Assembly: GCA_033764505.1 (NCBI GenBank)
Contig: JANRIW010000027.1
Coordinates: 7,831 to 71,830 of the forward strand
DNA length: 64,000 nucleotides
Direction: 5' to 3'
Source of the DNA: Gemmatimonadales bacterium
Lineage (GTDB): Bacteria; Gemmatimonadota; Gemmatimonadetes; Gemmatimonadales; GWC2-71-9
Shown here one piece after another: positions 1 through 64,000 of this stretch. Below the pieces are notes generated by a model. It was not told where the DNA came from. It searched no databases and worked only from the letters and a program-made list of their open reading frames with translations. The translations under genes and the position numbers were made by a program. Position 1 is the first letter of the stretch, and each line of letters starts with the position of its first letter.

Positions 1-2506
1 GGCGGCTCACCTGAGCGAGAAGCCCGCGGCGGTCGAATCGCGCCGGCCCGACTGTCCGCCAGCGCTGGCGCTGCTGGTCGCTCGCCTGCTGGAGAAGGAT
101 CCCGCCGATCGACTGGCGAGCGCCGCCGAGGTGGTGCAGGGGCTGAGCGGAGTCGGTACCTCGTCGTCGGAAGCCGACGCGCTCTCGCCCAGTGGCCGGA
201 TGATCGGGGCACTGGTGGGGTGGAGCGTGGCGACGCTGGTCGTCTGGATCGTGGCGAAAGCCGCGGTGGTCGGGATCGGGTTGCCGGAATGGACCGTGCG
301 CGGCGCCGTGGGGGTGATGCTCCTGGGGCTGCCGGTCCTGGTGGTCACCGGTTGGGTCAAGTGGATGGCACGCAAGGCGGCCACCGCAGCACCGACACTC
401 ACCCCCGGTGGGACGAACGTGCCGCGGCCGCTGTCGGGCACCATGACGAACATCGCGATCAAGGCCAATCGGCACCTCTCGTTCCGCAAGGCGCGCCGCG
501 CTGGTGTTGCCGCGATGGTGGTGTTCGTCGCACTGGTGGCGACCTTCATGATCACCCGCAACCTCGGCATCGGTCCGGCGGCGTCGCTGTTCGCCAGCGG
601 GTCGCTCAGCTCGCAGGACCGGCTCGTTCTGGCTGATTTTGCCGCCGATGACTCGAGCTACGTCCCGATCCTGGCCGAGGCGGTGCGATCGGCGATGTCG
701 CAGTCGAACGCGATCAAGCTGGTCACCCCGACCGACGTGGCGGTGACGTTGGTACAGATGCGTCGGCCCGCCACCACTGCGGTTACTGATCTCGTCGCTG
801 CCGAAGTAGCACAGCGAAGTGGGGCGAAGGCGATTCTCGGCGGCAGAATGGTGTCGGCCGGCACCGGTTTTCTGATCCAACTCGAGCTCAGGAATGCCAG
901 CGACGGGGCAATGCTGGCCTCGTTCCAAGGTACCGCCGATGCGCCGACCGACCTCCTCAAGACGGTCGATGAGCTGACCCGCAAGCTGCGCAGCAAGATC
1001 GGCGAATCGCTGAAGAGCGTGGCCAACACGGTACCGCTCGAACGAGCAACCACCACCTCGCTCGAGGCGCTGCGGCTCTACAGCGAGTCTGTTCGGGCCA
1101 ACGATATCGAGCAGGACTACGACAAGGGGATCCGCCTCAATCGCCAGGCATTGGCACTCGACTCGACGTTCGCCCTGGCCTGGCGCAAGCTGGGGATAAC
1201 CATCTCCAACGCCGGCGGATCATTGGCCGCTGTCGATTCGGCATTGGAGATGGCGCTGCGCTATGTCGACAAGTTGCCGCCGTTCGAGCAGGCATTGGTG
1301 CGCGCCTCCTACCACGACATCCACCAGACCGGCTGGGACCGGGCCGCCGCGTTCCGGGAATACCGCGAGGCGTACCGACTCGACTCAACCAACGCCGTGG
1401 TGGCCAACAATCTGTCCCTGAACTTTGACCAGGCCGGCCAGTACGACTCGGCTGTCCACTACAGCCGGGTCCTGGCTCGCGTGCAACCCGGATTGGTCTC
1501 GACGCTGAAGCTGGCGGTCGGCCTGCGTCAGGCAGGGCAGAGGGAAGCAGCCCGAGCTCTGGTCGATTCGGTTCGTGGCGCGTTGGGCGCCGATACAACC
1601 TCGGCGATCTTCGCCACCTTCGAGGCACTCAAATCGATCGCCGGCGGCGAGCTCCGTCGAGCGAGAGAGTTGAACAGTGGACTGCAATCAGCCGTCGGCC
1701 TCTCGGACCGAATAGCCGGACTCGGTGGCGGGGCCATCACGGCTTTTACCGCCGGCCAGCCGACGGAGGCGGCCCGGTTGCTGGCCCGGGGCGACTCGCT
1801 GCTCGGTACGCTCGACTACACCGCGGTGATCCCCGGTCTCGGGACAGCGACTGCGGAGATTCTCTACGGCGCCGATCCGGCCGGAGGGGTGGCGCGTCTC
1901 GACCGGGTGGTGTCGGGCGAGGCATGGCGGCGTGCCGCGTCGGCCGATCGGCCGTGGTTCGATGTCGCCACCCTCTATGCGAGGGGCGGTGCCCCCGACA
2001 AGGCGACCGGCATTCTGGCCGCCTTCCGTCGCGAGTGGCCCCAGGCGGCCGCCAGCGAGGCGATGGTCTCCCGCATTGCGATGGTCGAGGGCGAGATTGC
2101 CATGGCACGAGGCAACGCCGCCGCCGCGGTGGACAAGTTCCGGATCGCGACGACCCGCATTGACCAGAATCGAACCCTCTGCCCGGCATGTGCCCTCGAG
2201 GCGATGGCGCGCGCGTTCGACGCGGCGCGCCTGCCCGACTCGGCGCTGAGCTACCTCGAGCGCTACCTGGCGATTCCGGTCGAGGCCCGGATGTCGAACT
2301 ACACGAACTGGGAGACCGACGCCACTCGATTGGCGGCGGTCCGCAAGCGCCTCGGCGAGCTGTATGACGCGGCAGGCGAACGCACCAAGGCGATCGAACA
2401 ATACCAGGCGTTCGTGGACCAGTGGGCAGGCGCCGAGCCGGAGTTGCAACCGACGGTGGCCAGCGTGCGGAAGCGCATCGAGGAGCTGCGGCGGCAGGGA
2501 GGGTAG
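1..2506 (+). CDS. Ser/Thr protein kinase with TM segments and TolB-N/TPR-like C-terminal region (5'-truncated by window edge)
   Basis: Frame is open from base 2 and reads AAHLSEKP...LVARLLEKDPADRLASAAEV (kinase subdomain XI), then TM helices and TPR-like repeats (ALALDSTFALAW). Confidence 0.85.
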   Translation, partial: AAHLSEKPAAVESRRPDCPPALALLVARLLEKDPADRLASAAEVVQGLSGVGTSSSEADALSPSGRMIGALVGWSVATLVVWIVAKAAVVGIGLPEWTVRGAVGVMLLGLPVLVVTGWVKWMARKAATAAPTLTPGGTNVPRPLSGTMTNIAIKANRHLSFRKARRAGVAAMVVFVALVATFMITRNLGIGPAASLFASGSLSSQDRLVLADFAADDSSYVPILAEAVRSAMSQSNAIKLVTPTDVAVTLVQMRRPATTAVTDLVAAEVAQRSGAKAILGGRMVSAGTGFLIQLELRNASDGAMLASFQGTADAPTDLLKTVDELTRKLRSKIGESLKSVANTVPLERATTTSLEALRLYSESVRANDIEQDYDKGIRLNRQALALDSTFALAWRKLGITISNAGGSLAAVDSALEMALRYVDKLPPFEQALVRASYHDIHQTGWDRAAAFREYREAYRLDSTNAVVANNLSLNFDQAGQYDSAVHYSRVLARVQPGLVSTLKLAVGLRQAGQREAARALVDSVRGALGADTTSAIFATFEALKSIAGGELRRARELNSGLQSAVGLSDRIAGLGGGAITAFTAGQPTEAARLLARGDSLLGTLDYTAVIPGLGTATAEILYGADPAGGVARLDRVVSGEAWRRAASADRPWFDVATLYARGGAPDKATGILAAFRREWPQAAASEAMVSRIAMVEGEIAMARGNAAAAVDKFRIATTRIDQNRTLCPACALEAMARAFDAARLPDSALSYLERYLAIPVEARMSNYTNWETDATRLAAVRKRLGELYDAAGERTKAIEQYQAFVDQWAGAEPELQPTVASVRKRIEELRRQGG

Positions 2507-2508
2507 GG

Positions 2509-2577
2509 GCGCGGCCTGCGGCCGCGCATCCTGCCCTTTCACTTTTCACCTTTCACGACCCCCCCGTTCGCCCGTTC
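2509..2577. repeat. GC hairpin plus (CTTTCAC)x3 array; left inverted repeat of the DUF2779 gene
   Basis: GCGCGGCC-tgc-GGCCGCGC at 2509-2527, then ccCTTTCAC TTTTCAC CTTTCAC at 2534-2556. Confidence 0.85.
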
Positions 2578-2599
2578 TCCCCCACACTACCTTCCCCTC

Positions 2600-4453
2600 A
2601 TGAAGACCCTCTCCAAGTCCGACTTCAAGCTGGCCCGCGACTGCCCGGCCAAGCTCACCTGGCGAGAGCGCGGCTATCCCAACACCCTCGATGACAATCC
2701 CTACCTCGCCCTCCTGGCCGAGGGGGGATACATGGTCGAGCAGTTGGCGCGGCTCCTCTTTCCGGGCGGCGTGGAGCTGGAGTATGACCCGCGTCGCTCC
2801 CGGGACGCATGGGAGACGACTCTCGCCGCGATCAGCAGCGGCGACGGCACCTGGTTCGAGGCCACCCTGCTCGCGGGACGCCAGCTCGCCCGGGTGGACA
2901 TTCTCAAGCGACGCGGCAATCGCTTCGACCTGTATGAGGTCAAGTCGAAGTCGTTCGACGGCGATGATCTCGATGAAGGTCCCGGTGGTCCGTTCCGCCA
3001 GAAGCGGAAGCCGTACGCTATCCGCGTCACTTGGCGGCCGTACCTCGAAGACATCACCTACCAGGTACATGTGCTGCACCGCCTCTTTCCCGAGGCCGAG
3101 GTGCATGCCCACCTGATTGTGGTGGACAAGTCATCCACGGCGAGCGTCGAGGCGATGCCGCGGCTGTTCACCATCCGGCGCGGACGGAATCCGGGGGAGC
3201 CCGATCTCGATGTCCGCTTCACCGGCGATCCGGCGGCGATCGATCCCGGCGAACTGCTCGGCGTGATTGCAGTGGACGCCGAGGTGGACGAATTGTTCGA
3301 CGAAGTGCGCGCCTTTGCAGATGCCCAGGAGTCGCGATACACCGATTCGGCAATAGCCCATCAACCGGCGCCGCTCGGGCTGCACTGCGCCAAGTGCGAG
3401 TACCGGGTCGCCACCGACGAGCCGCTGAACGGCTTCCGCGAATGCTGGGGTTCGCTCGCTCCCGATGGTCCGTCGGTGCTCGATCTCTACATGTTCGGTC
3501 TCACCAAGCACGACGGCGAGAAGCTCGGCGACGTGATGATCGCCAACGGGCGCACTGGGCTCGACGAGGTTGATCCCGCCCGGCTGGTCAAGAAGGACGG
3601 CACTCCGACCTCCTACTCGACCCGGCAACTGATTCAGATCGAACACACTCGGCGCCGCGAGAGCTGGCTCGATCCCGCTCTGGCAACTGCGATTGCCAAC
3701 GTGAGCTACCCGCTCCACTTCATCGACTTCGAGACCAGTGCGCTGGCAGTTCCCTATCACCAGGGGATGCGACCCTATCAGTCGATCGGCTTCCAGTGGA
3801 GCTGTCACACCATCCGCGCGCCGGGCGCGGTGCCGGAACATCGCGAATGGCTCAATGTCGTCGATCTCTGGCCGGCCGTGGAGTTCATCGACTCGCTGCG
3901 CCGCGCAATCGGCGACGACGGCACGGTGCTGATCTGGTCCAAGTACGAGCGGACCATCCTGCGGCAGCAACGCGAGCAGCTCGAGGCGCGTGGCTTGGCG
4001 ACACCAGAGCTGATGCAATGGCTGGAACCGCTGGCCGACAAGGATTATCCCGACACCCGGCTCCTCGACCAGCACAAGCTCTGCGAGCGACACTACTTCC
4101 ACCCGGAGATGCATGGCAAGACCAGCATCAAATGGGTGCTCGACGCCATCTGGCAGAACGACCCCGAGGTCCGGCGGCAGTTCGCGGAGTGGATGGGCGG
4201 CGATGCCTATGACGTGGCAGCGGGGCTGGGCCCCTACGACGCGATGCCCAGAGTGGTGGTCGGCGACACGGTGCTCAACGTGGCCGACGGCACCGGGGCG
4301 ATGCGCGCCTACCAGGCGATGCTCTACGGTGATCCCATAGACCGGGACCGGCACGCCGAGCAGTGGGCCGAGCTGCTCCGGCGCTACTGCAAGCTGGACA
4401 CGCTGGCGATGGTGCTGATATGGGAGCATTGGCGGCGAGGGACGGCGCGGTGA
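2600..4453 (+). CDS. DUF2779-family protein: Cas4/PD-(D/E)xK-like nuclease fused to RNase H-like/DnaQ exonuclease domain
   Basis: LSKSDF...DCPAK, RVDIL, YEVKS, HCAKCEY...ECW; C-terminal YPLHFIDFET, RPYQSIGFQWSCH, YCKLDTLAM. Confidence 0.85.
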   Translation: MKTLSKSDFKLARDCPAKLTWRERGYPNTLDDNPYLALLAEGGYMVEQLARLLFPGGVELEYDPRRSRDAWETTLAAISSGDGTWFEATLLAGRQLARVDILKRRGNRFDLYEVKSKSFDGDDLDEGPGGPFRQKRKPYAIRVTWRPYLEDITYQVHVLHRLFPEAEVHAHLIVVDKSSTASVEAMPRLFTIRRGRNPGEPDLDVRFTGDPAAIDPGELLGVIAVDAEVDELFDEVRAFADAQESRYTDSAIAHQPAPLGLHCAKCEYRVATDEPLNGFRECWGSLAPDGPSVLDLYMFGLTKHDGEKLGDVMIANGRTGLDEVDPARLVKKDGTPTSYSTRQLIQIEHTRRRESWLDPALATAIANVSYPLHFIDFETSALAVPYHQGMRPYQSIGFQWSCHTIRAPGAVPEHREWLNVVDLWPAVEFIDSLRRAIGDDGTVLIWSKYERTILRQQREQLEARGLATPELMQWLEPLADKDYPDTRLLDQHKLCERHYFHPEMHGKTSIKWVLDAIWQNDPEVRRQFAEWMGGDAYDVAAGLGPYDAMPRVVVGDTVLNVADGTGAMRAYQAMLYGDPIDRDRHAEQWAELLRRYCKLDTLAMVLIWEHWRRGTAR

Positions 4454-4527
4454 AAGGTGAAAGGTGAAAGGGGGGCGCGGCAGGGCCGCGCGGGTGAACG
4501 GTGAACGGTGAACGGTGAAACGGGGGG
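4450..4527. repeat. (GTGAAAG)x3, GC hairpin, (GTGAACG)x3 and GTGAAAC; right inverted repeat of the DUF2779 gene
   Basis: Read directly; first unit contains the TGA stop; GCGCGGC-agg-GCCGCGC at 4475-4491. Confidence 0.9.
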
Positions 4528-4659
4528 CGGGGAGCTGCGGCCTTGGGTGCCAGGCTGCGTCAGGTGGTACCGTTCCGATTGTACCTCCCTTGCCATTGTT
4601 GGCGGGATCCCGGTTGTGGGGGAGCTGTCGACAAACCCATCTGATAGGTTATGCTTCAA

Positions 4660-4926
4660 GTGCCAGTGGTCTTCCGGCAAGGCAATGTGGTGGTGCGGAT
4701 CTACCCGCCACCTCGTGAACACCATCCGCCCCATGTGCACGTCTGCTTTGTCGGGATTGGCGAGGTGGTGATTGAGCTTGGTACGGCTGTTGCCGGCCCG
4801 CGCATTCATCGGGACTACGGCGTGCCTGCTCGCATGGTCCTGGCGGCGTACCACATCGTCGCGGATCACCAAGAGCTGTTCCAGCATGAATGGGAGAAGT
4901 TGCATGGCACTCCACCGACTGACTGA
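4660..4926 (+). CDS. DUF4160 family putative toxin
   Basis: IYPPPREHHPPHVHV motif and C-terminal WEKLHG; GTG at 4660 (MPVVFR) preferred, ATG at 4651 possible. Confidence 0.8.
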   Translation: MPVVFRQGNVVVRIYPPPREHHPPHVHVCFVGIGEVVIELGTAVAGPRIHRDYGVPARMVLAAYHIVADHQELFQHEWEKLHGTPPTD

Positions 4927-5332
4927 CGCCGAGATACTGGCACAGCTTCCGGCCGCTCGCCAACGCGCGAGCGATGCCCGTCGTCGCGAGCCACATGGTC
5001 GAGCGGTACGCTACGCGCGCTCTCGGAGGCAATTGGTGATCACTCTGATCAACGATGTCGAATTGCGGATTCCGATCGCCCGACTGCCCGTGCTGAAGGG
5101 AGCGACTGAGGCACAGCTCGCTCGTGTCGAATTGAGCCCGGCAGGCGTTGGCGTAGCGTGGGATGAGCTGAACGTGGACTTCACCGTGGCCCAGTTGGCG
5201 ACGATCGCCGTGGGTCCAGCGACCGTCGTCCGGGCAGCAACATCGCTCGCTGGTGCCACGCGCTCACCCGCCAAGGCCGCCGCCGCGCGCCGCAATGGCT
5301 TGAAGGGCGGACGGCCGAGGACTACCCCATGA
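4904..5332 (+). CDS. DUF2442 family putative antitoxin
   Basis: VELSPAGVGVAWDELNVDF and RSPAKAAAARRNGLKGGRPR tail; overlaps DUF4160 gene. Confidence 0.8.
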   Translation: MALHRLTDAEILAQLPAARQRASDARRREPHGRAVRYARSRRQLVITLINDVELRIPIARLPVLKGATEAQLARVELSPAGVGVAWDELNVDFTVAQLATIAVGPATVVRAATSLAGATRSPAKAAAARRNGLKGGRPRTTP

Positions 5333-6540
5333 CCACTCGCCTCGCGTGCTTCGCCTCACTGCTCGTTGCCTGTGCCCCGGTGGCCGACGAGGCCGCCGCA
5401 CCCGACCGCCACATATATGTATGGGCCGGGGCGATGGACAGCAGCGTGAACGACGCCCTCATCGTCATCGATGTCGATACCTCCTCCGCCACATACGGTC
5501 AGGTAGTCGGGCAGGTGGATGTCGGCGCGAGTGGCACGATGCCGCACCACATCCAGCGCAGAGTCAGTTCCGACGGACGCCTGATCGCCAACGGATGGAT
5601 GTCGGGGAAGAATTGGATCTTCGACGTCAGCAACCCGCGAGCGCCCACGATCCTGGCCGACCTTGCCACGGCGGGCGATTCGATCGGGTGGGCACACGAC
5701 TTCGCCCCGATGCCGAACGGCCACACGCTGGTCGCCTTCAACGCCAGTGCGGGAGAGTATGCTGGCGCGGGCGGACTCGCGGAGGTGGATGCCGACGGCA
5801 CCGTGGTGCAATGGGCAATGGCCCGAAGCGACGCAGCCGGCGACACTGCGATGACTCCCTACACCGTGGCGATGGTACCGGGTCGGGATCGCGCTCTGGT
5901 CGGGCTCGGCGAGATGGGAATGGGCAAGGACTATCCCTATCACTACACCAGTGCGCTGCAGCTCTGGTCAACGGCCCCCCTCGCACCACTGGAGCTGATT
6001 CCGCTGCCAGCCAATGGCGCCGACAGTGGCCATGTCGCCGCATCGACCGTGGCCGCCACTGCCAACGGAGAGTTGTTCGCAAACACCTTCTACTGCGGAC
6101 TCTATCATGTGACCGGGCTGATCGGCGAAGCGCCGAGTGCCACGCGGGTGTTTTCCTTTCCGGGTGGCACCGATGACGACACGCTGTGCGGAGTGGCGAC
6201 CACGGTCGGCAATTACTGGATCCAGGCGGTGGCGGCACTGCCGGGGATCATGGTGGTGGATTTGAGCGATCCGACGGCGCCACGCGAGGCGGCGCGCTTG
6301 GTACTCGATGGCAGTCGCTTTCCGAATCCGCATTGGGTGTCCGTCAACAGCGACGGCACCCGGCTCGCCATCACCGGAAACATGGGGCTGTGGCTGGCGA
6401 TGGCCCGACTCGACCCAGAAACCGGCACGCTCACTCTAGATCAAAGCTTCAAGGGGGCGGAGGCGAGCAGCGCCGGGATGATGGTTCGCAACCGCGATGG
6501 GAAGATGATGTATCCGCACGGGGTGGCCTGGGGGCCGTGA
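5329..6540 (+). CDS. Selenium-binding protein (SBP56)-like beta-propeller lipoprotein
   Basis: Lipobox LLVAC; YVWAG...DALIVIDVD...YGQVV...MPHH; C-terminal PHG. Confidence 0.65.
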   Translation: MTTRLACFASLLVACAPVADEAAAPDRHIYVWAGAMDSSVNDALIVIDVDTSSATYGQVVGQVDVGASGTMPHHIQRRVSSDGRLIANGWMSGKNWIFDVSNPRAPTILADLATAGDSIGWAHDFAPMPNGHTLVAFNASAGEYAGAGGLAEVDADGTVVQWAMARSDAAGDTAMTPYTVAMVPGRDRALVGLGEMGMGKDYPYHYTSALQLWSTAPLAPLELIPLPANGADSGHVAASTVAATANGELFANTFYCGLYHVTGLIGEAPSATRVFSFPGGTDDDTLCGVATTVGNYWIQAVAALPGIMVVDLSDPTAPREAARLVLDGSRFPNPHWVSVNSDGTRLAITGNMGLWLAMARLDPETGTLTLDQSFKGAEASSAGMMVRNRDGKMMYPHGVAWGP

Positions 6541-6601
6541 CACTAATCCAGGGGCGGAAGAGCGGGAACCGTTTCCCGCCCCCAGGACTACTATTCTGGT
6601 G

Positions 6602-7015
6602 ATGACTCACCCCATCCTGCTCTACGACGGCACCTGCGGTTTCTGCGCGGCGAGCGTGCAGTTGGTGCTGCGCCACGACCGGACCGGGACGCTCCGCTTC
6701 GCATCGCTGCAGGGTCCCACCGGGCAGGCCGCCATTCTGAGACACCCGGAGCTGGCTGGCGCCGATTCGGTGGTCTGGGTGGAGCCGGCCACGGCCGACC
6801 ACCCGGAGCGGGTCTATCTCCGTTCGGCTGCGGCGCTCAGGACTTCCCGCTATCTCGGCGGTATTTGGCATCTGATGCGGATCGGCTGGCTGGTGCCAAG
6901 GCCGCTGCGGGATGCCATCTACGATTTTGTCGCCCGTCATCGCCACCGCATCCCGATCGGCGCCGATCGCTGCGACCTGCCAGCGCCAGAGGCCCGGGAG
7001 CGGTTCCTGGACTGA
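6602..7015 (+). CDS. DCC1-like thiol-disulfide oxidoreductase (DUF393)
   Basis: YDGTCGFC, FASLQ, RSAA, PRPLRDAIYDFVARHR. Confidence 0.9.
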   Translation: MTHPILLYDGTCGFCAASVQLVLRHDRTGTLRFASLQGPTGQAAILRHPELAGADSVVWVEPATADHPERVYLRSAAALRTSRYLGGIWHLMRIGWLVPRPLRDAIYDFVARHRHRIPIGADRCDLPAPEARERFLD

Positions 7016-7033
7016 TGGGTGAGGGGTGAAGGG

Positions 7034-7111
7034 CCTGCCCCGCCCCGCGAAGCGGCGGCGGGGTGAACGGGGCCGCCGCTTCCCCGCCGCCGCTTCGCGG
7101 GGCGGGGCAGG
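7034..7111. repeat. Perfect 30-bp inverted repeat (REP-doublet-like) flanked by GTGARRG-type heptamers
   Basis: 7034-7063 CCTGCCCCGCCCCGCGAAGCGGCGGCGGGG is the exact reverse complement of 7082-7111. Confidence 0.9.
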
Positions 7112-7167
7112 TGCGGCGGCGGGGTGAAAGGTGAAACGGGTCGTAGTTGTGGCGTGCTTCCCTTTCT

Positions 7168-7186
7168 TTAATTGATCGTTTAATCT
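7168..7186 (+). promoter_or_regulatory. Putative TetR operator overlapping a -10 box
   Basis: AT-rich imperfect palindrome TTAATTGATCGTTTAA; TAATCT lies 6 nt before the ATG. Confidence 0.55.
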
Positions 7187-7192
7187 ACTACG

Positions 7193-7822
7193 ATGAATGA
7201 CACCTCTACCCGCGACGACATTCTCGCAGCCGCTACCGATCTCTTTGCCCGACAAGGAGTTGAGGCCACCAGCATCAAGGCCATCGGAGCCGCCGCCAAG
7301 GTCAACCCGGCACTGATCTACTACTACTTCGCCGACAAGGCCACCCTCTACGACGCGGTGCTCGACCGAATGGTCCGGGCGTTGCCCGGCCGACTGGCCG
7401 ACGCGCTGGAAAAGGTCGAGTCGCCCTCCGAAGGGCTGGCCTTGGTGGTGCGGCTTCAGGCGGAGGCGTTCCTGGCGGAGCCGTTGTTGCCGAGGTTGCT
7501 GGCGCGGGAATTGGCCGACCACGAGGCGAGTCATGCCACCCAGCTGCTGCGGGAGCACGCCGCACGGTTGATCGGTGCCATGATAAGGCTGATCACAGCC
7601 GGCCAGGCGAGCGGCGAGATCCGGAGCGACCTCGACCCCACCATGTTGGCCATCTCGATTCTGTCGCAGGTCAACTGGTTCTGCATCGCCGCGCCGGCAA
7701 TTCAAACCATCCTGTCGCGTCCCGGCGTCAGTCATGCTCCGGAGGCGGTGCGTGCCTTTGCCGACCATGTGGTCGCCTTCTCGATAAACGGATTCACGCC
7801 GACGCGGGGGGGGGATAAATGA
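7193..7822 (+). CDS. TetR/AcrR family regulator
   Basis: N-terminal HTH ILAAATDLFARQG...LIYYYFADKATL. Confidence 0.95.
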   Translation: MNDTSTRDDILAAATDLFARQGVEATSIKAIGAAAKVNPALIYYYFADKATLYDAVLDRMVRALPGRLADALEKVESPSEGLALVVRLQAEAFLAEPLLPRLLARELADHEASHATQLLREHAARLIGAMIRLITAGQASGEIRSDLDPTMLAISILSQVNWFCIAAPAIQTILSRPGVSHAPEAVRAFADHVVAFSINGFTPTRGGDK

Positions 7823-8802
7823 GGCAATGGATGCGCACATTCGGCGCGACCTTGACGGTGCTGGCAATGATCGGCTGCAACAACACCGATGACAACGTAC
7901 TGCGTGGCACGGTCGAGGTACGGGAGGTCGATGTAGCGCCCTTCTCAGTCGGTCGAGTGACCTCCGTGACAGTCGACGAGGGCGCCACCGTGCACCGCGG
8001 TGACACGTTGGCCGTGATCACCGCACCGAGGCTGGCGGCGAATCTCGATCTGGCAGAGGCCCGCCTGGCAACGGCGCGGGCGGTGCTCCGGGACCTCGAG
8101 GCAGGGAGCGATCCAGAGCAGATCGAGATGGCCATGGCCGACCTCGTGGCGTTGGAGGCGGAAGCAGCCCGCCTCACTCGGGATCGCGACCGGGTCGATG
8201 GCTTGCTCTCCTCGGGCGCAGTATCGGTGCAGGCGCGCGATGCCGCTCAGACCGCGGCAGCGGCGGCTCAGGCGCGGGTGGAGTCCGGCAGGGCGCGATT
8301 GGCATTGATGCGTGCCGGCACCCGGGCCGATCAATTGGCGGCGGCGCGCGCGGAGGTGAGGCAGGGGGAAGCGGCGTTGGCCTCAGAGCGGGCCAGCAAT
8401 GCCGACTATGTCCTGCTCGCCCCGATCGACGGGGTGGTGCTCACCCGTCTGCTGGAGCCGGGGGATCTGGTCTCGCCGGCCGGCGCCGTGGTGCGTCTCG
8501 GAGACGTGACCGCGCCGTGGGTGCGGGTGTTCGTTCCCGCGCGAATGCTGCCGGGGATCACCGTCGGAGATACGGCAGCCATCATCCCGCCCGGAGTGAA
8601 GGAAGGCGAGGGCGATCAGATCATCGGGCGGATCGTGGCGATCAATCCACGCGCCGAATTCGTGACTCGCGCGGCGCTCACCGAGGAGGAGCGAGCGGAC
8701 CTGCTGTTCGGGGTCAAGGTCGAGATTGCCGATACCACCCAGCGGCTCAAGCCGGGGATGCCGGCGACGGTGCGGCTTTTCCCACGCGTCGCGACGCCAT
8801 GA
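7819..8802 (+). CDS. HlyD-family periplasmic adaptor
   Basis: Lipobox, VDEGATVHRGD, APIDGVV, LKPGMPA. Confidence 0.9.
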   Translation: MRQWMRTFGATLTVLAMIGCNNTDDNVLRGTVEVREVDVAPFSVGRVTSVTVDEGATVHRGDTLAVITAPRLAANLDLAEARLATARAVLRDLEAGSDPEQIEMAMADLVALEAEAARLTRDRDRVDGLLSSGAVSVQARDAAQTAAAAAQARVESGRARLALMRAGTRADQLAAARAEVRQGEAALASERASNADYVLLAPIDGVVLTRLLEPGDLVSPAGAVVRLGDVTAPWVRVFVPARMLPGITVGDTAAIIPPGVKEGEGDQIIGRIVAINPRAEFVTRAALTEEERADLLFGVKVEIADTTQRLKPGMPATVRLFPRVATP

Positions 8803-9545
8803 CGGCAGCGATATCGGCTCGCGCTTTGCGAAAGACGTTCGGCGACCTGGTGGCAGTCGAGGGTCTCGACCTCGACGTCGAGCGCGGGGAAGTCTTCGGC
8901 CTGCTGGGTCCCAATGGCAGCGGCAAGACCACCACGATCCGGATGTTCTGCGGGCTGATGCCGCCGACCTCGGGGACAGCGCTGGTGGCGGGAGTCGATG
9001 CGGTGGCCGACCCCGAAGGAGTTCGCCGACGGATAGGCTACATGTCGCAACGATTCGGGTTGTACGATGACCTGACTGTGCGCGAAAACTTCACCTTCTA
9101 CGCCGGACTCTACGGGCTCAACGGTGCCGCCCGGAAGAGACGTGAAGCGGAGTTGTTCGCGAGTCTGGGGCTTGATGCGCGCCGCAGTCAGCTCACAGGG
9201 ACACTCTCTGGTGGCTGGAAGCAGAAACTCGCCCTGGCCTGCGCCATGGCGCACCGGCCTGATCTGATCTTCCTCGATGAACCGACCGCCGGTGTCGATC
9301 CGGCAGCGCGCCGACAGTTCTGGACGATGATCCGCGGCTACGCGGCCGAGGGGGTGACGATCCTGGTCACCACGCACTACATGGACGAGGCGGCTCGGTG
9401 TGATCGGCTCGCCTTCCTCTCCCGCGGGCATCTGATCGGACTGGGCACCCCCGAGGAAGTGACGGCCCAGTTCGGACAGAAAACAGTGGAGGATGTCTTC
9501 GTCGCCCTGCAGGCCCGCGACGAGGCGGAGGGAGCACCGGAGTGA
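8799..9545 (+). CDS. ABC transporter ATP-binding protein
   Basis: GPNGSGKTT, LSGG, LDEPTAGVD, TTHYMDEA; ATGA overlap start. Confidence 0.95.
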   Translation: MTAAISARALRKTFGDLVAVEGLDLDVERGEVFGLLGPNGSGKTTTIRMFCGLMPPTSGTALVAGVDAVADPEGVRRRIGYMSQRFGLYDDLTVRENFTFYAGLYGLNGAARKRREAELFASLGLDARRSQLTGTLSGGWKQKLALACAMAHRPDLIFLDEPTAGVDPAARRQFWTMIRGYAAEGVTILVTTHYMDEAARCDRLAFLSRGHLIGLGTPEEVTAQFGQKTVEDVFVALQARDEAEGAPE

Positions 9546-10675
9546 GCCGGGCTTGGCGGTGGCTGCATGGCTTGAGCGTCTGGCCGATGCTGGTCAAGGA
9601 ATTCATCCAGTTGCGGCGGGACCGTCCCACCGTCGCCATGATGGTGGGGATCCCGGCGATCCAGTTGATGCTGTTCGGTTTCGCGATCCGCACCGAGGTG
9701 CGGAATCTCCCCACCGCGGTCTACGACGAGGCCCGCACCTCCGATTCGCGCGCCCTGGTGCAGACCATCCTCAATACCGGCAATTTCCGCTTTCATGCCG
9801 ATGCCACCTCGCGCGATGAGATCACCCGGTGGATCGAGGCAGGAACGGTGCGCGCGGCGATCGTCATCCCGCCCGAATTCACGCGCGACCTGGCGCAGCG
9901 TCGCACCGCGCGGGTGCAGGTGATCGTCGACGCCTCCGATCCGCTCGCCTCGCAGGCGGCGATGAGCGGGGCCTCTCTCGGCGGCCAGCAGCGCGCGCTG
10001 GAGATCGCAACCGCGCGGGGCGGCAGCTCATTGCCGCTCGAGGTGAGCGTTCGGCCGCTCTACAATCCGACCCTGCAGAGCTCGACCTACATCGTGCCGG
10101 GGATCATCGGGGTGCTGCTGTCGATGACTCTGGTGATCGTGATGGGGATGTCGGTGGTGCGCGAGCGGGAGCGCGGCACCCTCGAGCAACTGGTGGTGAC
10201 CCCGATTTCCAGGATCGGGCTGATGCTCGGCAAAGTGCTGCCGTTCGTGCTGGTGGGATACGTGCAGATGACGGTGATCCTGCTGCTGGGCCGAGTGGTC
10301 TTCCACGTGCCGCTCCGCGGCTCGTTGTTGCTGCTGTACGTGGCCGCGGCCGGATTCATCGGAGCCAATCTGGCCATCGGGTTGTGGCTCTCGACCATGG
10401 TGCGGACCCAGGCCCAGGCGATGCAGATGGGATTCCTCTTCCTGCTGCCCAACCTGCTGCTCTCCGGCTTCATGTTCCCGCGGGAAGCGATGCCCGAGGG
10501 GGCTCAATGGCTCGGCGCCGCGCTGCCGCTCACCTACTTCCTGGAGGTCCTGCGCGGCATCCTCCTCAAGGGAGTGGGCTTGGCGGCCCTCTGGCCGCAG
10601 ATCACCATTCTGGCGGTGTTCGCGGTGCTGTTCGTGGGATTGGCGGTGCGCCGGTTCCACAAGACGGTGGAGTAG
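9542..10675 (+). CDS. ABC-2 type permease (YbhR/S-like)
   Basis: KEFIQLRRD, VRERERGTLEQL, LLSGFMFP. Confidence 0.93.
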   Translation: MSRAWRWLHGLSVWPMLVKEFIQLRRDRPTVAMMVGIPAIQLMLFGFAIRTEVRNLPTAVYDEARTSDSRALVQTILNTGNFRFHADATSRDEITRWIEAGTVRAAIVIPPEFTRDLAQRRTARVQVIVDASDPLASQAAMSGASLGGQQRALEIATARGGSSLPLEVSVRPLYNPTLQSSTYIVPGIIGVLLSMTLVIVMGMSVVRERERGTLEQLVVTPISRIGLMLGKVLPFVLVGYVQMTVILLLGRVVFHVPLRGSLLLLYVAAAGFIGANLAIGLWLSTMVRTQAQAMQMGFLFLLPNLLLSGFMFPREAMPEGAQWLGAALPLTYFLEVLRGILLKGVGLAALWPQITILAVFAVLFVGLAVRRFHKTVE

Positions 10676-10719
10676 GGTGGGCGACTGGTTGCATCTCTCC
10701 GTCAGTCGCATGACATTTC

Positions 10720-12120
10720 GTGACCAAACCGAAAACCAGATGGCACCGCTCTGCAGTCCCGAGGTCAGGACCGCAGCCACTCGCAGGCTCCGAGGGACCG
10801 ACGATCGCACTCGCAACACTCGCCCGCCTCGCGATCCGGATCTACTACCGGATCCGTTATGGCGGGGAGCCCATCCCCGCCACCGGCCCGGCGCTGCTGG
10901 TGGCCAATCACCCCAACTCGCTGCTCGATCCGGTGGTGGTGATGGCGGCGGCGCGCCGCCAGGTGCGCTTTCTCGCCAAGGCGCCACTCTTCGCCGACCC
11001 GAAAACCGCCTGGTTCGTGAAGCTTGGTGGGGCGATTCCGGTGCACCGCGCCAGCGACGATCCTGCCAAGATGGCCGACAACGCCGCAATGTTCCGCGCC
11101 GTGCATGAGGCACTGGGTCAGGGCGACGCGGTGGGCCTCTTCCCGGAGGGGATCTCCCATGCCGCACCAGCGATGGCGCCGCTCCGCACCGGTGCGGCGC
11201 GGATCGCGCTGGGTGCCGCGCCACTTGTGGGGGGGGGATTTCCGGTGGTGCCGGTGGGACTCACTTTCCGGCAACGCGATGTGTTCCGGAGCGAGGCGCG
11301 GGTGGTGATCGGCGCGCCGATCGCCTGGGACGATCTGGCCGATCGCGGAGTGGACAACCCGGAGGCGGTGCGGGAGTTGACCGCTCGCATCGCCGGGGCG
11401 TTGGCAGCGATTACCCTCAACCTCGAGCGGTGGGAAGACGAACCGCTGGTGACCTGTGCCGTCCGCGTGTGGGAGGCTGAGCATCAGCAACCACCGGCCA
11501 CCGCGGAGCGTGCCCGCCGGATCACGATCACGACCCGGCTGCTCGCCGCCATTCGGGCGAGCGGTGATCCCGAGGGAGCAGCGGTGGTGCGCGCGGTGGG
11601 CCAACATCACCGCCGACTGATGCGGCTCGGGCTCAGACCGGTGGACCTGACCGTGACGCTGGGATGGTGGCATGGTGCCCGCTGGGCAGCGCGCCGATTG
11701 CCGGTCGTGCTGCCGCTCTGGGCGGCGCTCGGCGTGACGGGGTGGCTGTTGTTCGTGATTCCGTATCGACTGACCGCGTGGATCGTGAACCGCTTCACTC
11801 TCGAGACCGACACCCGCTCGACCTGGCAGTTCCTGATCGGGAGCGGGGTGTACCTGGCGTGGGTGGTCGGCTGGGGAGTTGTGGCCGGGCTTGTCTGGGA
11901 CCTCTGGGCAGCGTTCGCGGTGCTGATCGCCGTGCCGGTGGTCGGCATGGCCGGGCTGCTGGTGCGCGAGCGGTGGCGTGGTGCGTGGAACGACCTCAGC
12001 CGATTCGTCCTGATGCGTTCCCGAGATAGATTGCTGACCACTCTGCGGCAGGAGCAGCACGACCTCGCCGAGCGACTCGATGCCCTTTATCACCGCGCTT
12101 CCGCGGGAGAGACCGCATGA
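10720..12120 (+). CDS. Phospholipid/glycerol acyltransferase with C-terminal TM helices
   Basis: ANHPNSLLD (HX4D), FPEGISH. Confidence 0.9.
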   Translation: MTKPKTRWHRSAVPRSGPQPLAGSEGPTIALATLARLAIRIYYRIRYGGEPIPATGPALLVANHPNSLLDPVVVMAAARRQVRFLAKAPLFADPKTAWFVKLGGAIPVHRASDDPAKMADNAAMFRAVHEALGQGDAVGLFPEGISHAAPAMAPLRTGAARIALGAAPLVGGGFPVVPVGLTFRQRDVFRSEARVVIGAPIAWDDLADRGVDNPEAVRELTARIAGALAAITLNLERWEDEPLVTCAVRVWEAEHQQPPATAERARRITITTRLLAAIRASGDPEGAAVVRAVGQHHRRLMRLGLRPVDLTVTLGWWHGARWAARRLPVVLPLWAALGVTGWLLFVIPYRLTAWIVNRFTLETDTRSTWQFLIGSGVYLAWVVGWGVVAGLVWDLWAAFAVLIAVPVVGMAGLLVRERWRGAWNDLSRFVLMRSRDRLLTTLRQEQHDLAERLDALYHRASAGETA

Positions 12121-13424
12121 CGGCGATCGCCTCCGACCCACCGGCACCGTTTCAGCGGGATGTTCCCCGGGTGATCTGGTCGTGGGCGCTGTACGACTGG
12201 GCCAACAGCGCCTTCACGACGCTGGTGGTGACCTTCATCTACGCCACCTACTTCACCAGGGCGATGGCACCCGACGAGGTGACGGGAACCGCCTGGTGGT
12301 CGCGTGGCGTGGCGATCAGCGCGATCCTGATCGCGATGCTGTCGCCGCTGATGGGGGCGATCGCCGACCGGGGCGGGATGCGGAAGCGTTTTCTGGCGCT
12401 CTCGACGGCGGTGTGCGTGGCGGCAACGGCGGCACTCGCCTTCATTGCTCCTGGGGGGGGGACGGCGGCGTTGGTCGCGATCGTGCTGTTCGTGATCGCC
12501 AACATCGCCTTCGAAATGAGCGGACTGTTCAACAGCGCCTTTTTGCCGAGCATCGCCTCTCCCGGTCGGATCGGACGGATCTCCGGCTATGGCTGGGGAC
12601 TGGGATACGTGGGTGGTCTGGTCTGCATGGTGATCGCGCTGGTGGGGTTCGTGCAGCCGGAGGTGCCATGGTTCGGGATGAGCACCGAGGCAGGATGGAA
12701 TGTGCGCGCCACCAACCTGCTGGTGGCGGTATGGTATGCTGTGTTCGCACTGCCGATGTTTTTCAACGTTCCCGAGCGCAAGGTGGTGGGCGGCAAGGTG
12801 GATGTTGCAGGGGCTTTCCGTTCGCTGGCCCAGACGGTGCGCGACGTCCGGCGCTACGGCGAGGTCGTCAAGTTTCTGGCGGCGCGACTGATCTACAACG
12901 ACGGCCTGGTGACGATCTTCGCCTTCGGAGGGATCTACGCCGCCGGTACCTTCGGCTTCGCGCTCAGCGAGGTGATCATTTTCGGAATCGTGCTCAATGT
13001 CGCCTCGGGAATCGGGGCGGTGCTGTTCGGGTTCGTCGATGACCGGCTCGGCGGGCGCAACACGGTGCTGATCACCCTGGCCGGATTGATCCTGGCAGCC
13101 CTCATCGCGGTGCTCGCTCCCACCGCCACCTGGTTCTGGGTAGCCGGGATCCTGGTGGGGATCTTCGTGGGCCCCAACCAGAGCGCCTCCCGCTCGCTGA
13201 TGGGGCGGCTGGTCCCCGAGAAGCACGAGACGGAGTTCTTCGGCTTCTTCGCCTTCAGCGGCAAGGCCACGGCGTTTCTCGGGCCGCTGCTGCTCGGAGT
13301 GGTGACGACCATGTTCGACTCGCAGCGCGCCGGAGTGGCGACGGTGGTCGGATTCTTCCTGGTCGGCGGATTGGTGTTGCTGACCGTGGACGAGAAGAAG
13401 GGGATGGCGGGGAAGGAGATGTGA
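12117..13424 (+). CDS. MFS transporter (UMF1/ATG22-like)
   Basis: WALYDWANSAF, GRISGYGWGLGY, QSASRSL, EFFGF. Confidence 0.9.
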   Translation: MTAIASDPPAPFQRDVPRVIWSWALYDWANSAFTTLVVTFIYATYFTRAMAPDEVTGTAWWSRGVAISAILIAMLSPLMGAIADRGGMRKRFLALSTAVCVAATAALAFIAPGGGTAALVAIVLFVIANIAFEMSGLFNSAFLPSIASPGRIGRISGYGWGLGYVGGLVCMVIALVGFVQPEVPWFGMSTEAGWNVRATNLLVAVWYAVFALPMFFNVPERKVVGGKVDVAGAFRSLAQTVRDVRRYGEVVKFLAARLIYNDGLVTIFAFGGIYAAGTFGFALSEVIIFGIVLNVASGIGAVLFGFVDDRLGGRNTVLITLAGLILAALIAVLAPTATWFWVAGILVGIFVGPNQSASRSLMGRLVPEKHETEFFGFFAFSGKATAFLGPLLLGVVTTMFDSQRAGVATVVGFFLVGGLVLLTVDEKKGMAGKEM

Positions 13425-13538
13425 AAGGTGAAAGGTGAAAGGTGAAAGGTGAAAGGTGAAAGGTGAAAGGTGAAAGGGAAGCCCGCCTGACAACCCGTTT
13501 TACCTTTCACGTTTTACGTTTTACCTCTTACGTTTCCC
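13421..13538. repeat. Heptamer inverted-arm element: (GTGAAAG)x8, 20-nt core, degenerate CTTTCAC/GTTTTAC arm
   Basis: Eight perfect units at 13421-13476; core GGAAG-CCCGCCT-GACAACCC; right arm 13497-13538. Confidence 0.95.
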
Positions 13539-13613
13539 CAGTTCCCCCGCTGCGAGTCGCACCGGTCACCGTGCGTCAACAGTTGATCAACGTTCTTCGA
13601 CACCGAGGCCACC

Positions 13614-14123
13614 ATGTCCGTCCGTCCGGTTCCTGATGCAGTGCGTGTTGGCATCATGCTTTCCCTGGCAGCGATTCTGTTCGGTTTCTTGTTGGGAGGG
13701 GCATTTGGCGCATTCGAGCCCGTACTCAAGGGCCGTCTGGCAGCATCGGCTGATGCAGTATTGGCTACGGCATACAACGGCGACGTCGCGGCGAAGGACG
13801 CGGTCGTGGCCAAGTCGTGGGAATACCTCAAGCGCGCCCATCTGCATGGCGGTGGCATCGGCGGGGCGTCGCTGGCGGCGATCGCGATCCTTCTGCTCAC
13901 CACCAAGCTGGGACGGATGGCGCAGTACAGCGCCGTGGCATTCGGCGCGGGGGCATTGATCTACGCGGTGTTCTGGTTGGCGGCAGGGTTCAGCGCCCCC
14001 GGGATGGGAAGCACCGGTGCGGCCAAGGATGCGTTCGAGTGGATCGCGGTGCCCGGGGCTGGTCTGGCGATTTTAGGAGCGCTCGGTACGATGATCTCCG
14101 TGTGGCGGGATCGTTCGGCATAG
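13614..14123 (+). CDS. Hypothetical 4-TM membrane protein
   Basis: Hydrophobic helices, KRAHLHGGG motif, SD-like GAGG upstream. Confidence 0.7.
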   Translation: MSVRPVPDAVRVGIMLSLAAILFGFLLGGAFGAFEPVLKGRLAASADAVLATAYNGDVAAKDAVVAKSWEYLKRAHLHGGGIGGASLAAIAILLLTTKLGRMAQYSAVAFGAGALIYAVFWLAAGFSAPGMGSTGAAKDAFEWIAVPGAGLAILGALGTMISVWRDRSA

Positions 14124-14301
14124 CAGCGTTGGTTGAGTTGAATGTTTCGCTCTGATCGTTTCAGCGGTGCTGTGTTTTCTGGTGCGATGACCCCGGGGAC
14201 GATCACTCTCTCGGCGGCCTGTATGTGGCCGCCCATTCCGCCATATCCCAAACCGGGCACCGGCCACCTAACGGCCGCCATGAGAGCGATCGCCCCCGAG
14301 G

Positions 14302-14327
14302 ATCCAACATCCAGCATCCAACATCCA
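14302..14327. repeat. (ATCCARC)n heptamer array directly after the cutC stop
   Basis: ATCCAAC ATCCAGC ATCCAAC ATCCA. Confidence 0.85.
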
Positions 14328-14981
14328 CTAACCATTCACCACCCTTGCCACCGCCTCGAATCTCTCCCCATCAGTCGCCCGCAAGTGAATCTCAGCCACG
14401 CCAGTAGTCGCGACCAGCTCGGCGGCGTGTGAGGCGACGATCCCTCCGCCGGCCATCACCGCGAGTCGTCCCGCCGCCTGCTGCACCAATGAAGCGATCT
14501 GCCCTCTTCCTTCCCACGCGGACTCGGCACCGCCGCTGGTCAGCACCCTTGAGATACCAAGTTCGATGAGGGTGTCGAGTGCCTCGACCTGATCACGCAC
14601 GGCATCAAATGCCTTGTGGAAGGTGAGGTCGATCGGTCCGGCCGCATCGCGAAGCCGCGAGACGGTGTCGCGGTCGATGGTGCCACGCAGCGTCAGCGCG
14701 CCGATCACCATTCCCGGCACCCCGAGGGTGCGGAGCTGCGTCACGTCGTGCAGCATGGCCCGGACATCGTCGCTGCTGAATACGAAATCTCCGCCACGGG
14801 AGCGGACAATTGGGTAGACCGGAATGCTGCATCGGCCCAGTGCCACAGCCACGATTCCGTGACTGGGTGTGGTGCCGCCGACGGCAAGATTGGAGCAAAG
14901 CTCAATGCGGTCGGCGCCCAACCGTTCGGATCGGAGAGCCTCCTCTGGAGATTCAACGCAGGCCTCGATCAGGATCGGCAT
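14328..14981 (-). CDS. cutC: Copper homeostasis protein CutC
   Basis: GADRIELC, GGTTPS, RGGDF, TFHKAFD, RVLTSG. Confidence 0.93.
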   Translation of the reverse strand: MPILIEACVESPEEALRSERLGADRIELCSNLAVGGTTPSHGIVAVALGRCSIPVYPIVRSRGGDFVFSSDDVRAMLHDVTQLRTLGVPGMVIGALTLRGTIDRDTVSRLRDAAGPIDLTFHKAFDAVRDQVEALDTLIELGISRVLTSGGAESAWEGRGQIASLVQQAAGRLAVMAGGGIVASHAAELVATTGVAEIHLRATDGERFEAVARVVNG

Positions 14982-15141
14982 GGTCAAAAGCTACCCACTT
15001 CCCGGGAACAGTCGAGGCGCGCGGAGCGTTCGGACTGCAGGGTCAACAGTTGACCCATCCACATCACAGGTTGCTTTCACTGCCCACGCTGCAATCATGG
15101 CGCATTTGAGACGTGGGCATCTCACAGAAGGAACGAGACCG

Positions 15142-16209
15142 ATGGCTGATATGCTGCTCCTATCTCCGGTGACACTCGGCGCACTGGAACTCCGGAACCG
15201 CCTGGTGATGGCGCCGATGACCCGGAACCGGGCCACTCCCGACGGCCTGCCGACCCCGATGATGACCACCTACTACACCCAGAGGTCATCGGCGGGGCTG
15301 ATCATCACCGAGATGACGCAGATCACCCCTGAGGCGGTCGGCTACATGAACACCCCCGGGATCCACTCTGCGGAGCAGGTCGCGGCCTGGCGCACGATCA
15401 CCGAAGCGGTCCATGCCGCGGGTGGGCGAATCGTGATGCAACTGGGCCATGCGGGCCGGATCTCCCACCCGTTGCTGATCGGTGGCCTTACTCCGGTGGC
15501 GCCCTCGGCGATTCGTCCGGAGGGGAAGTGCTTCACTCCGCAGGGGCAGCTTCCCTACGAGACGCCGCGCGCGCTTGCGACCGAAGAGCTGCCGACCATC
15601 GTGGCACAGTTCCGCCACGCGGCGGCGATGGCCAAGGAGGCGGGCTTCGATGGCGTCGAGCTGCACTCCGCCAACGGTTATCTGCTCGATGAGTTCCTGC
15701 GCAGCGGGACCAACAAGCGCACCGATGGCTATGGTGGATCGGTGGAAAACCGCACGCGTCTGTTGCTGGAGGTCGCATCGGCGGCTGGCGAGGTTTGGGG
15801 ACCGGGACGCGTCGGCGTCCGGGTGTCGCCATTCAATTCTTTCAATTCCATGCACGATGACCAACCGTTGGAGACCTTCCCCGCAGTGGCCCGTCTGCTC
15901 GATGCGCTCTCACTCGCCTACCTGCACATCAGCTACGGCGGCAGCAGCGTGGAGCAACGGCCGGAGATGATCGCCCGCATGCGCTCGGCGTTTGGTGGTC
16001 CTATCATCGCCAACGCCGGCTACGATGTCGAGCGGGCCGAGACGGCGCTCAAGGCCAAAGAGGCGGAGGCAATTGCGTTCGGCGTGCCGTTCATCGCCAA
16101 CCCTGATCTCCCCGCCCGATTCGCTCGTGGGGCCGAGCTGAACGCAGCCGACCCGGCGACCTTCTACATGGGAACCGAAGTGGGATACATCGACTACCCG
16201 AACCTGTAA
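15142..16209 (+). CDS. Old yellow enzyme / alkene reductase (NemA-like)
   Basis: MAPMTRNR, GFDGVELHSANGYL, FIANPDL, GYIDYP. Confidence 0.95.
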   Translation: MADMLLLSPVTLGALELRNRLVMAPMTRNRATPDGLPTPMMTTYYTQRSSAGLIITEMTQITPEAVGYMNTPGIHSAEQVAAWRTITEAVHAAGGRIVMQLGHAGRISHPLLIGGLTPVAPSAIRPEGKCFTPQGQLPYETPRALATEELPTIVAQFRHAAAMAKEAGFDGVELHSANGYLLDEFLRSGTNKRTDGYGGSVENRTRLLLEVASAAGEVWGPGRVGVRVSPFNSFNSMHDDQPLETFPAVARLLDALSLAYLHISYGGSSVEQRPEMIARMRSAFGGPIIANAGYDVERAETALKAKEAEAIAFGVPFIANPDLPARFARGAELNAADPATFYMGTEVGYIDYPNL

Positions 16210-16341
16210 AAGAGAGAAAGAGAGAAAGAGAGAAAGAGAGAAGGAGAGAAAGTCCCTCGTCCCGATCGCAGTGAGGGACGAGGGATGCTGGGCCGCCCCG
16301 CCTCTCTTTCTCTCCTTCTCTCTTTCTCTCCTTCTCTCTTT
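16209..16341. repeat. Octamer inverted-arm element filling a convergent intergenic region, with internal 11-bp hairpin; probable bidirectional 3'-end structure
   Basis: (AAAGAGAG/AAGGAGAG)x5 at 16209-16248; TCCCTCGTCCC/GGGACGAGGGA at 16253-16285; (CTCTCYTT)x5 at 16302-16341. Confidence 0.93.
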
Positions 16342-17670
16342 CTAGAGCGTCCAGCCGTCGCGATAGGTGGAGTCGATGTACTCCTTCGGGACCGAGGTGC
16401 GGACGGTGCCGTCGGGTTCGAGCTCGATCATCCGCCCGGTGCGGACTGCCAGGCAGCCGTAGAGCACCATCTCGGTGAGCGGTCCGGCGTGTTCGGCGAA
16501 GTTGCTCATCGGTGCCGGTCCCTTGCCGGTGATGGCGTTGATCCACTCGACATACACTCCCGGGGAGCGCGGGTAGACGATCTTCGGCGGGTTCTTGGTG
16601 AACTGCTCGTGGCGCTTGGGGTTGAGGATGCGGGCGTTGTCGCCATAGGCATCGGCGACCATGGCACCTTCGGTACCGACCCACATCTGGCCACCGACCT
16701 CGCCGATCGGCCACTCGTCGTATTCGCCCAGCTCGGGCGGCTTGGCCGGCCAGAGCGAGCCGTCGCGCCAGACCACCTTCACCGCCGGCCGCTTGCCGCG
16801 GGCCGGGAAGTCATATTCCACGCGCGACTGCTTCGGTGCGGTCTCCTCGTAGCTGGTGCTGCCCTCGGGGGTGATGCGGGTGGGGTTCCGCAGGTCGAAG
16901 GCCCAGAAGGCGGCGTCCATCGCATGGCAGGCGATGTCACCCAGCGCGCCGGTGCCGTAGTCCCACCAGCCGCGCCAGCGGAACGGGGCGTACACCGGCG
17001 AGTACGGACGCTCCTTGGCGGGGCCCTGCCAGAGATTCCAATCGAAGGTGGGGTGCGGGTTGTGGGCCTCGGTGGGGCGGTCTAGTCCCTGGGGCCAGAT
17101 CGGGCGATTGGACCAGTAGTGGACCTCGCGAATCTCGCCGATGGCGCCGGCCTCGTACCACTCGCGGATCGCGCGCGTGCCGACACCGGCGTGGCCTTGA
17201 TTCCCCATCTGGGTGGCCACTCCACGCCGTCTGGTCTCCGCCATCAGGGTGCGCACCTCGTGCAGGGTACGGGTGAGCGGCTTCTGGGTGAACACTGGCT
17301 TGTTGAGCCGGAGCGCTGCCATCGTCGCGGTGGCATGGACATGGTCCGGGGTGGAGATGCTCACTGCGTCGATCTCGCTCCCCATCTGGTCGAGCATCTC
17401 GCGGAAATCCTTGAACCGGCGCGCGTCAGGATGACGACCGAAGCTCTTCTTGCCGGCGCGCCAGTCGACATCGCAGAGCGCCGCCACCGAGGCACCGGCC
17501 TTGACGATGCCGGTGATGTCGCTCTCGCCTTTCCCCCCGATGCCGATCGCCGCCAACCGCACCATGTCGCTTGGCGCCGTGAAGCCCCGGCCGAGAACGT
17601 GGCGCGGGACGATGTGGAAGGCCGCCCCGGTGGCGGCAGCGGATGCGAGAAACTTGCGGCGAGAGGACAT
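16342..17670 (-). CDS. Gfo/Idh/MocA oxidoreductase with Tat signal
   Basis: MSSRRKFL, IGIGGKG, STPDHVH, QKPL, QMGNQG, GALGDIACH. Confidence 0.93.
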   Translation of the reverse strand: MSSRRKFLASAAATGAAFHIVPRHVLGRGFTAPSDMVRLAAIGIGGKGESDITGIVKAGASVAALCDVDWRAGKKSFGRHPDARRFKDFREMLDQMGSEIDAVSISTPDHVHATATMAALRLNKPVFTQKPLTRTLHEVRTLMAETRRRGVATQMGNQGHAGVGTRAIREWYEAGAIGEIREVHYWSNRPIWPQGLDRPTEAHNPHPTFDWNLWQGPAKERPYSPVYAPFRWRGWWDYGTGALGDIACHAMDAAFWAFDLRNPTRITPEGSTSYEETAPKQSRVEYDFPARGKRPAVKVVWRDGSLWPAKPPELGEYDEWPIGEVGGQMWVGTEGAMVADAYGDNARILNPKRHEQFTKNPPKIVYPRSPGVYVEWINAITGKGPAPMSNFAEHAGPLTEMVLYGCLAVRTGRMIELEPDGTVRTSVPKEYIDSTYRDGWTL

Positions 17671-17682
17671 GGGGAACTCCGT

Positions 17683-17807
17683 AAAGAGAGAAGGAGAGAA
17701 GGAGAGAACGAGAGAAAGAGAGACAAGGCGTAGAGGCCAGCTCCAGGCTTCAGGCCGGAAGCGGATCCTCTCTTTCTCTCTTTCTCTCGTTCTCTCCTTC
17801 TCTCTTT
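17683..17807. repeat. Octamer inverted-arm element
   Basis: Five units at 17683-17722 and five complementary units at 17768-17807, both containing the rare AACGAGAG variant. Confidence 0.93.
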
Positions 17808-18976
17808 GGATTGAACAGCACCGCAAACAACACGAAAATCACCAGCGCTCCGGTGGCCGGGACCTGCCAGATGGCGGTCCAGTCGTGGCCTCCACTCGGG
17901 AGGGCGTAGTGGTCGACGATCCTGCCGCTGGCCCATGATCCCACGAAATTGCCGAGCCCGAGGGTGACCAGCGCGATGAATCCCTGGGCGGCGGCGCGGA
18001 TCTTCGGTCCGGCCTGTTGGTCGACGTAGATCTGACCGCTCACGAAGAAGAAGTCGTAGCAGACGCCGTGGAGCAACAAGCCTCCATACAACATCCAGAC
18101 TCCCGGGCCGGCGTCGCCGTGGGCAAAGAGGAAGTAGCGGGCGGCCCAGGCGAGCATCGCCACCAGCAGAATCGTCTTGATGCCGTGTTTCCGGAGGAGG
18201 ACTCCGATGAACAGCATGAAGAAGACCTCGCTCATCTGCCCCATCGTCATCTTGCCGGCCGCACTGGCCACGCCGATCTCGTTCAGGAATGGGTTGGCGA
18301 AGGCGTAGTAGAATTGCAGCGGGATCGAGAGCAGGAACGATCCCGTCACGAACACCGCGAATGAGCGGTCCTTGAGCAGTGCGAGGGCGTCGAGCCCGAG
18401 GACGTCGCGGAGCGCGAACGGCTGGCCACGTGCCGGGGGCGGAGTGTGTGGCAGCAGGAACGCAAAGCCGCCGAGCAGCAGCGAGGCGGTGGCGGCGATC
18501 CGGATCGGCAGGGCAGTGTCATCGACGGCGAGCCAGCCGAGCAGCAGGCCGACCGTGATCCACCCGAGAGTTCCGAGTACTCGCACGCCGCCGAACTGGC
18601 CGGCCGGGTCGCGGAGGTTGCTCATCGAGATGCTGTTGGTGAGCGCCAGGGTCGGCATGTAACAGAGCGAGTAGGCGAGCATGCCGAGGTACATCGACTG
18701 GAAGGTGGTCAGCGTCGAGACGTACCAGAGCAGAGCCGCTCCCACGAGGTGGAGCAGCGCGATGATCTTCTCGGTGGCGAAGAAGCGGTCGGCGATCATC
18801 CCCACGAAAAAGGGCGAGACGATGGCAGCGACCGCCGTGGTGCCGTAGATCAGGCCGATCTGGACGCCCTCGAACTGCAGAGTCTTGCCAAGGTAGGTGC
18901 CGAGGGTGACTGCCCAGCTCCCCCAGATGAAATACTGGAGGAACATCATGATCTGCAGCCGGAGGCGCGGACTCAC
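17750..18976 (-). CDS. Nucleoside:H+ symporter family MFS permease (NupG/XapB-like)
   Basis: MMFLQYFIWGSW, IADRFF, RVLGTLGW, GQMSEV, HGVCYDFFFV. Confidence 0.92.
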   Translation of the reverse strand: MSPRLRLQIMMFLQYFIWGSWAVTLGTYLGKTLQFEGVQIGLIYGTTAVAAIVSPFFVGMIADRFFATEKIIALLHLVGAALLWYVSTLTTFQSMYLGMLAYSLCYMPTLALTNSISMSNLRDPAGQFGGVRVLGTLGWITVGLLLGWLAVDDTALPIRIAATASLLLGGFAFLLPHTPPPARGQPFALRDVLGLDALALLKDRSFAVFVTGSFLLSIPLQFYYAFANPFLNEIGVASAAGKMTMGQMSEVFFMLFIGVLLRKHGIKTILLVAMLAWAARYFLFAHGDAGPGVWMLYGGLLLHGVCYDFFFVSGQIYVDQQAGPKIRAAAQGFIALVTLGLGNFVGSWASGRIVDHYALPSGGHDWTAIWQVPATGALVIFVLFAVLFNPKREGENERKREREDPLPA

Positions 18977-19707
18977 TGGGCGGGCCGGATCTTGATGTTC
19001 TGATACCAGACCGAATCACCATGATCCTGCAGCCCGATATAGCCTCGGCGCGTTTTGCCGAAGGTGGGCCATTCGTTGAACTTGCTCTCGGCGATCAGCG
19101 CCTTGAGTTCGGGAGAGTCGAAGTCTGCCTGCACCACCCGGACTCCATTGAGCCAGTGCTCCACCTTGCCGCCCTTGGTGGTGATCCGCGACTTGTTCCA
19201 TTCGCCCACCGGTTTCACCAGCCCCGGATCTGCGGGTGCCAGCCCGTAGAGCGATCCCGCAGCGGTTAGCGGGGTCAGGCCATCGCGGTGCGCGATGTTG
19301 TCGAGGACTTGGTATTCCGGGGCGTTGTGGTAGATCCGTTCACTCGCTTCGTGCGCCCAGAAAAACACCCCGCTGTTGCCGCCCTCACTGACCTTCCATT
19401 CAAACTCCAGCTCGAAGGTGTCGAACTGGTCGTTGGTCACCAGATCGCCGCCCTCCCCGGTGCGCACCAGCATTCCCTCGATCACCCGCCAGCCCTCGAT
19501 CGTGTTGGGCTTGGCGTAGATATGCCAGCCGCTGGTGGTCATCCCGTCGAACAGAAGTCGCCATCCCTCGCGTCGCTCGGCAAGCGACAGGGTGTTCGGC
19601 ATCTGGGGACCGATCGGCTCGAGCGGTGGCGGGGTGCGACCGCAAGCGGCCAACATGGCGATCGCGGCAGCAGCGAGGGTGGCACGTGGGAACGCGCACG
19701 AAATCAT
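18973..19707 (-). CDS. DUF1080 (3-keto-disaccharide hydrolase-like) lipoprotein
   Basis: GWRLLFDG, GGNSGV, EYQVLD, GEWNKSRI, IGLQDHG. Confidence 0.92.
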   Translation of the reverse strand: MISCAFPRATLAAAAIAMLAACGRTPPPLEPIGPQMPNTLSLAERREGWRLLFDGMTTSGWHIYAKPNTIEGWRVIEGMLVRTGEGGDLVTNDQFDTFELEFEWKVSEGGNSGVFFWAHEASERIYHNAPEYQVLDNIAHRDGLTPLTAAGSLYGLAPADPGLVKPVGEWNKSRITTKGGKVEHWLNGVRVVQADFDSPELKALIAESKFNEWPTFGKTRRGYIGLQDHGDSVWYQNIKIRPAQ

Positions 19708-19792
19708 CAGCAGACCTCGGAGGAGGAGATGGGGAGTGGCGGGAAATCTATATCCGATCCGGTGACGGTGTCATCTGCACGCCTCTCACCTT

Positions 19793-21811
19793 TCACTCGT
19801 CGTCGCCACCCTGACCCCGCCCCTCAACCAGCACCCGCACCGCCTCGCCGCCCACCGGCCGGAGCAGCCCGAAGCGCTTGCCGACCGTGCGGGCCAGAGT
19901 CGAGTCGGCTCCGGCACGCCAATTCCCATCTGCGACCGTGCCATCGGCGCGTCGTTGCAGTGCCGCCTCGCCAAGGGCGCCGAGCTCGGCGAGCGCAGTA
20001 GCTACGGCAGCTCCTTCCAACGCCACCGGGACTCGGTCCGTCATGCTGCGGAGTGCCGGGGCGAAGCGTTGCATCTTCTCGAAGTGCCCTCGCAGGGCCG
20101 CCACCGCGTTCGCGTCACCCGATACGGCCTGAGCGGCAAGTTGCTGCATCCGCCAGCCGAGCCACGGATCGGGACGAGCAGCATCGACCAGCCGGGTCAT
20201 CGGCGTCAACTGGTTGGTGCCGTAACCGCCGAACCCCTTGGGACGAGCGTAGTCGAGGAAGGACGCGAGCAGCTCCAGATCGGTGCCGCCGGCGTGCCTC
20301 CGCAGCATCCTGGCGGTGTGATCCTCGTGCCGGAGCCCTAGCTCGGCCAACTGTCGCGACACCACCTCGAGGCGGCGATACATGTCGGGGACATCGCGCA
20401 CCTTGGCGGGCGACCAGAATCGTTCTGCCACTGCACCCAGCCGGGGGAAGATGCGCGACTCGATGGTCTCGGAGGTGACATACTCGCTCCACATCGCCGC
20501 TTCGCCACCGAGCACGAGCCGTTGCTGGTCCTCGGCAAGGTCATGTCCTGCAGGGAGCACGTCGGCGAGGTACATCTCGCCGGCGGTCTTGATGTGATCG
20601 AGATACCACGGTGCCGAGAGGATCGTCTGGCGACCCTGCTTTGCCGCGGCGAGCAGCCCTTCCGGACCGCGCCAAGACTGGATCACCGCGCCGCGGGGAA
20701 GGTCGGGTTGCAGGATCTCGTCCCACCCCACCGGCTGCCGTTCATGGCGGGCCAGAATGGCAAAGAGTCGCTCGTTGAAGCGGGTCTGCAGTCCGTGCGT
20801 GTCGGTGACGTTGTTGGCCCGCATCCACGCTTGGATCGCCTCACTCTCCCGCCAGTGGGTCGGGTCGACTTCATCCCCGCCGATGTGCCAGCTCCGGTCC
20901 GGAAAGAGCGGCACCATCTCGGCAATGAATGTCTCGAGGAAGCGATAGGTCGATTCACGGGTCGGGTCCATCGTCCCCTTGAAGACCCCCCAGCCCCGCT
21001 CGATCCGGTACGGCCCGGGAGCACTGCCGAGCTCCGGATAGCCGACCAACCACGCGGTGGTGTGGCCGGGTACGTCGAACTCCGGCACCACCCGGATGCC
21101 GCGCTCGGCGGCGTAGGCCACCACCTTCCGGATCTCGTCCTGGGTGTAGAAGAGACCGTCGGAGCCGAGCTGGTGGAGCAGCGGGAAGGCGCGGCTCTCG
21201 ACCCTGAACCCCTGATCCTCGCTCAGATGCCAGTGCAATACGTTGAGCTTGAGTGCGGCCATCCCGTCGATGATCCGCTCGATCACGCTCACCGGTTCGA
21301 AGTGCCGGGCAACATCCACCAGCAGACCGCGCCAGGGAAAGCGCGGGGCGTCGTTGATGGTGGCTGCCTGGAGAAAATGTCCCTCGCGGTCGGCACCGTG
21401 CAGTTGGAGCAACGTTTCCAGGCCGCGAATGGCACCCACCACGGTGGCGGCATGGAGTCGCGCCTGTGTGGCGGAGATTTCGAGTTGGTAGCTCTCGTCC
21501 TCGCCGAGGTCGGGGACGGTGAACCCGGCGCCATCGACCTCGATCACCAACCGGGCTGCCTCTGGACTTGCCGCGGTGCGCGGGAGATGGCGGGCGACGC
21601 GTCGCTCCAACCGTTCGAGGGTCCGCTCCACGGCGCCTTCCAGGCGGGCGTCGCGGTGGCCGATCCAGGCCAGGGTGAACGAGGAATCGAGTCGCAAGCG
21701 CGCGTCAGTGAAGAGTGCGGATTGCGGGGTCGGCAACAACGTGTTGCTCGGCGAGCTCTGGGCGGCGAGCGATCCGGTGCCGATCATGATGGCAGTGATG
21801 AGTTTGCGCAT
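19793..21811 (-). CDS. Beta-N-acetylhexosaminidase (GH20)
   Basis: DAPRFPWRGLLVDVARHF, HWHLSEDQG, HIGGDE, GGEAAMWSE; start MRKLITA. Confidence 0.95.
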   Translation of the reverse strand: MRKLITAIMIGTGSLAAQSSPSNTLLPTPQSALFTDARLRLDSSFTLAWIGHRDARLEGAVERTLERLERRVARHLPRTAASPEAARLVIEVDGAGFTVPDLGEDESYQLEISATQARLHAATVVGAIRGLETLLQLHGADREGHFLQAATINDAPRFPWRGLLVDVARHFEPVSVIERIIDGMAALKLNVLHWHLSEDQGFRVESRAFPLLHQLGSDGLFYTQDEIRKVVAYAAERGIRVVPEFDVPGHTTAWLVGYPELGSAPGPYRIERGWGVFKGTMDPTRESTYRFLETFIAEMVPLFPDRSWHIGGDEVDPTHWRESEAIQAWMRANNVTDTHGLQTRFNERLFAILARHERQPVGWDEILQPDLPRGAVIQSWRGPEGLLAAAKQGRQTILSAPWYLDHIKTAGEMYLADVLPAGHDLAEDQQRLVLGGEAAMWSEYVTSETIESRIFPRLGAVAERFWSPAKVRDVPDMYRRLEVVSRQLAELGLRHEDHTARMLRRHAGGTDLELLASFLDYARPKGFGGYGTNQLTPMTRLVDAARPDPWLGWRMQQLAAQAVSGDANAVAALRGHFEKMQRFAPALRSMTDRVPVALEGAAVATALAELGALGEAALQRRADGTVADGNWRAGADSTLARTVGKRFGLLRPVGGEAVRVLVEGRGQGGDDE

Positions 21812-21907
21812 GGGGAATGTATGTCCCGGTCGGCACAAAAACGCGAGTGATGCGGTGCCGCTGACTATCTCTCCCGGAGCAACGATCGGAGAGATATACT
21901 TCCAGCC

Positions 21908-22708
21908 ATGCAAATCATCTCGCTCCACCGCTACCCGATCAAAGGGTGTCACGGCCAGACAGTCGATCGCGCGACCGTCGATGCGCTGGGAATGGTCGAT
22001 GATCGCCGTCTGATGCTGGTGGACGACGAGGGGCGCTTTCTCAGCCAACGCCAGATCCCCTCGCTTGCCCGGATCAGGCCGATCCTCGACGGCTCGCGGC
22101 TCACCGTGCAGGCGGAGGGGATCGCGACTCTCGAGATGGAGGTCGATCCTCACGCCGCCACCCGTACCGTGTCGATCTGGAACGACCAGGTGGAGGCGGC
22201 CGATCAGGGCGAGCCCGCCGCGGCATGGTTCAGCACGGTTGCCGGGCGGTCGTGCCGACTGGTGGGGTTCGGCGTCGGGGCGGAGCGGCCAATCGACCCC
22301 CAGTTCACGCCGCGACCGGACGCCCAGACCGCCTTCACCGACGGCTATCCGCTCCTCGGCATGCTGCAGGAATCACTCGACGACCTGAACAGCCGTCTCG
22401 CGGTTCCGGTCGCTATGGCATCGTTCAGGCCCACGGTGGTGCTAGCCGGTGCGCCGGCGTGGAGCGAGGATGGCTGGACCACCCTCCGCCTGGGCGAACT
22501 GGTGGTCGATGCCGTCAAGCCATGCGCACGCTGCGTGGTCACCACCATCGACCAGGAAAGCGGGACGCGCCATCCGCGGCAGGAACCGCTGCGGACCCTG
22601 GCGACTTTCCGGACGGTCGCCGGTATGGGCGTGCTGTTCGGGCAGAATCTGGTGCCCAGGACCGGGGGGGAGATCGTGGTGGGGATGGAGGTGAGAGGTG
22701 ACAGGTGA
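21908..22708 (+). CDS. MOSC domain protein (YcbX/mARC-like)
   Basis: RYPIKGC, DRRLM, FTDGYP, KPCARC. Confidence 0.92.
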   Translation: MQIISLHRYPIKGCHGQTVDRATVDALGMVDDRRLMLVDDEGRFLSQRQIPSLARIRPILDGSRLTVQAEGIATLEMEVDPHAATRTVSIWNDQVEAADQGEPAAAWFSTVAGRSCRLVGFGVGAERPIDPQFTPRPDAQTAFTDGYPLLGMLQESLDDLNSRLAVPVAMASFRPTVVLAGAPAWSEDGWTTLRLGELVVDAVKPCARCVVTTIDQESGTRHPRQEPLRTLATFRTVAGMGVLFGQNLVPRTGGEIVVGMEVRGDR

Positions 22709-22817
22709 AAGGGTGGACGGGATGTGGTCGAATCGTGAAACGTGAAAGGTGAAACGGAAGGTGGGGCGACAACCCCTTTCACCTTTCACCTTTCACCTTT
22801 CACCGTTCACCGTTAAC
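22691..22817. repeat. Heptamer inverted-arm element with conserved 20-nt core
   Basis: GTGANAG units at 22691-22711 and GTGAAAS units at 22735-22755; core GGAAG-GTGGGGC-GACAACCC; (CTTTCAC)x4 CGTTCAC CGTTAAC. Confidence 0.93.
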
Positions 22818-22862
22818 CCCCAGCCCCATCCCCGCAACCAGCCGACATGGAGTGCCTGATCA

Positions 22863-24032
22863 GTGACGATCCGCCTGTACCACGACTCGCCATCACTCGC
22901 GTTTGACGCCGTCGCGGTATCACATCCTGGCGGTGATGCCACCCGCGTGGTGCTCGACAGGACGGCGTTCTATCCCACCTCCGGTGGTCAGCAGCACGAC
23001 ACCGGGATTCTGGGGGGGGCACGCGTGGTCGATGTGATCGATGGCGACGATGACGCGATCATCCACGTCTGCGACGCACCGGTAGCACTCGGTCCCGTGC
23101 ATGGTCAGGTCGATGCCGCCCGACGACACGATTTCACCCAGCAGCACACTGCCCAGCATCTCGTATCAGCTCTTGCTGCCGATCGGCTCGGCTGGTCGAC
23201 CGAGAGCGTGCACTTCGGAGCGGAGCATTCGCACATCGAGTTCGGCGTAGAGACGGCTCCGGTCGAAGCGCTGCAGGCGCTGGAGCAGTGGGCCAACGGA
23301 GTGGTGAGCGATGCGCTACCGGTCACGGCGGGGCTGGAGGAGGCCGAGCAGGCGGCGGGTCTCCGCAAGCCACCGGCCCGAGGTGGCATGATCCGGGTGA
23401 TCACCATTGCCGGCATGGACCGGAGCGCGTGCGGCGGCACCCACACGGAGACCACCGCCCGGATCGGACCGATCCTGCTTCGTGGAGTCGAACGGATTCG
23501 CGGCCGGGTGAGAGTCGGCTTTCTGGCCGGTGACCGGGCCCTCGCCCACGCAGGTTGGCAGCACCAGCTCGTGATGGAGGTTGCCCGCACCCTCTGCTGC
23601 AGACCGGAACAGGTGAGCGGACAGCTCGGGCAGCGAATGACGGGATGGCAGGCCGCCAGCGAAGAGGTTGCCCGGCTGCGTGGGCGATTGGCACGGGAGA
23701 CGCTGGCCGCCCTGGCCGGCGCTACCAAGCCGGGTGTCGATGGCATTCGCTGGATCGAGCATCTGCTCCAGGCAGAGGATGCCGCTCTCTTGCGACCCCT
23801 GGCTCAGGCGGCCACGGAGCATCCGGGGGTGGTCTTCATTGGCCGGGTCGACGGGGAAGCCACCGTGGTTATCTCCTCTCACACCGGCACCGGCGTCGAT
23901 GCCGGAGCTCGGCTCAAGGCAGCGTTGGCGGCAACGGGTGGGCGGGGCGGGGGTTCGCCACGATTGGCAGAGGGCAAGGTGACCAAGGCCCCTGACGCAG
24001 CCACCGTGGTCGCTGCGCTGATGGCGCGGTGA
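22863..24032 (+). CDS. Alanyl-tRNA editing protein (AlaX-L type with DHHA1 domain)
   Basis: TAFYPTSGGQ, QQHTAQH, CGGTH, GGRGGG. Confidence 0.9.
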   Translation: MTIRLYHDSPSLAFDAVAVSHPGGDATRVVLDRTAFYPTSGGQQHDTGILGGARVVDVIDGDDDAIIHVCDAPVALGPVHGQVDAARRHDFTQQHTAQHLVSALAADRLGWSTESVHFGAEHSHIEFGVETAPVEALQALEQWANGVVSDALPVTAGLEEAEQAAGLRKPPARGGMIRVITIAGMDRSACGGTHTETTARIGPILLRGVERIRGRVRVGFLAGDRALAHAGWQHQLVMEVARTLCCRPEQVSGQLGQRMTGWQAASEEVARLRGRLARETLAALAGATKPGVDGIRWIEHLLQAEDAALLRPLAQAATEHPGVVFIGRVDGEATVVISSHTGTGVDAGARLKAALAATGGRGGGSPRLAEGKVTKAPDAATVVAALMAR

Positions 24033-24133
24033 GCGGGACATCGCAGTAGTCGATTGGTCTCCTCCTGAATCCGGTTACTTTGCGGTCGGTTACAGAAACC
24101 TGCCACCACCCATCCCGAGGATTCAAGACCACG

Positions 24134-24853
24134 ATGATTGTCGCGATGCTGCCGCTGTTGCTCTCCCTTGCCACTGACGCACACGGACCCGATACCACCC
24201 TGGTCAAGTTCACCAGTGACGTCGGTTTCGTGAGCACCTCCGGCAACACCTCGGTGCAGTCGCTCAATTTCGGCAACAGATTTTCGGCGGAAAAACGGGA
24301 TGTGACCTTCAGTCAGACCTTCAACGGCGTTTATGGACGCAGTCAGGGAGAGGTCGTAACCTCCAGTTGGCGAGGAGGGTTGCGGGCGGATCTGCGGACC
24401 TCGTCGAAGAAGATCTCGGTCTTCAACATGCTCAACTACGAGCGCAACGTTTTCGCGGGCATCGCCTCGAGAATCGCCGATGTGAGCGGGCTGAACTTGC
24501 TGGTGATCGATCGACCCCAGCATCGCTTGAACTTCGATGCCGGAATCTCCTATACCCGCCAACGCGGTGCTACAGCTTCCGGGCGCGACGTGGATTTTCT
24601 GGGCGGTCGCGCCGCCACGAATTATGCCCTGCAGTTGAGCACGAACGCGCAGTTCGTCCAGTCGGTAGAGCTGTTGCCCAATTTCCGCGAATCCGACGAT
24701 CTTCGCGTGAACACCGAGAGCACGCTCACCGCGCCGATCAGTCGGCATATCGGGATCAAGCTGTCCTATGTAATCCGCTATGATGGACAGCCTCAGCAGG
24801 ACTTCAAGACTACCGATCGCCTGTTCACCTCAGGCGTGCAGGTTTCCCTGTGA
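24134..24853 (+). CDS. DUF481 (YdiY-like) outer-membrane beta-barrel
   Basis: STSGNT, alternating beta strands, KTTDR near the C-terminus. Confidence 0.8.
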   Translation: MIVAMLPLLLSLATDAHGPDTTLVKFTSDVGFVSTSGNTSVQSLNFGNRFSAEKRDVTFSQTFNGVYGRSQGEVVTSSWRGGLRADLRTSSKKISVFNMLNYERNVFAGIASRIADVSGLNLLVIDRPQHRLNFDAGISYTRQRGATASGRDVDFLGGRAATNYALQLSTNAQFVQSVELLPNFRESDDLRVNTESTLTAPISRHIGIKLSYVIRYDGQPQQDFKTTDRLFTSGVQVSL

Positions 24854-26040
24854 GAGTGTCTCCTCTGCTGCTGCCCGCGCTCTTGGCGGCATTTGGCTGT
24901 ACCGGCGGCGATGCCAACTTCAGGGTTGTCGAGGAGGCGGGGGTGCGAACCGTGACCTCGATCGCGCCAGCCTGGTCCGGCGGGGCGAAGTGGCGCGTGG
25001 ATACCTTGCCGGAGCGTGTGGCGGGAGATGCGTCCAGGGCGGATGGCGCATTGCTGGTCAACGTGACCGGAGTTCATCTGCTGGAGGATGGCAGGCTCGC
25101 CGTGGTCTCAGGCGAGGATCGTCAGGTTGTGTACTTCGACCGGGATGGGGCGCTGGAGCGCCGCGTCGGTGCCCATGGCGATGCCTCGGGGCAATTCCAG
25201 CGTCCCCGGTTGATTGGCACCCGCGCCGATTCGCTGTGGATCTGGGATGCCGAGTTGCAGCGGGTGACCGTGATGGCACCGACAGGTGAAGTGGCCCTCA
25301 CTGTACCGGTGCCGCCCGGTTACTCGGCCACTGGAGTATTCGGTGATGGTTCGTTGCTGTTGGTCAGCGCGCGGGTCGTGCCGGTGCCCGGCGGTCTCGG
25401 GCTGCAGCGGGACAGTCTACTCCTCCATGCGGTAGATGACGGCGGCCAGCCCTCGGCTGACGCCCTGATGACTGTCCCGGGCGACGAAATGGTGGTAGCC
25501 CGGACAGCGGCATTCCAGACTGCGTTTCCCAGGCCTTTCGGGGCCCAGACGACGGTGGCCGCAAATGGCGACTGGCTCCAGGTGGCAGTTGGCGACAGCG
25601 AGGATCTGCTCAGGGTAAAGCGCGAGGGGGCGCGGCGTGAGGTCTGGCGGATAGCGCGGGCGCGACGAGCGGTTCCATTCGAGGACCTGCAGTCGCATGG
25701 AATGCGCCGCCGTGCGCAGGTGGCCCAATTGCCGCCGCTGGTGGCGAACAAGGTGGCCGATGCCATCGTCGCTGCAGGTGTACCCAACGCCTTGCCGGTG
25801 CATGATCAACAGATCGTCGATGCCACTGGACACACCTGGCTACGCGAGGATGTCGGTCCCGAGAAGCGCGACTCCGTCGCCCAGCGCTGGGACATTCTTG
25901 CCGAGGATGGCCGCTGGCTCGGTCAAGTGACTACGCCTGTGAGTTTTGCTGTCTGGCAGATCACCAGGGAACGGGTTGTCGGCGTGAGGCGCAACCAGTA
26001 CGGTGTCGAGGAAGTACACATCTATTGGTTGCGCCGCTGA
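24850..26040 (+). CDS. 6-bladed beta-propeller lipoprotein
   Basis: Lipobox AFGC; G..G.F..P motif, DSLWIWD, DGRWLG. Confidence 0.7.
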   Translation: MRVSPLLLPALLAAFGCTGGDANFRVVEEAGVRTVTSIAPAWSGGAKWRVDTLPERVAGDASRADGALLVNVTGVHLLEDGRLAVVSGEDRQVVYFDRDGALERRVGAHGDASGQFQRPRLIGTRADSLWIWDAELQRVTVMAPTGEVALTVPVPPGYSATGVFGDGSLLLVSARVVPVPGGLGLQRDSLLLHAVDDGGQPSADALMTVPGDEMVVARTAAFQTAFPRPFGAQTTVAANGDWLQVAVGDSEDLLRVKREGARREVWRIARARRAVPFEDLQSHGMRRRAQVAQLPPLVANKVADAIVAAGVPNALPVHDQQIVDATGHTWLREDVGPEKRDSVAQRWDILAEDGRWLGQVTTPVSFAVWQITRERVVGVRRNQYGVEEVHIYWLRR

Positions 26041-26164
26041 TCGCCACAGCATGCACCGTGCGCGCTGATGCCGGTTCAAGTGCCGCTGATCCGGCTTGTG
26101 GGATCATGCCGTCCGGCGTAATGTCAGGGAAAGTGTGGATCCTGATCGGGAGCAGATTGGACCG

Positions 26165-26803
26165 ATGAAAAAGGTGTCTGCCAAGGCATCGGAGCGATCG
26201 ACTCGACCGGCGATCGTTCTGCCAGCCGACGCGGCGCGGGAGCTGACCCGGCATCCCGCTGCGCGGGCGGCCTTCGAGCGCCTTTCCTACACCACTCGGC
26301 GGGAGCTGGTCGAGGGAATAGCTACCGCCAAACGGGTCGTCACGCGAGAACGACGGATTGCCCGGATGATCGCGCTGCTCTGTTCCGACCAGCCGGCCAC
26401 CCGGCCCGTCAACAGCACCAAGCCGATGATCACCAAGATGGGGATTGCTGCGGGAGCCAGGATCCTGGTCATTGATGCCGACGAGGCTGCGTTGGCGAGC
26501 TGGCGGGATCTGCCCGAAGGTTGCCAGCTCAGTCTGCGCCCGGGACGATCACCTCACGACGTGGTGGTGCTCTATCCCGCCAACGCGGCCGCCTTGGCAC
26601 GACGGCTCCCCGTCGCGTTGCGCGCCTGCGGCTCGGCCGGTGTACTCTGGGTGGCGTATCCAAAGAAGAGTTCCGGCATCGCGACCACCCTGACTCGTGA
26701 TACTGGCTGGGAACCGACTCAGCGCAAGGATATGCGTGCCATCGCGATGATCGCCCTCGACGACATCTGGGCGGGTGTCAAGTTTCGTCTTCTGCCGACG
26801 TGA
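26165..26803 (+). CDS. YdeI/OmpD-associated domain fused to DUF3052-like domain
   Basis: FERLSYT..R...AKR..TRERR; LWVAYPKKSSG...LTRDTGW. Confidence 0.7.
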   Translation: MKKVSAKASERSTRPAIVLPADAARELTRHPAARAAFERLSYTTRRELVEGIATAKRVVTRERRIARMIALLCSDQPATRPVNSTKPMITKMGIAAGARILVIDADEAALASWRDLPEGCQLSLRPGRSPHDVVVLYPANAAALARRLPVALRACGSAGVLWVAYPKKSSGIATTLTRDTGWEPTQRKDMRAIAMIALDDIWAGVKFRLLPT

Positions 26804-26810
26804 GGTTCCG

Positions 26811-27311
26811 ATGGGTCGATGGTCGCTCGTTTTGCTCGTGCTGGTCGCATGTGGTCCGGAAGCACAATCGCCTGACACCGGGACCGATTCCGCGGTGACC
26901 GAATCAGCGACTGTGCCACCAGCAGTCTCGGTCCTCGGCACCAGCCAGATGTCGGGGTGGGAGGAGCCGGTCGATGCGATCGTTGCCAATGCCACCAGCT
27001 GGACCGCTGCATGGGCGTACCAGCACGACGGGGTAGCACCGGTTCCGCCACGCCCGGAGGTGGATTTCGAGACCGCACGAGTGCTCATGGTTGCAGCCGG
27101 AATGCGGCCGAGCGGCGGTTTCGACCTCCAACTCACCAGTCACGCCATTGTCAGTGACACCATCACGATCGATGTGCTGCTGACCACGCCGGGACCAGAA
27201 TGCGCCGTCACCATGGCGCTCACCTCGCCGGCTCTCGCCATCCGAATCCCCTTGAATCCGGAAACCGTGGTGGTTCGCCGCACGGAACGGGTCGGCGAGT
27301 GCGCGCCGTGA
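26811..27311 (+). CDS. PrcB C-terminal domain lipoprotein
   Basis: Lipobox LVAC; PEVDF, GMRPSGGF, TMALTSP. Confidence 0.75.
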   Translation: MGRWSLVLLVLVACGPEAQSPDTGTDSAVTESATVPPAVSVLGTSQMSGWEEPVDAIVANATSWTAAWAYQHDGVAPVPPRPEVDFETARVLMVAAGMRPSGGFDLQLTSHAIVSDTITIDVLLTTPGPECAVTMALTSPALAIRIPLNPETVVVRRTERVGECAP

Positions 27312-27357
27312 TATTCCCCTGCCCCCATTCCTCCTCCCCAGTCTCAGGAGTGCCTGC

Positions 27358-27720
27358 ATGAATCGTCCGAAGGTTGCCGGTCTCGGTGGAGTCGTCCTGT
27401 TCGCTGATCGCGCTGATTCCCTGGCGCATTGGTATGAGCAACATCTGGGAATCTTCTTCACCCGGGAACCCGACAGTCATGAATGGTGGTCAGGAGCGGA
27501 GGGCGGGGTGGCCTTCGCGATCCATCAGGCCAAACATCCTCTCGGTCACGACCGACGCCACTGCGAACTCACCTGGCGAGTCGACGACCTCGATGCCCTG
27601 ATAGAGTACCTCTCGGAGTCGGGAACAACGGTCGAGGAACGGCAGGAATCACCCGACGGCGACTTCGCCTGGCTGGACGACCCGGAAGGAAACCGGATCG
27701 AGTTGTGGCAGGCGCGATAG
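27358..27720 (+). CDS. VOC/glyoxalase family protein
   Basis: WYEQHLG, RVDDLD, DPEGNRIELWQ. Confidence 0.9.
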   Translation: MNRPKVAGLGGVVLFADRADSLAHWYEQHLGIFFTREPDSHEWWSGAEGGVAFAIHQAKHPLGHDRRHCELTWRVDDLDALIEYLSESGTTVEERQESPDGDFAWLDDPEGNRIELWQAR

Positions 27721-27744
27721 CCGGTACCTGGCAATACCCCCCAG

Positions 27745-28251
27745 CTACCGCTGGGGGATCCGGGTCCGGTCGGGAAACTCGCTCCGCAATTGCGCCGTGC
27801 CGACCAGCATCACCCGCATGGCAGGCTCGGCGAGGGCGTCGACTCCAACAATCGTCAGCGCAAGAGGGGCGGTGGCATCACCCATTTCCAGAATGGTCGC
27901 CCGGACGCTTTCTGCCGCCTCGGGGGTGAGGTCTCGCACGTAGGCCGTCATCTGGATGATGTCGCCCGGGACCCCGCGTGCGGCAGTGATCACCGCCAGA
28001 AAATTGGTCATCGCCTGACGAACCTGACTCTCCACGGTCTCGCCCACCACTCGTCCGGCAGCATCAACCGGCACCATCCCGCTCACGAACACCGTCAAGC
28101 CGATGCGCACCGCGTGGGGCACCCCCGTGAGCACGGGGACGTCGGGCGCATTGATTCGTTGCGGCACCGGCACCGGAGCCGGCGAGGGGCGCTGTGGTGG
28201 TGCGGCACAGGCAGCGAGCAGGAGAAGCAGAGGGAGTGAGAGGCGTGACAT
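27745..28251 (-). CDS. RidA/YjgF-fold protein with lipoprotein signal
   Basis: LLLLLAAC; VFVSG.VP, QVRQAMTN. Confidence 0.75.
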   Translation of the reverse strand: MSRLSLPLLLLLAACAAPPQRPSPAPVPVPQRINAPDVPVLTGVPHAVRIGLTVFVSGMVPVDAAGRVVGETVESQVRQAMTNFLAVITAARGVPGDIIQMTAYVRDLTPEAAESVRATILEMGDATAPLALTIVGVDALAEPAMRVMLVGTAQLRSEFPDRTRIPQR

Positions 28252-28308
28252 GAGAATCCGGAAAAATGATGGATTTGGTGTAACGGCGAATTTGGGTTGT
28301 GTTGATGC

Positions 28309-29793
28309 CTACCTGCCGAACTGTCGTTGCAGTTCGTCGATCACGGCGCGTCGGATGTCGCGATACATGGTAACGGCGCCGACGCCGGCCTTGCCGGGCG
28401 CGAGATAATCGAGCCCCCGTTCCCGACCAGTGACGAGAAAGTCGGTGGTCGCCACTACATACGAGCCGCTGGGGTCAATCGGTTGTCCGCCCACCAGCCA
28501 ACGATCGCCGTCCCGGGTGGCACCGTCGGCGTGCAGAAAGCCGCCACTACCCCGGTTGGCGACTCCCTGGTCGAGCACGCGGACGAGCGTGGCTCCGCTC
28601 AGTGTCACCCGGGCGACCCTACCACCGAACGGCAGCACCCGGATCACGTCGTACTGGGTCAGCGGGCCGGTGGGGAGCATGTCGTCGAGCCGGATCGAGC
28701 CACCGTTCATGATCCCCACGGCGGCATCGGGAACCTCTGCCCGGAGCGCTCTGGCAATCAGGGCGGTGAGATTACCATCGCGCACCCGCACCGTGGCCTC
28801 CCGACCATCGAGTGGCTCCGGCAGTGTCGCCACCACGGCCCTCGGGTCCAACCCCTCGGCCACGTAGGCGGCGAAGACTCGATCGACCCAACCCTGGACC
28901 CGGGCTGCTACCTCGGGGGATTCGGGGGTGGTGCTGTCGACCGCGACAAAACGGATCTCGCCGACGGCCGGGGTGGCGTCGGGGTTGAGGGTGATCACCG
29001 CCACGGTCCGCACGTTGGCGTCGGCCTTGATGATCGGGGTGAAGCGCGGGCCGCGTCGCAGCAGATAGTTCTCATGCTCGTGGCCGCCCACCAGCAGCGC
29101 GATCTCCGGAAAGAGCTCGACCGTCCGCTGATCCTGGGCCAGGGTCTGGTGGGTGAGGGCGATGATCGCATCGACCGAGTCACGCAGGCCGTCGATGTCC
29201 CGACGCAGGGTGGCCATCGGGTCGTCAAACCGGACCCACGGCGGCCGATTGGAATTGATGGTGACACCCACCAAGCCGATCCGGACCGGGCCACCGCTGG
29301 ACATCAGGGTGACCACGGCCCGGCGCGCGGTATGGGGGAACAGCTCGCCGCTGGAGTCGCTCACGTTGCCAGTGAGATGGCCAAAGTGCGCCTCACCGAG
29401 CCGGGCCAGAAATTCGGTACGGGTCACGTCGAACTCATGGTTGCCGAGCACCGCCCAATCGACCCCCACCGCGTTGAGCACGTCGACCATCTGCCGACCG
29501 GCCAGCCGGGCGCCATCGATCTGGGCCAGCCCCATCGCCGAGGGCGAGTAGAAGTCGCCTCCCAACAGGGTGAGGACCGGGGCTGGGCCGCTTGCCAACC
29601 TCGCCCGGATGGTGGCCACTCGGGCCAGCCCCCCGCTCTTGCCGGCCTCTACGGGGGTGATTTCGTAGATGTCGTTGAGGTGCAGGATGGTGATCGAGCG
29701 ATCTCGATTGTCCCGGAGCGGATTCGGGGCAGCCGCTGGCGGGGTCGGGCTGCAGGCGAGTATCATGACGAGCAACGGGAATGATCGGCGCAT
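28309..29793 (-). CDS. Metallophosphatase / 5'-nucleotidase lipoprotein
   Basis: LHLNDIY, GGDF, LGNHEFD, GGHEH, NGGSIR. Confidence 0.93.
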   Translation of the reverse strand: MRRSFPLLVMILACSPTPPAAAPNPLRDNRDRSITILHLNDIYEITPVEAGKSGGLARVATIRARLASGPAPVLTLLGGDFYSPSAMGLAQIDGARLAGRQMVDVLNAVGVDWAVLGNHEFDVTRTEFLARLGEAHFGHLTGNVSDSSGELFPHTARRAVVTLMSSGGPVRIGLVGVTINSNRPPWVRFDDPMATLRRDIDGLRDSVDAIIALTHQTLAQDQRTVELFPEIALLVGGHEHENYLLRRGPRFTPIIKADANVRTVAVITLNPDATPAVGEIRFVAVDSTTPESPEVAARVQGWVDRVFAAYVAEGLDPRAVVATLPEPLDGREATVRVRDGNLTALIARALRAEVPDAAVGIMNGGSIRLDDMLPTGPLTQYDVIRVLPFGGRVARVTLSGATLVRVLDQGVANRGSGGFLHADGATRDGDRWLVGGQPIDPSGSYVVATTDFLVTGRERGLDYLAPGKAGVGAVTMYRDIRRAVIDELQRQFGR

Positions 29794-29918
29794 CCCCCAA
29801 TCTACCAGCCCAGCCGCCCTCAGGTCGCGGGTGGGACGGCGGGGGCGATGTTGGCCGGTTGTGTTGGTCGTGGTCCCCGGGTCGTCATAGCGAGCAGAAC
29901 TCAACCAGGATGTGAACA

Positions 29919-30812
29919 ATGCGATACCCCTTGCTGGCCCTTATCACCATCGGTGCGCTCTCCGGCTGCGTCAGCAAGAAGCGCTACGACGACATGGTAA
30001 TCGAACAACAGCAGCTCAATCAGCAGAAGGATTCCCTCGTCTCCGATGTCCTCAGTGCCACCCAGATGGTGACCGAGATCAACGCCGATCTGGCCCGGGT
30101 GCAGGGACTGGGAGTAAGTCCGGTTTCCTCAGGCGAGCAGCCCGTGACCGGTCGCGCCGAGGAACGCGCCATCGTCCTCGGCAAGATTCGCGAGCTGATC
30201 TCGCGCCTTGAGGCCGCCGAGGTCCAGGTGGGAGAGCAGCGCAAGCGGGTCAACTCGCTGACCGGTGAGCGGCGCAAATTGCTGGCCCAGCTCGACACCT
30301 TCCAGAAGACCATCGAAGAACTGCGGGCGACCGCGGTGGCTCAGGAGGCGATCGTCACCGAGCAGCGGGAGCAGATCAAGGTACTCACCTCACGCGTTGA
30401 TACCCTCTCCCAGCAGACCGAGCAGCTCGAGGTCGCCCGGGTGGCGCTCAGCGACACACTCGGCGCGGTCACCGACAAGGCCAACACCGTCTACTACGCG
30501 GTGGGGACTGAAAACGAGCTGATCGAGCGCGGCATCCTGGTCAAGGAGGGGAGCAAGTTCCTGGTCTTTGGCGGCAAGACCCTGCAACCAGCCCGTGAGT
30601 TGCAGCCGGAACTCTTCCAGAAGCTCGACAAGCGATCTGACACGGTCCTCACCGTGCCGGAGCCGACCAAGCGGTACCGGATCGTGACCCGCCAGAATCC
30701 GCAGTTCCTGTCCAGCGAAGTCAATAGCGACGGCAAGGTCAAAGGTGATCTCCATATCGCATCGGCGGAGTTCTGGGCGGGTGGCCAGTTCTTGATTCTG
30801 GTGCGGGATTGA
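29919..30812 (+). CDS. Coiled-coil lipoprotein (Cbp1-like C-terminal domain)
   Basis: Lipobox LSGC, long coiled coil, NTVYYAVGT..EL...GIL. Confidence 0.65.
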   Translation: MRYPLLALITIGALSGCVSKKRYDDMVIEQQQLNQQKDSLVSDVLSATQMVTEINADLARVQGLGVSPVSSGEQPVTGRAEERAIVLGKIRELISRLEAAEVQVGEQRKRVNSLTGERRKLLAQLDTFQKTIEELRATAVAQEAIVTEQREQIKVLTSRVDTLSQQTEQLEVARVALSDTLGAVTDKANTVYYAVGTENELIERGILVKEGSKFLVFGGKTLQPARELQPELFQKLDKRSDTVLTVPEPTKRYRIVTRQNPQFLSSEVNSDGKVKGDLHIASAEFWAGGQFLILVRD

Positions 30813-30832
30813 GGAGATAGCGGGACCTGACT

Positions 30833-30937
30833 TGGGTTGCTGGATGTTGGATGTTGGATGCTGGGAAAGGGGGCTGGCGCCTCGATGGGTACTTGTCCCT
30901 GCTGTGTCCAACATCCAGGATCCAATATCCAACTTCC
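30833..30937. repeat. (YTGGATG)n / (TCCARNA)n heptamer inverted-arm element
   Basis: CTGGATG TTGGATG TTGGATG CTGGGA ... TCCAACA TCCAGGA TCCAATA TCCAACT. Confidence 0.88.
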
Positions 30938-30981
30938 CGCATTATCTTTCCCGCTGACACTCGATCCAGAGAGGTCCAGCA

Positions 30982-31443
30982 ATGCTCAAACGCTCAGTAG
31001 CCATCATCGCCGTCCTCACCGTCACCGCCACGGTTGCGGTTGCCTGGCGGGCCACCCCTGCCAATGAAGCGCTTCCCGTCGTCCATGTGGTCAAGTCGGC
31101 ATCATGCGGCTGCTGCCAGGCGTGGGTGGACTACATGAAGGATCAGGGCTTCACCGTCACGGTGGAGAATCGTGACGAGTTTACCGCTTTGAAGCGTTCC
31201 AACGGGGTCACTCGCGAGCTGCAGTCCTGCCACACGGCGTTCGTTGACGGTCTGGTGCTCGAAGGCCATGTCCCGGCCGATTTGGTGAAGAAGATGTTGG
31301 CCGCCAAGCCCGCCGGCGTGAAGGGTCTCGCGGTGCCGGGGATGCCGATGGGGTCACCGGGAATGGAAGGTCCGACCAAGGACCGCTACACCGTCTACAG
31401 CTTCGATGCGGCGGGGAAGGCCACGCCCTGGGCCGAGCGGTAA
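30982..31443 (+). CDS. DUF411 / CopG-like periplasmic metal-binding protein
   Basis: SCGCC..W, SCHTA, EGHVPA, GLAVPGMPMGSPGME. Confidence 0.92.
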   Translation: MLKRSVAIIAVLTVTATVAVAWRATPANEALPVVHVVKSASCGCCQAWVDYMKDQGFTVTVENRDEFTALKRSNGVTRELQSCHTAFVDGLVLEGHVPADLVKKMLAAKPAGVKGLAVPGMPMGSPGMEGPTKDRYTVYSFDAAGKATPWAER

Positions 31444-31475
31444 CGCTGCACTGATCGTCAGGGGTCCGTGAGGGG

Positions 31476-32258
31476 TCAGTTTCCCCCGCGGACCCCGTCC
31501 TGCCGCAATTCCTCCCGCAGTCGATCCCGCGCCTCGCCGATTCGCTGCCGCACCCGCTCCTTGAGCTCCGGTAGGTCTGCCAGGGCAAGGCCGTCGGTCG
31601 GTTCCGGGGCGAGGATTTCGAGAATCGCGTGGGAGCGCCCGATTCGCCAGTCGTTCTTGGCGATCGCCTCCCGCGTGCCGTAGATCGCCATCGGCAACAG
31701 CGGTACCCCCGCTTCGATCGCCAGCCGGAACGCGCCGTCCTTGAACGGCAGCATCTCGGCGCTGCTGGAGCGGGTTCCCTCCGGAAAGATCATCACCGAC
31801 ACCTTGCCGTCGAGCCGCTTGCGGCTCTCTTCCATCGCCGCCTTGGCGCTGGCCGCCTTGCCCCGATGGACCGCGATGTCGCGGGCGGCCCACATGTGCC
31901 AACCGAACACCGGGATCCGGAAGATGCTCGCCTTGCTGAGCCACTTCATTTCCCACGGCAGCAGGGTGAGGGCGATGATGTCGGCGAACGACTCGTGGTT
32001 GGCCACCACGACGTAGGGGTGGCGCGGGTTGGTCGGCGGGGTGCCGCGCACTTCGAATTTCCACCGAGCCGTGCCGCGGACGACCAACCAGCCGATGTGG
32101 CGGAAGAGTCGGCCGCCGTAGTAGTTCCACCGGTCAACGGGCCAACCGATCACGCGCCAGAGCAACACCAACGGCAGGAAGAGCACGGCGAAGAGTGCCA
32201 GCAGGCCCCAGGTCCAGAGGGATGCCATGGTCAGTCGAAGCGGAGCGGAAGCAGCCAT
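31476..32258 (-). CDS. 1-acyl-sn-glycerol-3-phosphate acyltransferase (PlsC family)
   Basis: ANHESFAD, FPEGTRS, FKDGAF. Confidence 0.92.
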   Translation of the reverse strand: MAASAPLRLTMASLWTWGLLALFAVLFLPLVLLWRVIGWPVDRWNYYGGRLFRHIGWLVVRGTARWKFEVRGTPPTNPRHPYVVVANHESFADIIALTLLPWEMKWLSKASIFRIPVFGWHMWAARDIAVHRGKAASAKAAMEESRKRLDGKVSVMIFPEGTRSSSAEMLPFKDGAFRLAIEAGVPLLPMAIYGTREAIAKNDWRIGRSHAILEILAPEPTDGLALADLPELKERVRQRIGEARDRLREELRQDGVRGGN

Positions 32259-32358
32259 CGCGGAAAAGTAGGGGGGCGGACCCAGGAGCGAGCCCCCGGC
32301 TTTGGGGCTTCTGGGTTTGGTCTTGGCATTCGCTGTCGATCCCCTAGATTCCTCGACC

Positions 32359-33435
32359 ATGACCTCAGAACAATTGCGCCTGCTCACCTCCCTGCTCGAT
32401 GCGGCAGGTCCCTCTGGCTTCGAGCTTGCCCCTGCCCGGTTGTGGCGTGAGGCCGCAACCTTCGCTGACGACGTTCACGCCGATGTCAGCGGCAACTCAT
32501 TCGCCACTCTTTTCCCTGCCGATGGCCAGCGGGAGGGACCCCGGTTGATGTTTGCCGGCCACATCGACGAGATCGGCTTGATGCTGATCCACGTCGACGA
32601 TGACGGCTTCTGCTGGTTCGACCCGATCGGTGGCTGGGACCCTCAGGTGTTCATCGGTCAGCGAGTCACCTTGCTGGGCCGGGACGGTCCGGTGGCGGGA
32701 GTGATCGGCAAGCAGGCGATTCACACCATGGACCAGGCCGCACGCGAGAAGCTGACCAAGCCGCACGAACTGTGGATCGACATCGGCGCCCGCACCCGCG
32801 CCGAGGCGCTCGAGAGAGTGGCTGTCGGGACCGCCGGTGTGCTCGGCTCGACGGTGACCCGGCTCCCCAACAACCGGCTGGTCTCCCGTTCGCTCGACAA
32901 CCGGGTTGGGGCCTTCGTTGTTCTGGAGGCGTTGCGGCAGCTCGCCGTGGCGCGCCCTCGTCTGTCGGTGACCGCGGTGGCGACCACCCAGGAGGAGATC
33001 GCCTACTCCGGTGGCGGTGCTCGCACCTCGGCCACCGCACTGCAGGCGGTCGCGGCAATCGTGGTGGATGTCACCCACGCCACCGATTCACCCGGTATCG
33101 AGAGGAAACGTCATGGCGACGTGAAGCTGGGAAGCGGGGCCGTGATCACCCGTGGCGCGGCAGTCAATCCGGTGATGTTTGAACGGCTGGTCGCCACGGC
33201 CGAAGCTGAAGGGATTCCGCATGTGGTACAGGGGGCTGCGCGCGTTACCGGGACCGATGCCGACGCGATCTTCACCAGCCACCGCGGGGTGGCAACCGGA
33301 CTGGTGTCGGTGCCGCTGCGCTACATGCATTCGCCCAACGAACTGGTGGATCTCGACGACGTGCTCGCCGCCGCGTCGCTGCTGGCCGCGCTGGCCCGCA
33401 GTCTCGATGCCGATCCGGATTTTGTGTCGCGCTAG
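32359..33435 (+). CDS. M42 family metallopeptidase
   Basis: GPSGFE, GHIDEIG, LDNRVG, QEEI, VDVTH, PLRYMHS. Confidence 0.93.
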   Translation: MTSEQLRLLTSLLDAAGPSGFELAPARLWREAATFADDVHADVSGNSFATLFPADGQREGPRLMFAGHIDEIGLMLIHVDDDGFCWFDPIGGWDPQVFIGQRVTLLGRDGPVAGVIGKQAIHTMDQAAREKLTKPHELWIDIGARTRAEALERVAVGTAGVLGSTVTRLPNNRLVSRSLDNRVGAFVVLEALRQLAVARPRLSVTAVATTQEEIAYSGGGARTSATALQAVAAIVVDVTHATDSPGIERKRHGDVKLGSGAVITRGAAVNPVMFERLVATAEAEGIPHVVQGAARVTGTDADAIFTSHRGVATGLVSVPLRYMHSPNELVDLDDVLAAASLLAALARSLDADPDFVSR

Positions 33436-33472
33436 CTGATTGTCGCGGTGTTGGGGGGGGGGAACTACCTGG

Positions 33473-34531
33473 TCACTTCAGCGCTGCGAGTGCAGCAGGG
33501 GTGCCGATCTGCTCCAGCGCTCGCCAAGTGGCGGCGCGCACCTTCTCGTCGGCGTTGTTGAGGCGCTTGATCAGTTGAGGGATGGCCCGTTCCATCCCGC
33601 GGCGACCGACAACTTCGGTGATGTCGGCCAGCAGTATCGGCGCCGTTGTGTTGAGCGCGCGGAGCAGCAGTTCGTCGGCGTCGCGCGCTGCGATCAATGC
33701 CTCGATGAAGACACGACGCTCGACACGGCTCGGCCCCTCAGACAGCAGCTCCAGCAGCGTTTCGACTCCATCCCAGCCGAGACATGATATCGCCCGGGCG
33801 ATCGGCGAGCCGACACCGACCGTGGGAAGCGTGCAGATGAACCTCCGCATGATGTCAGTGGGGATCACCCGGCGCCGTTCCTGCAAGATGATCGACCGGG
33901 TTCCCGCATCCGACGCCTGCTCCAGTTCGTGCAGCTGCAGCACCCCTTCGGCGAGCCGCGCCCAATCCCACGCCTGAGCGGCCTCGTCGCAGAGGTCGAG
34001 CAGCGGGTCGAGCTTGACACTCAACGCAGCCCGGTCGGTGTTGCTGGAGGTGAGACCGGGCGCCGTTTCCCGTTCGGGGACGCCGATCATCGTTTCCTGA
34101 TTGAAGTCGGTGATGGCCACCCTCAGCGCGCTGCTCGCCGATTCCGCAGGCGCGGGAATGAGCTCGGTGCCGGGGGCAATCTGGTGAAAGGCGTGGAGCA
34201 ACTGGGAGGGACCCGCATAGACACCCGGGGCCGTGCCGAGCAACAGCACGATATCCTGCCAGTGACGCGGACTCAGAGAAGGGGGCAGCACCAGTCGGGC
34301 GATCCGGTGTTGACGGAGCGCGGTCCGAACGGTGGCTACTCCAGGCGCACTCGCCGGTACCGGAGTGCCGTTGACCAGCAACCCCTCGCCTTCCAACTCC
34401 CACGTCACCCTGCCCGGCGGAGTGGCGTGTGCCAGCAACTCGGCCGCACGGGTCACCGCAGCAGGGTCGGCCGAGACCATCCGGACCTGATGCAACGCCG
34501 CAGCGAGGAGGGCTGTCAGGGGAACTGGCAT
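33473..34531 (-). CDS. HEAT-repeat protein
   Basis: C-terminal AIPQL...DEKVRAATWRALEQIGTPAA. Confidence 0.7.
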   Translation of the reverse strand: MPVPLTALLAAALHQVRMVSADPAAVTRAAELLAHATPPGRVTWELEGEGLLVNGTPVPASAPGVATVRTALRQHRIARLVLPPSLSPRHWQDIVLLLGTAPGVYAGPSQLLHAFHQIAPGTELIPAPAESASSALRVAITDFNQETMIGVPERETAPGLTSSNTDRAALSVKLDPLLDLCDEAAQAWDWARLAEGVLQLHELEQASDAGTRSIILQERRRVIPTDIMRRFICTLPTVGVGSPIARAISCLGWDGVETLLELLSEGPSRVERRVFIEALIAARDADELLLRALNTTAPILLADITEVVGRRGMERAIPQLIKRLNNADEKVRAATWRALEQIGTPAALAALK

Positions 34532-34533
34532 GG

Positions 34534-36213
34534 TCAATATCTCTGGTGACGGATACCTGATAACATAGTCGCAACCTCGCGTCTTCGCGAGATCCAATCT
34601 GAAACGCGCAACTCCCGCGCCACTGTCATTGAGGCGGTTGGTGATAGTCCTGCCGACTCCAGAGTATCGGCCAGCGGGCCTGATTCCAGAGTGGTGCCGG
34701 CCTCGACCAGAATCGCCCTGTCGAGCGCTTCGTGGGCAAAAATTGCATCGTGCGTGACCGCCAGGACGGTGGCGCCATTCTCCACCGCCAACCGGATTCC
34801 AGCGATGACCAAATCGCGCGACCTGCCGTCGAGTGCTGCCGTCGGTTCGTCGAGCAACAGCAGCTTCGGTGATGTGACGAGCACCGAGGCAAGCGCCACC
34901 AACCGCCGGAGCGGGAGTGGCAGATCCCAAGGATGCTCATCTGCCAGTGCACTAAGGGAGAGCTGCTCCAGAACAGCCGCTACCGCCTCGGCAATCCGCT
35001 GCTGATCCCAGCCGGCCAGCGTGGGTGCCAGGGCAGCTTCGGCCCGAACCGAGGACGCAAAGAGTTGGCGCTCGGGCTGCTGAAAGAGAAAACCGACTGT
35101 CGGCGCCAGATCTTCCGGCCCCAAGCCCACGGTGGGTCGGCCGATGGTATGGATCGTTCCGGCGCTGGGATGTTCGAGCGCCATTGCCAGCCGGAGGAGA
35201 GTGGACTTTCCCGCGCCGTTGGCCCCCAGCAGAGCGTAACTCCGGCTCTGGGCCAGAGTCAGCGACAGGTCGCGGAGCACCGCTGGCTGGCCCGGATATC
35301 CGAAGGTCACCCCCGAAAATGAGAGTGTGGTGGTCTCGGAATCGGCAGGAGACTCATCTTTCCCTGAGCGGAACTCCGGTTGCAGCGGTTCCGGCGCTGG
35401 CCGACACTCAGCCAGCACAGCGGCAGCGGTGAGTGGCCGCGGTTCGTCCCAACCAGCCAGCGCGGCCAAAGTGGCGGCGTCGGTGGCGGAGGCGCCGGTT
35501 CGCCTCAGCGCGTCCCCGGCCAGCAGCTCGGCAGGCGGACCGTCCAGCGCGACTCGACCGTCCTTGAGCACCACCAGTCGATCGGCAGAGAGTGACATCG
35601 TGTCGGCATCATCACAGGCAACGACAACCATCAGGCCGCTGTCGGCCAGCTCGCGGAGGAGAGCAGAGACCTGTTCCCGGCCCGCGCGATCGAGCGCCGA
35701 GAATGGTTCGTCGAGCAACAAGAGCTGTGGTTCCGCAGCCAGCAGTGCGGCCAACAGCACCCGCTGCGTTTCGCCGCCTGAAAGGAGGTCGGGGGCGCGG
35801 TCGGCGAGCGCCGAGATTCCGACACGCTGCATGGCGTCAGCCACCGCGGCGAGGATCCGCTGGCGCGGCCAGCCCAAGTTCATCGGGCCGACGGCGATCT
35901 CATCCTGAACCGTGCGGGCAATACCGCTTAGTTGCAGGGTTGGTGACGGCCCCAGGTAGCCGACTCCGAGGTCGAGGGGAGTCGAGTCGGCGGGATCCAC
36001 CCGTGACAACAAGACCTCTCCCTCGCGGGTGCCACCGGTAATTCTTGGCGCCAGTCCCGCCAAGGCCAGCAACAGGGTACTGGTGCCAGCCCCCAGTGAA
36101 CCGTGCAGCCAGGTCAGCTCTCCCGGGGCGAATTGCAGGGTGATGCCGTCGAGTGCCCAGCGTTCCTGAGCCGGCCAGGAGAAGCGCAGGTTCCCGGTGC
36201 CGAGCGAGATCAT
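34534..36213 (-). CDS. ECF transporter fused double ATPase
   Basis: Two ABC domains: GSLGAGTST (degenerate Walker A) with LSGGE, and GANGAGKST with LDEPT. Confidence 0.88.
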   Translation of the reverse strand: MISLGTGNLRFSWPAQERWALDGITLQFAPGELTWLHGSLGAGTSTLLLALAGLAPRITGGTREGEVLLSRVDPADSTPLDLGVGYLGPSPTLQLSGIARTVQDEIAVGPMNLGWPRQRILAAVADAMQRVGISALADRAPDLLSGGETQRVLLAALLAAEPQLLLLDEPFSALDRAGREQVSALLRELADSGLMVVVACDDADTMSLSADRLVVLKDGRVALDGPPAELLAGDALRRTGASATDAATLAALAGWDEPRPLTAAAVLAECRPAPEPLQPEFRSGKDESPADSETTTLSFSGVTFGYPGQPAVLRDLSLTLAQSRSYALLGANGAGKSTLLRLAMALEHPSAGTIHTIGRPTVGLGPEDLAPTVGFLFQQPERQLFASSVRAEAALAPTLAGWDQQRIAEAVAAVLEQLSLSALADEHPWDLPLPLRRLVALASVLVTSPKLLLLDEPTAALDGRSRDLVIAGIRLAVENGATVLAVTHDAIFAHEALDRAILVEAGTTLESGPLADTLESAGLSPTASMTVARELRVSDWISRRREVATMLSGIRHQRY

Positions 36214-36944
36214 GCCCAGATTCTCCAGGCCAGCAGGAGCATAACGGCCAGCAAGGCGAGCCAGCGGGTCAACCGATCGAGCGGCGCGTCAGCGGGAGGA
36301 TCCAGTGCGGTGCGACGCCCTCGGCGGGTGAGGCCACGAGTCTCGAGCGCCAGGGTGTGTTCGTCGGCTTCGGTGAGAGCAGCGAGCATGAGCGGAAAGG
36401 CCAGTGCCGGAATGGCGCGCGCCCGGGTGAGCAGCGAACCGTGGACTTTGAGTCCGCGGGTCCGCTGCGCCTCTCGCAGGCGCCGGGCCTGCCCGGCGAA
36501 CCGCTCGGCCGCATCAAGTGTTGCCACCACCAGGAACGCGAGTGGCCAGGGCCAGCCACGATCGATGGCGGCCTGGAGAAAGCGGTGCGGGTCGAACACC
36601 GTGGCAAAGGCGAGGGAGGCGGTCACGATCGCCGCCAATCGGGCGCCCTGCCCGATGGCCCACCGCATTCCCTCGACCGCCAGCGTCCCCCCCCCAATGA
36701 ATGGCGCCCGCGGACCCTCGCCGAGTATGCCGTGCATCACGAAGAGCAACAGCCAGAGCGGCGCCGAGACCAGAATGCCAAGCCAGACACCGCGGCCCGC
36801 ACCGGTGATGATGGCGAGCATAATCGTCACCCCGTAGACCACCACGCTGCCGTTCGGCGCGGGGGCGATCACCGCCGCTGCCACCAGCGCCAGCATCACC
36901 GCACCCGGGGTGAACGGATGGGCTCGGCGGGCCCAGTTGGTCAT
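36210..36944 (-). CDS. ecfT: ECF transporter T component
   Basis: EAQRTRG and ALETRG motifs. Confidence 0.88.
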   Translation of the reverse strand: MTNWARRAHPFTPGAVMLALVAAAVIAPAPNGSVVVYGVTIMLAIITGAGRGVWLGILVSAPLWLLLFVMHGILGEGPRAPFIGGGTLAVEGMRWAIGQGARLAAIVTASLAFATVFDPHRFLQAAIDRGWPWPLAFLVVATLDAAERFAGQARRLREAQRTRGLKVHGSLLTRARAIPALAFPLMLAALTEADEHTLALETRGLTRRGRRTALDPPADAPLDRLTRWLALLAVMLLLAWRIWA

Positions 36945-37510
36945 CGACCCACCGCCCGGGCGGCCAGCGGGAAGCGCCCCAGCACCCGGCGTGGCAGCGC
37001 CCTGAGCAGCATGCCGACAACCACGAAGGCCATGATCTTGTCGATCACGTCGGTGCTCACCGAGGCCAAGGTCACCGCCGACTCAAGGGAAAATCCCAGA
37101 GCACGAAGCCCGGCGCCTATGGCGGTCACCCCGCCCGCCGTGACCCCGCGAAAGAGCACAAACGAGATCACCGCCGACAGCGCTCCTCCCGCGAGACCGC
37201 AAGCCGCTCCCCAAGCGGCGCTCCGCCAAGGGGTGGAGAATCCGCCCCGCGATGCCGCCAGTGAGGCGAGCAGGGCGATCAGCCACTGGATGGGTGTGAA
37301 GGCGAGCCACTGGTACCCCGAGAGCATCCCCGAAAGCAATTGACTCACGGTGCCCACGATCAGGCCGCCCGAAAGACCGGTCAGGACGGCAACCAGCATC
37401 GTCCCGAGAGTGTCGAGGTAGACCGGCAGCGACAACTCCGCGACCACCCGGCCAATGACCAGGTTGATGGCGACCGCAGCAGGAATCAGGGCGAACAGGC
37501 GTGGTGACAC
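36941..37510 (-). CDS. ECF transporter S component
   Basis: AVAIN..IG....LPVYLDTLGT; DVIDK. Confidence 0.85.
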   Translation of the reverse strand: MSPRLFALIPAAVAINLVIGRVVAELSLPVYLDTLGTMLVAVLTGLSGGLIVGTVSQLLSGMLSGYQWLAFTPIQWLIALLASLAASRGGFSTPWRSAAWGAACGLAGGALSAVISFVLFRGVTAGGVTAIGAGLRALGFSLESAVTLASVSTDVIDKIMAFVVVGMLLRALPRRVLGRFPLAARAVGR

Positions 37511-37575
37511 TCGAGACCGCGTGGCAGAAGGTGAGGGAGATTAGAATGATAGGGTCATCAACCATGGAAATCCCG

Positions 37576-37944
37576 ATGCGCTATCTCTCTGTTCTTGCTG
37601 CCGTGCTCACCCTCGGCACACCGATGGCGGCCCAATCGCCGTCCCAGCCCAATCCAGCGCCGAGCTCGGGGTATGGTGCCTGGTTCGGCTCAGTTCCCAA
37701 CATGGACCAGACCGGGGCGGGGATCGTCCTGAGCGACGTCACCGCCGGCTCACCGGCTGCCAAGGCCGGCCTCAAAGGTGGTGATGTGGTGGTGGAGATG
37801 GCTGGCGAGGAGACCCCGTCGCTGGTCGAGATGGTGGCAGTGTTGCGCGCCCACCAACCCGGAGAAACGATCGAGGTGGTCTTCTACCGGGGCGACGAGC
37901 GCAAGACAGTCAAGGTCACTCTGGCTCATCGGCCCGGCGCCTGA
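37576..37944 (+). CDS. Small secreted PDZ-domain protein
   Basis: Signal peptide; WFGSVP, GSPAAKAGLKGGDVV. Confidence 0.85.
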   Translation: MRYLSVLAAVLTLGTPMAAQSPSQPNPAPSSGYGAWFGSVPNMDQTGAGIVLSDVTAGSPAAKAGLKGGDVVVEMAGEETPSLVEMVAVLRAHQPGETIEVVFYRGDERKTVKVTLAHRPGA

Positions 37945-37946
37945 TC

Positions 37947-38402
37947 ATGCCGATCCTCGATTCCGAAAGGGTCATCACCCGGCTGAGAAGTGCTTTCAAT
38001 CACGGTGCCGACCGGGCCCGGATTCTTGCCATGGCTGCGGAACTGATCCGCGAGGCGGGGGCACCATACACTTCCGTCTATCTCTACATGCTCCATGGTG
38101 ACATGCTGGTGCTGGAGGGATGGTCGGGCAGGGAGACCGAACACGACCGTATTCCGGTTGGCAAGGGAGTCTGCGGCACCGCGGTGGCGACCGGTCAGGA
38201 CCAGAACGTCGGCGACGTGCAGGGGCGCGAGAACTACATCGCCTGCAACCTCTTCACCCGCTCCGAGCTGGTGGTGCTGATTCGTCGCGGCAGCGCGATC
38301 CTGGGACAGATCGACGTCGACTCGGATCAGGTCGATCCCTTCACGGCCGACGAGGAGCGCGAGGTGCGTCACGTGGCGGACGCCCTGGCGGCGTTGCTCT
38401 GA
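37947..38402 (+). CDS. msrC: GAF domain protein, free methionine-R-sulfoxide reductase-like
   Basis: GKGVCG, YIAC, SELVV, IDVDS. Confidence 0.8.
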   Translation: MPILDSERVITRLRSAFNHGADRARILAMAAELIREAGAPYTSVYLYMLHGDMLVLEGWSGRETEHDRIPVGKGVCGTAVATGQDQNVGDVQGRENYIACNLFTRSELVVLIRRGSAILGQIDVDSDQVDPFTADEEREVRHVADALAALL

Positions 38403-39244
38403 CCGGCGTCACGACCCATCTCCGGCAGCTGCCGGGCGCGACGCTGTTCGAGCGCCGCATCGGCACTGGTCCGGAGGTGATCGTGCTGCATGGCGGTCCC
38501 GGGGCACACCACGATTATCTGCTGCCCGGTTTCGACGCTCTCGGCCACGGCCGCACCCTGGTCTATTACGACCAGCGTGGGGGGGGGAAGAGTGCGGTCG
38601 CCCGCGACGTCCCCGTCGGGTGGCGCGAGCAGGTACACGACCTGGAGGCGTTGCGCGACATCTGGGGGCTCTCCCGGCTCCACCTCTGCGGCTACTCGTG
38701 GGGTGGCCTCCTGGCGATGCTCTACGCGGTGTCCTTTCCCGAGCGGGTGGCTTCGCTGGCGCTGGTCTCCCCGGCGCCGGCCGCCCGTAGCGAACGGGTC
38801 GGATATGAGGCCGCGCTGGCGGCCCGGAATGCCACTCCCGAACTGCTTGCCGCACGCGAGCAGCTCCACGCCAGCGGGCTCCGCGGTGAAGATCTCGGGG
38901 CCTATCAGCAACGGCTCTTCGAGCTGGCAGTCGCCGGATACTTCCACGATCCGTCGCGCGCCAGCGAGCTGACTCCGTTCCGGGTCACCGGCCGGACCCA
39001 GCAGGCGGTGTGGGACTCGCTCGGTGATGACTTCGACCTCCGTCCCGCACTCCGCAAACTTGAAATTCCGGCTCGCGTGGTCCACGGCGACGACGATCCG
39101 ATTCCGCTCGCCACCGCCGCGGCCACCGCTGAGGCACTCGGCGCCGAATGCGTGGTCCTCGCCGATTGTGGTCACGTGCCCCATGTCGAGGCGCTCGACG
39201 GTCTGGTCGCCGCCCTCGACCCGTTCCTGCCGCACGCCCGATGA
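38399..39244 (+). CDS. Alpha/beta hydrolase (proline iminopeptidase-like); start uncertain
   Basis: LHGGPG, YDQRGGG, GYSWGG, HGDDD, CGHVP. Confidence 0.85.
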   Translation: MTGVTTHLRQLPGATLFERRIGTGPEVIVLHGGPGAHHDYLLPGFDALGHGRTLVYYDQRGGGKSAVARDVPVGWREQVHDLEALRDIWGLSRLHLCGYSWGGLLAMLYAVSFPERVASLALVSPAPAARSERVGYEAALAARNATPELLAAREQLHASGLRGEDLGAYQQRLFELAVAGYFHDPSRASELTPFRVTGRTQQAVWDSLGDDFDLRPALRKLEIPARVVHGDDDPIPLATAAATAEALGAECVVLADCGHVPHVEALDGLVAALDPFLPHAR

Positions 39245-39897
39245 GCGTTCCGGAACCGCGCCCGCATCCCTTCGATCTGGTTTTCGGCGACTTGGCTGCC
39301 GAGCGCTTCCCGGCCATCGACGAAGCCGTCGGTGATGCGACCACCCTCGATGCATTCCTGATGGCCACGCCGGCGGTGGAGTTGCTCCACGACTTGCGCC
39401 CGGACGAGGGGCTCGGCGAGGCGGTGGATGATTTCGTGGCCTTTGTTCACGCTGCCTGGCGCTTCCGGGCCGATGGCGGAATCACCCGGGTTCTCGATGC
39501 AGCTGCCACCCGGAATATCTGCGATGACTCTCCGGGAGCACCCCGGATTCCGGCGGGGACGGCACAGTACATTCAGGTGGCTCCCCGGTTGGTCTGGGGA
39601 CGCCTGGCCGATGGCGAATCGTGGGAGCCGCTCGACGGCTGGTTTGTCGTCCCGACCCCCGGCGCCATGAGAGTGGTGGCGTGCTTCGGCCTCCACCCAT
39701 CACGTCCCGGGCTCTCGGTGGTGGCCGCGGAGGCGGAGTTGTTGGGGGGGGGAGAGCCGTTGACTCGCGCCGATGGCACGCCGCCCTTCTCGCCGCTGAT
39801 GGAAGGTGGCGACCGGGCGGGACTGCATGCCGTCCAGACCATCGGAGAATTGCTCGAGCTGGCGTGGCGCGCGATCAACCTGCAGAGCGGAAGATGA
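39241..39897 (+). CDS. Hypothetical protein
   Basis: ATGA-coupled ORF within the operon; no recognised motif. Confidence 0.7.
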   Translation: MSVPEPRPHPFDLVFGDLAAERFPAIDEAVGDATTLDAFLMATPAVELLHDLRPDEGLGEAVDDFVAFVHAAWRFRADGGITRVLDAAATRNICDDSPGAPRIPAGTAQYIQVAPRLVWGRLADGESWEPLDGWFVVPTPGAMRVVACFGLHPSRPGLSVVAAEAELLGGGEPLTRADGTPPFSPLMEGGDRAGLHAVQTIGELLELAWRAINLQSGR

Positions 39898-39904
39898 GGC
39901 GGCA

Positions 39905-41623
39905 ATGACGGTGATGGACCGTACCGAAGTGGCAGCGGCCCTCGAGCGGATCGCCTCCTATCTGGAACTCCGCGGCGAGAACCCCTTCCGGGTCCGCGCC
40001 TTCCGGACGGCGACCCGGACGGTTGAGGGGCTCTCCGGTGACCTCGCAACTGCAATCGCCGATGGCACGCTGGCCGAGGCGAAAGGGATTGGTCCGGCGA
40101 TTCTCGAGGTGATCACCGAACTTGCGAGTACCGGCCGCTCGGAGTTGTTCGAGTCACTGCGCCACGAGGTTCCACCCGGGTTGGTCGAGATGCTGGGGAT
40201 TCCGGGACTCGGGGTCGCCCGCATTCGCCAGATCCACACCACGCTCGGGCTGGAGACCCTGCCGGAACTGGAGGCGGCCGCCCGCGATGGCCGCCTGGCG
40301 CTGTTGCCGCGCTTCGGGGAGCGCACTGCCCAGAACATCCTCAAGGGGATCGCCTTTCTCCGCCAGGCGAGTCAGTGGCGCCTCTGCCACCACGCCCGGG
40401 AGGAAGCCGAGGCGCTGGTGGCGGCGTTGGGCACAGTGCCGCACGTTCTCCAGGCCCACGCCGCCGGCGAAGTGCGGCGCCGCACCGAGGTGGTGAGGGA
40501 ACTGGTTGTGGTTGTGGTGGCCGACGTGCCGCCGGAAGAGGTCTTTCGCTCGATCAGCGAGGCGGTCGGGGTGCGCGAAATTGCCGGTGAGGACGAACGC
40601 CGGGCGACCCTGCGGATGGGGGGGGGGACCACTGTCCAGGTCGTCGTCACTCCGCCGCAGAACGTCGGTGCGGTGCTGGTCCAGGCCACCGGCAGCGAGG
40701 CGCATCTCGCCGCCCTGGCGAGTCACGCCACCGCCCGCGGTTTCACCCTGGCCGGCACCGCACTCTGGCAGGGGAATCGCTTCATTCCCACCCCCGACGA
40801 AGAGACGCTCTACCGCGCTCTCGATCTCCCCTGGATCCCGCCCGAGTTGCGGGAGGATGGCGGCGAAGTGGGTCGACCGGTGCCGCCGCTGGTGGAGCGT
40901 GGCGACATGCTCGGCTTCCTCCACTGCCACACCACCGCCTCCGACGGCAGCAACAATGTGGCCGAGCTGGCGCGGGCGTGCCGTGCGGACGGGTATCGCT
41001 GGCTCGGCATCACTGATCATTCGCGAGCGGCCTCCTACGCTGGAGGGCTGGGGCCGGATGACGTGCGCAGGCAATGGGACGAGATCGATGCCGTCAACGC
41101 CGCCAACCCGGATATCCGCGTCCTCAAGGGAGTCGAGAGCGACATCCTCCCGGATGGCTCACTCGATTACCCGGACGAAATTCTGGCCGGCTTCGATTTC
41201 ATCATCGGCAGCGTGCATTCCCGCTTTGCGATGAGCGAGGCGGAGATGACGGCGCGCTTCCTCCGGGCAATCGAGAATCCGTATCTCACTCTGATCGGCC
41301 ACCCGACCGGCCGGTTGCTGCTGCAGCGCCAGGCCTATCCGCTCGACCTCGACGCCGTCTTTGCAGCAGCAGCAGCGGCCGGAGTGGGCATCGAGATCAA
41401 CGCCGATCCGCATCGTCTGGATCTTGACTGGCGAGTGCTGCCGGCGGCTCGCAAGGCAGGGGTGATGATCAGCATCGGTGCCGATGCCCACAATATCGCC
41501 GGACTTGCCAACGTCGATTACGGTGTTGCGATTGCCCGGAAGGGCGGCCTCGGCCCGGAGGCCGTTCTCAACAGCCGCGATACCGATGGCTTCCTCGCCT
41601 TTGCGCGAGCCCGGTCGCGCTGA
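39905..41623 (+). CDS. polX: Family X DNA polymerase/PHP protein, non-canonical polymerase site
   Basis: [10 protein letters not shown], HhH motifs, ATGS, IPPELRE; PHP motifs HCHT..SDG, TDHS, GHPTGR, DAH. Confidence 0.93.
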
Positions 41624-42309
41624 TGCCGCGTGAAAAGCGGGCCGAACTGCTGGCCCGCACCAATCGCATCCTGGCAATCCTCTCCGCACAGCATCCCGAT
41701 GCCCACTGCGAGCTGGTACACCGCAATCCCTATGAGCTGCTCTGTGCCACCATCCTCTCGGCGCAGTGCACCGATGTCAGGGTCAATCTGGTTACCCCGG
41801 CGCTCTTTGCCCGCTACCCCGATGCCCACGCACTCGCCGCCGCGCGTCAGGAGGACGTCGAAGAGCTGGTGCGCTCCACCGGATTCTTCCGCAACAAGGC
41901 CAAATCGCTGATCGGCATGGCCGGTGCGCTGGTGGCCGACCACGGTGGCGAGGTCCCCGGCACCATGGAGGCCTTGCGGGTGCTACCCGGTGTCGGGCGC
42001 AAGACCGCCAATGTCGTCCTCGGCAACGCCTTCGGGATCAACGCCGGGATCACCGTGGACACCCACGTCAAGCGCATCAGCCGGTTGCTGCACCTCACCC
42101 GGGAGACCGACCCCGATAAGGTGGAAGCAGACCTGATGCGATTGGTGCCCCGAGATGAGTGGACGGTGGTCAGTCACCTGCTGATCTTCCACGGTCGCCG
42201 CACCTGTATCGCCAACCGGCCAAAGTGCGGGGAGTGCTGCATCCGTCTGGAATGCCCGTTCGGAAAGAGAGAAGGAGAGAAGGAGAGAAAGAGAGAAAGG
42301 GAGGGCTGA
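41623..42309 (+). CDS. nth: Endonuclease III
   Basis: [24 protein letters not shown]-x6-C-x2-C-x5-C. Confidence 0.95.
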
Positions 42310-42409
42310 TTTCGTTGGCATCTCCTGCTAGATTGGGCAGGAGTGGATGGCGAGTCATTTTCTCTCCTTCTCTCCTTTTCTCTTTCTCTCTTTCTCTCTT
42401 TCTCTCTTT
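42264..42409. repeat. Octamer inverted-arm element overlapping the nth 3' end
   Basis: Five AARGAGAG-type units at 42264-42303; six complementary units at 42362-42409; inner stem CTCCTGC/GCAGGAG. Confidence 0.92.
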
Positions 42410-42424
42410 TTCCGGGCCTGTTGA

Positions 42425-42874
42425 ATGACCAAGATCGCCACCATCGTCACCGAACGCGGCACCATCACGGCCGACCTTTTTCCCGAAGCGGCACCGGGTA
42501 CGGTGGAGAACTTCGAGAAGCTGGCCAACAGCGAGTTCTATGACGGTACCCGATTCCACCGGGTGATCCGCAACTTCGTGATCCAGGGCGGCGACCCGCT
42601 GTCGAAGGATCCCGCCAACCCGCGGGTCGGGACGGGTGGACCCGGTTGGAAGATCAAGTGCGAAACGGCCGGCAATCCTCACAAGCACAGCGCCGGTTCG
42701 CTGTCGATGGCTCACGCCGGCAAGGATACGGGGGGGAGCCAGTTTTTCATTGCCCACTCGCCGCAGCCGCATCTCGACGGGGTTCACACCGTCTTCGGCC
42801 AGGTGACCGAGGGAATGGACGTGGTCCTCGCGATCGCGCAGGGTGATGTCGTCACCTCCATCCGGGTGAGCTGA
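42425..42874 (+). CDS. Cyclophilin-type peptidyl-prolyl isomerase
   Basis: [36 protein letters not shown]. Confidence 0.95.
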
Positions 42875-43299
42875 ACATCAGGATCGACCTCGCCCTGCTG
42901 GCTGACCATGCCCTGGTCGACCAGCAGGGAAAACTCTCGGTGATCGGGATCTGGCGCCAAGTGATGCTGGGGCAGTTTCCGGGCGTCCACGCCCGGGCGC
43001 ATCTGGTGCTGATCCTGAGGGGGGGGCAGGCCGATGTCGGAGTTCACCGGGTGGCCTTCCGGCTGGAGCAGGCCGGCGGTACCGTGCTGATGGAGCACGG
43101 GGGCGAAATCCAGTTGCGCGAGCCGCCCGCCGGCCTGAGCGAAGTGGAGGCACCCGGCATCATCGTGATCGACCTTCCGTTCCAACACCCTGGAGAGCAT
43201 GCTGTCGTCGTCCAGATCGATGGCCGGGAGGCAGCTCGTCTGCCGATCACCGCCGTACGCGTGCCGGCCCAGCCTCCGGTCGGCGGACAGCTGCACTGA
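42871..43299 (+). CDS. Hypothetical beta-sandwich protein (DUF6941-like); start uncertain
   Basis: Frame reads [24 protein letters not shown]...F..PGEH, beginning upstream of the first GTG (42940). Confidence 0.65.
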
Positions 43300-43370
43300 T
43301 CGGCTCGGCCGACATCGGCGAGCCATGCCGCAGTGTTCGCTTTCGCGGTCCCAAGAGGTAGAATTCCGCC

Positions 43371-43964
43371 ATGTCTGATACCACATCCTGGCCGCGCGAG
43401 CGCGCCTTGGCACTGCTCGAGGAATGGACCGTCTCGCCGGCGCTCAGGGTCCACATGCGCGCGGTCGAACTGGTCCTTCGCCACCTGGCACCGCGCTACG
43501 GTGGGGACCCCGAGTGGTGGGGCGTGGTGGGGCTCCTGCACGACTTTGACTACGAGCGGTTCCCCAACGAGGATCGGGCAGCCGACCGGGAGCATCCCAC
43601 CGAAGGGGTGAACCATCTGCGCTCGCTCGGATTTCCCGAAGAGGGTTGCCAGGCAATTCTCGGTCACGCCGAGTTTACCGGCACGGCCCGAACCACCGAT
43701 CTGGCACGAGTGCTGTTCGCCGCCGATGAACTGGCCGGCTTCGTGGTGGCGTGCGCCCTGGTGCGTCCCTCGCGTTCGCTGGCTGACCTGGCCGTGCCGT
43801 CGGTGCGAAAGAAGCTCAAGGACAAGGCGTTCGCTCGCGGGGTCAGTCGCGACGATGTGTACCTGGGAGCGGAACAGCTCGGGGTTCCCCTCGATGAATT
43901 GATTGGCGAAGTGATCAGTGCGCTCAGCCCTCACGAGCGGGAGCTCGGGCTCGGCGGGAGCTGA
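43371..43964 (+). CDS. HD-domain metal-dependent hydrolase
   Basis: HMRAVE, GLLHDFDYE, AILGH, ADELAG, KDKAFARGV. Confidence 0.9.
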   Translation: MSDTTSWPRERALALLEEWTVSPALRVHMRAVELVLRHLAPRYGGDPEWWGVVGLLHDFDYERFPNEDRAADREHPTEGVNHLRSLGFPEEGCQAILGHAEFTGTARTTDLARVLFAADELAGFVVACALVRPSRSLADLAVPSVRKKLKDKAFARGVSRDDVYLGAEQLGVPLDELIGEVISALSPHERELGLGGS

Positions 43965-43965
43965 G

Positions 43966-45378
43966 ATGCTGGTCCGCCCGCTCCGGGTGGCCTCGGCGCT
44001 TCCGTTGGAGCGGGCGGCCGACCGGATCGCAGGTACCACGGCCATCCCCGGCAACCGGGTCGAGCCGCTCTTCGATGGTCCCGACAACTACGCTGCCATG
44101 CATGCGCTGATCGCCGGCGCACGCACGCGCATTCACCTGGAGAATTACATCATCCGGGATGACGCGACCGGCGAGCAATTTGCCAGGGCGCTGATAAACC
44201 GGGCCCAGGCCGGTGTGGCCGTCCGGGTACTCCATGACTGGCTGGGGTCGTTCGGTACCAGTCGTCGCTACTGGGACCGACTGCGGGCCGCGGGGGTGGA
44301 GGTTGCCTCTTTCGGGCCGCCGTCTTGGCGTGATCCGCTGGTGATATTCGCCCGCAATCACCGCAAGCTGCTGGTGGTCGATGGCGAGCGGGCGGTAACC
44401 GGCGGCCTCTGCATCGGCGACGAATGGGTTGGTGATCGCGACCATCATCGACTCCCCTGGCGTGACACCGCCTTGGCCGTTGATGGTCCCGCCTGCCGGA
44501 TGTTGGAGGGGAGTTTCGCCCGCGCGTGGTCGTTCGCCGGCGGTGCCCCCCCCAACGATGCAGCAGAGCTTGCGGCCGACGTCCCTGCCATGGGCGATGT
44601 GGCGGTGCGGGTGGTCGCCACGGAACCCGGGCGCGAGCGCAATTACCGGGCAATAGACCTGCTGCTGGGGGTTGCAGCCGAACGGCTCTGGATAACCGAG
44701 GCCTATCTCGCCGCGCCGCAGCGTTTGTATCAGGGCATCATCGACGCGGCACGTGATGGGGTCGACGTCAGACTCCTGCTGCCCGGAACCAGTGATCTCT
44801 CCGCCGTCCGCAATCTGTCGCGGGTGGCCTACCGGGGACTGCTGCGTGCTGGAGTGCGGATCTGGGAGTGGCAGGGGCCGATGCTCCACGCCAAGACAAT
44901 GGTGGTCGATGGTCGCTGGGTGCGGATCGGGTCGAGCAACCTGAACCCATCATCGCTGCTCGCCAATTGGGAGCTGGATCTCCTGGTGGACGATGAGCGG
45001 CTGGCTACCCGGCTCGAACACCGCTTCCTGCAAGACCTCTCCCACGCCGGCGAAGTGGTTCGGCGGCCGCGCCAGCTGCCCGGTTTGGGGGTGCCAGTTC
45101 CCGCCGCCATCGAGCGCCGTCGTCCGGCCGATAACACCCCGCTGCCGCGACACGACCCGAGCGGCCTCGAACGCCGCCGCCGGTTCCTGGTCACGGCGGC
45201 CTCCTTTGTTCAGGGAGCCCGGGCTGCGGTCTTCGGTCCGCTAGCGGGAGTGGCTCTCCTGGCAGGGCTGCTGTTTCTGCTCTTCCCCGTGCCAGCAGCC
45301 TACACCGCCGCGGTCCTTTCACTGGCCTTCGGGGCGGCGCTGGTGGTGCGCGCGGCAGGACATCGTTCCCGTGAATGA
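43966..45378 (+). CDS. Cardiolipin synthase-like phospholipase D
   Basis: Two HKD motifs: HRKLLVVD and HAKTMVVD...GSSN. Confidence 0.92.
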   Translation: MLVRPLRVASALPLERAADRIAGTTAIPGNRVEPLFDGPDNYAAMHALIAGARTRIHLENYIIRDDATGEQFARALINRAQAGVAVRVLHDWLGSFGTSRRYWDRLRAAGVEVASFGPPSWRDPLVIFARNHRKLLVVDGERAVTGGLCIGDEWVGDRDHHRLPWRDTALAVDGPACRMLEGSFARAWSFAGGAPPNDAAELAADVPAMGDVAVRVVATEPGRERNYRAIDLLLGVAAERLWITEAYLAAPQRLYQGIIDAARDGVDVRLLLPGTSDLSAVRNLSRVAYRGLLRAGVRIWEWQGPMLHAKTMVVDGRWVRIGSSNLNPSSLLANWELDLLVDDERLATRLEHRFLQDLSHAGEVVRRPRQLPGLGVPVPAAIERRRPADNTPLPRHDPSGLERRRRFLVTAASFVQGARAAVFGPLAGVALLAGLLFLLFPVPAAYTAAVLSLAFGAALVVRAAGHRSRE

Positions 45379-45405
45379 CCTCAACCTCCCCTCCCGAGGC
45401 CGCGT

Positions 45406-45960
45406 ATGACGGGCGTGGATGAGACCGAGCTCGCCGCGAGGGCAGCAGAGGGCAGCGAAGAGGCCTTCGGGGAGCTCGTGGCGATTCACGCGCCGATGGC
45501 GCGACGGGTCGCCTACACCATCCTGGAAGATCAGGAGGACGCCGATGATGCGGCACAGGACGGCTTCCTCTCGGCATGGCAGGCGATCGGGCGGTACGAT
45601 GCCAGGCGGGCCTTCAGGCCCTGGTTGATGCAGATCGTGGTCAATGCCGCCCGCGATCTCCGCCGACGCAGGCGGGTGAGGGCGGCGGAGCCACTCGACC
45701 ACGTGGCGGCCGCTGCCCGGGACAACCCGGCGGGAGAGGTGGGTGCGCTCGACCTCGGAGAGAAACTCCGGGCAGCGCTGGCCACCTTGCCGGAGCGGCA
45801 ACGGCTGGCGGTGGTGCTCTTCGATGCCGAAGGGTATCCGCAGGCCGAGATAGCCAGGATGTTGGGGATCCCGGAAGGGACGGTCAAGTCGGATGTGTTT
45901 CACGGTCGCCGGGCACTGCGCAAGGTGCTCGAAAGCGTCAAGGAGGAATGGGATGAGTGA
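45406..45960 (+). CDS. ECF RNA polymerase sigma factor
   Basis: DADDAAQDGF, FRPWL, EIARMLGIPEGTVKS. Confidence 0.93.
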   Translation: MTGVDETELAARAAEGSEEAFGELVAIHAPMARRVAYTILEDQEDADDAAQDGFLSAWQAIGRYDARRAFRPWLMQIVVNAARDLRRRRRVRAAEPLDHVAAAARDNPAGEVGALDLGEKLRAALATLPERQRLAVVLFDAEGYPQAEIARMLGIPEGTVKSDVFHGRRALRKVLESVKEEWDE

Positions 45961-46285
45961 TCTGTCGCCGTTGGATGCCGTAGCCGACCCCAAACTGGGC
46001 CGGGTATTGCGCATGGCGCTGGACCGGCCTCACGACGGCGCCTTCGTGGCGCGGGTGCGGGCACGACTGGGACGGACCGATCGCGGCTGGGACGAGGTGC
46101 TCGCCGGCTGGTTCTGGCAGGGCCTCGCGGCGGCGTCGCTGGTCGCGGCCTTCGCGGCCGGCTGGGCCGCGATGTCTACCGGTGCGACTGCGGGTGAGGT
46201 CCAGGAATCAATGGCGGTGCAACTTCTCGACGGACAGAGCCCCGGATCGGATCTCCTCTTGACGTCGCTGGCGGGGAACCGATGA
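45953..46285 (+). CDS. Putative single-TM anti-sigma factor
   Basis: Overlaps the sigma gene; FVARVRARL followed by a TM helix. Confidence 0.6.
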   Translation: MSDLSPLDAVADPKLGRVLRMALDRPHDGAFVARVRARLGRTDRGWDEVLAGWFWQGLAAASLVAAFAAGWAAMSTGATAGEVQESMAVQLLDGQSPGSDLLLTSLAGNR

Positions 46286-46734
46286 ATACCTCGACTACCC
46301 GCGCCGTCGTCCTGCTCGGGACGGCTTTCGCTCTTGGCGCGATCGCCGGCGGGGCCGGGATGGCGGCGGCAGCCCGGTCCGGCAAGGTCGAGATCGACCG
46401 TCGCGGCCGCGGTGGCCGGGACGCCATGGGGTGGCTGCGTGAACTGCAGGTCACCGAGGCGCAGCGCGACACCATAACCTCGATCTACAAGCGCGATGGC
46501 GCCGGAATTGATTCCCTGATGGCCCTGATCCGGCCCCAGACTGACTCGCTCTTCGAGTTGATCCGCCCCCAGGTCGAAACTCGCCGCGCCGAGACCCGTC
46601 GTGAGGTGCGCACGCTACTTACGCCGCCTCAACAGGAAAGGTACGACAGTATGGTACGAGCTTATGACGAACAGCGCCGCAAGACGCGAGAGACCAACCG
46701 ATCTGGCTCCGGAGGCTCCCGTGCGCATCGGTAA
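46282..46734 (+). CDS. Spy/CpxP-like periplasmic helical protein
   Basis: ELQVTEAQ and LLTPPQQERY (LTxxQ motifs). Confidence 0.65.
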   Translation: MNTSTTRAVVLLGTAFALGAIAGGAGMAAAARSGKVEIDRRGRGGRDAMGWLRELQVTEAQRDTITSIYKRDGAGIDSLMALIRPQTDSLFELIRPQVETRRAETRREVRTLLTPPQQERYDSMVRAYDEQRRKTRETNRSGSGGSRAHR

Positions 46735-48034
46735 CGCGCCGTTTGTCCTTGCCGCTGCCGCTCTGGTCTCTGTGGCGCCCTTGGGTGCCCAGGTACCCCG
46801 GGCGATCTCCCTGCAGGAAGCGCTGCAGCGCTCGCTGGCGGTGCAGCCCAACGTGATCCAGGCAGCCAACCAGATCCGGACCGGCGAGCTGCGTACCCGG
46901 AGCGCCTGGGGCGCCTACCTGCCTACCCTAACGGGCACGAGCAACGGCAGCCGCAACTTCTCCGAGGGCGTCTCACGTATCGACCCCGCCACCGGCCAGC
47001 TCATCAGCGGCGACCGGACCACCCAGAACGTCGGATTCGGGCTCAACGCCGGGATCGAGCTCTTCGACGGTTTCCGCCGCAGCAATGAGCTCAAGTCGGC
47101 TCGTGCCGCCGAGGATGCCCTGGAGGCCAATTATGTCGACATCCAGTTCCAAAATGCTCTGACCACCACCGAGGCGTTCTTCGCAGCTCTCAGTGCCCAG
47201 CAGCAGCTGCGGGTGCGGACGGCCGCCGTCGAGCGCGCCGAAGAACAGTTCAAGGTGGCGGTGGCACGGCTGCAGGCCGGGGCGGCCAACCGCTCCGACT
47301 CGCTGCGTTCCTTCGTGACCCGCGGGCAGGCGCAGTTGCAGCGGTTGCAGCAGGAAGTCACCCTGGCCACCGCCGAGGCCAACCTCGGCCGCCTGGTGGG
47401 TAGCACGGAGCGCGTGGCCGCGCTCGACGACTCGGGGTTCTATAGTCCCCCGGTGATGCTGGACACACTGGCGCTCAGGCAGGAAGCGCTTTCGGTCTCG
47501 CCACGGGTGCGAAACGCCGAGCTCTCCCTGCGCGCAGCCGAGGCCTCGGCCAGGCAGGCCCGCTCCACCTACTGGCCCACGCTGAACCTGGCGCTGAACC
47601 AGAACTGGTCGGGAAACAACATCAACGACTACCAGCTGTTCCAGACGCGCAGTGCGTCGCTGTCGGTCAATTGGCAGTTGTTCAATCGCTTCGGTCGCGA
47701 GCAGCAGGCGGAGCAGGCGTCGCTCAACGTGATCAACGCCGAGGCGACCGCCGAGGAGGCGCGCCGTCAGGTGGTGGCCAACCTGACCCAGCGACTCGCC
47801 GAACTCGGTTCGGCCGAACAGCAGGTGGAATTTGCCCGGACCAACGTGGAGGCCGCCACCGAGGATCTGCGCATCGTCAACGAGCGCTACAAGGTCGGTG
47901 TCGCCACGATCGTCGATGTGGTTACCTCGCAGGAGCAGCTGACCACGGCCGAGGTCCAGCTGGTCGATGCCCGTTTCGCCTTCCTCCGTGCCAAGGCGCA
48001 GCTCGAGGCGATCCTCGGGAGGACGCTGCAATGA
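46721..48034 (+). CDS. TolC-family outer membrane protein
   Basis: [19 protein letters not shown] repeats, ERYKVG. Confidence 0.9.
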
Positions 48035-48792
48035 GCAAGGACATCCTGACCACCGCCGAGCGGATGGCGAAGCTCCCGGCAGACGTCCCTCGCGACGCCG
48101 TGATCGTCACGCGCAATCTCAAGCGCGAGTACGTGATGGGAAGCGAAATCGTCCATGCCCTGCAGGGTGTCGATGTGACCATCCGCCGCAACGAATTCGT
48201 CGCAATCATGGGACCGTCCGGCTCCGGCAAGTCGACGCTGATGAACATGATCGGCTGCCTCGACACGCCGAGCGAGGGCGAATACTGGCTCAACGGCTAT
48301 CGCGTCAGCGAACTCGATGACGACGCCCTGGCCCGGATCCGGAACAAGGAAATCGGTTTCGTGTTCCAGACCTTCAACTTGCTGCCGCGGGCCACTTCGC
48401 TCGCCAATGTCGAGTTGCCGATGGTGTACGCCGGCGCAAGCGCCAAGGAGCGTCGCGATCGCGCCCGCGATGCACTCACCCAGGTCGGCCTCGGCGACCG
48501 CATGGACCACCGCCCGAACGAGCTCTCGGGCGGCCAGCGGCAGCGGGTGGCAATTGCCCGTGCGCTGGTCAACCGTCCGTCGATCATCCTCGCCGATGAA
48601 CCGACGGGCAACCTCGACTCGGCCACCTCGGTCGAGATCATGGCGCTGTTCGAGACCCTGCATGGCCAGGGCCAGACCATCATTCTTGTCACACACGAAC
48701 CCGACATTGCCACGCACGCGCATCGCCAGATCATCCTCCGGGATGGGCTGGTCGCCAGTGACGGCAGTACCCGGGTGGGGGTTTCCGCGTGA
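48031..48792 (+). CDS. MacB/LolD-type ABC ATPase
   Basis: [33 protein letters not shown]. Confidence 0.95.
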
Positions 48793-50219
48793 AGTTCGCC
48801 TGTGCCGTTTCGATTCTTCTGCTTGCCGTCGCGTGCAGCAAACCCGAGCCCGCCCCGACCTACCAGGCGGTGCCGGTGCAGACGCGCGACATTGTCGTGA
48901 CGGCGCAGGCTGCGGGGTCGATCCTTCCCGATACCGTAGTCGAGGTCAAGTCCAAGGCATCGGGAGAAATTCTCGAGTTCAACGTCCAGACCGGCCAATT
49001 GGTGCAGCGCGGCCAGTTGCTGGCCCGCATCGATCGCCGCGCGCCGCAGAACCAGTTGTCGCAGGCGACAGCGCAACTGGAAGTGGCCGAGGCGCAGCTC
49101 CGCAATGCCGAGTCGCAATTGCGGCGCTCGCAGGAACTCTATGATGCCAGCGCCCTCAGCCAGCAGGAGCTGGAGACCGCTCAGTTGGCCGTGGCCAATT
49201 CCAGGGCATCGGTCGTGAGTGGCCAGGTGCAGGTGGAGAACGCCAAGATCGCACTTGACGATACCGAGGTGAGGGCGCCGATGACCGGCACGATCATCGT
49301 CAAGAATGTCGAGCGCGGTGCTGTGATCTCCTCGCCGGTGAGCGACGTCGGCGGCGGCACGGCGCTGGCCCGGATGGCCGATTTGTCGCTGGTTCAGGTC
49401 AAGACTTACGTGGACCAGACCGACATCGGCAAGATCCAGCCGGGGTTGGAGACCAGCGTCCGGGTCGAGGCCTATCCGAACAGGCCATTCCGGGGCGAGG
49501 TCATCAAAGTCGAGCCGCAGGCCGACACCATTTCGAGCGTGGTGATGTTCGCGGTGCTGGTGCGGATCGACAACCGCGAGGGATTGCTCAAGCCCGGAAT
49601 GTCCGCCGAGGTGCAGATCTCGGTGGGTGACGCCAAGGGAGTGCTGTCGGTCCCCAACGCGGCACTCCGCACCGAGCGCGATGCAGCTTCCGCAGCTGGC
49701 GTCCTGGGCATCAGTCCCGAAGATTTTGCCCAGCAGTTGGCTCAGGCCAAGGAAGCTTTTTCCCCCGCACCGCCTCCCGGAGACACCGGCGCGCGGGCGG
49801 CTCTCGGCAACGGCGGAGCGGGCGCTGATCGCAATGGTTCTGGCGGTGTTCGACCAAACGGCAACGGCGGCGCTGGCGGCGCGCGGCCCGGCGGTACGGG
49901 TGGTCGTCCACCTGCCGGCTTCCCCGGTGGCCGCGGTGGGATGGGTGGTCAGCGCGGCGGAGCCGGACGCGCCTCGACCGATGCGCTGTTCGGGGGGACA
50001 TACATCGTCTTCGCAGTACGCGATGGCAAGCCGACCCCGGTCTATGTTCGCACCGGAATAACCGACCTCGATTGGTCGGAAGTGCGCAGCGGATTGCAGG
50101 AGGGCGATTCCGTGATGCTGCTGCCGAGCGCCTCGCTGATCCAGGCCCAGCAAGGGCTGCAGGAGCGGATCGGCCGCAATTCAGGATTGCCGGGCCAGGG
50201 CAGCGGAGGGGGACGATAA
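48789..50219 (+). CDS. MacA-like periplasmic adaptor with Gly-rich insert
   Basis: [28 protein letters not shown]. Confidence 0.92.
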
Positions 50220-50220
50220 G

Positions 50221-51432
50221 ATGCTGATCGGCGAAACCGTACGGGTGGCGTTCCAGAGCATCCGGGCCAACAAGCTGCGGGCCATGCTCACGATGCTGGG
50301 TGTGATCATCGGGGTCGCCGCCGTCATCACCGTGGTGGCGATGGGAACCGGCGCACAGCGTTCCGTCGAGGCGCGCATCAACGCGCTCGGCGCCAACCTG
50401 ATCCAGATCAACGCCGGACAGGACCGGATGGCCGGCGTGGCTCGTGAGGGGGGGGCACCGCTCACCACTGATGATGCCGAGGCGTTGCGGCGCGACGTGG
50501 CGTCCCTGACGGCCGTGGTACCTGAGATGTCCCGCAACCAGCAGGTGGTCAGCGGCAACAGCAATATCAATGTCAGCGTCGTGGGAGCCACCGCCGGCTA
50601 CCTCGAGGCACGCAATTACACCATCACCCAGGGCCGGATGTTCTCCGTGGGTGATGATGCCTCCCGGCAACGCTATGCCGTGGTCGGCTCCGACGTGCCC
50701 AAGATGCTGGACATCCCGCCCGCCGCGATCATCGGACGGACCATCACCATCCGGGCCATTCCATTCGAGGTCATCGGGGTGTTGAGCGAGAAGGGCTCGC
50801 AGGGATGGCAGAACCCGGATGAGCAGATCCTGATTCCGCTCAACACCGCCCGGTACCGGGTGATGGGCACCGACCGGCTGCGGACCATCTCGGTCACCGT
50901 GGCCGACGGAGTGCCGCAGGAACAGGCGATGGTAGATGTTGAGCGGGTGATGCGGCGCGAGCACAAGATCCGCCCTGGCGGAATCAATGACTTCCAGGTG
51001 CGGTCGCCCAAGGAGTTCCTGGCCACGGCCGAGGAGACCAGCAAGACCTTCTCGGCGCTGCTCCTCTCCATCGCTGGAGTTTCGCTTCTGGTCGGCGGCA
51101 TCGGCATCATGAACATCATGCTGGTATCGGTGACGGAGCGTACCAAGGAAATCGGCATCCGCAAGGCACTCGGAGCCACCAAGATCGTGATCCTCTCCCA
51201 GTTCCTCATCGAAGCGCTGGTGCTCTGCCTAACCGGCGGCGGACTCGGTATCCTGCTCGGCTGGGGCACCTCGCAGATCGTCAGCGACAAACTCGGCTGG
51301 GTCACCGAGATCTCGCCAAGTGCGGTGGTCGTCGCTTTCGGATTTTCGGCATTCGTCGGTCTCTTCTTCGGACTCTGGCCGGCCCGGCGCGCAGCCAGCC
51401 TCGATCCGATTCAGGCACTCCGCTACGAATGA
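50221..51432 (+). CDS. MacB-type ABC permease
   Basis: LTMLGVIIG, GGIGIMNIMLVSVTERTKEIGIRKALGA, DPIQALRYE. Confidence 0.95.
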   Translation: MLIGETVRVAFQSIRANKLRAMLTMLGVIIGVAAVITVVAMGTGAQRSVEARINALGANLIQINAGQDRMAGVAREGGAPLTTDDAEALRRDVASLTAVVPEMSRNQQVVSGNSNINVSVVGATAGYLEARNYTITQGRMFSVGDDASRQRYAVVGSDVPKMLDIPPAAIIGRTITIRAIPFEVIGVLSEKGSQGWQNPDEQILIPLNTARYRVMGTDRLRTISVTVADGVPQEQAMVDVERVMRREHKIRPGGINDFQVRSPKEFLATAEETSKTFSALLLSIAGVSLLVGGIGIMNIMLVSVTERTKEIGIRKALGATKIVILSQFLIEALVLCLTGGGLGILLGWGTSQIVSDKLGWVTEISPSAVVVAFGFSAFVGLFFGLWPARRAASLDPIQALRYE

Positions 51433-51450
51433 GGGCGAGCGGCGGAGGCG

Positions 51451-51641
51451 GGTGAGGGGTGAACGATGAGGGGTGAGGGGTGAGGGGTGAAACGTAAAAG
51501 GTGAAACGGAGGACGGTGAACTGACCACACTACCGTTTCACCTTTCACCTTTCACCTTTCACCTTTCACCACTCGCCATCCACCACTCGCCATTCACCAC
51601 TCGCCATCCACCACTCGCCATCCACCGCTTCCCGTTCACCC
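51451..51641. repeat. Compound heptamer inverted-arm element with a 14-mer higher-order array
   Basis: GGTGAGG/GTGAAAC arm, core, GTTTCAC (CTTTCAC)x4, then (CACCACTCGCCATY)x4 at 51567-51622. Confidence 0.92.
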
Positions 51642-51663
51642 GGTTCCCCTTATCTTGGTCGCC

Positions 51664-53963
51664 ATGAATCGTCTCGCGCTTGCCTTGCTGCTGCTCGTCC
51701 CCGCCGTCGTGTCATCCCAGGAGGCACCGCCAGACCTGCCGATCCCCGGCTCGGAAGTCGAGATCGCCGTTGATGGCGTGCTTGACGAGCCGGTCTGGAG
51801 CAGGGCTGCACGGGCCGGGAATTTCTTCCAGTTCCGCCCGGTCGATTCGCGCCCGGCCGAGGACTCGACGGTGGTGCTGGTCTGGTACTCCCCGACCGCA
51901 ATCCATTTCGGAATCCTGGCATACGATCGTGAACCCGGCACGGTGCGGGCGACGTTGTCTGATCGTGACAACATCGGCAGCGATGACCAGGTGATGATCT
52001 ATCTCGACACCTTCAACGACCGGCGCCGGGCCTATTTTTTCGGAGTCAACCCGTTCGGCATTCAGGACGACGGGGTGCGCAGCGAGGGCGGTTTTTCAAC
52101 CTCGAGCGGCGGTTCCGGAAGCACCGACCGCAATCCCGACTTCATCTGGGAAAGCAAGGGGCAGCTGACGCCGTTCGGCTGGTCGGCTGAAATCAAGGTG
52201 CCGTTCAAGACCCTGCGTTGGGGGGGGGAGAGAACCTCACATGGGGCTTCAACGTCCAGCGCACCACGCGGCGGACCGGCTACGAGGACACCTGGACCGA
52301 CGTGCGGCGCGCCAACGCCTCCTTCCTGGCACAGGCGGGAACTATTTCCGGCATCAGCGGCATTCGCCGGGGAATCGTGACGGAACTCCAGCCCACCCTC
52401 ACGATGGATCTGAACGGGATGCGGCAGCCGGATGGCTCCTTCGATCGTGATGACGTCGGGGTCGATGTGGGCGGCAACGTCCGCTTCGGTTTCACCAAGA
52501 TGACGCTCGACGGCACCATCAACCCGGACTTTTCCCAGGTCGAGTCCGATGCCGGTTTGGTGACCATCAACGAGCGATTCGCGCTCTTCTTTCCGGAGCG
52601 GCGTCCGTTCTTCCTGGAGGGGATCGAGCTGTTCGCCTCGCCCAACAGTCTGATCTACACCCGGACCGTGAGCGATCCGCTGGCCGGCGCCAAGCTCACC
52701 GGCAAGCTCGGCTCCTGGTCGGTGGCCCACCTCACCGCGGTAGACGAGTTCGGGCAGGCTCGCGACGGCGGGGTGGACAGTGACACCAGGGCATTCGTCA
52801 ATCTGACCCGGCTCCGGCGCGACGTCGGCGAGAACTCCGTTGCCGGCCTGACGCTCACCAATCGAGATGAAGACGGTGACTACAACCGGGTTCTGGCGGC
52901 CGACACTCGCCTGGTCTTCAAGAAGCTGTACTACCTCCAGGTGCAGGCCGGCGCGTCGATCACCCGGGACGGTCGCGATGACGACGTCCGGAGCGACCCG
53001 ATCTGGGAGGTGGAAGTCGACCGTACCGGTCGCGCCTTCGGCTTCAACTACAAGGTCACCGCGCTCGGCGAGGACTTCGAGAGCTGGAGCGGCTTCGTCA
53101 ACCGGACCGGGATCGTCACCGGCCGCGCCTCCAATCGCTACACCGCCTACGGTGCCCGTGGTGCTCTGGTGGAGCAGGCGACCGTATTCGGCAGTCTGAA
53201 CCGGATCTGGGACGACGGCGAGCTCTTCGGCAACCGCCCCATCGAGGGGAGCAGCGGCGGCAACTGGTCACTCAGGCTCAGGGGTGGCTGGAATCTGAGC
53301 GGCACGCTGAACAACGACTTTGTCCGCTTCGATCCCGATGACTACACCCGCTACAGTGTCGCGGCTCCCGGCGGCAGTATGCCCTTTGATCTCGCCGAGG
53401 GCAGCTTCGACATGTGGAACGGCAATGTCAGCGTCAGCACCCCGACTTACCGGCAATGGGACGCCTCGATCCGGCTCCAGACTGGCCGGAGCGCCATCTT
53501 TCCGGAGGCGGCCAGAGGCACACTCAATTCGGCCACCGCTTCGCTGACGCTCCGCCCGAGTTCGGCTGTGCGAGTGTTCGGGACTCTGCGGGTGCAGGAA
53601 TTGAACCGAGCGTCGGACGGCAGCGAGTTCGGTCGTACCATCCTGCCCCGGCTCAAGGTGGAGGTGCAGCCGGACCGCTTCTTCTTCTTCCGCCTGGTGG
53701 CGGAGTACCGGAGCGAGCGGCAATCGGCACTGCGCGACCCCACCACCGGTTCGCCAATCCTGATCAACGGTCTACCCGGGGCCGCCCGGCAGACCGACCA
53801 ACTGCGGATGGATTGGCTCGCCTCGTATGAGCCGACTCCCGGAACGGTGGCGTTCTTCGGCTACGGTGCCACACTCAACGGCGACTCCCCGCTCACCATC
53901 AGGGGCCTGGAGCGGACCGATGACGGCTTTTTCGTGAAGCTGGCGTATCTGTTCAGGAATTAA
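51664..53963 (+). pseudogene. CBM9-like/DUF5916 outer-membrane protein split by a frameshift at a G9 tract
   Basis: ORF1 DGVLDEPVW...GWSAEIKVPFKTLRW continues in the -1 frame as TWGFNV...INPDFSQVESD...FPERRPFFLEG; G9 at 52220-52228. Confidence 0.85.
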
Positions 53964-53985
53964 AGAGAGAAGGAGAGAAGGAGAG
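53962..53985. repeat. Single octamer arm starting in a stop codon
   Basis: AAAGAGAG AAGGAGAG AAGGAGAG. Confidence 0.8.
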
Positions 53986-54030
53986 GGCTCTTCCGGAACC
54001 TCAAGCCGGGGTTTCAGCGTACCGAAGATC

Positions 54031-54468
54031 ATGACGAACTTCATTCCTGCCCTGTCCCGCCTTGCGGGGTGTTGCGTGTGTGCCCTCTTCGTTGCCTGTG
54101 GTGAGGGCAATTCCCCGGCGCCCGGTGTGCCGGTTCCGGCTGCCCCGGTTTCCGCCACGCCTGCCAAGACTCTGCGTATCGACATGACCGATCAGATGAC
54201 CTACGCTCCGATCCATCCGACCATTGCCGTGGGCGATACGGTCGAGTGGGTCAACGTCGGAGCGATGCCGCACACCGCCACCGACTTTCCCGGCGCGGCT
54301 GCTGTTGCAGTCAATCAGGTTCTCCCGGATGGGGCGACGCCGTTCGACACTGAATCGGTCATGGGCGGCGAGACTTCGCGGATTGTCTTCACCACACCCG
54401 GAGAGTACACCTACCTGTGCATCTTCCATGAGGGAATGAAGATGGTCGGTCGGCTGACAGTGAAGTGA
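54031..54468 (+). CDS. Type 1 blue copper protein (plastocyanin/azurin family) lipoprotein
   Basis: VGDTVEWVN, PHT, YLCIFH....M. Confidence 0.9.
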   Translation: MTNFIPALSRLAGCCVCALFVACGEGNSPAPGVPVPAAPVSATPAKTLRIDMTDQMTYAPIHPTIAVGDTVEWVNVGAMPHTATDFPGAAAVAVNQVLPDGATPFDTESVMGGETSRIVFTTPGEYTYLCIFHEGMKMVGRLTVK

Positions 54469-55256
54469 GGAATGCACTGCGGGAGCATTGGCCTGAGTAC
54501 CTGATCGAAGGATTGGGAGTCGCGGTGCTGATGCTGGTCATAGCCATGGGGGGGACGCTGCTGCATCACCCTGCCTCGCCGGTGTTTGCCGCCCTGCCAT
54601 CGGCTTGGCTGCGCCAGGCAATAATGGGGCTGCTGATGGGCTGCATTCTGGTCGTGATGATCCGCTCACGCTGGGGCCAGCGCTCCGGTGCCCATTTCAA
54701 TCCAGCGCTGACCATCACCTTCTATCGGCTCGGAGTGGTTCATCGCGCCGATGCGATCTGGTATGTCTCAGCCCATTTTGCCGGAGGAGTTGGCGGTATC
54801 GCCTTGGCAAGGCTGATCCTGGGGGATATGCTGCTGCACCCGGAGGTCAATTCGATGGTGACCGCTCCCGGTACAGCCGGTGCGGTCGGCGCCTTCCTGG
54901 GCGAGCTGGTCATTGCGGCCATCCTGATGTTCACGGTGCTCTGGTTCACCAATCGACCGCATCTCAACCGATGGACTGGGGTGGTGCTCGCCTCGTTGCT
55001 GGTCCTTTTCCTGTTGCTGGAAGCACCGCTATCCGGGATGAGTCTCAATCCGGCGCGTTCCTTCGCCTCGGCCACGTCGGCCTGGGTGTGGACCGCGGAA
55101 TGGGTCTACTTCGCGGCACCGCTGATTGGAATGTCGCTGGCGGCCGCGGCATATCAACGGCTCTCCAGCGCCCGGCGGGTGCTCTGCGCCAAGCTGCATC
55201 ACGACAACCACGAGCGCTGCATCTTCCGCTGCAGCTACCCAGTCCCGACCAACTGA
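54465..55256 (+). CDS. MIP/aquaporin family channel
   Basis: SGAHFNPA and SLNPARS; Cys/His-rich tail. Confidence 0.93.
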   Translation: MRNALREHWPEYLIEGLGVAVLMLVIAMGGTLLHHPASPVFAALPSAWLRQAIMGLLMGCILVVMIRSRWGQRSGAHFNPALTITFYRLGVVHRADAIWYVSAHFAGGVGGIALARLILGDMLLHPEVNSMVTAPGTAGAVGAFLGELVIAAILMFTVLWFTNRPHLNRWTGVVLASLLVLFLLLEAPLSGMSLNPARSFASATSAWVWTAEWVYFAAPLIGMSLAAAAYQRLSSARRVLCAKLHHDNHERCIFRCSYPVPTN

Positions 55257-55319
55257 ACTACCATCCCGTCACGTCGGCAGCGTCCGGCGGTGCACACAAA
55301 CTCATTCCCACGGATCGCC

Positions 55320-55796
55320 ATGTCTTCACCGGTTCGACCACGCACCATTTGGATCGACGCCGATGCCACCCCGCGTGACGTCAAGGAAATCGTCTTCCGC
55401 GCCGCCAAGCGACTCGGCATTCCGACCATCCTGGTCGCCAATCAGCGGCTCGACCCGCCGCTCGGCAATCCGATGATCACCGCTGTCAGGGTGGATGGCG
55501 GCCCGGACGTGGCCGATCAATACATCGTCGATCACGCCGTGCAGGGGGACCTCGTGGTGACGCAGGACATCCCGCTGGCCGCGCTGCTGGTACCGATGGG
55601 GGTCACTGTGCTCGATCCGCGAGGCGAGGAGCACACCGAGGAGACGATCGGTGAGCGACTCTCGGTCCGCAACCTGATGGAGTCATTCAGGAGTGCCGGC
55701 GTGGTGACCGGTGGCCCGCCGCCCTGGCACTCTCGCGACAAGCAGGCGTTCGCAGGGGCGCTCGACAGAGTCCTGACCCGGCTCCGGCGGAGCTGA
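55320..55796 (+). CDS. YaiI/YqxD (UPF0178) family protein
   Basis: IWIDADATP, DVAD, VTQDIPLA, PRG. Confidence 0.92.
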   Translation: MSSPVRPRTIWIDADATPRDVKEIVFRAAKRLGIPTILVANQRLDPPLGNPMITAVRVDGGPDVADQYIVDHAVQGDLVVTQDIPLAALLVPMGVTVLDPRGEEHTEETIGERLSVRNLMESFRSAGVVTGGPPPWHSRDKQAFAGALDRVLTRLRRS

Positions 55797-55835
55797 GGCG
55801 GCGATATCTTTCGGAGTCCTCGCGCTGGAGCAGTC

Positions 55836-57557
55836 ATGAAGAGACGACTGGGTGAAGAGCTGGTGGCAGCAGGTCTCGCCACCACCGAAGAGATCGAGTC
55901 GGCAGCGGCCGAATCTGCGGTGAGCCACCAGCGACTGGGCGAAGTGCTGATCGCTCATGGCGTCCTCGAAGAGCGTGATGTCTATCGCGCGCTCGCCACG
56001 CTCCATGGCGCGGAATACCAGAGCAGCGACGACCTCCTGCAGGTGATCGATCCGAAACTTGCCATTGCGGTGCCGCAGCGGTTCCAACAATTCCACCAGG
56101 TATTGCCGGTATCCCTGGATGGTGACACCCTGACGGTGGCCACCAGTGATCCGCTGGCAGAGGTTCCCGAACTCGGCCGGGCATTGGGCGCACGGTCAAT
56201 CCGGCGTGTCGTGGTTACCCCTACCGACCTGAGACGCCTGCGAATGGCGATCGAGGCGACCCCCAATGACGCGCCGAACGCAGAAGCAGCATCTCCCCGC
56301 CTTGCCGATGATCTGCTTGCCGCCGACCCCGGTACCACCGAATCGGCGCAGAAACTGCTCGATGTTCTCCTGCTCGACGCCGTCGCCGAACGGGCCAGCG
56401 ACATCCACATCGAGTCTTATCGCGGGCAGACGCGCATCCGGATCCGGGTCGACGGTGACCTCCGCAACCTCAATCACTATCATCTGACCGACCTGCAACG
56501 ACTCGGCCTGATAAACGTGATCAAGGTGCGGGCACGCCTGGACATCGCCGAACATCGGCTGCCGCAGGGCGGCCGCTTCGTGACGCGTGCCGGGAGCCAG
56601 GCGTTCGACATCCGCACCCAGACGCAGCCGTGTCTGCACGGCGAGCATGTGGTGATGCGCCTGCTGCCGCAGGACGCCACCCTGGTCGGAATTCACGAGC
56701 TCGGCTTCCCCGCGCCCATCGCCGCCATCTATCGCCGACTGCTCGATTCCCCCGGTGGGCTGGTGTTGGTGGTCGGTCCGACGGGATCAGGAAAGTCAAC
56801 CACGCTGTACGCTGGGCTGCAGGTGCTGGCGGCCGATCCGTCGCGCAAGGTGATCACCGTCGAGGATCCGATCGAGTATGCCCTCGACGGGATCCAGCAG
56901 ACCCAGGTCCGCCCTGAAATCGGCTTCGAGTTCGCCAACGCCATGAGGGCCTTCGTGCGCGAGGATCCCGACGTGATTCTGGTCGGCGAGATCCGCGACG
57001 GAGAAACCGCGCTGGAGGCGCTGCGTGCCTCACAAACAGGTCACCTGGTCCTCTCGACCCTCCACTGCAACGACACCGTTGATGCGGTGCAGCGCCTGAT
57101 CGACCTCGGCATGCACCCGAACTCGATCGGCAGCGAACTGCTGGCGGTCTTCTCGCAGCGGTTGGCGCGACGCATCTGCGAATCGTGCCGCAGTCCGACC
57201 TATCCGCCGGGCGACCTCGCGGCGGAGGTGTTCCCCGACGGGATTCCCGATTCGATGGAGTTCTTCAAGGGCAGCGGTTGTGATCACTGCCGGGGAAGCG
57301 GCTGCTATGGCCGGATAGCGGTGATCGAATATCTGCCGGCGTCACCGGCACTCCGGATGGCGATCTCGAGGCGCGCCTCGGTGGACGAGCTCAGACAGTT
57401 CGGACTCGGGGCCGGTCTGATGCCGCTCCGCGAACACGCGCTGGCACTGGTCTCGGAGGGAATCATTCCGCTCGAGGAATTGCGGACGATGCTGCCCCCC
57501 GAGCGACTCGCTCCCGAACACCGGGAAGTTGTTCAGCCAATGGCGGTCCAGCCGTAG
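55836..57557 (+). CDS. GspE/PilB family ATPase with MshEN-like N-terminus
   Basis: Two RLGExL motifs, ASDIHIE, GPTGSGKST, EDPIEY, VGEIRD, two CxxC. Confidence 0.93.
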   Translation: MKRRLGEELVAAGLATTEEIESAAAESAVSHQRLGEVLIAHGVLEERDVYRALATLHGAEYQSSDDLLQVIDPKLAIAVPQRFQQFHQVLPVSLDGDTLTVATSDPLAEVPELGRALGARSIRRVVVTPTDLRRLRMAIEATPNDAPNAEAASPRLADDLLAADPGTTESAQKLLDVLLLDAVAERASDIHIESYRGQTRIRIRVDGDLRNLNHYHLTDLQRLGLINVIKVRARLDIAEHRLPQGGRFVTRAGSQAFDIRTQTQPCLHGEHVVMRLLPQDATLVGIHELGFPAPIAAIYRRLLDSPGGLVLVVGPTGSGKSTTLYAGLQVLAADPSRKVITVEDPIEYALDGIQQTQVRPEIGFEFANAMRAFVREDPDVILVGEIRDGETALEALRASQTGHLVLSTLHCNDTVDAVQRLIDLGMHPNSIGSELLAVFSQRLARRICESCRSPTYPPGDLAAEVFPDGIPDSMEFFKGSGCDHCRGSGCYGRIAVIEYLPASPALRMAISRRASVDELRQFGLGAGLMPLREHALALVSEGIIPLEELRTMLPPERLAPEHREVVQPMAVQP

Positions 57558-58045
57558 CGAAGCAGGGAGGTCGACTCCTGATCCGTCGCAGTCGGCTCAA
57601 GGGTGAACCCGAGTTGGCCAAGCAGGCGGATCGAGCGGCTGTTGTCGGCATTCACGATCGCCAGCAGGTGCCGAATGCCGAGTTCATCGGTGGCGTGCTG
57701 CATCACCGCGGCGGCGGCCTCCCGGGCATAACCATGCCCGGTGTGCTCCGGCAGCAGCGCGTACCCCAGGTCGGGGGACGGCAGGGTGTCCCGCTTGAGG
57801 ATGCCGCACATTCCGATCGGCTCGCCGCTCTCCCGGAGCTCTACGCAATTGAGTCCATGGCCATGGGCAGCATAGCTCGCCATCGGTCCATCCCGCAGAT
57901 ATCGCTCGGCATCCGCCACCGAGCGCACCTGGCGATCGGCGATATTGTCGATGAACGACCGGTCATTGAGCAGGCGAAGAATGAATCCGGCATCGCCGGG
58001 GACGAAGTGCCGGATGCAGAGTCGTTTTGTGGTGCAGAGCGGCAT
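57533..58045 (-). CDS. GNAT (RimJ/RimL-like) acetyltransferase
   Basis: IGMCG, DLGYAL, GHGYARE, NSRSIRLL..LGF. Confidence 0.9.
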   Translation of the reverse strand: MPLCTTKRLCIRHFVPGDAGFILRLLNDRSFIDNIADRQVRSVADAERYLRDGPMASYAAHGHGLNCVELRESGEPIGMCGILKRDTLPSPDLGYALLPEHTGHGYAREAAAAVMQHATDELGIRHLLAIVNADNSRSIRLLGQLGFTLEPTATDQESTSLLRYGWTAIG

Positions 58046-58194
58046 GGGGCGGCTTCCGGCGATTGGTGACGGGCGACTCCCTGAAGGATCGGTGGAATTG
58101 CCCGCTGGCGGTAGTGGCCCTTTCCCTTGTCGCGGTTCAGGTCAATATTCCGACATCCCCCAGTCGCCTCCGCTTCCGGCACCAAGGGCCCTCA

Positions 58195-59733
58195 ATGCGC
58201 ATCAATCGTCGTTTCTTTTCACACTCCGTACTGCTCTTCGGCTCGCTGGCACTCACCACCGGACCTGACCCGGTCGACTCGGTCATGGTCGCCAAGATTC
58301 GCGAGGAAGGGCTCCAGCGCTCGCGGGTGATGGACATAGCCGGTTACATGACTGACGTGCTGGGTGCCCGTCTCACGGTCTCCGAGGATATGACCCGCGC
58401 CCAGGCATGGGTACAGGACGAGATGCGCCGGATCGGACTGACGAATGTCGCAGCCGAACCGTTCATGGACTTCGGGGTTACCTGGGACAACACCTTCACC
58501 TCGCTCCACATGGCGGCACCGGACTATCAGCCGATGGTCGGCTATCCGGTCGCACACACTCCCGGCACCGACGGCCGCCAGGTGGTCGATGCGGTGATCG
58601 TCGATCCGCAACTCAAGCAGGATCTCGAAGCACTGCGCGGGACACTGCGCGGCAAGGCGGTGCTGGTGACGCCACCAGTCGAGATCAGTCTGGCGCCGCT
58701 CACCAACGGGGTGCCCCGCCGCACCGAGGCCGAGCTGGCCGCGATGGAACAGGTGACGATCGCGCCGGCGCGCCCGGCGCCACAGCGCACCATCCGCCAT
58801 CCCGATCTCCTCTCCGCACAGGAGAAGATGGCCTTCTACAAGGCCGAGGGCGTTGCAGCAGTGCTGCAGTCGGAGAGCGGCTGGCTCGGCGCGGTGCGCG
58901 GCTTCTCGCGACCGGGATCGCGCGGTGACGGCTGGTCCCGCGCGGGGAATCTGGCATCGCCACCGATCATCGCCATCACCCCGGAGCATTACAACCGGAT
59001 GTACCGGATTCTCAAGCGCGGCATACCGGTCCGTGTCGACCTCGAGGTCCACAACAAGATGGGTGAGCAGGTGGTGCAGGCGAGGAACATCGTCGGCGAG
59101 ATTCCCGGCAGCGACCTCAAGGACGAGATCGTGATGATCGGGGCGCACTTCGACACCTGGCACGCCTCGCCCAACGCCAGCGACAACACCTCCGGCGTGG
59201 CCGTGGTGCTCGAGGCCGCCCGGATCCTCAAGGCGGTCGGCGCCAAGCCGCGCCGCACGATCCGGATCGCGCTCTGGGCCGGCGAGGAACAGGGGCTGTT
59301 CGGCTCGCGGGCCTATGTACGGCAGCATTTCGGCGATCCCCGGGATGCCGCCATCGGCACCCGGCCGGGCTACCAGAAACTGTCCGTCTATTTCAATCAG
59401 GATTACGGCGCCGGACAGTATCGCGGCATTCACCTGCAGGGCAACGAGCATGCGCGCACCCTTCTCACTGCCTGGATGCAACCGTTCCGCGACCTCGGCA
59501 TGACCGCGGTCTCCAATCAGAGTCTCGGCAGCACCGATCACATCGCCTTCGACGAAGTCGGTCTGCCGGGGTTCCAGTTCCTGCAGGATCGCATCCCGGG
59601 GACGGGCGGGCACACCAACCTCGATCCGCTCGAGGCGATCGTGCCGGAGGATCTGATGAAGAACGCCACCATCATGGCGTCGTACGTCTACCACGCGGCG
59701 ATGGCGGATGAGCGGGTGCCGAGGAAGCCGTGA
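58195..59733 (+). CDS. M28 family metallopeptidase
   Basis: GAHFD, DNTSG, GEEQGL, TDH, HTNLD. Confidence 0.9.
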   Translation: MRINRRFFSHSVLLFGSLALTTGPDPVDSVMVAKIREEGLQRSRVMDIAGYMTDVLGARLTVSEDMTRAQAWVQDEMRRIGLTNVAAEPFMDFGVTWDNTFTSLHMAAPDYQPMVGYPVAHTPGTDGRQVVDAVIVDPQLKQDLEALRGTLRGKAVLVTPPVEISLAPLTNGVPRRTEAELAAMEQVTIAPARPAPQRTIRHPDLLSAQEKMAFYKAEGVAAVLQSESGWLGAVRGFSRPGSRGDGWSRAGNLASPPIIAITPEHYNRMYRILKRGIPVRVDLEVHNKMGEQVVQARNIVGEIPGSDLKDEIVMIGAHFDTWHASPNASDNTSGVAVVLEAARILKAVGAKPRRTIRIALWAGEEQGLFGSRAYVRQHFGDPRDAAIGTRPGYQKLSVYFNQDYGAGQYRGIHLQGNEHARTLLTAWMQPFRDLGMTAVSNQSLGSTDHIAFDEVGLPGFQFLQDRIPGTGGHTNLDPLEAIVPEDLMKNATIMASYVYHAAMADERVPRKP

Positions 59734-59740
59734 TATCTGG

Positions 59741-59768
59741 GTCGTGAGTCGTGAGTCGTGAGTCGAGA
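59741..59768. repeat. (GTCGTGA)x3 GTCGAGA heptamer array
   Basis: Read directly, 7 nt after the peptidase stop. Confidence 0.85.
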
Positions 59769-59777
59769 GAGGATCAG

Positions 59778-61052
59778 ATGACCGGTCGACGTGAGTTTCT
59801 CAGCGCTCTTGGGGCGGCCACCGCCCTGCCGATGTTCCGTCCCGAGGCGATGCAGCGGGTGGCGCGCGCGGCGGGGTCGAGTGCCGGTGCGCCGGACGAC
59901 GAGTCGTACTGGGGCGAGATCCAGCGGGCGTTCGACCTCGATCGCACGATGATCAACCTCAACAACGGCGGCGTCTGCCCGTCGCCGACCCACGTCCTCG
60001 AGCAGATGATCCGCGACCTCCGGTTCAGCAACGAGCTCCCGGTGCACCACATGTGGGCGGTGCTCGAGCCGCGGATCGAAAGCGTGCGGCGCGAACTGGC
60101 CCACGACTTCGGCTGCGACCCCGAGGAGATGGCGATCACCCGGAATGCCTCCGAGTCACTCGAGAACGTGATCCTCGGGTGCAACCTGAAGCCGGGTGAC
60201 GAGGTGCTGGTCACCAACCAGAACTACGGCCGGATGCTCACCACCTGGGAGCAGCGGGTGCGGCGCGAGGGGATCGTGCTCAAGCAGGTCTCCTTCGACG
60301 TGCGGAACCCGTCACCGGCCTACCTCGTGGACGTCTTTCGCAAGGCGATCACGCCGCGCACCAAGATCCTCGAGGTGACGCACATCACCAACCTCACCGG
60401 ACAGATCTTCCCGGTGCGCGAGGTGATCGACATGGCGCACGAGCGCGGCGTCGAGGTGTTCGTGGACGGGGCACACGCGTACGCGCACTTCCCCTTCACG
60501 CGCGACGCCCTCAACGTGGATTACTACGGCACCTCGCTGCACAAGTGGTTGCTGGCCCCGATCGGCACCGGCTTCCTCTACGTGCGCAAGGCCAAGATCG
60601 GCGGCATCTGGCCGATGATGGCGGCCTCGGCCGCGATGAACGACAACATCCGGAAGTACGAGGAGATCGGCACCCATCCCGCGGCCAACCACAACGCGAT
60701 CGCCTCGGCCCTCGCCTTCCATCACAGCATCGGCGGCGAGCGCAAGATCGCGCGGCTCCGCTTCCTCCGCGATCGCTGGGCCAAGCGCCTGCTGGCTTTC
60801 AGCCCGCGCGTGCGCGTGCCGACGCCGCTCGAGGGAACCTCGGCGGGAGCGATTGCCCTGATCAGCGTCGAGGGACTGGACGCGAGCAAGTTCGCCGCCT
60901 GGCTGCTCGAGAAGCACCGCGTGGTGACGGTCGCGATCAATCACCCGGAGTTCTCCGGCCTTCGGATCACGCCGAACGTCTACACGACCCTCGACGAGAT
61001 CGACACGTTTGCCGGCCTGGTGGAGCGTGCCATCACCAAGGGAATCGCCTGA
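59778..61052 (+). CDS. Class V aminotransferase-fold PLP enzyme with Tat signal
   Basis: GRREFL; NLNNGG, VDGAH, SLHKWL.AP.GTG. Confidence 0.9.
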   Translation: MTGRREFLSALGAATALPMFRPEAMQRVARAAGSSAGAPDDESYWGEIQRAFDLDRTMINLNNGGVCPSPTHVLEQMIRDLRFSNELPVHHMWAVLEPRIESVRRELAHDFGCDPEEMAITRNASESLENVILGCNLKPGDEVLVTNQNYGRMLTTWEQRVRREGIVLKQVSFDVRNPSPAYLVDVFRKAITPRTKILEVTHITNLTGQIFPVREVIDMAHERGVEVFVDGAHAYAHFPFTRDALNVDYYGTSLHKWLLAPIGTGFLYVRKAKIGGIWPMMAASAAMNDNIRKYEEIGTHPAANHNAIASALAFHHSIGGERKIARLRFLRDRWAKRLLAFSPRVRVPTPLEGTSAGAIALISVEGLDASKFAAWLLEKHRVVTVAINHPEFSGLRITPNVYTTLDEIDTFAGLVERAITKGIA

Positions 61053-61078
61053 ACGCGGTGGCGATCAGCTGGCACACG

Positions 61079-61155
61079 AACGGGCGGCGAACCACCAGCA
61101 TCACCGGTGAGTCGCCGCCCGTTTGCCATCCCCCGGCGCGAGGCCGGGGCATGGC
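61079..61155. terminator. Tandem hairpins between convergent genes
   Basis: AACGGGCGGCGA/TCGCCGCCCGTT stem and a second GC stem at 61125-61155. Confidence 0.6.
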
Positions 61156-61158
61156 GGT

Positions 61159-61533
61159 CTACCGCAGGTAGAGGTAGAGCCCGTAGAGCCACACCGCCGC
61201 GCCGACGAAGGTGATCACGCTCTCGTCGAGGAGCAGGCCGGTCACGATGCCGGCGCCGCCGACGATCATGAGCGTCGAGCCCTGTCCGCGAGCGCGCATG
61301 GCGGCGACTGCCCCGGCGGCCCGCGCCGCTTCGGCACGATCCTCGGCGACCACGAGTGCCGGCGCCTCGACCGGTGCGGCCAGGCGCACCGGCAGCGGCT
61401 TCACGGCAAAGGACGCCGCAGGGGCGACCGCGGCGACCGGTGCACGATCCGCCGTGACGCCCTGGGCGCCCGCGGTCCCGACCAACAACAGGAGGGCGCT
61501 ACTCGCTCCGACAACGCGCTGGATCATGGACAT
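61159..61533 (-). CDS. Hypothetical protein with signal peptide and C-terminal TM hairpin
   Basis: Signal ending AGAQ; LMIVGGAG...GLYLYLR. Confidence 0.7.
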   Translation of the reverse strand: MSMIQRVVGASSALLLLVGTAGAQGVTADRAPVAAVAPAASFAVKPLPVRLAAPVEAPALVVAEDRAEAARAAGAVAAMRARGQGSTLMIVGGAGIVTGLLLDESVITFVGAAVWLYGLYLYLR

Positions 61534-61578
61534 GTGCTGCTCCTGAATCGAGTTTCGAAAACGGGTCATCACGCGCTG

Positions 61579-62052
61579 CTAGTGACCAAGCGTGAAGTTG
61601 AGGCCGGCCGAGAGCTGCATCGTCGAGCCCGAGCCGAGGATCGCCCGCAGTTCCGCGAAGGGGTGGACGCTTCCGCGCAACGATTCGACACCAGCCAGCA
61701 GGTTGGCGCGCGCCCGCGTGTTCGACTCACCCCGATCAGGCTTGTTGCCCGAGAGGTTCAACCCGCCGCCGACATAGAGCCAGTTCCGCAACTCGCTGCT
61801 GACCCGGTACTTGAGGTCCATGTTCAGCGCCCAGGAACTGCCCTGGTCGGGAAAGAAGATGTCGAAGGAGGGATAGAACTCGAGCTGGCGCGCGACAGGG
61901 ACACCGAGCTGCGCACCGACACCGAGCATCTCGGCATCCACGTTGTAGGAGAGCCGGGGGCCGAGGTGGAGGGCGGACGTCTGGGCGTGGGCCGGCACGG
62001 CGCCGGCCAGGACCAACGCGGCGAGCACGAGGAGCGTCGAACGATTCTTCAT
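61579..62052 (-). CDS. Small outer-membrane beta-barrel protein
   Basis: Signal AHAQ; LYVGGGLN, PFAELR, terminal GLNF. Confidence 0.8.
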   Translation of the reverse strand: MKNRSTLLVLAALVLAGAVPAHAQTSALHLGPRLSYNVDAEMLGVGAQLGVPVARQLEFYPSFDIFFPDQGSSWALNMDLKYRVSSELRNWLYVGGGLNLSGNKPDRGESNTRARANLLAGVESLRGSVHPFAELRAILGSGSTMQLSAGLNFTLGH

Positions 62053-62200
62053 CAGGGGTGACCTCATTTGGGACAACGGCACGTAGCGCAGCGGCATCAA
62101 TGACGTGGAGTTCCACTGCACACCGAAAGCTCGCGGGAGGTGCACCGCGAGCCCATCGCCCAAGAGGTTGAAATCGGGACTAGTCCGAGAGAGCGGCTCG

Positions 62201-63025
62201 TCAGAGCCCGTGCGCAAATCCTTCACGAAAGGACGGATAGTCGGGACGCCATCCGGTGGCACGCAGGGCCGCCGTCGCGATGCGCTGATTGGAACGTGCC
62301 GGTGCGCCCTCCCCCTCGAAGGTGAGCGCGTCCGCATCGCGGCCCGCGCTCGCGGCGAGCCAGCGGGCAATGTCGGCAGCGTGGGCCGGGGCACCATCGG
62401 CGACGTTGAGCACGCGGGGCGTGCCGTGGTGGTCGAGCGCCCCCACGATCGCGGTCACGATGTCGGCACGGTGCGCGAAGTTGACCCGGTACTCACCGCG
62501 CATCGCCAATTGCCCCGCGAACTCGAAGCGCGGACGGGGATCGCGCCCCGGTCCGTAGATCCCGGCCACGCGCAACACGGTCACCCCCGAGAGTCCCGAC
62601 GTCAGGAGCAGCTGTTCCGCCTCGATCAGCGCACGGTTGCCAGGCCCCTCACCACGCAGCACGGTGGTCTCGTCCACCCAGCCGCCATCACGTTCGCCAT
62701 AGACGCCGGTGCTCGACGTGTAGACGAGTGCGCGGGCCCCACTGGCCTCGGCGAGGGCCACCGCGGCACGTGCCGCGGGAGGATAGACGCGATCGTACCC
62801 GTCGAGGGCGCTGCTCGGCGCCACCGCGAGGACCACGGCATCGAGCGAGGCGGGGAGCTCGGCCACTGCCCCGGTCGTGACGTCGCCGCGAAGCCATGTC
62901 ACCCCCGGGTGCGGTGGGTGGTCACGGCGACGAACCGCCCAGACCAGGTCACCGCGGCTGGCGAGCGCCGTGGCCACCGCACCGCCGACATAGCCCGCGC
63001 CGAGAATGGCGACGCGACGGCGCAC
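62201..63025 (-). CDS. Atypical SDR / NAD-dependent epimerase (YeeZ-like)
   Basis: ILGAGYVG, YTSSTGVYG, LRVAGIYGPGR, YPSFREG. Confidence 0.88.
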   Translation of the reverse strand: MRRRVAILGAGYVGGAVATALASRGDLVWAVRRRDHPPHPGVTWLRGDVTTGAVAELPASLDAVVLAVAPSSALDGYDRVYPPAARAAVALAEASGARALVYTSSTGVYGERDGGWVDETTVLRGEGPGNRALIEAEQLLLTSGLSGVTVLRVAGIYGPGRDPRPRFEFAGQLAMRGEYRVNFAHRADIVTAIVGALDHHGTPRVLNVADGAPAHAADIARWLAASAGRDADALTFEGEGAPARSNQRIATAALRATGWRPDYPSFREGFAHGL

Positions 63026-63038
63026 CGGACTCGACAGA

Positions 63039-63260
63039 TCAGTTTCCCCGGGCGTACGACTCGAGATAACCGCAGCCGGTGCAGCGGAAGGTGCGCACGG
63101 GAAGTCGCTCGCGATCACGCGTCTTCAATCCGGTCCAGAACGAGTTCTCGGGGGCGCCCTCGAGCCACTCGGCCGTCGAGGCGACGTTCATGTGTCCCTT
63201 GTCGAGGAGGAAGCCCTCCTCCATGGCACGCTGGCACTTCGGACAGGTCGATACCGACAT
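63039..63260 (-). CDS. Small zinc-ribbon protein (DUF6487-like)
   Basis: CPKC...MEEGF...RCTGCGYLESYA. Confidence 0.8.
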   Translation of the reverse strand: MSVSTCPKCQRAMEEGFLLDKGHMNVASTAEWLEGAPENSFWTGLKTRDRERLPVRTFRCTGCGYLESYARGN

Positions 63261-63295
63261 GGTACAGGCACTCCACGCAAAAGGTGACGAACCGA

Positions 63296-63670
63296 CTACA
63301 GCATCCCCATCGCCATCCCCGAGAAGAACGGCACGAGCCAGATGGTCCACACCACCACGCTGACCCGATGGAACGTGGTCAGCGCCCGCGTGTCCCCGCG
63401 ACGGAGCACCACCGTGGCCCACACGGCGTGGCAGAGCATCAGGGTCAGGGCCAGCAGTCCGGTGAGGGTGTGCACGCCGAGGGTGAGTCCGCCGGCGTAG
63501 CGGCGCATCAGCTCGGTGCCCCCGGTGTCGGCCATCAAGCCGACCCAGAAGAGGACCGCGTACCAGGGCCGCAGGCGTCCGGCGATCCGCTCCCCCCACA
63601 CACCGGCGGTGTAGCAGGTGAGGGCGATCAGCATGAGGAGCGCGGCGAGGCGAATGGTCGCGGGCATCAA
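63296..63670 (-). CDS. HsmA/TIGR03987-like small membrane protein
   Basis: YTAGVWGE, FWVGL.ADT.GT, HTLTG...LM..HAVWA. Confidence 0.75.
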   Translation of the reverse strand: MMPATIRLAALLMLIALTCYTAGVWGERIAGRLRPWYAVLFWVGLMADTGGTELMRRYAGGLTLGVHTLTGLLALTLMLCHAVWATVVLRRGDTRALTTFHRVSVVVWTIWLVPFFSGMAMGML

Positions 63671-63691
63671 TCCCTCTTCCGAACCGGTGTC

Positions 63692-64000
63692 CTACTGCGC
63701 CGCACCGGTCGCGTAGCGCAGCACCGCGGCATAGTGACAGGCGCTGCCGGCGAGCACGAAGAGATGCCAGACAGCGTGGCGATAGGGCCGATGCCCCTTC
63801 ACGTAGAACACCACCCCGATGGTGTAGCAGAGGCCGCCAGCGATCAGCCAGCCGAGACCCGCGGCCGGCAACGCGCGCGCGAGTGGGCCGATGGCCACCA
63901 CGGCCAGCCACCCCATGCCCACGTACATCGCCGTCGACAGCCGCGGGAAGCGGAAGCCAAGGAGGGTCTTGTGGAGGATGCCGAACGCGGCAAGCCCCCA
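63692..64000 (-). CDS. Hemolysin III / PAQR family membrane protein (5' part outside window)
   Basis: YVGMGW, GGLCYTIG, HAVWHLFVLAG..CHY. Confidence 0.92.
   Translation of the reverse strand, partial: WGLAAFGILHKTLLGFRFPRLSTAMYVGMGWLAVVAIGPLARALPAAGLGWLIAGGLCYTIGVVFYVKGHRPYRHAVWHLFVLAGSACHYAAVLRYATGAAQ

Follow-up and report, generated by a model that had tools for sequence, protein, structure and literature searches.

Does a nuclease gene that stands between inverted repeats belong to those repeats, as their enzyme or as their cargo, or are the repeats incidental to it? This question is raised by a DUF2779 gene in the window analysed here, by which we mean the whole 64-kb stretch of Gemmatimonadales DNA. 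A link between gene and repeats, if true, would be notable, since a second class of enzyme, distinct from Y1, would then be associated with a REP-like repeat family. Our analysis strongly favours another answer, namely that the gene encodes a stand-alone, two-headed DUF2779 (PF11074) DNA nuclease and that the surrounding repeats are unrelated neighbours. The locus contains the following features, with the basis of each assignment in parentheses:

2500..2537, plus strand: extended GC-rich hairpin, core GCGCGGCC-TGC-GGCCGCGC at 2509-2527 (sequence, pattern match, RNA fold)
2536..2556, minus strand: (CTTTCAC)x3 heptamer array with one mismatch, the minus arm of the GTGAA[A/C]G family (sequence, pattern matches)
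2600..4453, plus strand: DUF2779 gene, 617 aa (ORF, Pfam, alignment, AlphaFold2 models, fold matches)
4450..4470, plus strand: (GTGAAAG)x3 heptamer array in plus orientation (sequence, pattern matches)
4475..4491, plus strand: hairpin GCGCGGC-AGG-GCCGCGC (sequence, pattern match)
4494..4521, plus strand: second plus array, (GTGAACG)x3 then GTGAAAC (sequence, pattern matches)
4651..5332, plus strand: DUF4160 ORF (4651-4926) overlapping a DUF2442 ORF (4772-5332) as listed (ORFs, Pfam)

The bracket described in the original prediction was reproduced by our own flank-versus-flank scan. Positions 2534-2556 (CCCTTTCACTTTTCACCTTTCAC) and the reverse complement of 4450-4472 (CCCTTTCACCTTTCACCTTTCAC) are identical at 22/23 positions and form inverted arms with a score of 20 (22 matches, and one mismatch at -2), the coordinates and sequences of the GCGCGGC-loop-GCCGCGC hairpins at 2509-2527 and 4475-4491 were confirmed, and imperfect terminal inverted repeats of ~45 bp are indeed present around a single gene. 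The hairpin pattern has two matches in the 64-kb window, where shuffles expect 0.11, and for the 14-mer heptamer pair 32 matches were counted there, compared to 0.15 expected. The flanking sequences are not random, but are members of a genome-wide repeat family. Both flanks carry the GTGAA[A/C]G units and the GCGCGGC(C)-loop-(G)GCCGCGC hairpin that define its modules: the left array with the hairpin to its left is a standard 'hairpin then (-)array' module, while the hairpin at 4475-4491 with the array to its left is a standard '(+)array then hairpin' module. The order on the right side is (GTGAAAG)x3, hairpin and then the GTGAACG-type array, which may be counted as x4 or as x3 plus GTGAAAC, and the stop codon of the DUF2779 gene (TGA, 4451-4453) comes from the overlapping array at 4450-4470. 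Neither Rfam at the gathering threshold nor a tRNA scan gave a match in window positions 1-9000 and 1-12000, suggesting that the locus is not explained by a known RNA family or a tRNA integration site.

DUF2779 is the sole Pfam match in the protein (PF11074; bit score 84.4 with a cut-off of 23.3, E 1e-23, aa 373-509 aligned to the full profile of 126 positions), and the match was confirmed on the genome, where the gene is single-copy. Residues 1-~290 (~2600-3469) form an N-terminal Cas4/RecB-like PD-(D/E)xK nuclease domain, in which four Cys are conserved, and residues ~368-617 (~3701-4450) form a C-terminal DnaQ-like DEDDy 3'-5' exonuclease domain. The motifs that had led to the same reading in the original prediction (VDIL, EVKS, DCP, CAKC, EC, DFE and YCKLD) are all found in the translation and lie on invariant columns; in an alignment of 32 sequences, the invariant residues include C15, D100, E113, K115, C263, C266, C282, D376, E378, Y596 and D600. 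Among these, D100, E113 and K115 make up the predicted PD-(D/E)xK catalytic motif, and the four Cys, one N-terminal (C15) and three C-terminal (C263, C266 and C282), are predicted from the alignment to be Fe-S ligands, an N-terminal iron-sulfur cluster being probable. In the exonuclease, the Exo I (D376/E378) and Exo III (Y596/D600) residues are invariant, and the Exo II acid is one of two candidates, E450, which is invariant, and D490, which is nearly so.

Sequence searches against the PDB, whether run with the protein alone or with a profile of the 32 sequences, returned chance-level rows only and no Cas4, and NCBIfam gave only a sub-threshold match to UU173_fam (E 0.38). AlphaFold2 models were obtained with pLDDT values of 91.3 and 91.4, the latter for the N-terminal domain. 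Foldseek with the full-length model found no match in the PDB at E <=0.001, so that domain-wise alignment with VIA was needed. In a VIA search of 48,161 chains, Cas4 was the top match of the N-terminal domain and 16 chains had Z of at least 8; the alignments to Cas4 8d3l_I (Z 12.4, rmsd 4.9, 187 aligned) and 7mi4_A (Z 12.4, rmsd 4.5, 193 aligned) were followed by 3l0a (Z 10.6), Cas4 4ic1 (Z 10.4), RecE, Exo5, MGME1, AdnA, AddB and Dna2. Residues 368-617, aligned as a second look at the Foldseek candidates, matched the exonuclease domains of family-B polymerases (Z 13-14.1, rmsd 2.5-3.0, 175-180 aligned). The fold matches, combined with the residue conservation, support the assignment as a fusion of a Cas4/RecB-like nuclease, which carries a four-Cys staple, to a DEDDy-type exonuclease. 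The Cas4-like head may act on DNA ends in the 5'-3' direction or endonucleolytically, and the DEDDy head is likely to act in the 3'-5' direction, such that the enzyme as a whole would trim or degrade DNA ends.

This two-domain plan of PF11074, a Cas4-like PD-(D/E)xK domain with a DEDD(y) exonuclease, is already published in PMC3985635 and PMC13621843, where members of the family are known from predictions and their activity is likewise predicted. The family includes MMSYN1_0389 of JCVI-syn3.0, with the same plan; the protein described here matches the Pfam family above the cut-off, and in it the D..ExK triad is conserved, as are the Tyr and the acids of the DEDD motif. It differs in Cys count, since four Cys are kept in this protein and its Gemmatimonadales orthologues, while the mycoplasma protein is reported in PMC13621843 to have only two. 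In structure the N-terminal domain comes closest to Cas4 proteins (type I-C, G. sulfurreducens Cas4-Cas1 and SSO0001; Z 12.4, 12.4 and 10.4), which share the D/ExK motif and the pattern of one N-terminal and three C-terminal Cys. Unlike Cas4, however, the domain is fused here to a DEDDy exonuclease and the adjacent genes are not cas genes, and the last Cys follows at a spacing of CX2CX15C. The usual spacing in Cas4 is shorter. A sister architecture is the COG2251/TM0106-type RecB-like nuclease with RNase_H_2, a PD-(D/E)XK domain combined with an RNase H-like exonuclease, as given in PMC3985635. A member of this type occupies the same chromosomal slot in two sister genomes; it has a helicase module, is twice as long as the DUF2779 protein, and shows no significant pairwise similarity to it (best E 1.6).

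The repeats are a property of the genome at large. Period-7 arrays of at least three copies number 346 genome-wide, compared to 18, 20, 14 and 3 for periods 5, 6, 8 and 9, and GTGAACG is the most frequent heptamer unit. The 117 GTGAA[A/C]G clusters are oriented '+' (41), '-' (36), '+-' (35), '++-' (4) or '++' (1), and never '-+', giving a canonical element of the form (GTGAACG)n ... (CGTTCAC)n. Of the 38 genomic GCGCGGC hairpins, 24 adjoin arrays, in both module forms present at the DUF2779 gene; a (-)array lies to the right of 11 hairpins and a (+)array to the left of 14. The GTGAAAG sub-variant is rare: apart from one site on another contig (C34), it occurs only in this region of the contig. 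A PF01797 profile search of the genome (94% complete) gave no match to a Y1/RAYT transposase. The heptamer arrays have no evident Y1 enzyme; they form a real and abundant repeat system, limited to a subset of one genus.

Given this density, a bracket around the DUF2779 gene is expected, and two family members around one gene fall within the range that the repeat density gives. Period-7 arrays were found at both ends of 67/2616 genes, a conservative number because the relaxed detector missed the left array of the DUF2779 gene; here and below, genes were counted with a crude GC3-based ORF picker (2895 ORFs, 86% coverage) and not with a proper gene finder. An inverted flank match with a score of at least 20 was seen at 20/2568 of these crude genes, among which the DUF2779 gene ranks 19-20, and a direct match of at least this score at 33. 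The other 19 genes with inverted flanks encode kinases, photolyase-family, radical SAM, glutamate dehydrogenase, Y-family polymerase, beta-lactamase-fold and peptidase proteins, and others. The exact configuration on both sides is uncommon: the DUF2779 gene is the sole gene in the genome with a hairpin-plus-array module on both sides, where independence arithmetic (11 and 14 modules, ~2900 intergenic regions) expects ~0.05 genes. The bare hairpin pattern occurs on both sides of 3/2616 crude genes, the DUF2779 gene included; the hairpins of the other two are chance GC palindromes with no heptamers beside them. Both arms of the bracket are of the rare GTGAAAG sub-variant, suggesting that a recent local origin may be common to them. 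This point is softened by the local clustering of the variant, since 7 sites among the 57 crude genes of the window give, by arithmetic, ~0.8 adjacent pairs.

The orientation of the arms also fits an incidental bracket. The gene would lie between two canonical elements, with the minus arm of one on its left and the plus arm of the other on its right, and this inter-element position would by itself produce the apparent terminal inverted repeat. Insertion of the gene into a single canonical element was considered and rejected: it predicts '+ gene -' where '- gene +' is seen, and no cluster has the order '-+'. The inverted repeats are most probably two half-copies of an intergenic repeat system, not the ends or substrates of the DUF2779 gene.

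Gene and repeats were then compared across 40 relatives, most of them incomplete MAGs that are not independent of each other. A full-length orthologue is present in 10 relatives, all with a GTGAACGx3 count of 0 (9/9 when the unpublished G023 is left aside), and the repeat is likewise absent from all 24 relatives in which the DUF2779 protein has any match. Conversely, neither a protein match nor a PF11074 match was found in the seven repeat-bearing relatives (G005, G006, G008, G009, G012, G014 and G020), three of which are 94-98% complete; the PF11074 search has a positive control in the gene's own genome. The exact GTGAAAG variant is most frequent in G012, a genome with 529 GTGAAAGx3 matches and no DUF2779 gene. 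Gene and repeats are thus mutually exclusive among the relatives sampled, and the distribution of the gene among them is patchy. Around the orthologues, a period-7 array lies near the gene at 1/42 loci, with a different unit, and an inverted flank score above 12 was found at none of 31 loci, nor did any rise above background. L002, an orthologue of 75% identity, has a related neighbourhood with p403 and DCC1-like genes and lacks heptamers.

These comparisons bear directly on two readings that join gene and repeats. One is RAYT-like: the DUF2779 nuclease would make, spread or maintain the heptamer/hairpin repeats and be flanked by cognate copies, as REP sequences flank their enzyme. The likeness is that, in one genome, a nuclease-type gene (by predicted fold) lies between short, hairpin-containing inverted repeats of one family, as the sole gene with modules on both sides. 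Against it, the protein is not a Y1/HUH enzyme by Pfam and PF01797 is absent from the genome, the arms are 'inside-out' relative to the canonical element, all seven repeat-bearing relatives, G012 among them, lack the gene, all 10 orthologue-bearing relatives lack such repeats, and orthologue loci elsewhere have no flanking repeats; this reading is extremely improbable. A non-autonomous transposable unit of ~2 kb (2509-4491), carrying the nuclease gene as cargo between the ~45-bp repeats, would account for the imperfect inverted ends, for slot content that varies between sister genomes, and for the presence of DUF2779 genes on 30/72,556 plasmid records. The gene is nevertheless single-copy, the segment between the arms encodes no transposase, the 'ends' belong to a repeat family that counts hundreds of copies and are ordinary within it, such ends occur at 0/31 orthologue loci, and the 75% orthologue has a related neighbourhood without them. 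No convincing target-site duplication was seen, only GGG outside both ends; phage records contained no DUF2779 match; and the GC (0.652) and GC3 (0.828) of the gene are ordinary for a genome with a mean GC3 of 0.862 (sd 0.054). We consider such a mobile cassette highly improbable. The original prediction, which had proposed that the gene could belong to the repeat system as its enzyme-bearing copy or as cargo, therefore stands for the protein and falls for the RAYT/REP-like link: the three observations that it had named as speaking against the link were all made, namely repeat-rich relatives without the gene, orthologues without repeats at their flanks, and a repeat density sufficient for the bracket. 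With the link removed, the gene is an ordinary member of a nuclease family that is already described, though uncharacterised.

With the gene taken as a stand-alone nuclease, its neighbourhood may inform on its cellular role. The gene has a kinase/TPR gene upstream and the DUF4160 (E 6e-7) and DUF2442 (E 2.5e-12) ORFs downstream, the true start of the DUF2442 ORF probably being later than 4772. These two ORFs, earlier taken as a TA pair, lie outside the repeat bracket but within a variable slot between the kinase gene and p403. The content of this slot differs in the sister genomes G009 and G014, which encode there a WYL-domain regulator, a 1163-1237-aa RNase_H_2 (PF13482)/SF1 helicase protein and a protein of 776-781 aa that matches nothing in Pfam or PADLOC; in this cassette the PADLOC matches cover the helicase part only. 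A DUF2442 homologue is also present within the slot of G014. No empty site was found, the syntenic slot being filled by other genes in both genomes, and these comparisons give a modest hint of a swap-prone islet. At 23 orthologue loci (91 neighbour ORFs), metabolic or housekeeping genes predominate and no partner is conserved; PIN genes were seen close to two of the orthologues, and no cas genes were found among the neighbours here or at these loci. The plasmid neighbourhoods of two distant homologues offered no consistent functional context.

The role that we favour, tentatively, is DNA repair or recycling; degradation of foreign DNA is possible but less likely, and the remainder falls to other roles. 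It is doubtful that the nuclease, perhaps together with DUF4160/DUF2442, serves against phages or plasmids as part of a small defence islet, the alternative given in the original prediction and a proposal that competes only with the repair or recycling role and not with the incidental nature of the bracket. In its favour are the variable slot, with the WYL regulator and nuclease-helicase cassette of G009 and G014, the patchy distribution of the gene and the PIN genes near two orthologues. In the literature, Majorek et al. group the family of the G009/G014 RNase_H_2 protein with DUF2779 as PD-(D/E)XK-plus-exonuclease fusions, and an mSphere 2026 paper (PMC13621843) treats the DUF2779 family under 'immunity connections'. 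However, a search of PADLOC-DB 2.0 (2023 library) with the nuclease and both small ORFs returned 0 families at E up to 1, the PADLOC matches of the sister-genome cassette are confined to its helicase part, and the neighbours at the 23 orthologue loci are for the most part metabolic or housekeeping genes. In addition, PMC13621843 gives the mycoplasma member of the family as quasi-essential in JCVI-syn3.0, and a transposon mutant of a family member is listed in an M. bovis mutant table, both of which suggest that a housekeeping role fits better.

A more elaborate form of the defence proposal, which we regard as quite unlikely, would give the repeats a part as well. The heptamer/hairpin elements would border the swap-prone kinase-p403 slot and act as recombination substrates for cassette replacement, and DUF2779 would be a single-gene defence nuclease of a kind not yet described, destroying both strands of linear DNA that enters the cell. 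Two-headed nuclease cassettes would thereby be exchanged between lineages, the cassette here comprising DUF2779 with DUF4160/DUF2442 and that of the sister genomes the WYL regulator, the RecB-like/RNase H-like helicase and the uncharacterised protein. For the stand-alone nuclease that we prefer, the four predicted Fe-S Cys and the confident models make the Gemmatimonadales orthologues reasonable subjects for a first biochemical study of DUF2779.

The heptamer repeat system merits a separate analysis, but not with the DUF2779 gene as its candidate enzyme. A full-text search of the literature found no paper pairing Gemmatimonadetes with heptanucleotide. The nearest likeness is to the STRR heptamer sequences of heterocystous cyanobacteria, reportedly described by Mazel et al. 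in 1990, in that both are intergenic tandem heptanucleotide arrays with several unit families per genome. In contrast to STRR, the arrays here form nested inverted pairs that enclose GC hairpins and other families of heptamers, and the host belongs to a high-GC Gemmatimonadales lineage.

Two smaller observations concern the flanks themselves. The array at 4494-4521 was absent from the original prediction. On the left, a consensus terminator scan of 2300-4800 called no terminator, despite the strong fold of the left hairpin (stem 2500-2537, dG -33.2 kcal/mol, z -4.5, equalled by 0/200 shuffles). The core of this hairpin (2509-2527) starts 3 nt past the stop codon of the kinase/TPR gene (TAG, 2504-2506), and a U-rich tail comes after the hairpin, a terminator-like arrangement; the left module probably also terminates transcription of the kinase gene upstream.

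The DUF2779 gene (PF11074) is an ordinary family member with one copy of a common repeat on either side. The original prediction that the gene is the enzyme-bearing copy or cargo of the repeat system, by analogy with RAYT genes and their REPs, is refuted by repeat density, by the flanks of orthologues and by mutual exclusion of gene and repeat among relatives. The predicted coordinates and inverted repeats were themselves confirmed on re-reading the sequence: 2534-2556 matches the reverse complement of 4450-4472 at 22/23 positions, and a flank-versus-flank scan recovered the same match. The locus reads as follows.

2504-2506, stop codon TAG of the upstream kinase/TPR gene
2509-2527, left hairpin GCGCGGCC-TGC-GGCCGCGC, 3 bases past the kinase/TPR stop
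2536-2556, minus arm, left array (CTTTCAC)x3 with one mismatch, seven bases beyond the left hairpin
2600-4453, + strand, DUF2779 ORF, 617 aa
4450-4470, + strand, right array (GTGAAAG)x3, providing the DUF2779 stop TGA (4451-4453)
4475-4491, right hairpin GCGCGGC-AGG-GCCGCGC, after the right array
4494-4521, + strand, second right array (GTGAACG)x3+GTGAAAC, after the right hairpin

Across the window, the hairpin pattern has no match outside the two flanks (0.11 matches expected), and 32 heptamer pairs were observed vs 0.15 expected, spread over seven sites (2536, 4450-4521, 7124-7137, 13421-13517, 19783-19796, 22691-22810 and 51487-51569).

The reading of the protein as a Cas4-like nuclease joined to a DEDDy exonuclease was upheld by fold matches and invariant residues, in agreement with the literature. 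DUF2779 is the sole Pfam match (aa 373-509, E 1e-23), and NCBIfam and PADLOC searches of the protein returned nothing usable. The full-length AlphaFold2 model is confident (pLDDT 91.3, pTM 0.89), as are residues 1-365 modelled alone (pLDDT 91.4). In the model, residues 368-617 (the C-terminal domain) match the 3'-5' exonuclease domains found in family-B polymerases (Z 13-14.1); an independent search of 48,161 chains gave Cas4 as the best match of the N-terminal domain (Z 12.4), followed by other RecB-branch nucleases including Exo5, AddB and Dna2, which are Fe-S enzymes. Residues C15, C263, C266, C282, D100, E113, K115, Q155, D376, E378, E450, Y596 and D600 are invariant in a 32-sequence alignment, and D490 is nearly so. 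On this model, a two-headed enzyme is predicted that would act on DNA ends with opposite polarities. The architecture is already published for the family: Majorek et al. 2014 (PMC3985635) place PF11074 in the 3'-5' exonuclease clade and note that it co-occurs with a PD-(D/E)XK domain, and an mSphere 2026 article (PMC13621843) presents the family, via its member MMSYN1_0389, as fusing a Cas4-like domain to a DEDD(y) domain, and gives that gene as quasi-essential. An M. bovis transposon-mutant table also includes a DUF2779 gene.

The window forms part of a 3.62-Mb draft genome (G000; 68.5% GC, 39 contigs) that carries 346 period-7 tandem arrays of at least three copies, compared with 18, 20, 14 and 3 arrays of periods 5, 6, 8 and 9. 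Their units include GTGAACG (87), GAGAAGC (79), CCCTCAC (29) and several other families, such as CTACGAC-type and GTGACCA; the GTGAAAG variant flanking the DUF2779 gene is rare (5 arrays). Inspection of all 117 GTGAA[A/C]G clusters revealed a composite element whose order is (GTGAACG)n, in many cases a hairpin of the form GCGCGGCC-loop-GGCCGCGC, GTGAGGG or GTGACCA arrays further in, a spacer, and a mirror-image second half closing with (CGTTCAC)n. Cluster orientation was '+' in 41, '-' in 36, '+-' in 35, '++-' in 4 and '++' in 1, and never '-+'. GCGCGGC hairpins lie within 45 nt of GTGAA[A/C]G arrays in 24/38 cases, 14 as plus array then hairpin and 11 as hairpin then minus array, one hairpin counting in both groups; the DUF2779 flanks correspond precisely to these standard modules, one of each. 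Since the element is itself an inverted pair, any gene that falls between two of them, whole or half, has a minus arm to its left and a plus arm to its right; the apparent terminal inverted repeat of the DUF2779 gene thus results from the symmetry of the repeat element. The system is intergenic, its heptamers nested in inverted pairs around GC hairpins and always with the plus arm before the minus arm, and a plus-oriented GTGAACG array puts a TGA into each reading frame over a span of 21 nt. A profile search of G000 gave no match to the Y1 transposase PF01797, and a classical RAYT does not account for the repeats here either.

How often such a bracket arises was judged on genes called by a crude GC3-based ORF picker rather than a real gene finder (2895 ORFs, 86% coverage). 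Period-7 arrays lie at the left and right ends of 293 and 284 of 2616 crude genes, respectively, and at both ends of 67 vs 32 expected under independence, a conservative count in that the detector missed the slightly imperfect left array of the DUF2779 gene itself. When every gene was scored by the best ungapped match between its two 180-nt flanks, 20/2568 equalled or exceeded the DUF2779 gene's own score of 20 in inverted orientation, and 33/2568 did so in direct orientation. The other 19 inverted-flank genes encode unrelated products (two kinases, a GIY-YIG protein, two photolyase-family proteins, two 23S-IVS proteins, a radical SAM enzyme, glutamate dehydrogenase, a Y-family polymerase, a histidine kinase, a beta-lactamase-fold protein, an M28 peptidase, a cyclophilin/HEAT protein and others), and for both photolyase-family genes the flanks are whole canonical elements, again in '- gene +' order. 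Two observations nevertheless speak against a purely incidental bracket. The DUF2779 gene is the only crude gene in the genome with a hairpin-plus-array module on both sides, where our own arithmetic, based on 11 and 14 modules, puts the expectation under independence at ~0.05; bare hairpins of this pattern stand on both sides of 3/2616 genes, the other two being GC palindromes without heptamers. In addition, both arms carry the locally clustered GTGAAAG sub-variant, for which ~0.8 adjacent pairs are expected (7 variant sites and 57 crude genes in the window; own arithmetic). That both arms carry it suggests that the flanking copies arose locally from one source. A functional link to the gene is refuted by repeat density, with 20/2568 genes having flanks as good and 346 arrays in the genome.

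Co-occurrence of gene and repeat, expected under such a link, gave way to mutual exclusion. A full-length orthologue is present in 10/40 relatives (G001, G004, G007, G016, G018, G021, G022, the unpublished G023, G025 and G031), with weaker family matches in 14 more. The GTGAACG triple heptamer has 168 matches in G000, 46 in G005, 1 in G006, 28 in G008, 23 in G009, 41 in G012, 47 in G014 and 20 in G020, and zero in the other 33/40 relatives. No repeat-bearing relative overlaps with those bearing a DUF2779 match among these 40 genomes, which are mostly incomplete MAGs and, being kin, not independent, the three best repeat-bearing relatives being 94-98% complete. PF11074 had no match in the seven repeat-bearing relatives in a search that recovers the gene in G000. 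The dominant unit differs by genome: the GTGAAAG triple is commonest in G012 (529 matches, up to one mismatch, vs 41 for GTGAACG), where the DUF2779 gene is absent. The heptamer system is confined to 8/41 sampled genomes of one genus.

The orthologues likewise lack the predicted flanking inverted arrays. The 42 related loci come mostly from Gemmatimonadales MAGs at 42-54% identity (L002 at 75%), with others from Sphingobacteriaceae, Spirochaetota and Omnitrophota at 30-37%. Inverted flank scores above 12 were found at 0/31 loci with both flanks available. L002 represents a related neighbourhood, its orthologue adjoining a homologue of the window's DCC1-like gene with p403, the gene downstream in the window, nearby; its DUF2779 flanks contain no heptamers. 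A period-7 array lies within 250 nt of the gene at 1/42 loci, on one side only: TGAGACC x6.4, just upstream of 3686 in L010, another Gemmatimonadales MAG, indicating that arrays built from other heptamer units occur elsewhere in this order.

The repeat system and the variable kinase-p403 slot are more interesting by-products than the bracket. Most of the 91 ORFs neighbouring the orthologues at 23 loci are metabolic or housekeeping genes, and a conserved partner is absent. Distant homologues occur on 30/72,556 plasmid records, with no match in phage records, and the gene's GC and GC3 are typical of G000. In G009 and G014 synteny is kept for the kinase gene and for p403-TetR-HlyD, but kinase and p403 lie 8-9 kb apart vs 2.8 kb in G000. 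The inserts (L072, G009:C8:163000-177000, 3562-10486; L073, G014:C7:875500-890500, 3650-11382) encode a WYL-domain regulator, a 776-781-aa protein that matches nothing in Pfam or PADLOC, and a 1163-1237-aa protein combining RNase_H_2 (PF13482) with an SF1 helicase, the helicase part matching the PADLOC MkoA model; the insert is a candidate WYL-regulated defence-like cassette. The RNase_H_2/SF1-helicase nucleases are treated as the sister architecture of DUF2779 by Majorek et al. 2014 (PMC3985635). The nuclease-helicase and DUF2779 proteins share no significant sequence similarity. In G000 the DUF2779 gene occupies this variable slot, and the gene content hints at an accessory islet that may be related to defence. 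Matches to the kinase/TPR orthologue are spread over two or three separate open frames in each of the two relatives (L063/L072, G009:C8:173583-175923; L066/L073, G014:C7:887054-889344); the gene may be frameshifted or split there, or the assemblies may be in error.

Two further repeats were noted in G000. The 26-nt palindromic unit ACCGCGGCCTGACGGCCGCGGCTGAA makes up a second hairpin family of REP-like type, present at many intergenic sites and on both sides of at least three unrelated genes (for example, flanks of C35 7434-11195, C19 128461-129678 and C3 55454-58003). Some heptamer elements contain a ~100-150 bp repeat with inverted ends of the type TGTCATCCTGAGCG...CGCTCAGGATGACA (for example, C3:26765-26972, C11:55526-55685, C18:132037-132225). 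A related copy with ends CTGTCATCCCGAGCG...GCTCGGGATGACAG lies directly downstream of the 75% orthologue (L002:7885-8000), and this repeat looks like a MITE-like element common to Gemmatimonadales.

Follow-up and report, generated by a model that had tools for sequence, protein, structure and literature searches.

The REP/BIME sequences and REPINs of gamma-proteobacteria are extragenic, hairpin-forming repeats present in hundreds of copies, mostly at the 3' ends of genes. REP families differ in sequence between species and occupy the same intergenic positions, and they include sub-families with master-like sequences. Cyanobacterial STRR repeats are tandem intergenic heptamers, with several unit families per genome, and we know of no conserved tip in these repeats. 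In Xanthomonas, as described in the available text of Rehm et al. (2015, PMC4692102), intergenic GGGAATC heptamers form 70-75 'convergent' inverted pairs per genome, are concentrated at positions 50 bp or less from a stop codon or overlapping it, are rarer between divergent genes, and have neither an association with insertion sequences nor a known function. The word 'spacer' does not appear in that text, nor is a conserved sequence between the arms described there. A literature search found no paper that describes repeats of this kind in Gemmatimonadetes.

The window examined here, a stretch of 64,000 nucleotides of Gemmatimonadales DNA, carries three hairpins in which GTGAAAG or GTGAAAC arrays lie opposite CTTTCAC arrays across a non-repetitive tip (13421-13538, 22735-22817 and 51450-51640), as the original prediction had stated. 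All features given below are on the + strand and were delimited from the sequence, with the aid of Tandem Repeats Finder for the arrays, a core search for the tips of copies 1 and 2, and folding for the 3' arm of copy 1 and the outer 5' arm of copy 2.

Copy 1 follows a gene for an ATG22-like/MFS transporter (12117..13424; Pfam PF11700, 5.1e-57, and PF07690), the TGA stop of which (13422-13424) falls within the first GTGAAAG unit. Its 5' arm (13421..13477) is a perfect array of 8.1 GTGAAAG units (100% matches), the tip (13477..13496) reads GGAAG-CCCGCCT-GACAACCC, and the 3' arm (13497..13538) consists of degenerate GTTTTAC, CTTTCAC and CTCTTAC units, detected as 5.7 copies of period 7 with 75% matches at 13496-13535. 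Copy 2 lies behind a gene for a MOSC-domain protein (21908..22708; PF03476, 2.5e-29, and PF03473), and its decayed outer 5' arm of GAGGTGA, GGTGACA and GGTGAAA units (22688..22734) begins within the end of that gene. The inner 5' arm (22735..22755) is the triplet GTGAAAC-GTGAAAG-GTGAAAC, covered by an array of 3.9 units at 22730-22756, and is followed by the tip GGAAG-GTGGGGC-GACAACCC (22756..22775) and a 3' arm (22776..22818) of four CTTTCAC units and outer CCGTTCA-type units, detected as CCTTTCA x5.3 with 96% matches at 22775-22811. The 20-nt cores of copies 1 and 2 are identical at 13 of 20 positions, in register.

Copy 3, downstream of a MacB/FtsX-type permease gene (50221..51432; PF12704, 7.8e-44, and PF02687), includes an outer 5' arm of GGGTGAG-type units (51450..51486; GGGTGAG x5.9 at 51450-51490) and the inner triplet GTGAAAC-GTAAAAG-GTGAAAC (51487..51507). 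Its 3' arm (51535..51570) consists of GTTTCAC and four CTTTCAC units (TTTCACC x5.0, 100% matches, at 51536-51570), and the remainder of the intergenic slot is taken up by 4.3 copies of a 14-mer, CACCACTCGCCATC (51567..51626). The tip of 27 nt, GGAGG...CACACTACC (51508..51534), is a diverged or longer form of the core, as judged by comparison with tips of the congener G012 of the type GGAGG-N7-CACACCCC. Since GGAGG, CACAC..CC and the arm-end triplet are in common, copy 3 is a plausible diverged member, though not a clear one. In each of the three copies a perfect array forms one arm and the opposite arm is degenerate, which fits slippage acting on single arms, one at a time.

The assembly containing the window (G000) is a metagenome bin of 39 contigs, 94% complete and with 5.4% contamination. 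It includes 993 period-7 arrays, with 202 inverted pairs that were merged into 191 elements, so that extragenic imperfect palindromes are as abundant as the term REP or REPIN implies. Many different heptamer units occur side by side. The purine-rich arm is the 5' arm in 184 of 191 heptamer pairs, and, among arrays whose unit holds no stop codon (n=99), 95% start within 10 nt on either side of the upstream stop, at a median of +1; a ribosome terminating there would therefore be positioned over the hairpin base. According to gene calls made with a home-made codon log-odds caller, the midpoint of 10 of the 191 merged elements falls in a gene. Elements between divergent genes, 30 of the 171 classified, do not fit a purely 3'-end role. 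A 32-nt GATC-centred palindromic core has 31 nhmmer matches in the assembly, carried by two different arm types, and eight of them are close to contig ends.

These hairpins resemble the Xanthomonas heptamers, so far as the available text describes the latter, in their tandem 7-nt intergenic units, in inverted pairs with the G-rich strand 5' on each strand, in their closeness to stop codons, in their lower frequency between divergent genes and in having no association with insertion sequences. They differ in the many units found per genome and in sub-family tips that are conserved and shared by different species. The architecture, of which the original prediction knew no description, is partly in print (PMC4692102), namely inverted heptamer arrays near stop codons, and the conserved tip is the part not described in the available text of that paper. 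STRR repeats belong to another lineage and are built of other units. As the GTGAAAG and GTGAAAC units contain no run of three G residues, a G-quadruplex reading is inapplicable to them; GGGGTGA units elsewhere in the assembly would qualify.

The inner triplet of copy 2 is a family signature. When searched for with up to two mismatches, the 23-mer GTGAAAC-GTGAAAG-GTGAAAC-GG was present in 9 of 52 congeners, and the reversed control gave 0 in all 52. The counts were 331 in G012, 210 in G032, 107 in G014, 40 in G034, 20 in G031, 10 in G000, three each in G009 and G044, and two in G043. Among the matches listed for G032, at least 31 are exact, with the non-periodic C/G/C order of the units strictly kept. 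A covariance model, R1, matched at least 36 of the 52 genomes at E <= 0.001, with up to 103 candidates scored per genome, and copy 3 is a covariance-model match of 63.0 bits (C27:59317-59385). The tips in G032 and G012 mostly differ from one another.

The exact core, GGAAG-N7-GACAACCC, occurs twice in the assembly, where the apparent source genome of the window is represented by about 69 kb only. Within arrays of the 51 other congeners it was not found, a single match in G049 lying outside any array; the reversed control of this search, over 52 congeners, had two matches. In a species-representative collection, the pattern of 5' arm plus core gave 0 matches, and that of core plus 3' arm gave five, none within arrays. 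A scan of metagenomes with the loose pattern GAAAS-GGAAG-N5-9-GACAACCC yielded at least 120 matches at no fewer than 119 loci; among the matches listed, seven satisfied a loose filter for arms, and not one of these has heptamer arms on both sides. When relaxed to GGARG-N7-RACAMCCC and required within arms, the core was found in nine elements of G012 and one of G032 and in none of G014, G034 and G031, and the reversed control pattern gave 0.

One G012 tip (C28:346286) is identical to the core of copy 2 at 18 of 20 positions, the entire N7 included. The flanks of four G012 loci, two of which belong to the nine core-matching elements, showed no homology to the window outside the repeats in tblastx comparisons. 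As the relaxed core recurs in G012 between flanks that are non-homologous at the four loci tested, the copies are related by descent. The original view of one dispersed family, as opposed to independent slippage, is thus upheld by the recurrence of both the arm-end triplet and GGARG-N7-RACAMCCC in another species. The flanks of 12 aligned members share no common or duplicated motif, and short duplications would be masked by the repeat arms. GGAAG-N7-GACAACCC is the tip of one sub-lineage, with at least nine members in G012; as a core of the whole family, as originally conceived, it does not hold, most family tips being different.

When judged inside the assembly alone, the argument against a chance match of two copies is not overwhelming. 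Best-partner local-alignment scores of shuffled loops reach 15, and a generic loop comparison would miss the match. Chance is countered by G012, in which the same conserved-variable-conserved core lies in the same arms in nine elements, as against 0 for the control. It is therefore very improbable that the hairpins are microsatellites formed in place, by slippage locus by locus under selection for a hairpin, with the likeness of their tips due to chance or a by-product of GG...CC closing pairs. One arm of each window copy is indeed perfect and evidently recent, but the inner units keep exactly the same C/G/C order in the at least 31 exact 23-mers of G032, and the core is enclosed by the same arm-end triplet at G012 loci that include ones with unrelated flanks. 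That the tips of G032 and G012 are mostly unlike each other, that the core is found only twice within the assembly and that a Y1 search of G000 revealed no mobility gene would suit growth in place; nevertheless, for 55 of the 130 G000 loops there is a partner whose score exceeds the 99th percentile obtained with shuffled loops. It is hardly credible that the arrays, or their lengths, were produced by metagenome assembly. The bin is fragmented and contaminated as stated above, and contigs often end inside such repeats, as with the GATC core, but the same architecture is found in many independent assemblies, including the nine genomes with the 23-mer, and the elements lie between intact genes with conserved flanks.

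The window appears to be DNA from a second congener within the assembly, and it has a homeologous copy there. Its contig, C27, has a join near 69-70 kb, which may reflect either a chimeric contig or a segment that was truly acquired. In syntenic intergenic regions of the two, a hairpin is present in both at five, built of unrelated units, in the window only at one, in the homeologous copy only at two and in neither at six (one-sided Fisher p = 0.051), the comparison being a small and borderline test. The flanks of these slots can be aligned as far as the stop codon on one side and the start region of the following gene on the other. Near-identical DNA of a 9,951-base stretch is present in 20 runs of 15 studies, a result that is silent on the arrays themselves.

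An alignment of orthologous loci, as originally proposed, disclosed no clean empty site, and no target duplication was readable. Comparisons of close relatives revealed no empty or filled site, and even the nearest genomes are only about 70-77% identical. In G009 and G014, the genes orthologous to the MFS gene encode a longer C-terminus and have no array at the end. They were considered as empty sites and rejected because synteny does not continue downstream and the identity is only about 73%.

The RNAs predicted from all three copies fold into structures much more stable than those of shuffled sequence. For the + and - strands, respectively, the folding energies are -61.6 and -40.6 kcal/mol in copy 1 (z-scores -8.0 and -4.3), -69.0 and -68.0 kcal/mol in copy 2 (-4.5 and -7.1), and -76.6 and -66.8 kcal/mol in copy 3 (-7.9 and -8.4). 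As the pairing of its arms is partly G-U, copy 1 folds well only as the + strand RNA. Like intrinsic terminators, the elements form a strong hairpin directly behind a gene, with a pyrimidine-rich, U-containing 3' arm and the same appearance in both directions. In contrast to terminators, they have no U-tract, their stems are 20-60 bp long, and 30 of 171 are flanked by divergent genes. The 3' arms of the three copies are not followed by a T-run, and none of the copies was flagged by a consensus terminator scan, which accepts loops of 3-8 nt only and found 7 sites versus 5.6 expected from shuffles.

A structured RNA module had been offered in the original prediction as an alternative to a mobile element. 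Selection would then act on the RNA, with the sub-apical GGARG/RACAMCCC as a putative protein or nuclease site and a variable apical loop. The conserved-variable-conserved tips seen in different species, the start of the elements at the stop codon, the core in sense orientation relative to both flanking genes in all three window copies, and the better sense folds of copies 1 and 3 are consistent with such a module. However, the hairpins of G000 show no asymmetry between sense and antisense stability genome-wide (47 versus 47, with three ties), and compensatory changes were found at 0 of 24 stem pairs in an alignment of 11 sequences, where a C-C mismatch is frequent at the seventh position of the unit. 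The window had 0 matches in Rfam. In co-directional contexts the GGARG core is sense in five cases and antisense in two, by rough gene calls, and five of the nine core-matching members in G012 lie between convergent genes. For other asymmetric cores, the numbers are small and no significant bias of orientation relative to genes was seen. A functional RNA module is therefore considered unlikely.

As for mobility, the elements are similar to MITEs in that they are about 80-190 bp long, non-coding, dispersed, at times nested, and bounded by terminal inverted repeats in the form of their inverted arrays, the outer ends of which are undefined. They differ from MITEs in the variable length of these array arms and in that no defined termini or related autonomous element was found; any target-site duplication or sharp element boundary would be obscured by the repeats of the arms. 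With respect to REP sequences and REPINs, the arms here are expandable microsatellite arrays as opposed to a fixed palindrome of 20-40 nt, and RAYT was not detected in G000 and is not consistently linked in congeners. The Y1 transposase (PF01797), the one transposase family searched for in G000, gave 0 matches there, hence no autonomous transposon with matching ends was found in that search. A link to RAYT was accordingly not supported, with nine of ten Y1_Tnp loci inspected in congeners having no heptamer hairpin nearby.

Movement by a RAYT that is missing from the incomplete assembly is a quite improbable explanation. In its favour, single-copy Y1_Tnp genes are present in 28 of 51 congeners, including the family-rich G012 and G032, the G012 gene is some 200 nt away from a GGTGAAA array, this being the one inspected locus in ten that adjoins a heptamer array, and many repeats of the 94% complete assembly are at contig ends. 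This explanation is opposed by G031, which has the family and no Y1_Tnp match, by G014 and G034, with weak partial matches only, and by the many congeners that carry the gene and lack the 23-mer. Neither the MITE- or REPIN-like membership nor the co-occurring transposase of the original prediction thus found support in the Y1 searches and in the arms and flanks of the elements.

The three loci probably belong to a lineage-specific, REP-like family of intergenic hairpins that occurs in a subset of the species of one genus and whose elements are copied whole. An element has an inner stem, about 23 bp long, in which the units keep a fixed, non-periodic order (GTGAAAC-GTGAAAG-GTGAAAC-GG against CC-GTTTCAC-CTTTCAC-GTTTCAC). 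To this stem are added a tip of roughly 17-20 nt and outer arms that grow and shrink by heptamer slippage, each independently. Stem and tip would be copied together into further intergenic sites, by a process that is either trans-acting or recombinational, and the arriving elements may land in, or replace, the resident hairpins of the short slots behind stop codons. For the transcribed hairpin, the role that we infer as most likely is a factor-independent, bidirectional structure of transcript ends, acting as a terminator or as a block to 3' exonucleases.

A wider reading of this family is tentative, and possible at best. Species-specific, heptamer-armed palindromes may repeatedly recolonise post-stop slots throughout the genus, with a factor of the host or of the element reading the sub-apical tip, and would then form a REP-like class without RAYT. 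New elements would come in at the tip of a hairpin already in place, or close to it, and this would account for the nesting of arm types. The arms would be self-expanding microsatellites, and the putative tip motifs are GGARG/RACAMCCC for the sub-lineage and the 32-nt GATC palindrome for the main family of G000.

One practical lesson is that metagenome assemblies are broken by such repeats, through which the DNA of related populations may also become joined. The intergenic heptamer repeats of bacteria such as Xanthomonas and cyanobacteria have been a known puzzle without a mechanism, for which testable handles are now available. Since sub-family tips are conserved and are shared by different species at unrelated loci, the elements were copied as units and did not grow in place. 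The occurrence of unrelated units in the same post-stop slots of two diverged genomes suggests either that a hairpin is needed there or that colonisation is site-directed. A tip-binding factor, if one exists, would define a new way for palindromic repeats to spread.

The arrays and tips re-read from the sequence at three loci match the original prediction of heptamer-armed hairpins, and the finding is real. In copy 1 (13421-13538), a 5' arm of 8.1 perfect GTGAAAG units (13421-13477) is followed by a 20-nt tip, GGAAGCCCGCCTGACAACCC (13477-13496), and by a 3' arm of degenerate GTTTTAC, CTTTCAC and CTCTTAC units ending at about 13538. Copy 2 (22735-22817) includes an inner triplet GTGAAAC-GTGAAAG-GTGAAAC (22735-22755), the tip GGAAGGTGGGGCGACAACCC (22756-22775) and four CTTTCAC units on the 3' side, its outer arms having decayed. 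In copy 3 (51450-51640), the triplet GTGAAAC-GTAAAAG-GTGAAAC (51487-51507) has outer GGGTGAG units and precedes a 27-nt tip (51508-51534) and five CTTTCAC units; a 14-mer array, CACCACTCGCCATC x4.3 (51567-51626), lies directly 3' of this copy and occupies the remainder of the intergenic slot. The RNA folds of all three are much more stable than those of shuffled sequences (z of -4.3 to -8.4). Each copy lies between two forward-strand genes, directly 3' of the upstream one, which encodes an ATG22-like MFS transporter, a MOSC protein and a MacB-type permease, respectively, and the TGA stop codon of the first of these is included in the first heptamer unit of copy 1. The longest ORF for a GH20 hexosaminidase (19793-22153, reverse strand) overlaps the MOSC gene (21908-22708, forward strand) by 245 nt; as its Pfam domains begin at residue 139, the true start is probably internal to this ORF.

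An alignment of 11 members had a mean column identity of 86%, and the proposed hairpin paired 87.8% of its cells, as compared with 34-53% when the partners were slid. The seventh unit position was mismatched in 5 to 7 of the 11 sequences, and none of the 24 pairs showed compensatory changes. When these aligned members were turned into a covariance model, as the original prediction had proposed, it found matches in at least 36 of 52 genomes (E ≤ 0.001, up to 103 candidates scored per genome) and scored copy 3 at 63 bits, the score coming mostly from the arms. The 52-genome tallies, namely inter-species identity, Y1 transposase and the covariance model, include G052 and/or G053, two genomes marked as unpublished that enter these counts and no individual claim.

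The core was originally taken as a feature of the whole family. The exact core, GGAAG-N7-GACAACCC, occurs only twice in the 3.62-Mb assembly containing the window (G000), both times inside the window. The 51 congeners gave one match, outside any array, and the reversed control gave two; in the species-representative collection, the arm plus core pattern had no match and the core plus 3' arm pattern had five, none within arrays. The inner-arm 23-mer GTGAAACGTGAAAGGTGAAACGG (≤2 mismatches) was present in 9 of 52 genomes (331 copies in G012, 210 in G032, 107 in G014, 40 in G034, 20 in G031, 10 in G000, 3 each in G009 and G044, and 2 in G043), and its control in none of the 52. Tips from 51 places in G032 and 36 in G012 are alike in length, with GG at the start and CC at the end, and their sequences are mostly unrelated to one another. 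A relaxed core with arms, GAAAS-GGARG-N7-RACAMCCC-STTT (≤2 mismatches), recurs in nine elements of G012 and one of G032, with none in G014, G034 or G031 and none in the control. The tip of one G012 element (C28:346286), GGAGG-GTGGGGC-GACACCCC, is identical to that of copy 2 at 18 of 20 positions, including the entire N7, and tblastx of four G012 loci, two of them among the nine core-matching elements, found no homology to the window beyond the repeats. As the relaxed core, including this tip, recurs in G012 with non-homologous flanks at the tested loci, the GGARG-type core marks a genuine cross-species sub-lineage rather than the family as a whole.

The provenance of the window bears on these counts. 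Positions 1-61200, nearly the whole window (about 7-69 kb of its contig, C27), are compositionally atypical, with a G+C content per 10 kb of 64.5-66.9% against 68-71% for the rest, climbing from ~0.65 to ~0.70 near 69-70 kb, and a tetranucleotide correlation with the genome of 0.947-0.969 against a median of 0.993. Six of the eight GTGAAAG-type arrays of G000, all seven octamer AAAGAGAG/AAGGAGAG arrays and two of the three TGGATGT arrays are confined to 10-62 kb of C27. Collinear counterparts (homeologs) occur on contigs C19, C18, C12, C28 (26 kb) and C22 of the same assembly at 69-77% identity, the level found between species of the genus. The genes of this part are ordinary chromosomal ones, for example those for PolX, cardiolipin synthase, TolC-MacAB and PilB, and the stated contamination of the bin is 5.42%. 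The opening ~69 kb of C27 most likely belongs to a second congener, owing to contamination of the bin, to chimerism of the contig or to a large transfer. The count of two in this assembly is therefore no guide to how many copies of the core its true host has.

Comparison of syntenic slots, the intergenic regions directly behind stop codons, in the window and its homeologs is one between species. Hairpins of unrelated units occupy both sides in five slots, the window alone in one (copy 1, where downstream synteny is lost), the homeolog alone in two and neither in six (one-sided Fisher p = 0.051). Opposite copy 2 lies a GATGATC/GATCATC palindrome, and opposite copy 3 a GAGAAGC hairpin with the 32-nt core of the largest family in G000; in the latter slot, the flank alignment reaches the stop codon and resumes ~15 nt before the next start, everything between being exchanged. 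The other three shared slots hold two octamer hairpins, opposite which the homeolog has heptamer hairpins of other units, and a TGGATGT/TCCAACA hairpin (30841-30937), for which the C28 slot has an AGGTCGT/TACGACT hairpin. Octamer-armed hairpins (AAAGAGAG/CTCTCTTT) lie at 16209-16343, 17686-17807, 42263-42409 and 53965-53985.

Across G000, 993 period-7 arrays were found, the commonest canonical units being AAGCGAG (172), AACGGTG (140), ACCCCTC (99) and ACCTACG (72), and 202 inverted heptamer pairs merged to 191 elements. The purine-rich arm is the 5' one in 184 of 191 pairs, and where a unit has a stop codon on a single strand, that strand forms the 5' arm in 100 pairs versus 1. By gene calls from our own codon log-odds caller, 97 elements are co-directional, 44 convergent, 30 divergent, 10 in genes and 10 at contig edges, as compared with 2389 co-directional, 361 convergent and 368 divergent intergenic regions overall. 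Of 99 arrays with stop-free units, 95% start no more than 10 nt to either side of the upstream stop codon (median offset +1, quartiles -1 to +2), as do 58% of 102 with stop-containing units; at the junctions, the first unit begins 0-3 nt after the stop codon. RNA stability gave no strand advantage (47 sense versus 47 antisense, 3 ties; Wilcoxon p = 0.80). Among loops of 12-60 nt, 55 of 130 have a partner whose score exceeds the 99th percentile for shuffled loops. The largest family (e.g. C37:14380-14474) falls into two sub-types and has GAGAAGC arms enclosing a GATC-centred palindrome of 32 nt; GGTGAAC arms can flank this core too, so arms and cores combine as modules. Of the 31 nhmmer hits of this family, eight are no more than ~110 nt away from the end of a contig; the assembly is therefore broken at these repeats, and their copy numbers come out too low. 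A further abundant repeat, beginning GTCATCCTGAGCG (159 regular-expression matches), often lies within heptamer-hairpin loops. At window positions 2505-2560 and 4449-4520, GTGAAAG/GGTGAAC-type arrays are adjoined by a small hairpin module rich in G+C (GGCGCGGCC, 3-4 nt, GGCCGCGC), which also lies inside many elements of G000 with GGTGAAC arms and was found at G012 and G014 loci.

A literature search found no paper on such repeats in Gemmatimonadetes. The closest printed description is that of the Xanthomonas heptamer arrays (Rehm et al. 2015, PMC4692102), which form 70-75 convergent pairs per genome near stop codons, without a link to mobile elements. The passages of that paper considered here describe no conserved sequence between the arms, and its text lacks the word 'spacer', whereas the present hairpins have a sub-lineage core. 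Relative to known bacterial heptamer repeats, they are new as a variant and not as a separate kind. In behaviour, REP/BIME and REPIN are closest, but their RAYT link is missing here. For the Y1 family, the transposase co-occurrence raised in the original prediction was not borne out, as no Y1 transposase was found in G000 and, although such a gene, mostly single-copy, occurs in 28 of 51 congeners, only one of 10 inspected loci adjoins a heptamer array. An Rfam search of the window had no match, and as to canonical terminator features, no T-run follows the hairpins and a consensus scan, accepting loops of 3-8 nt, flagged none. Whole elements are probably copied as units, after which the arms would change singly by slippage. 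The slots behind stop codons would either require a hairpin or tolerate one where other places do not.
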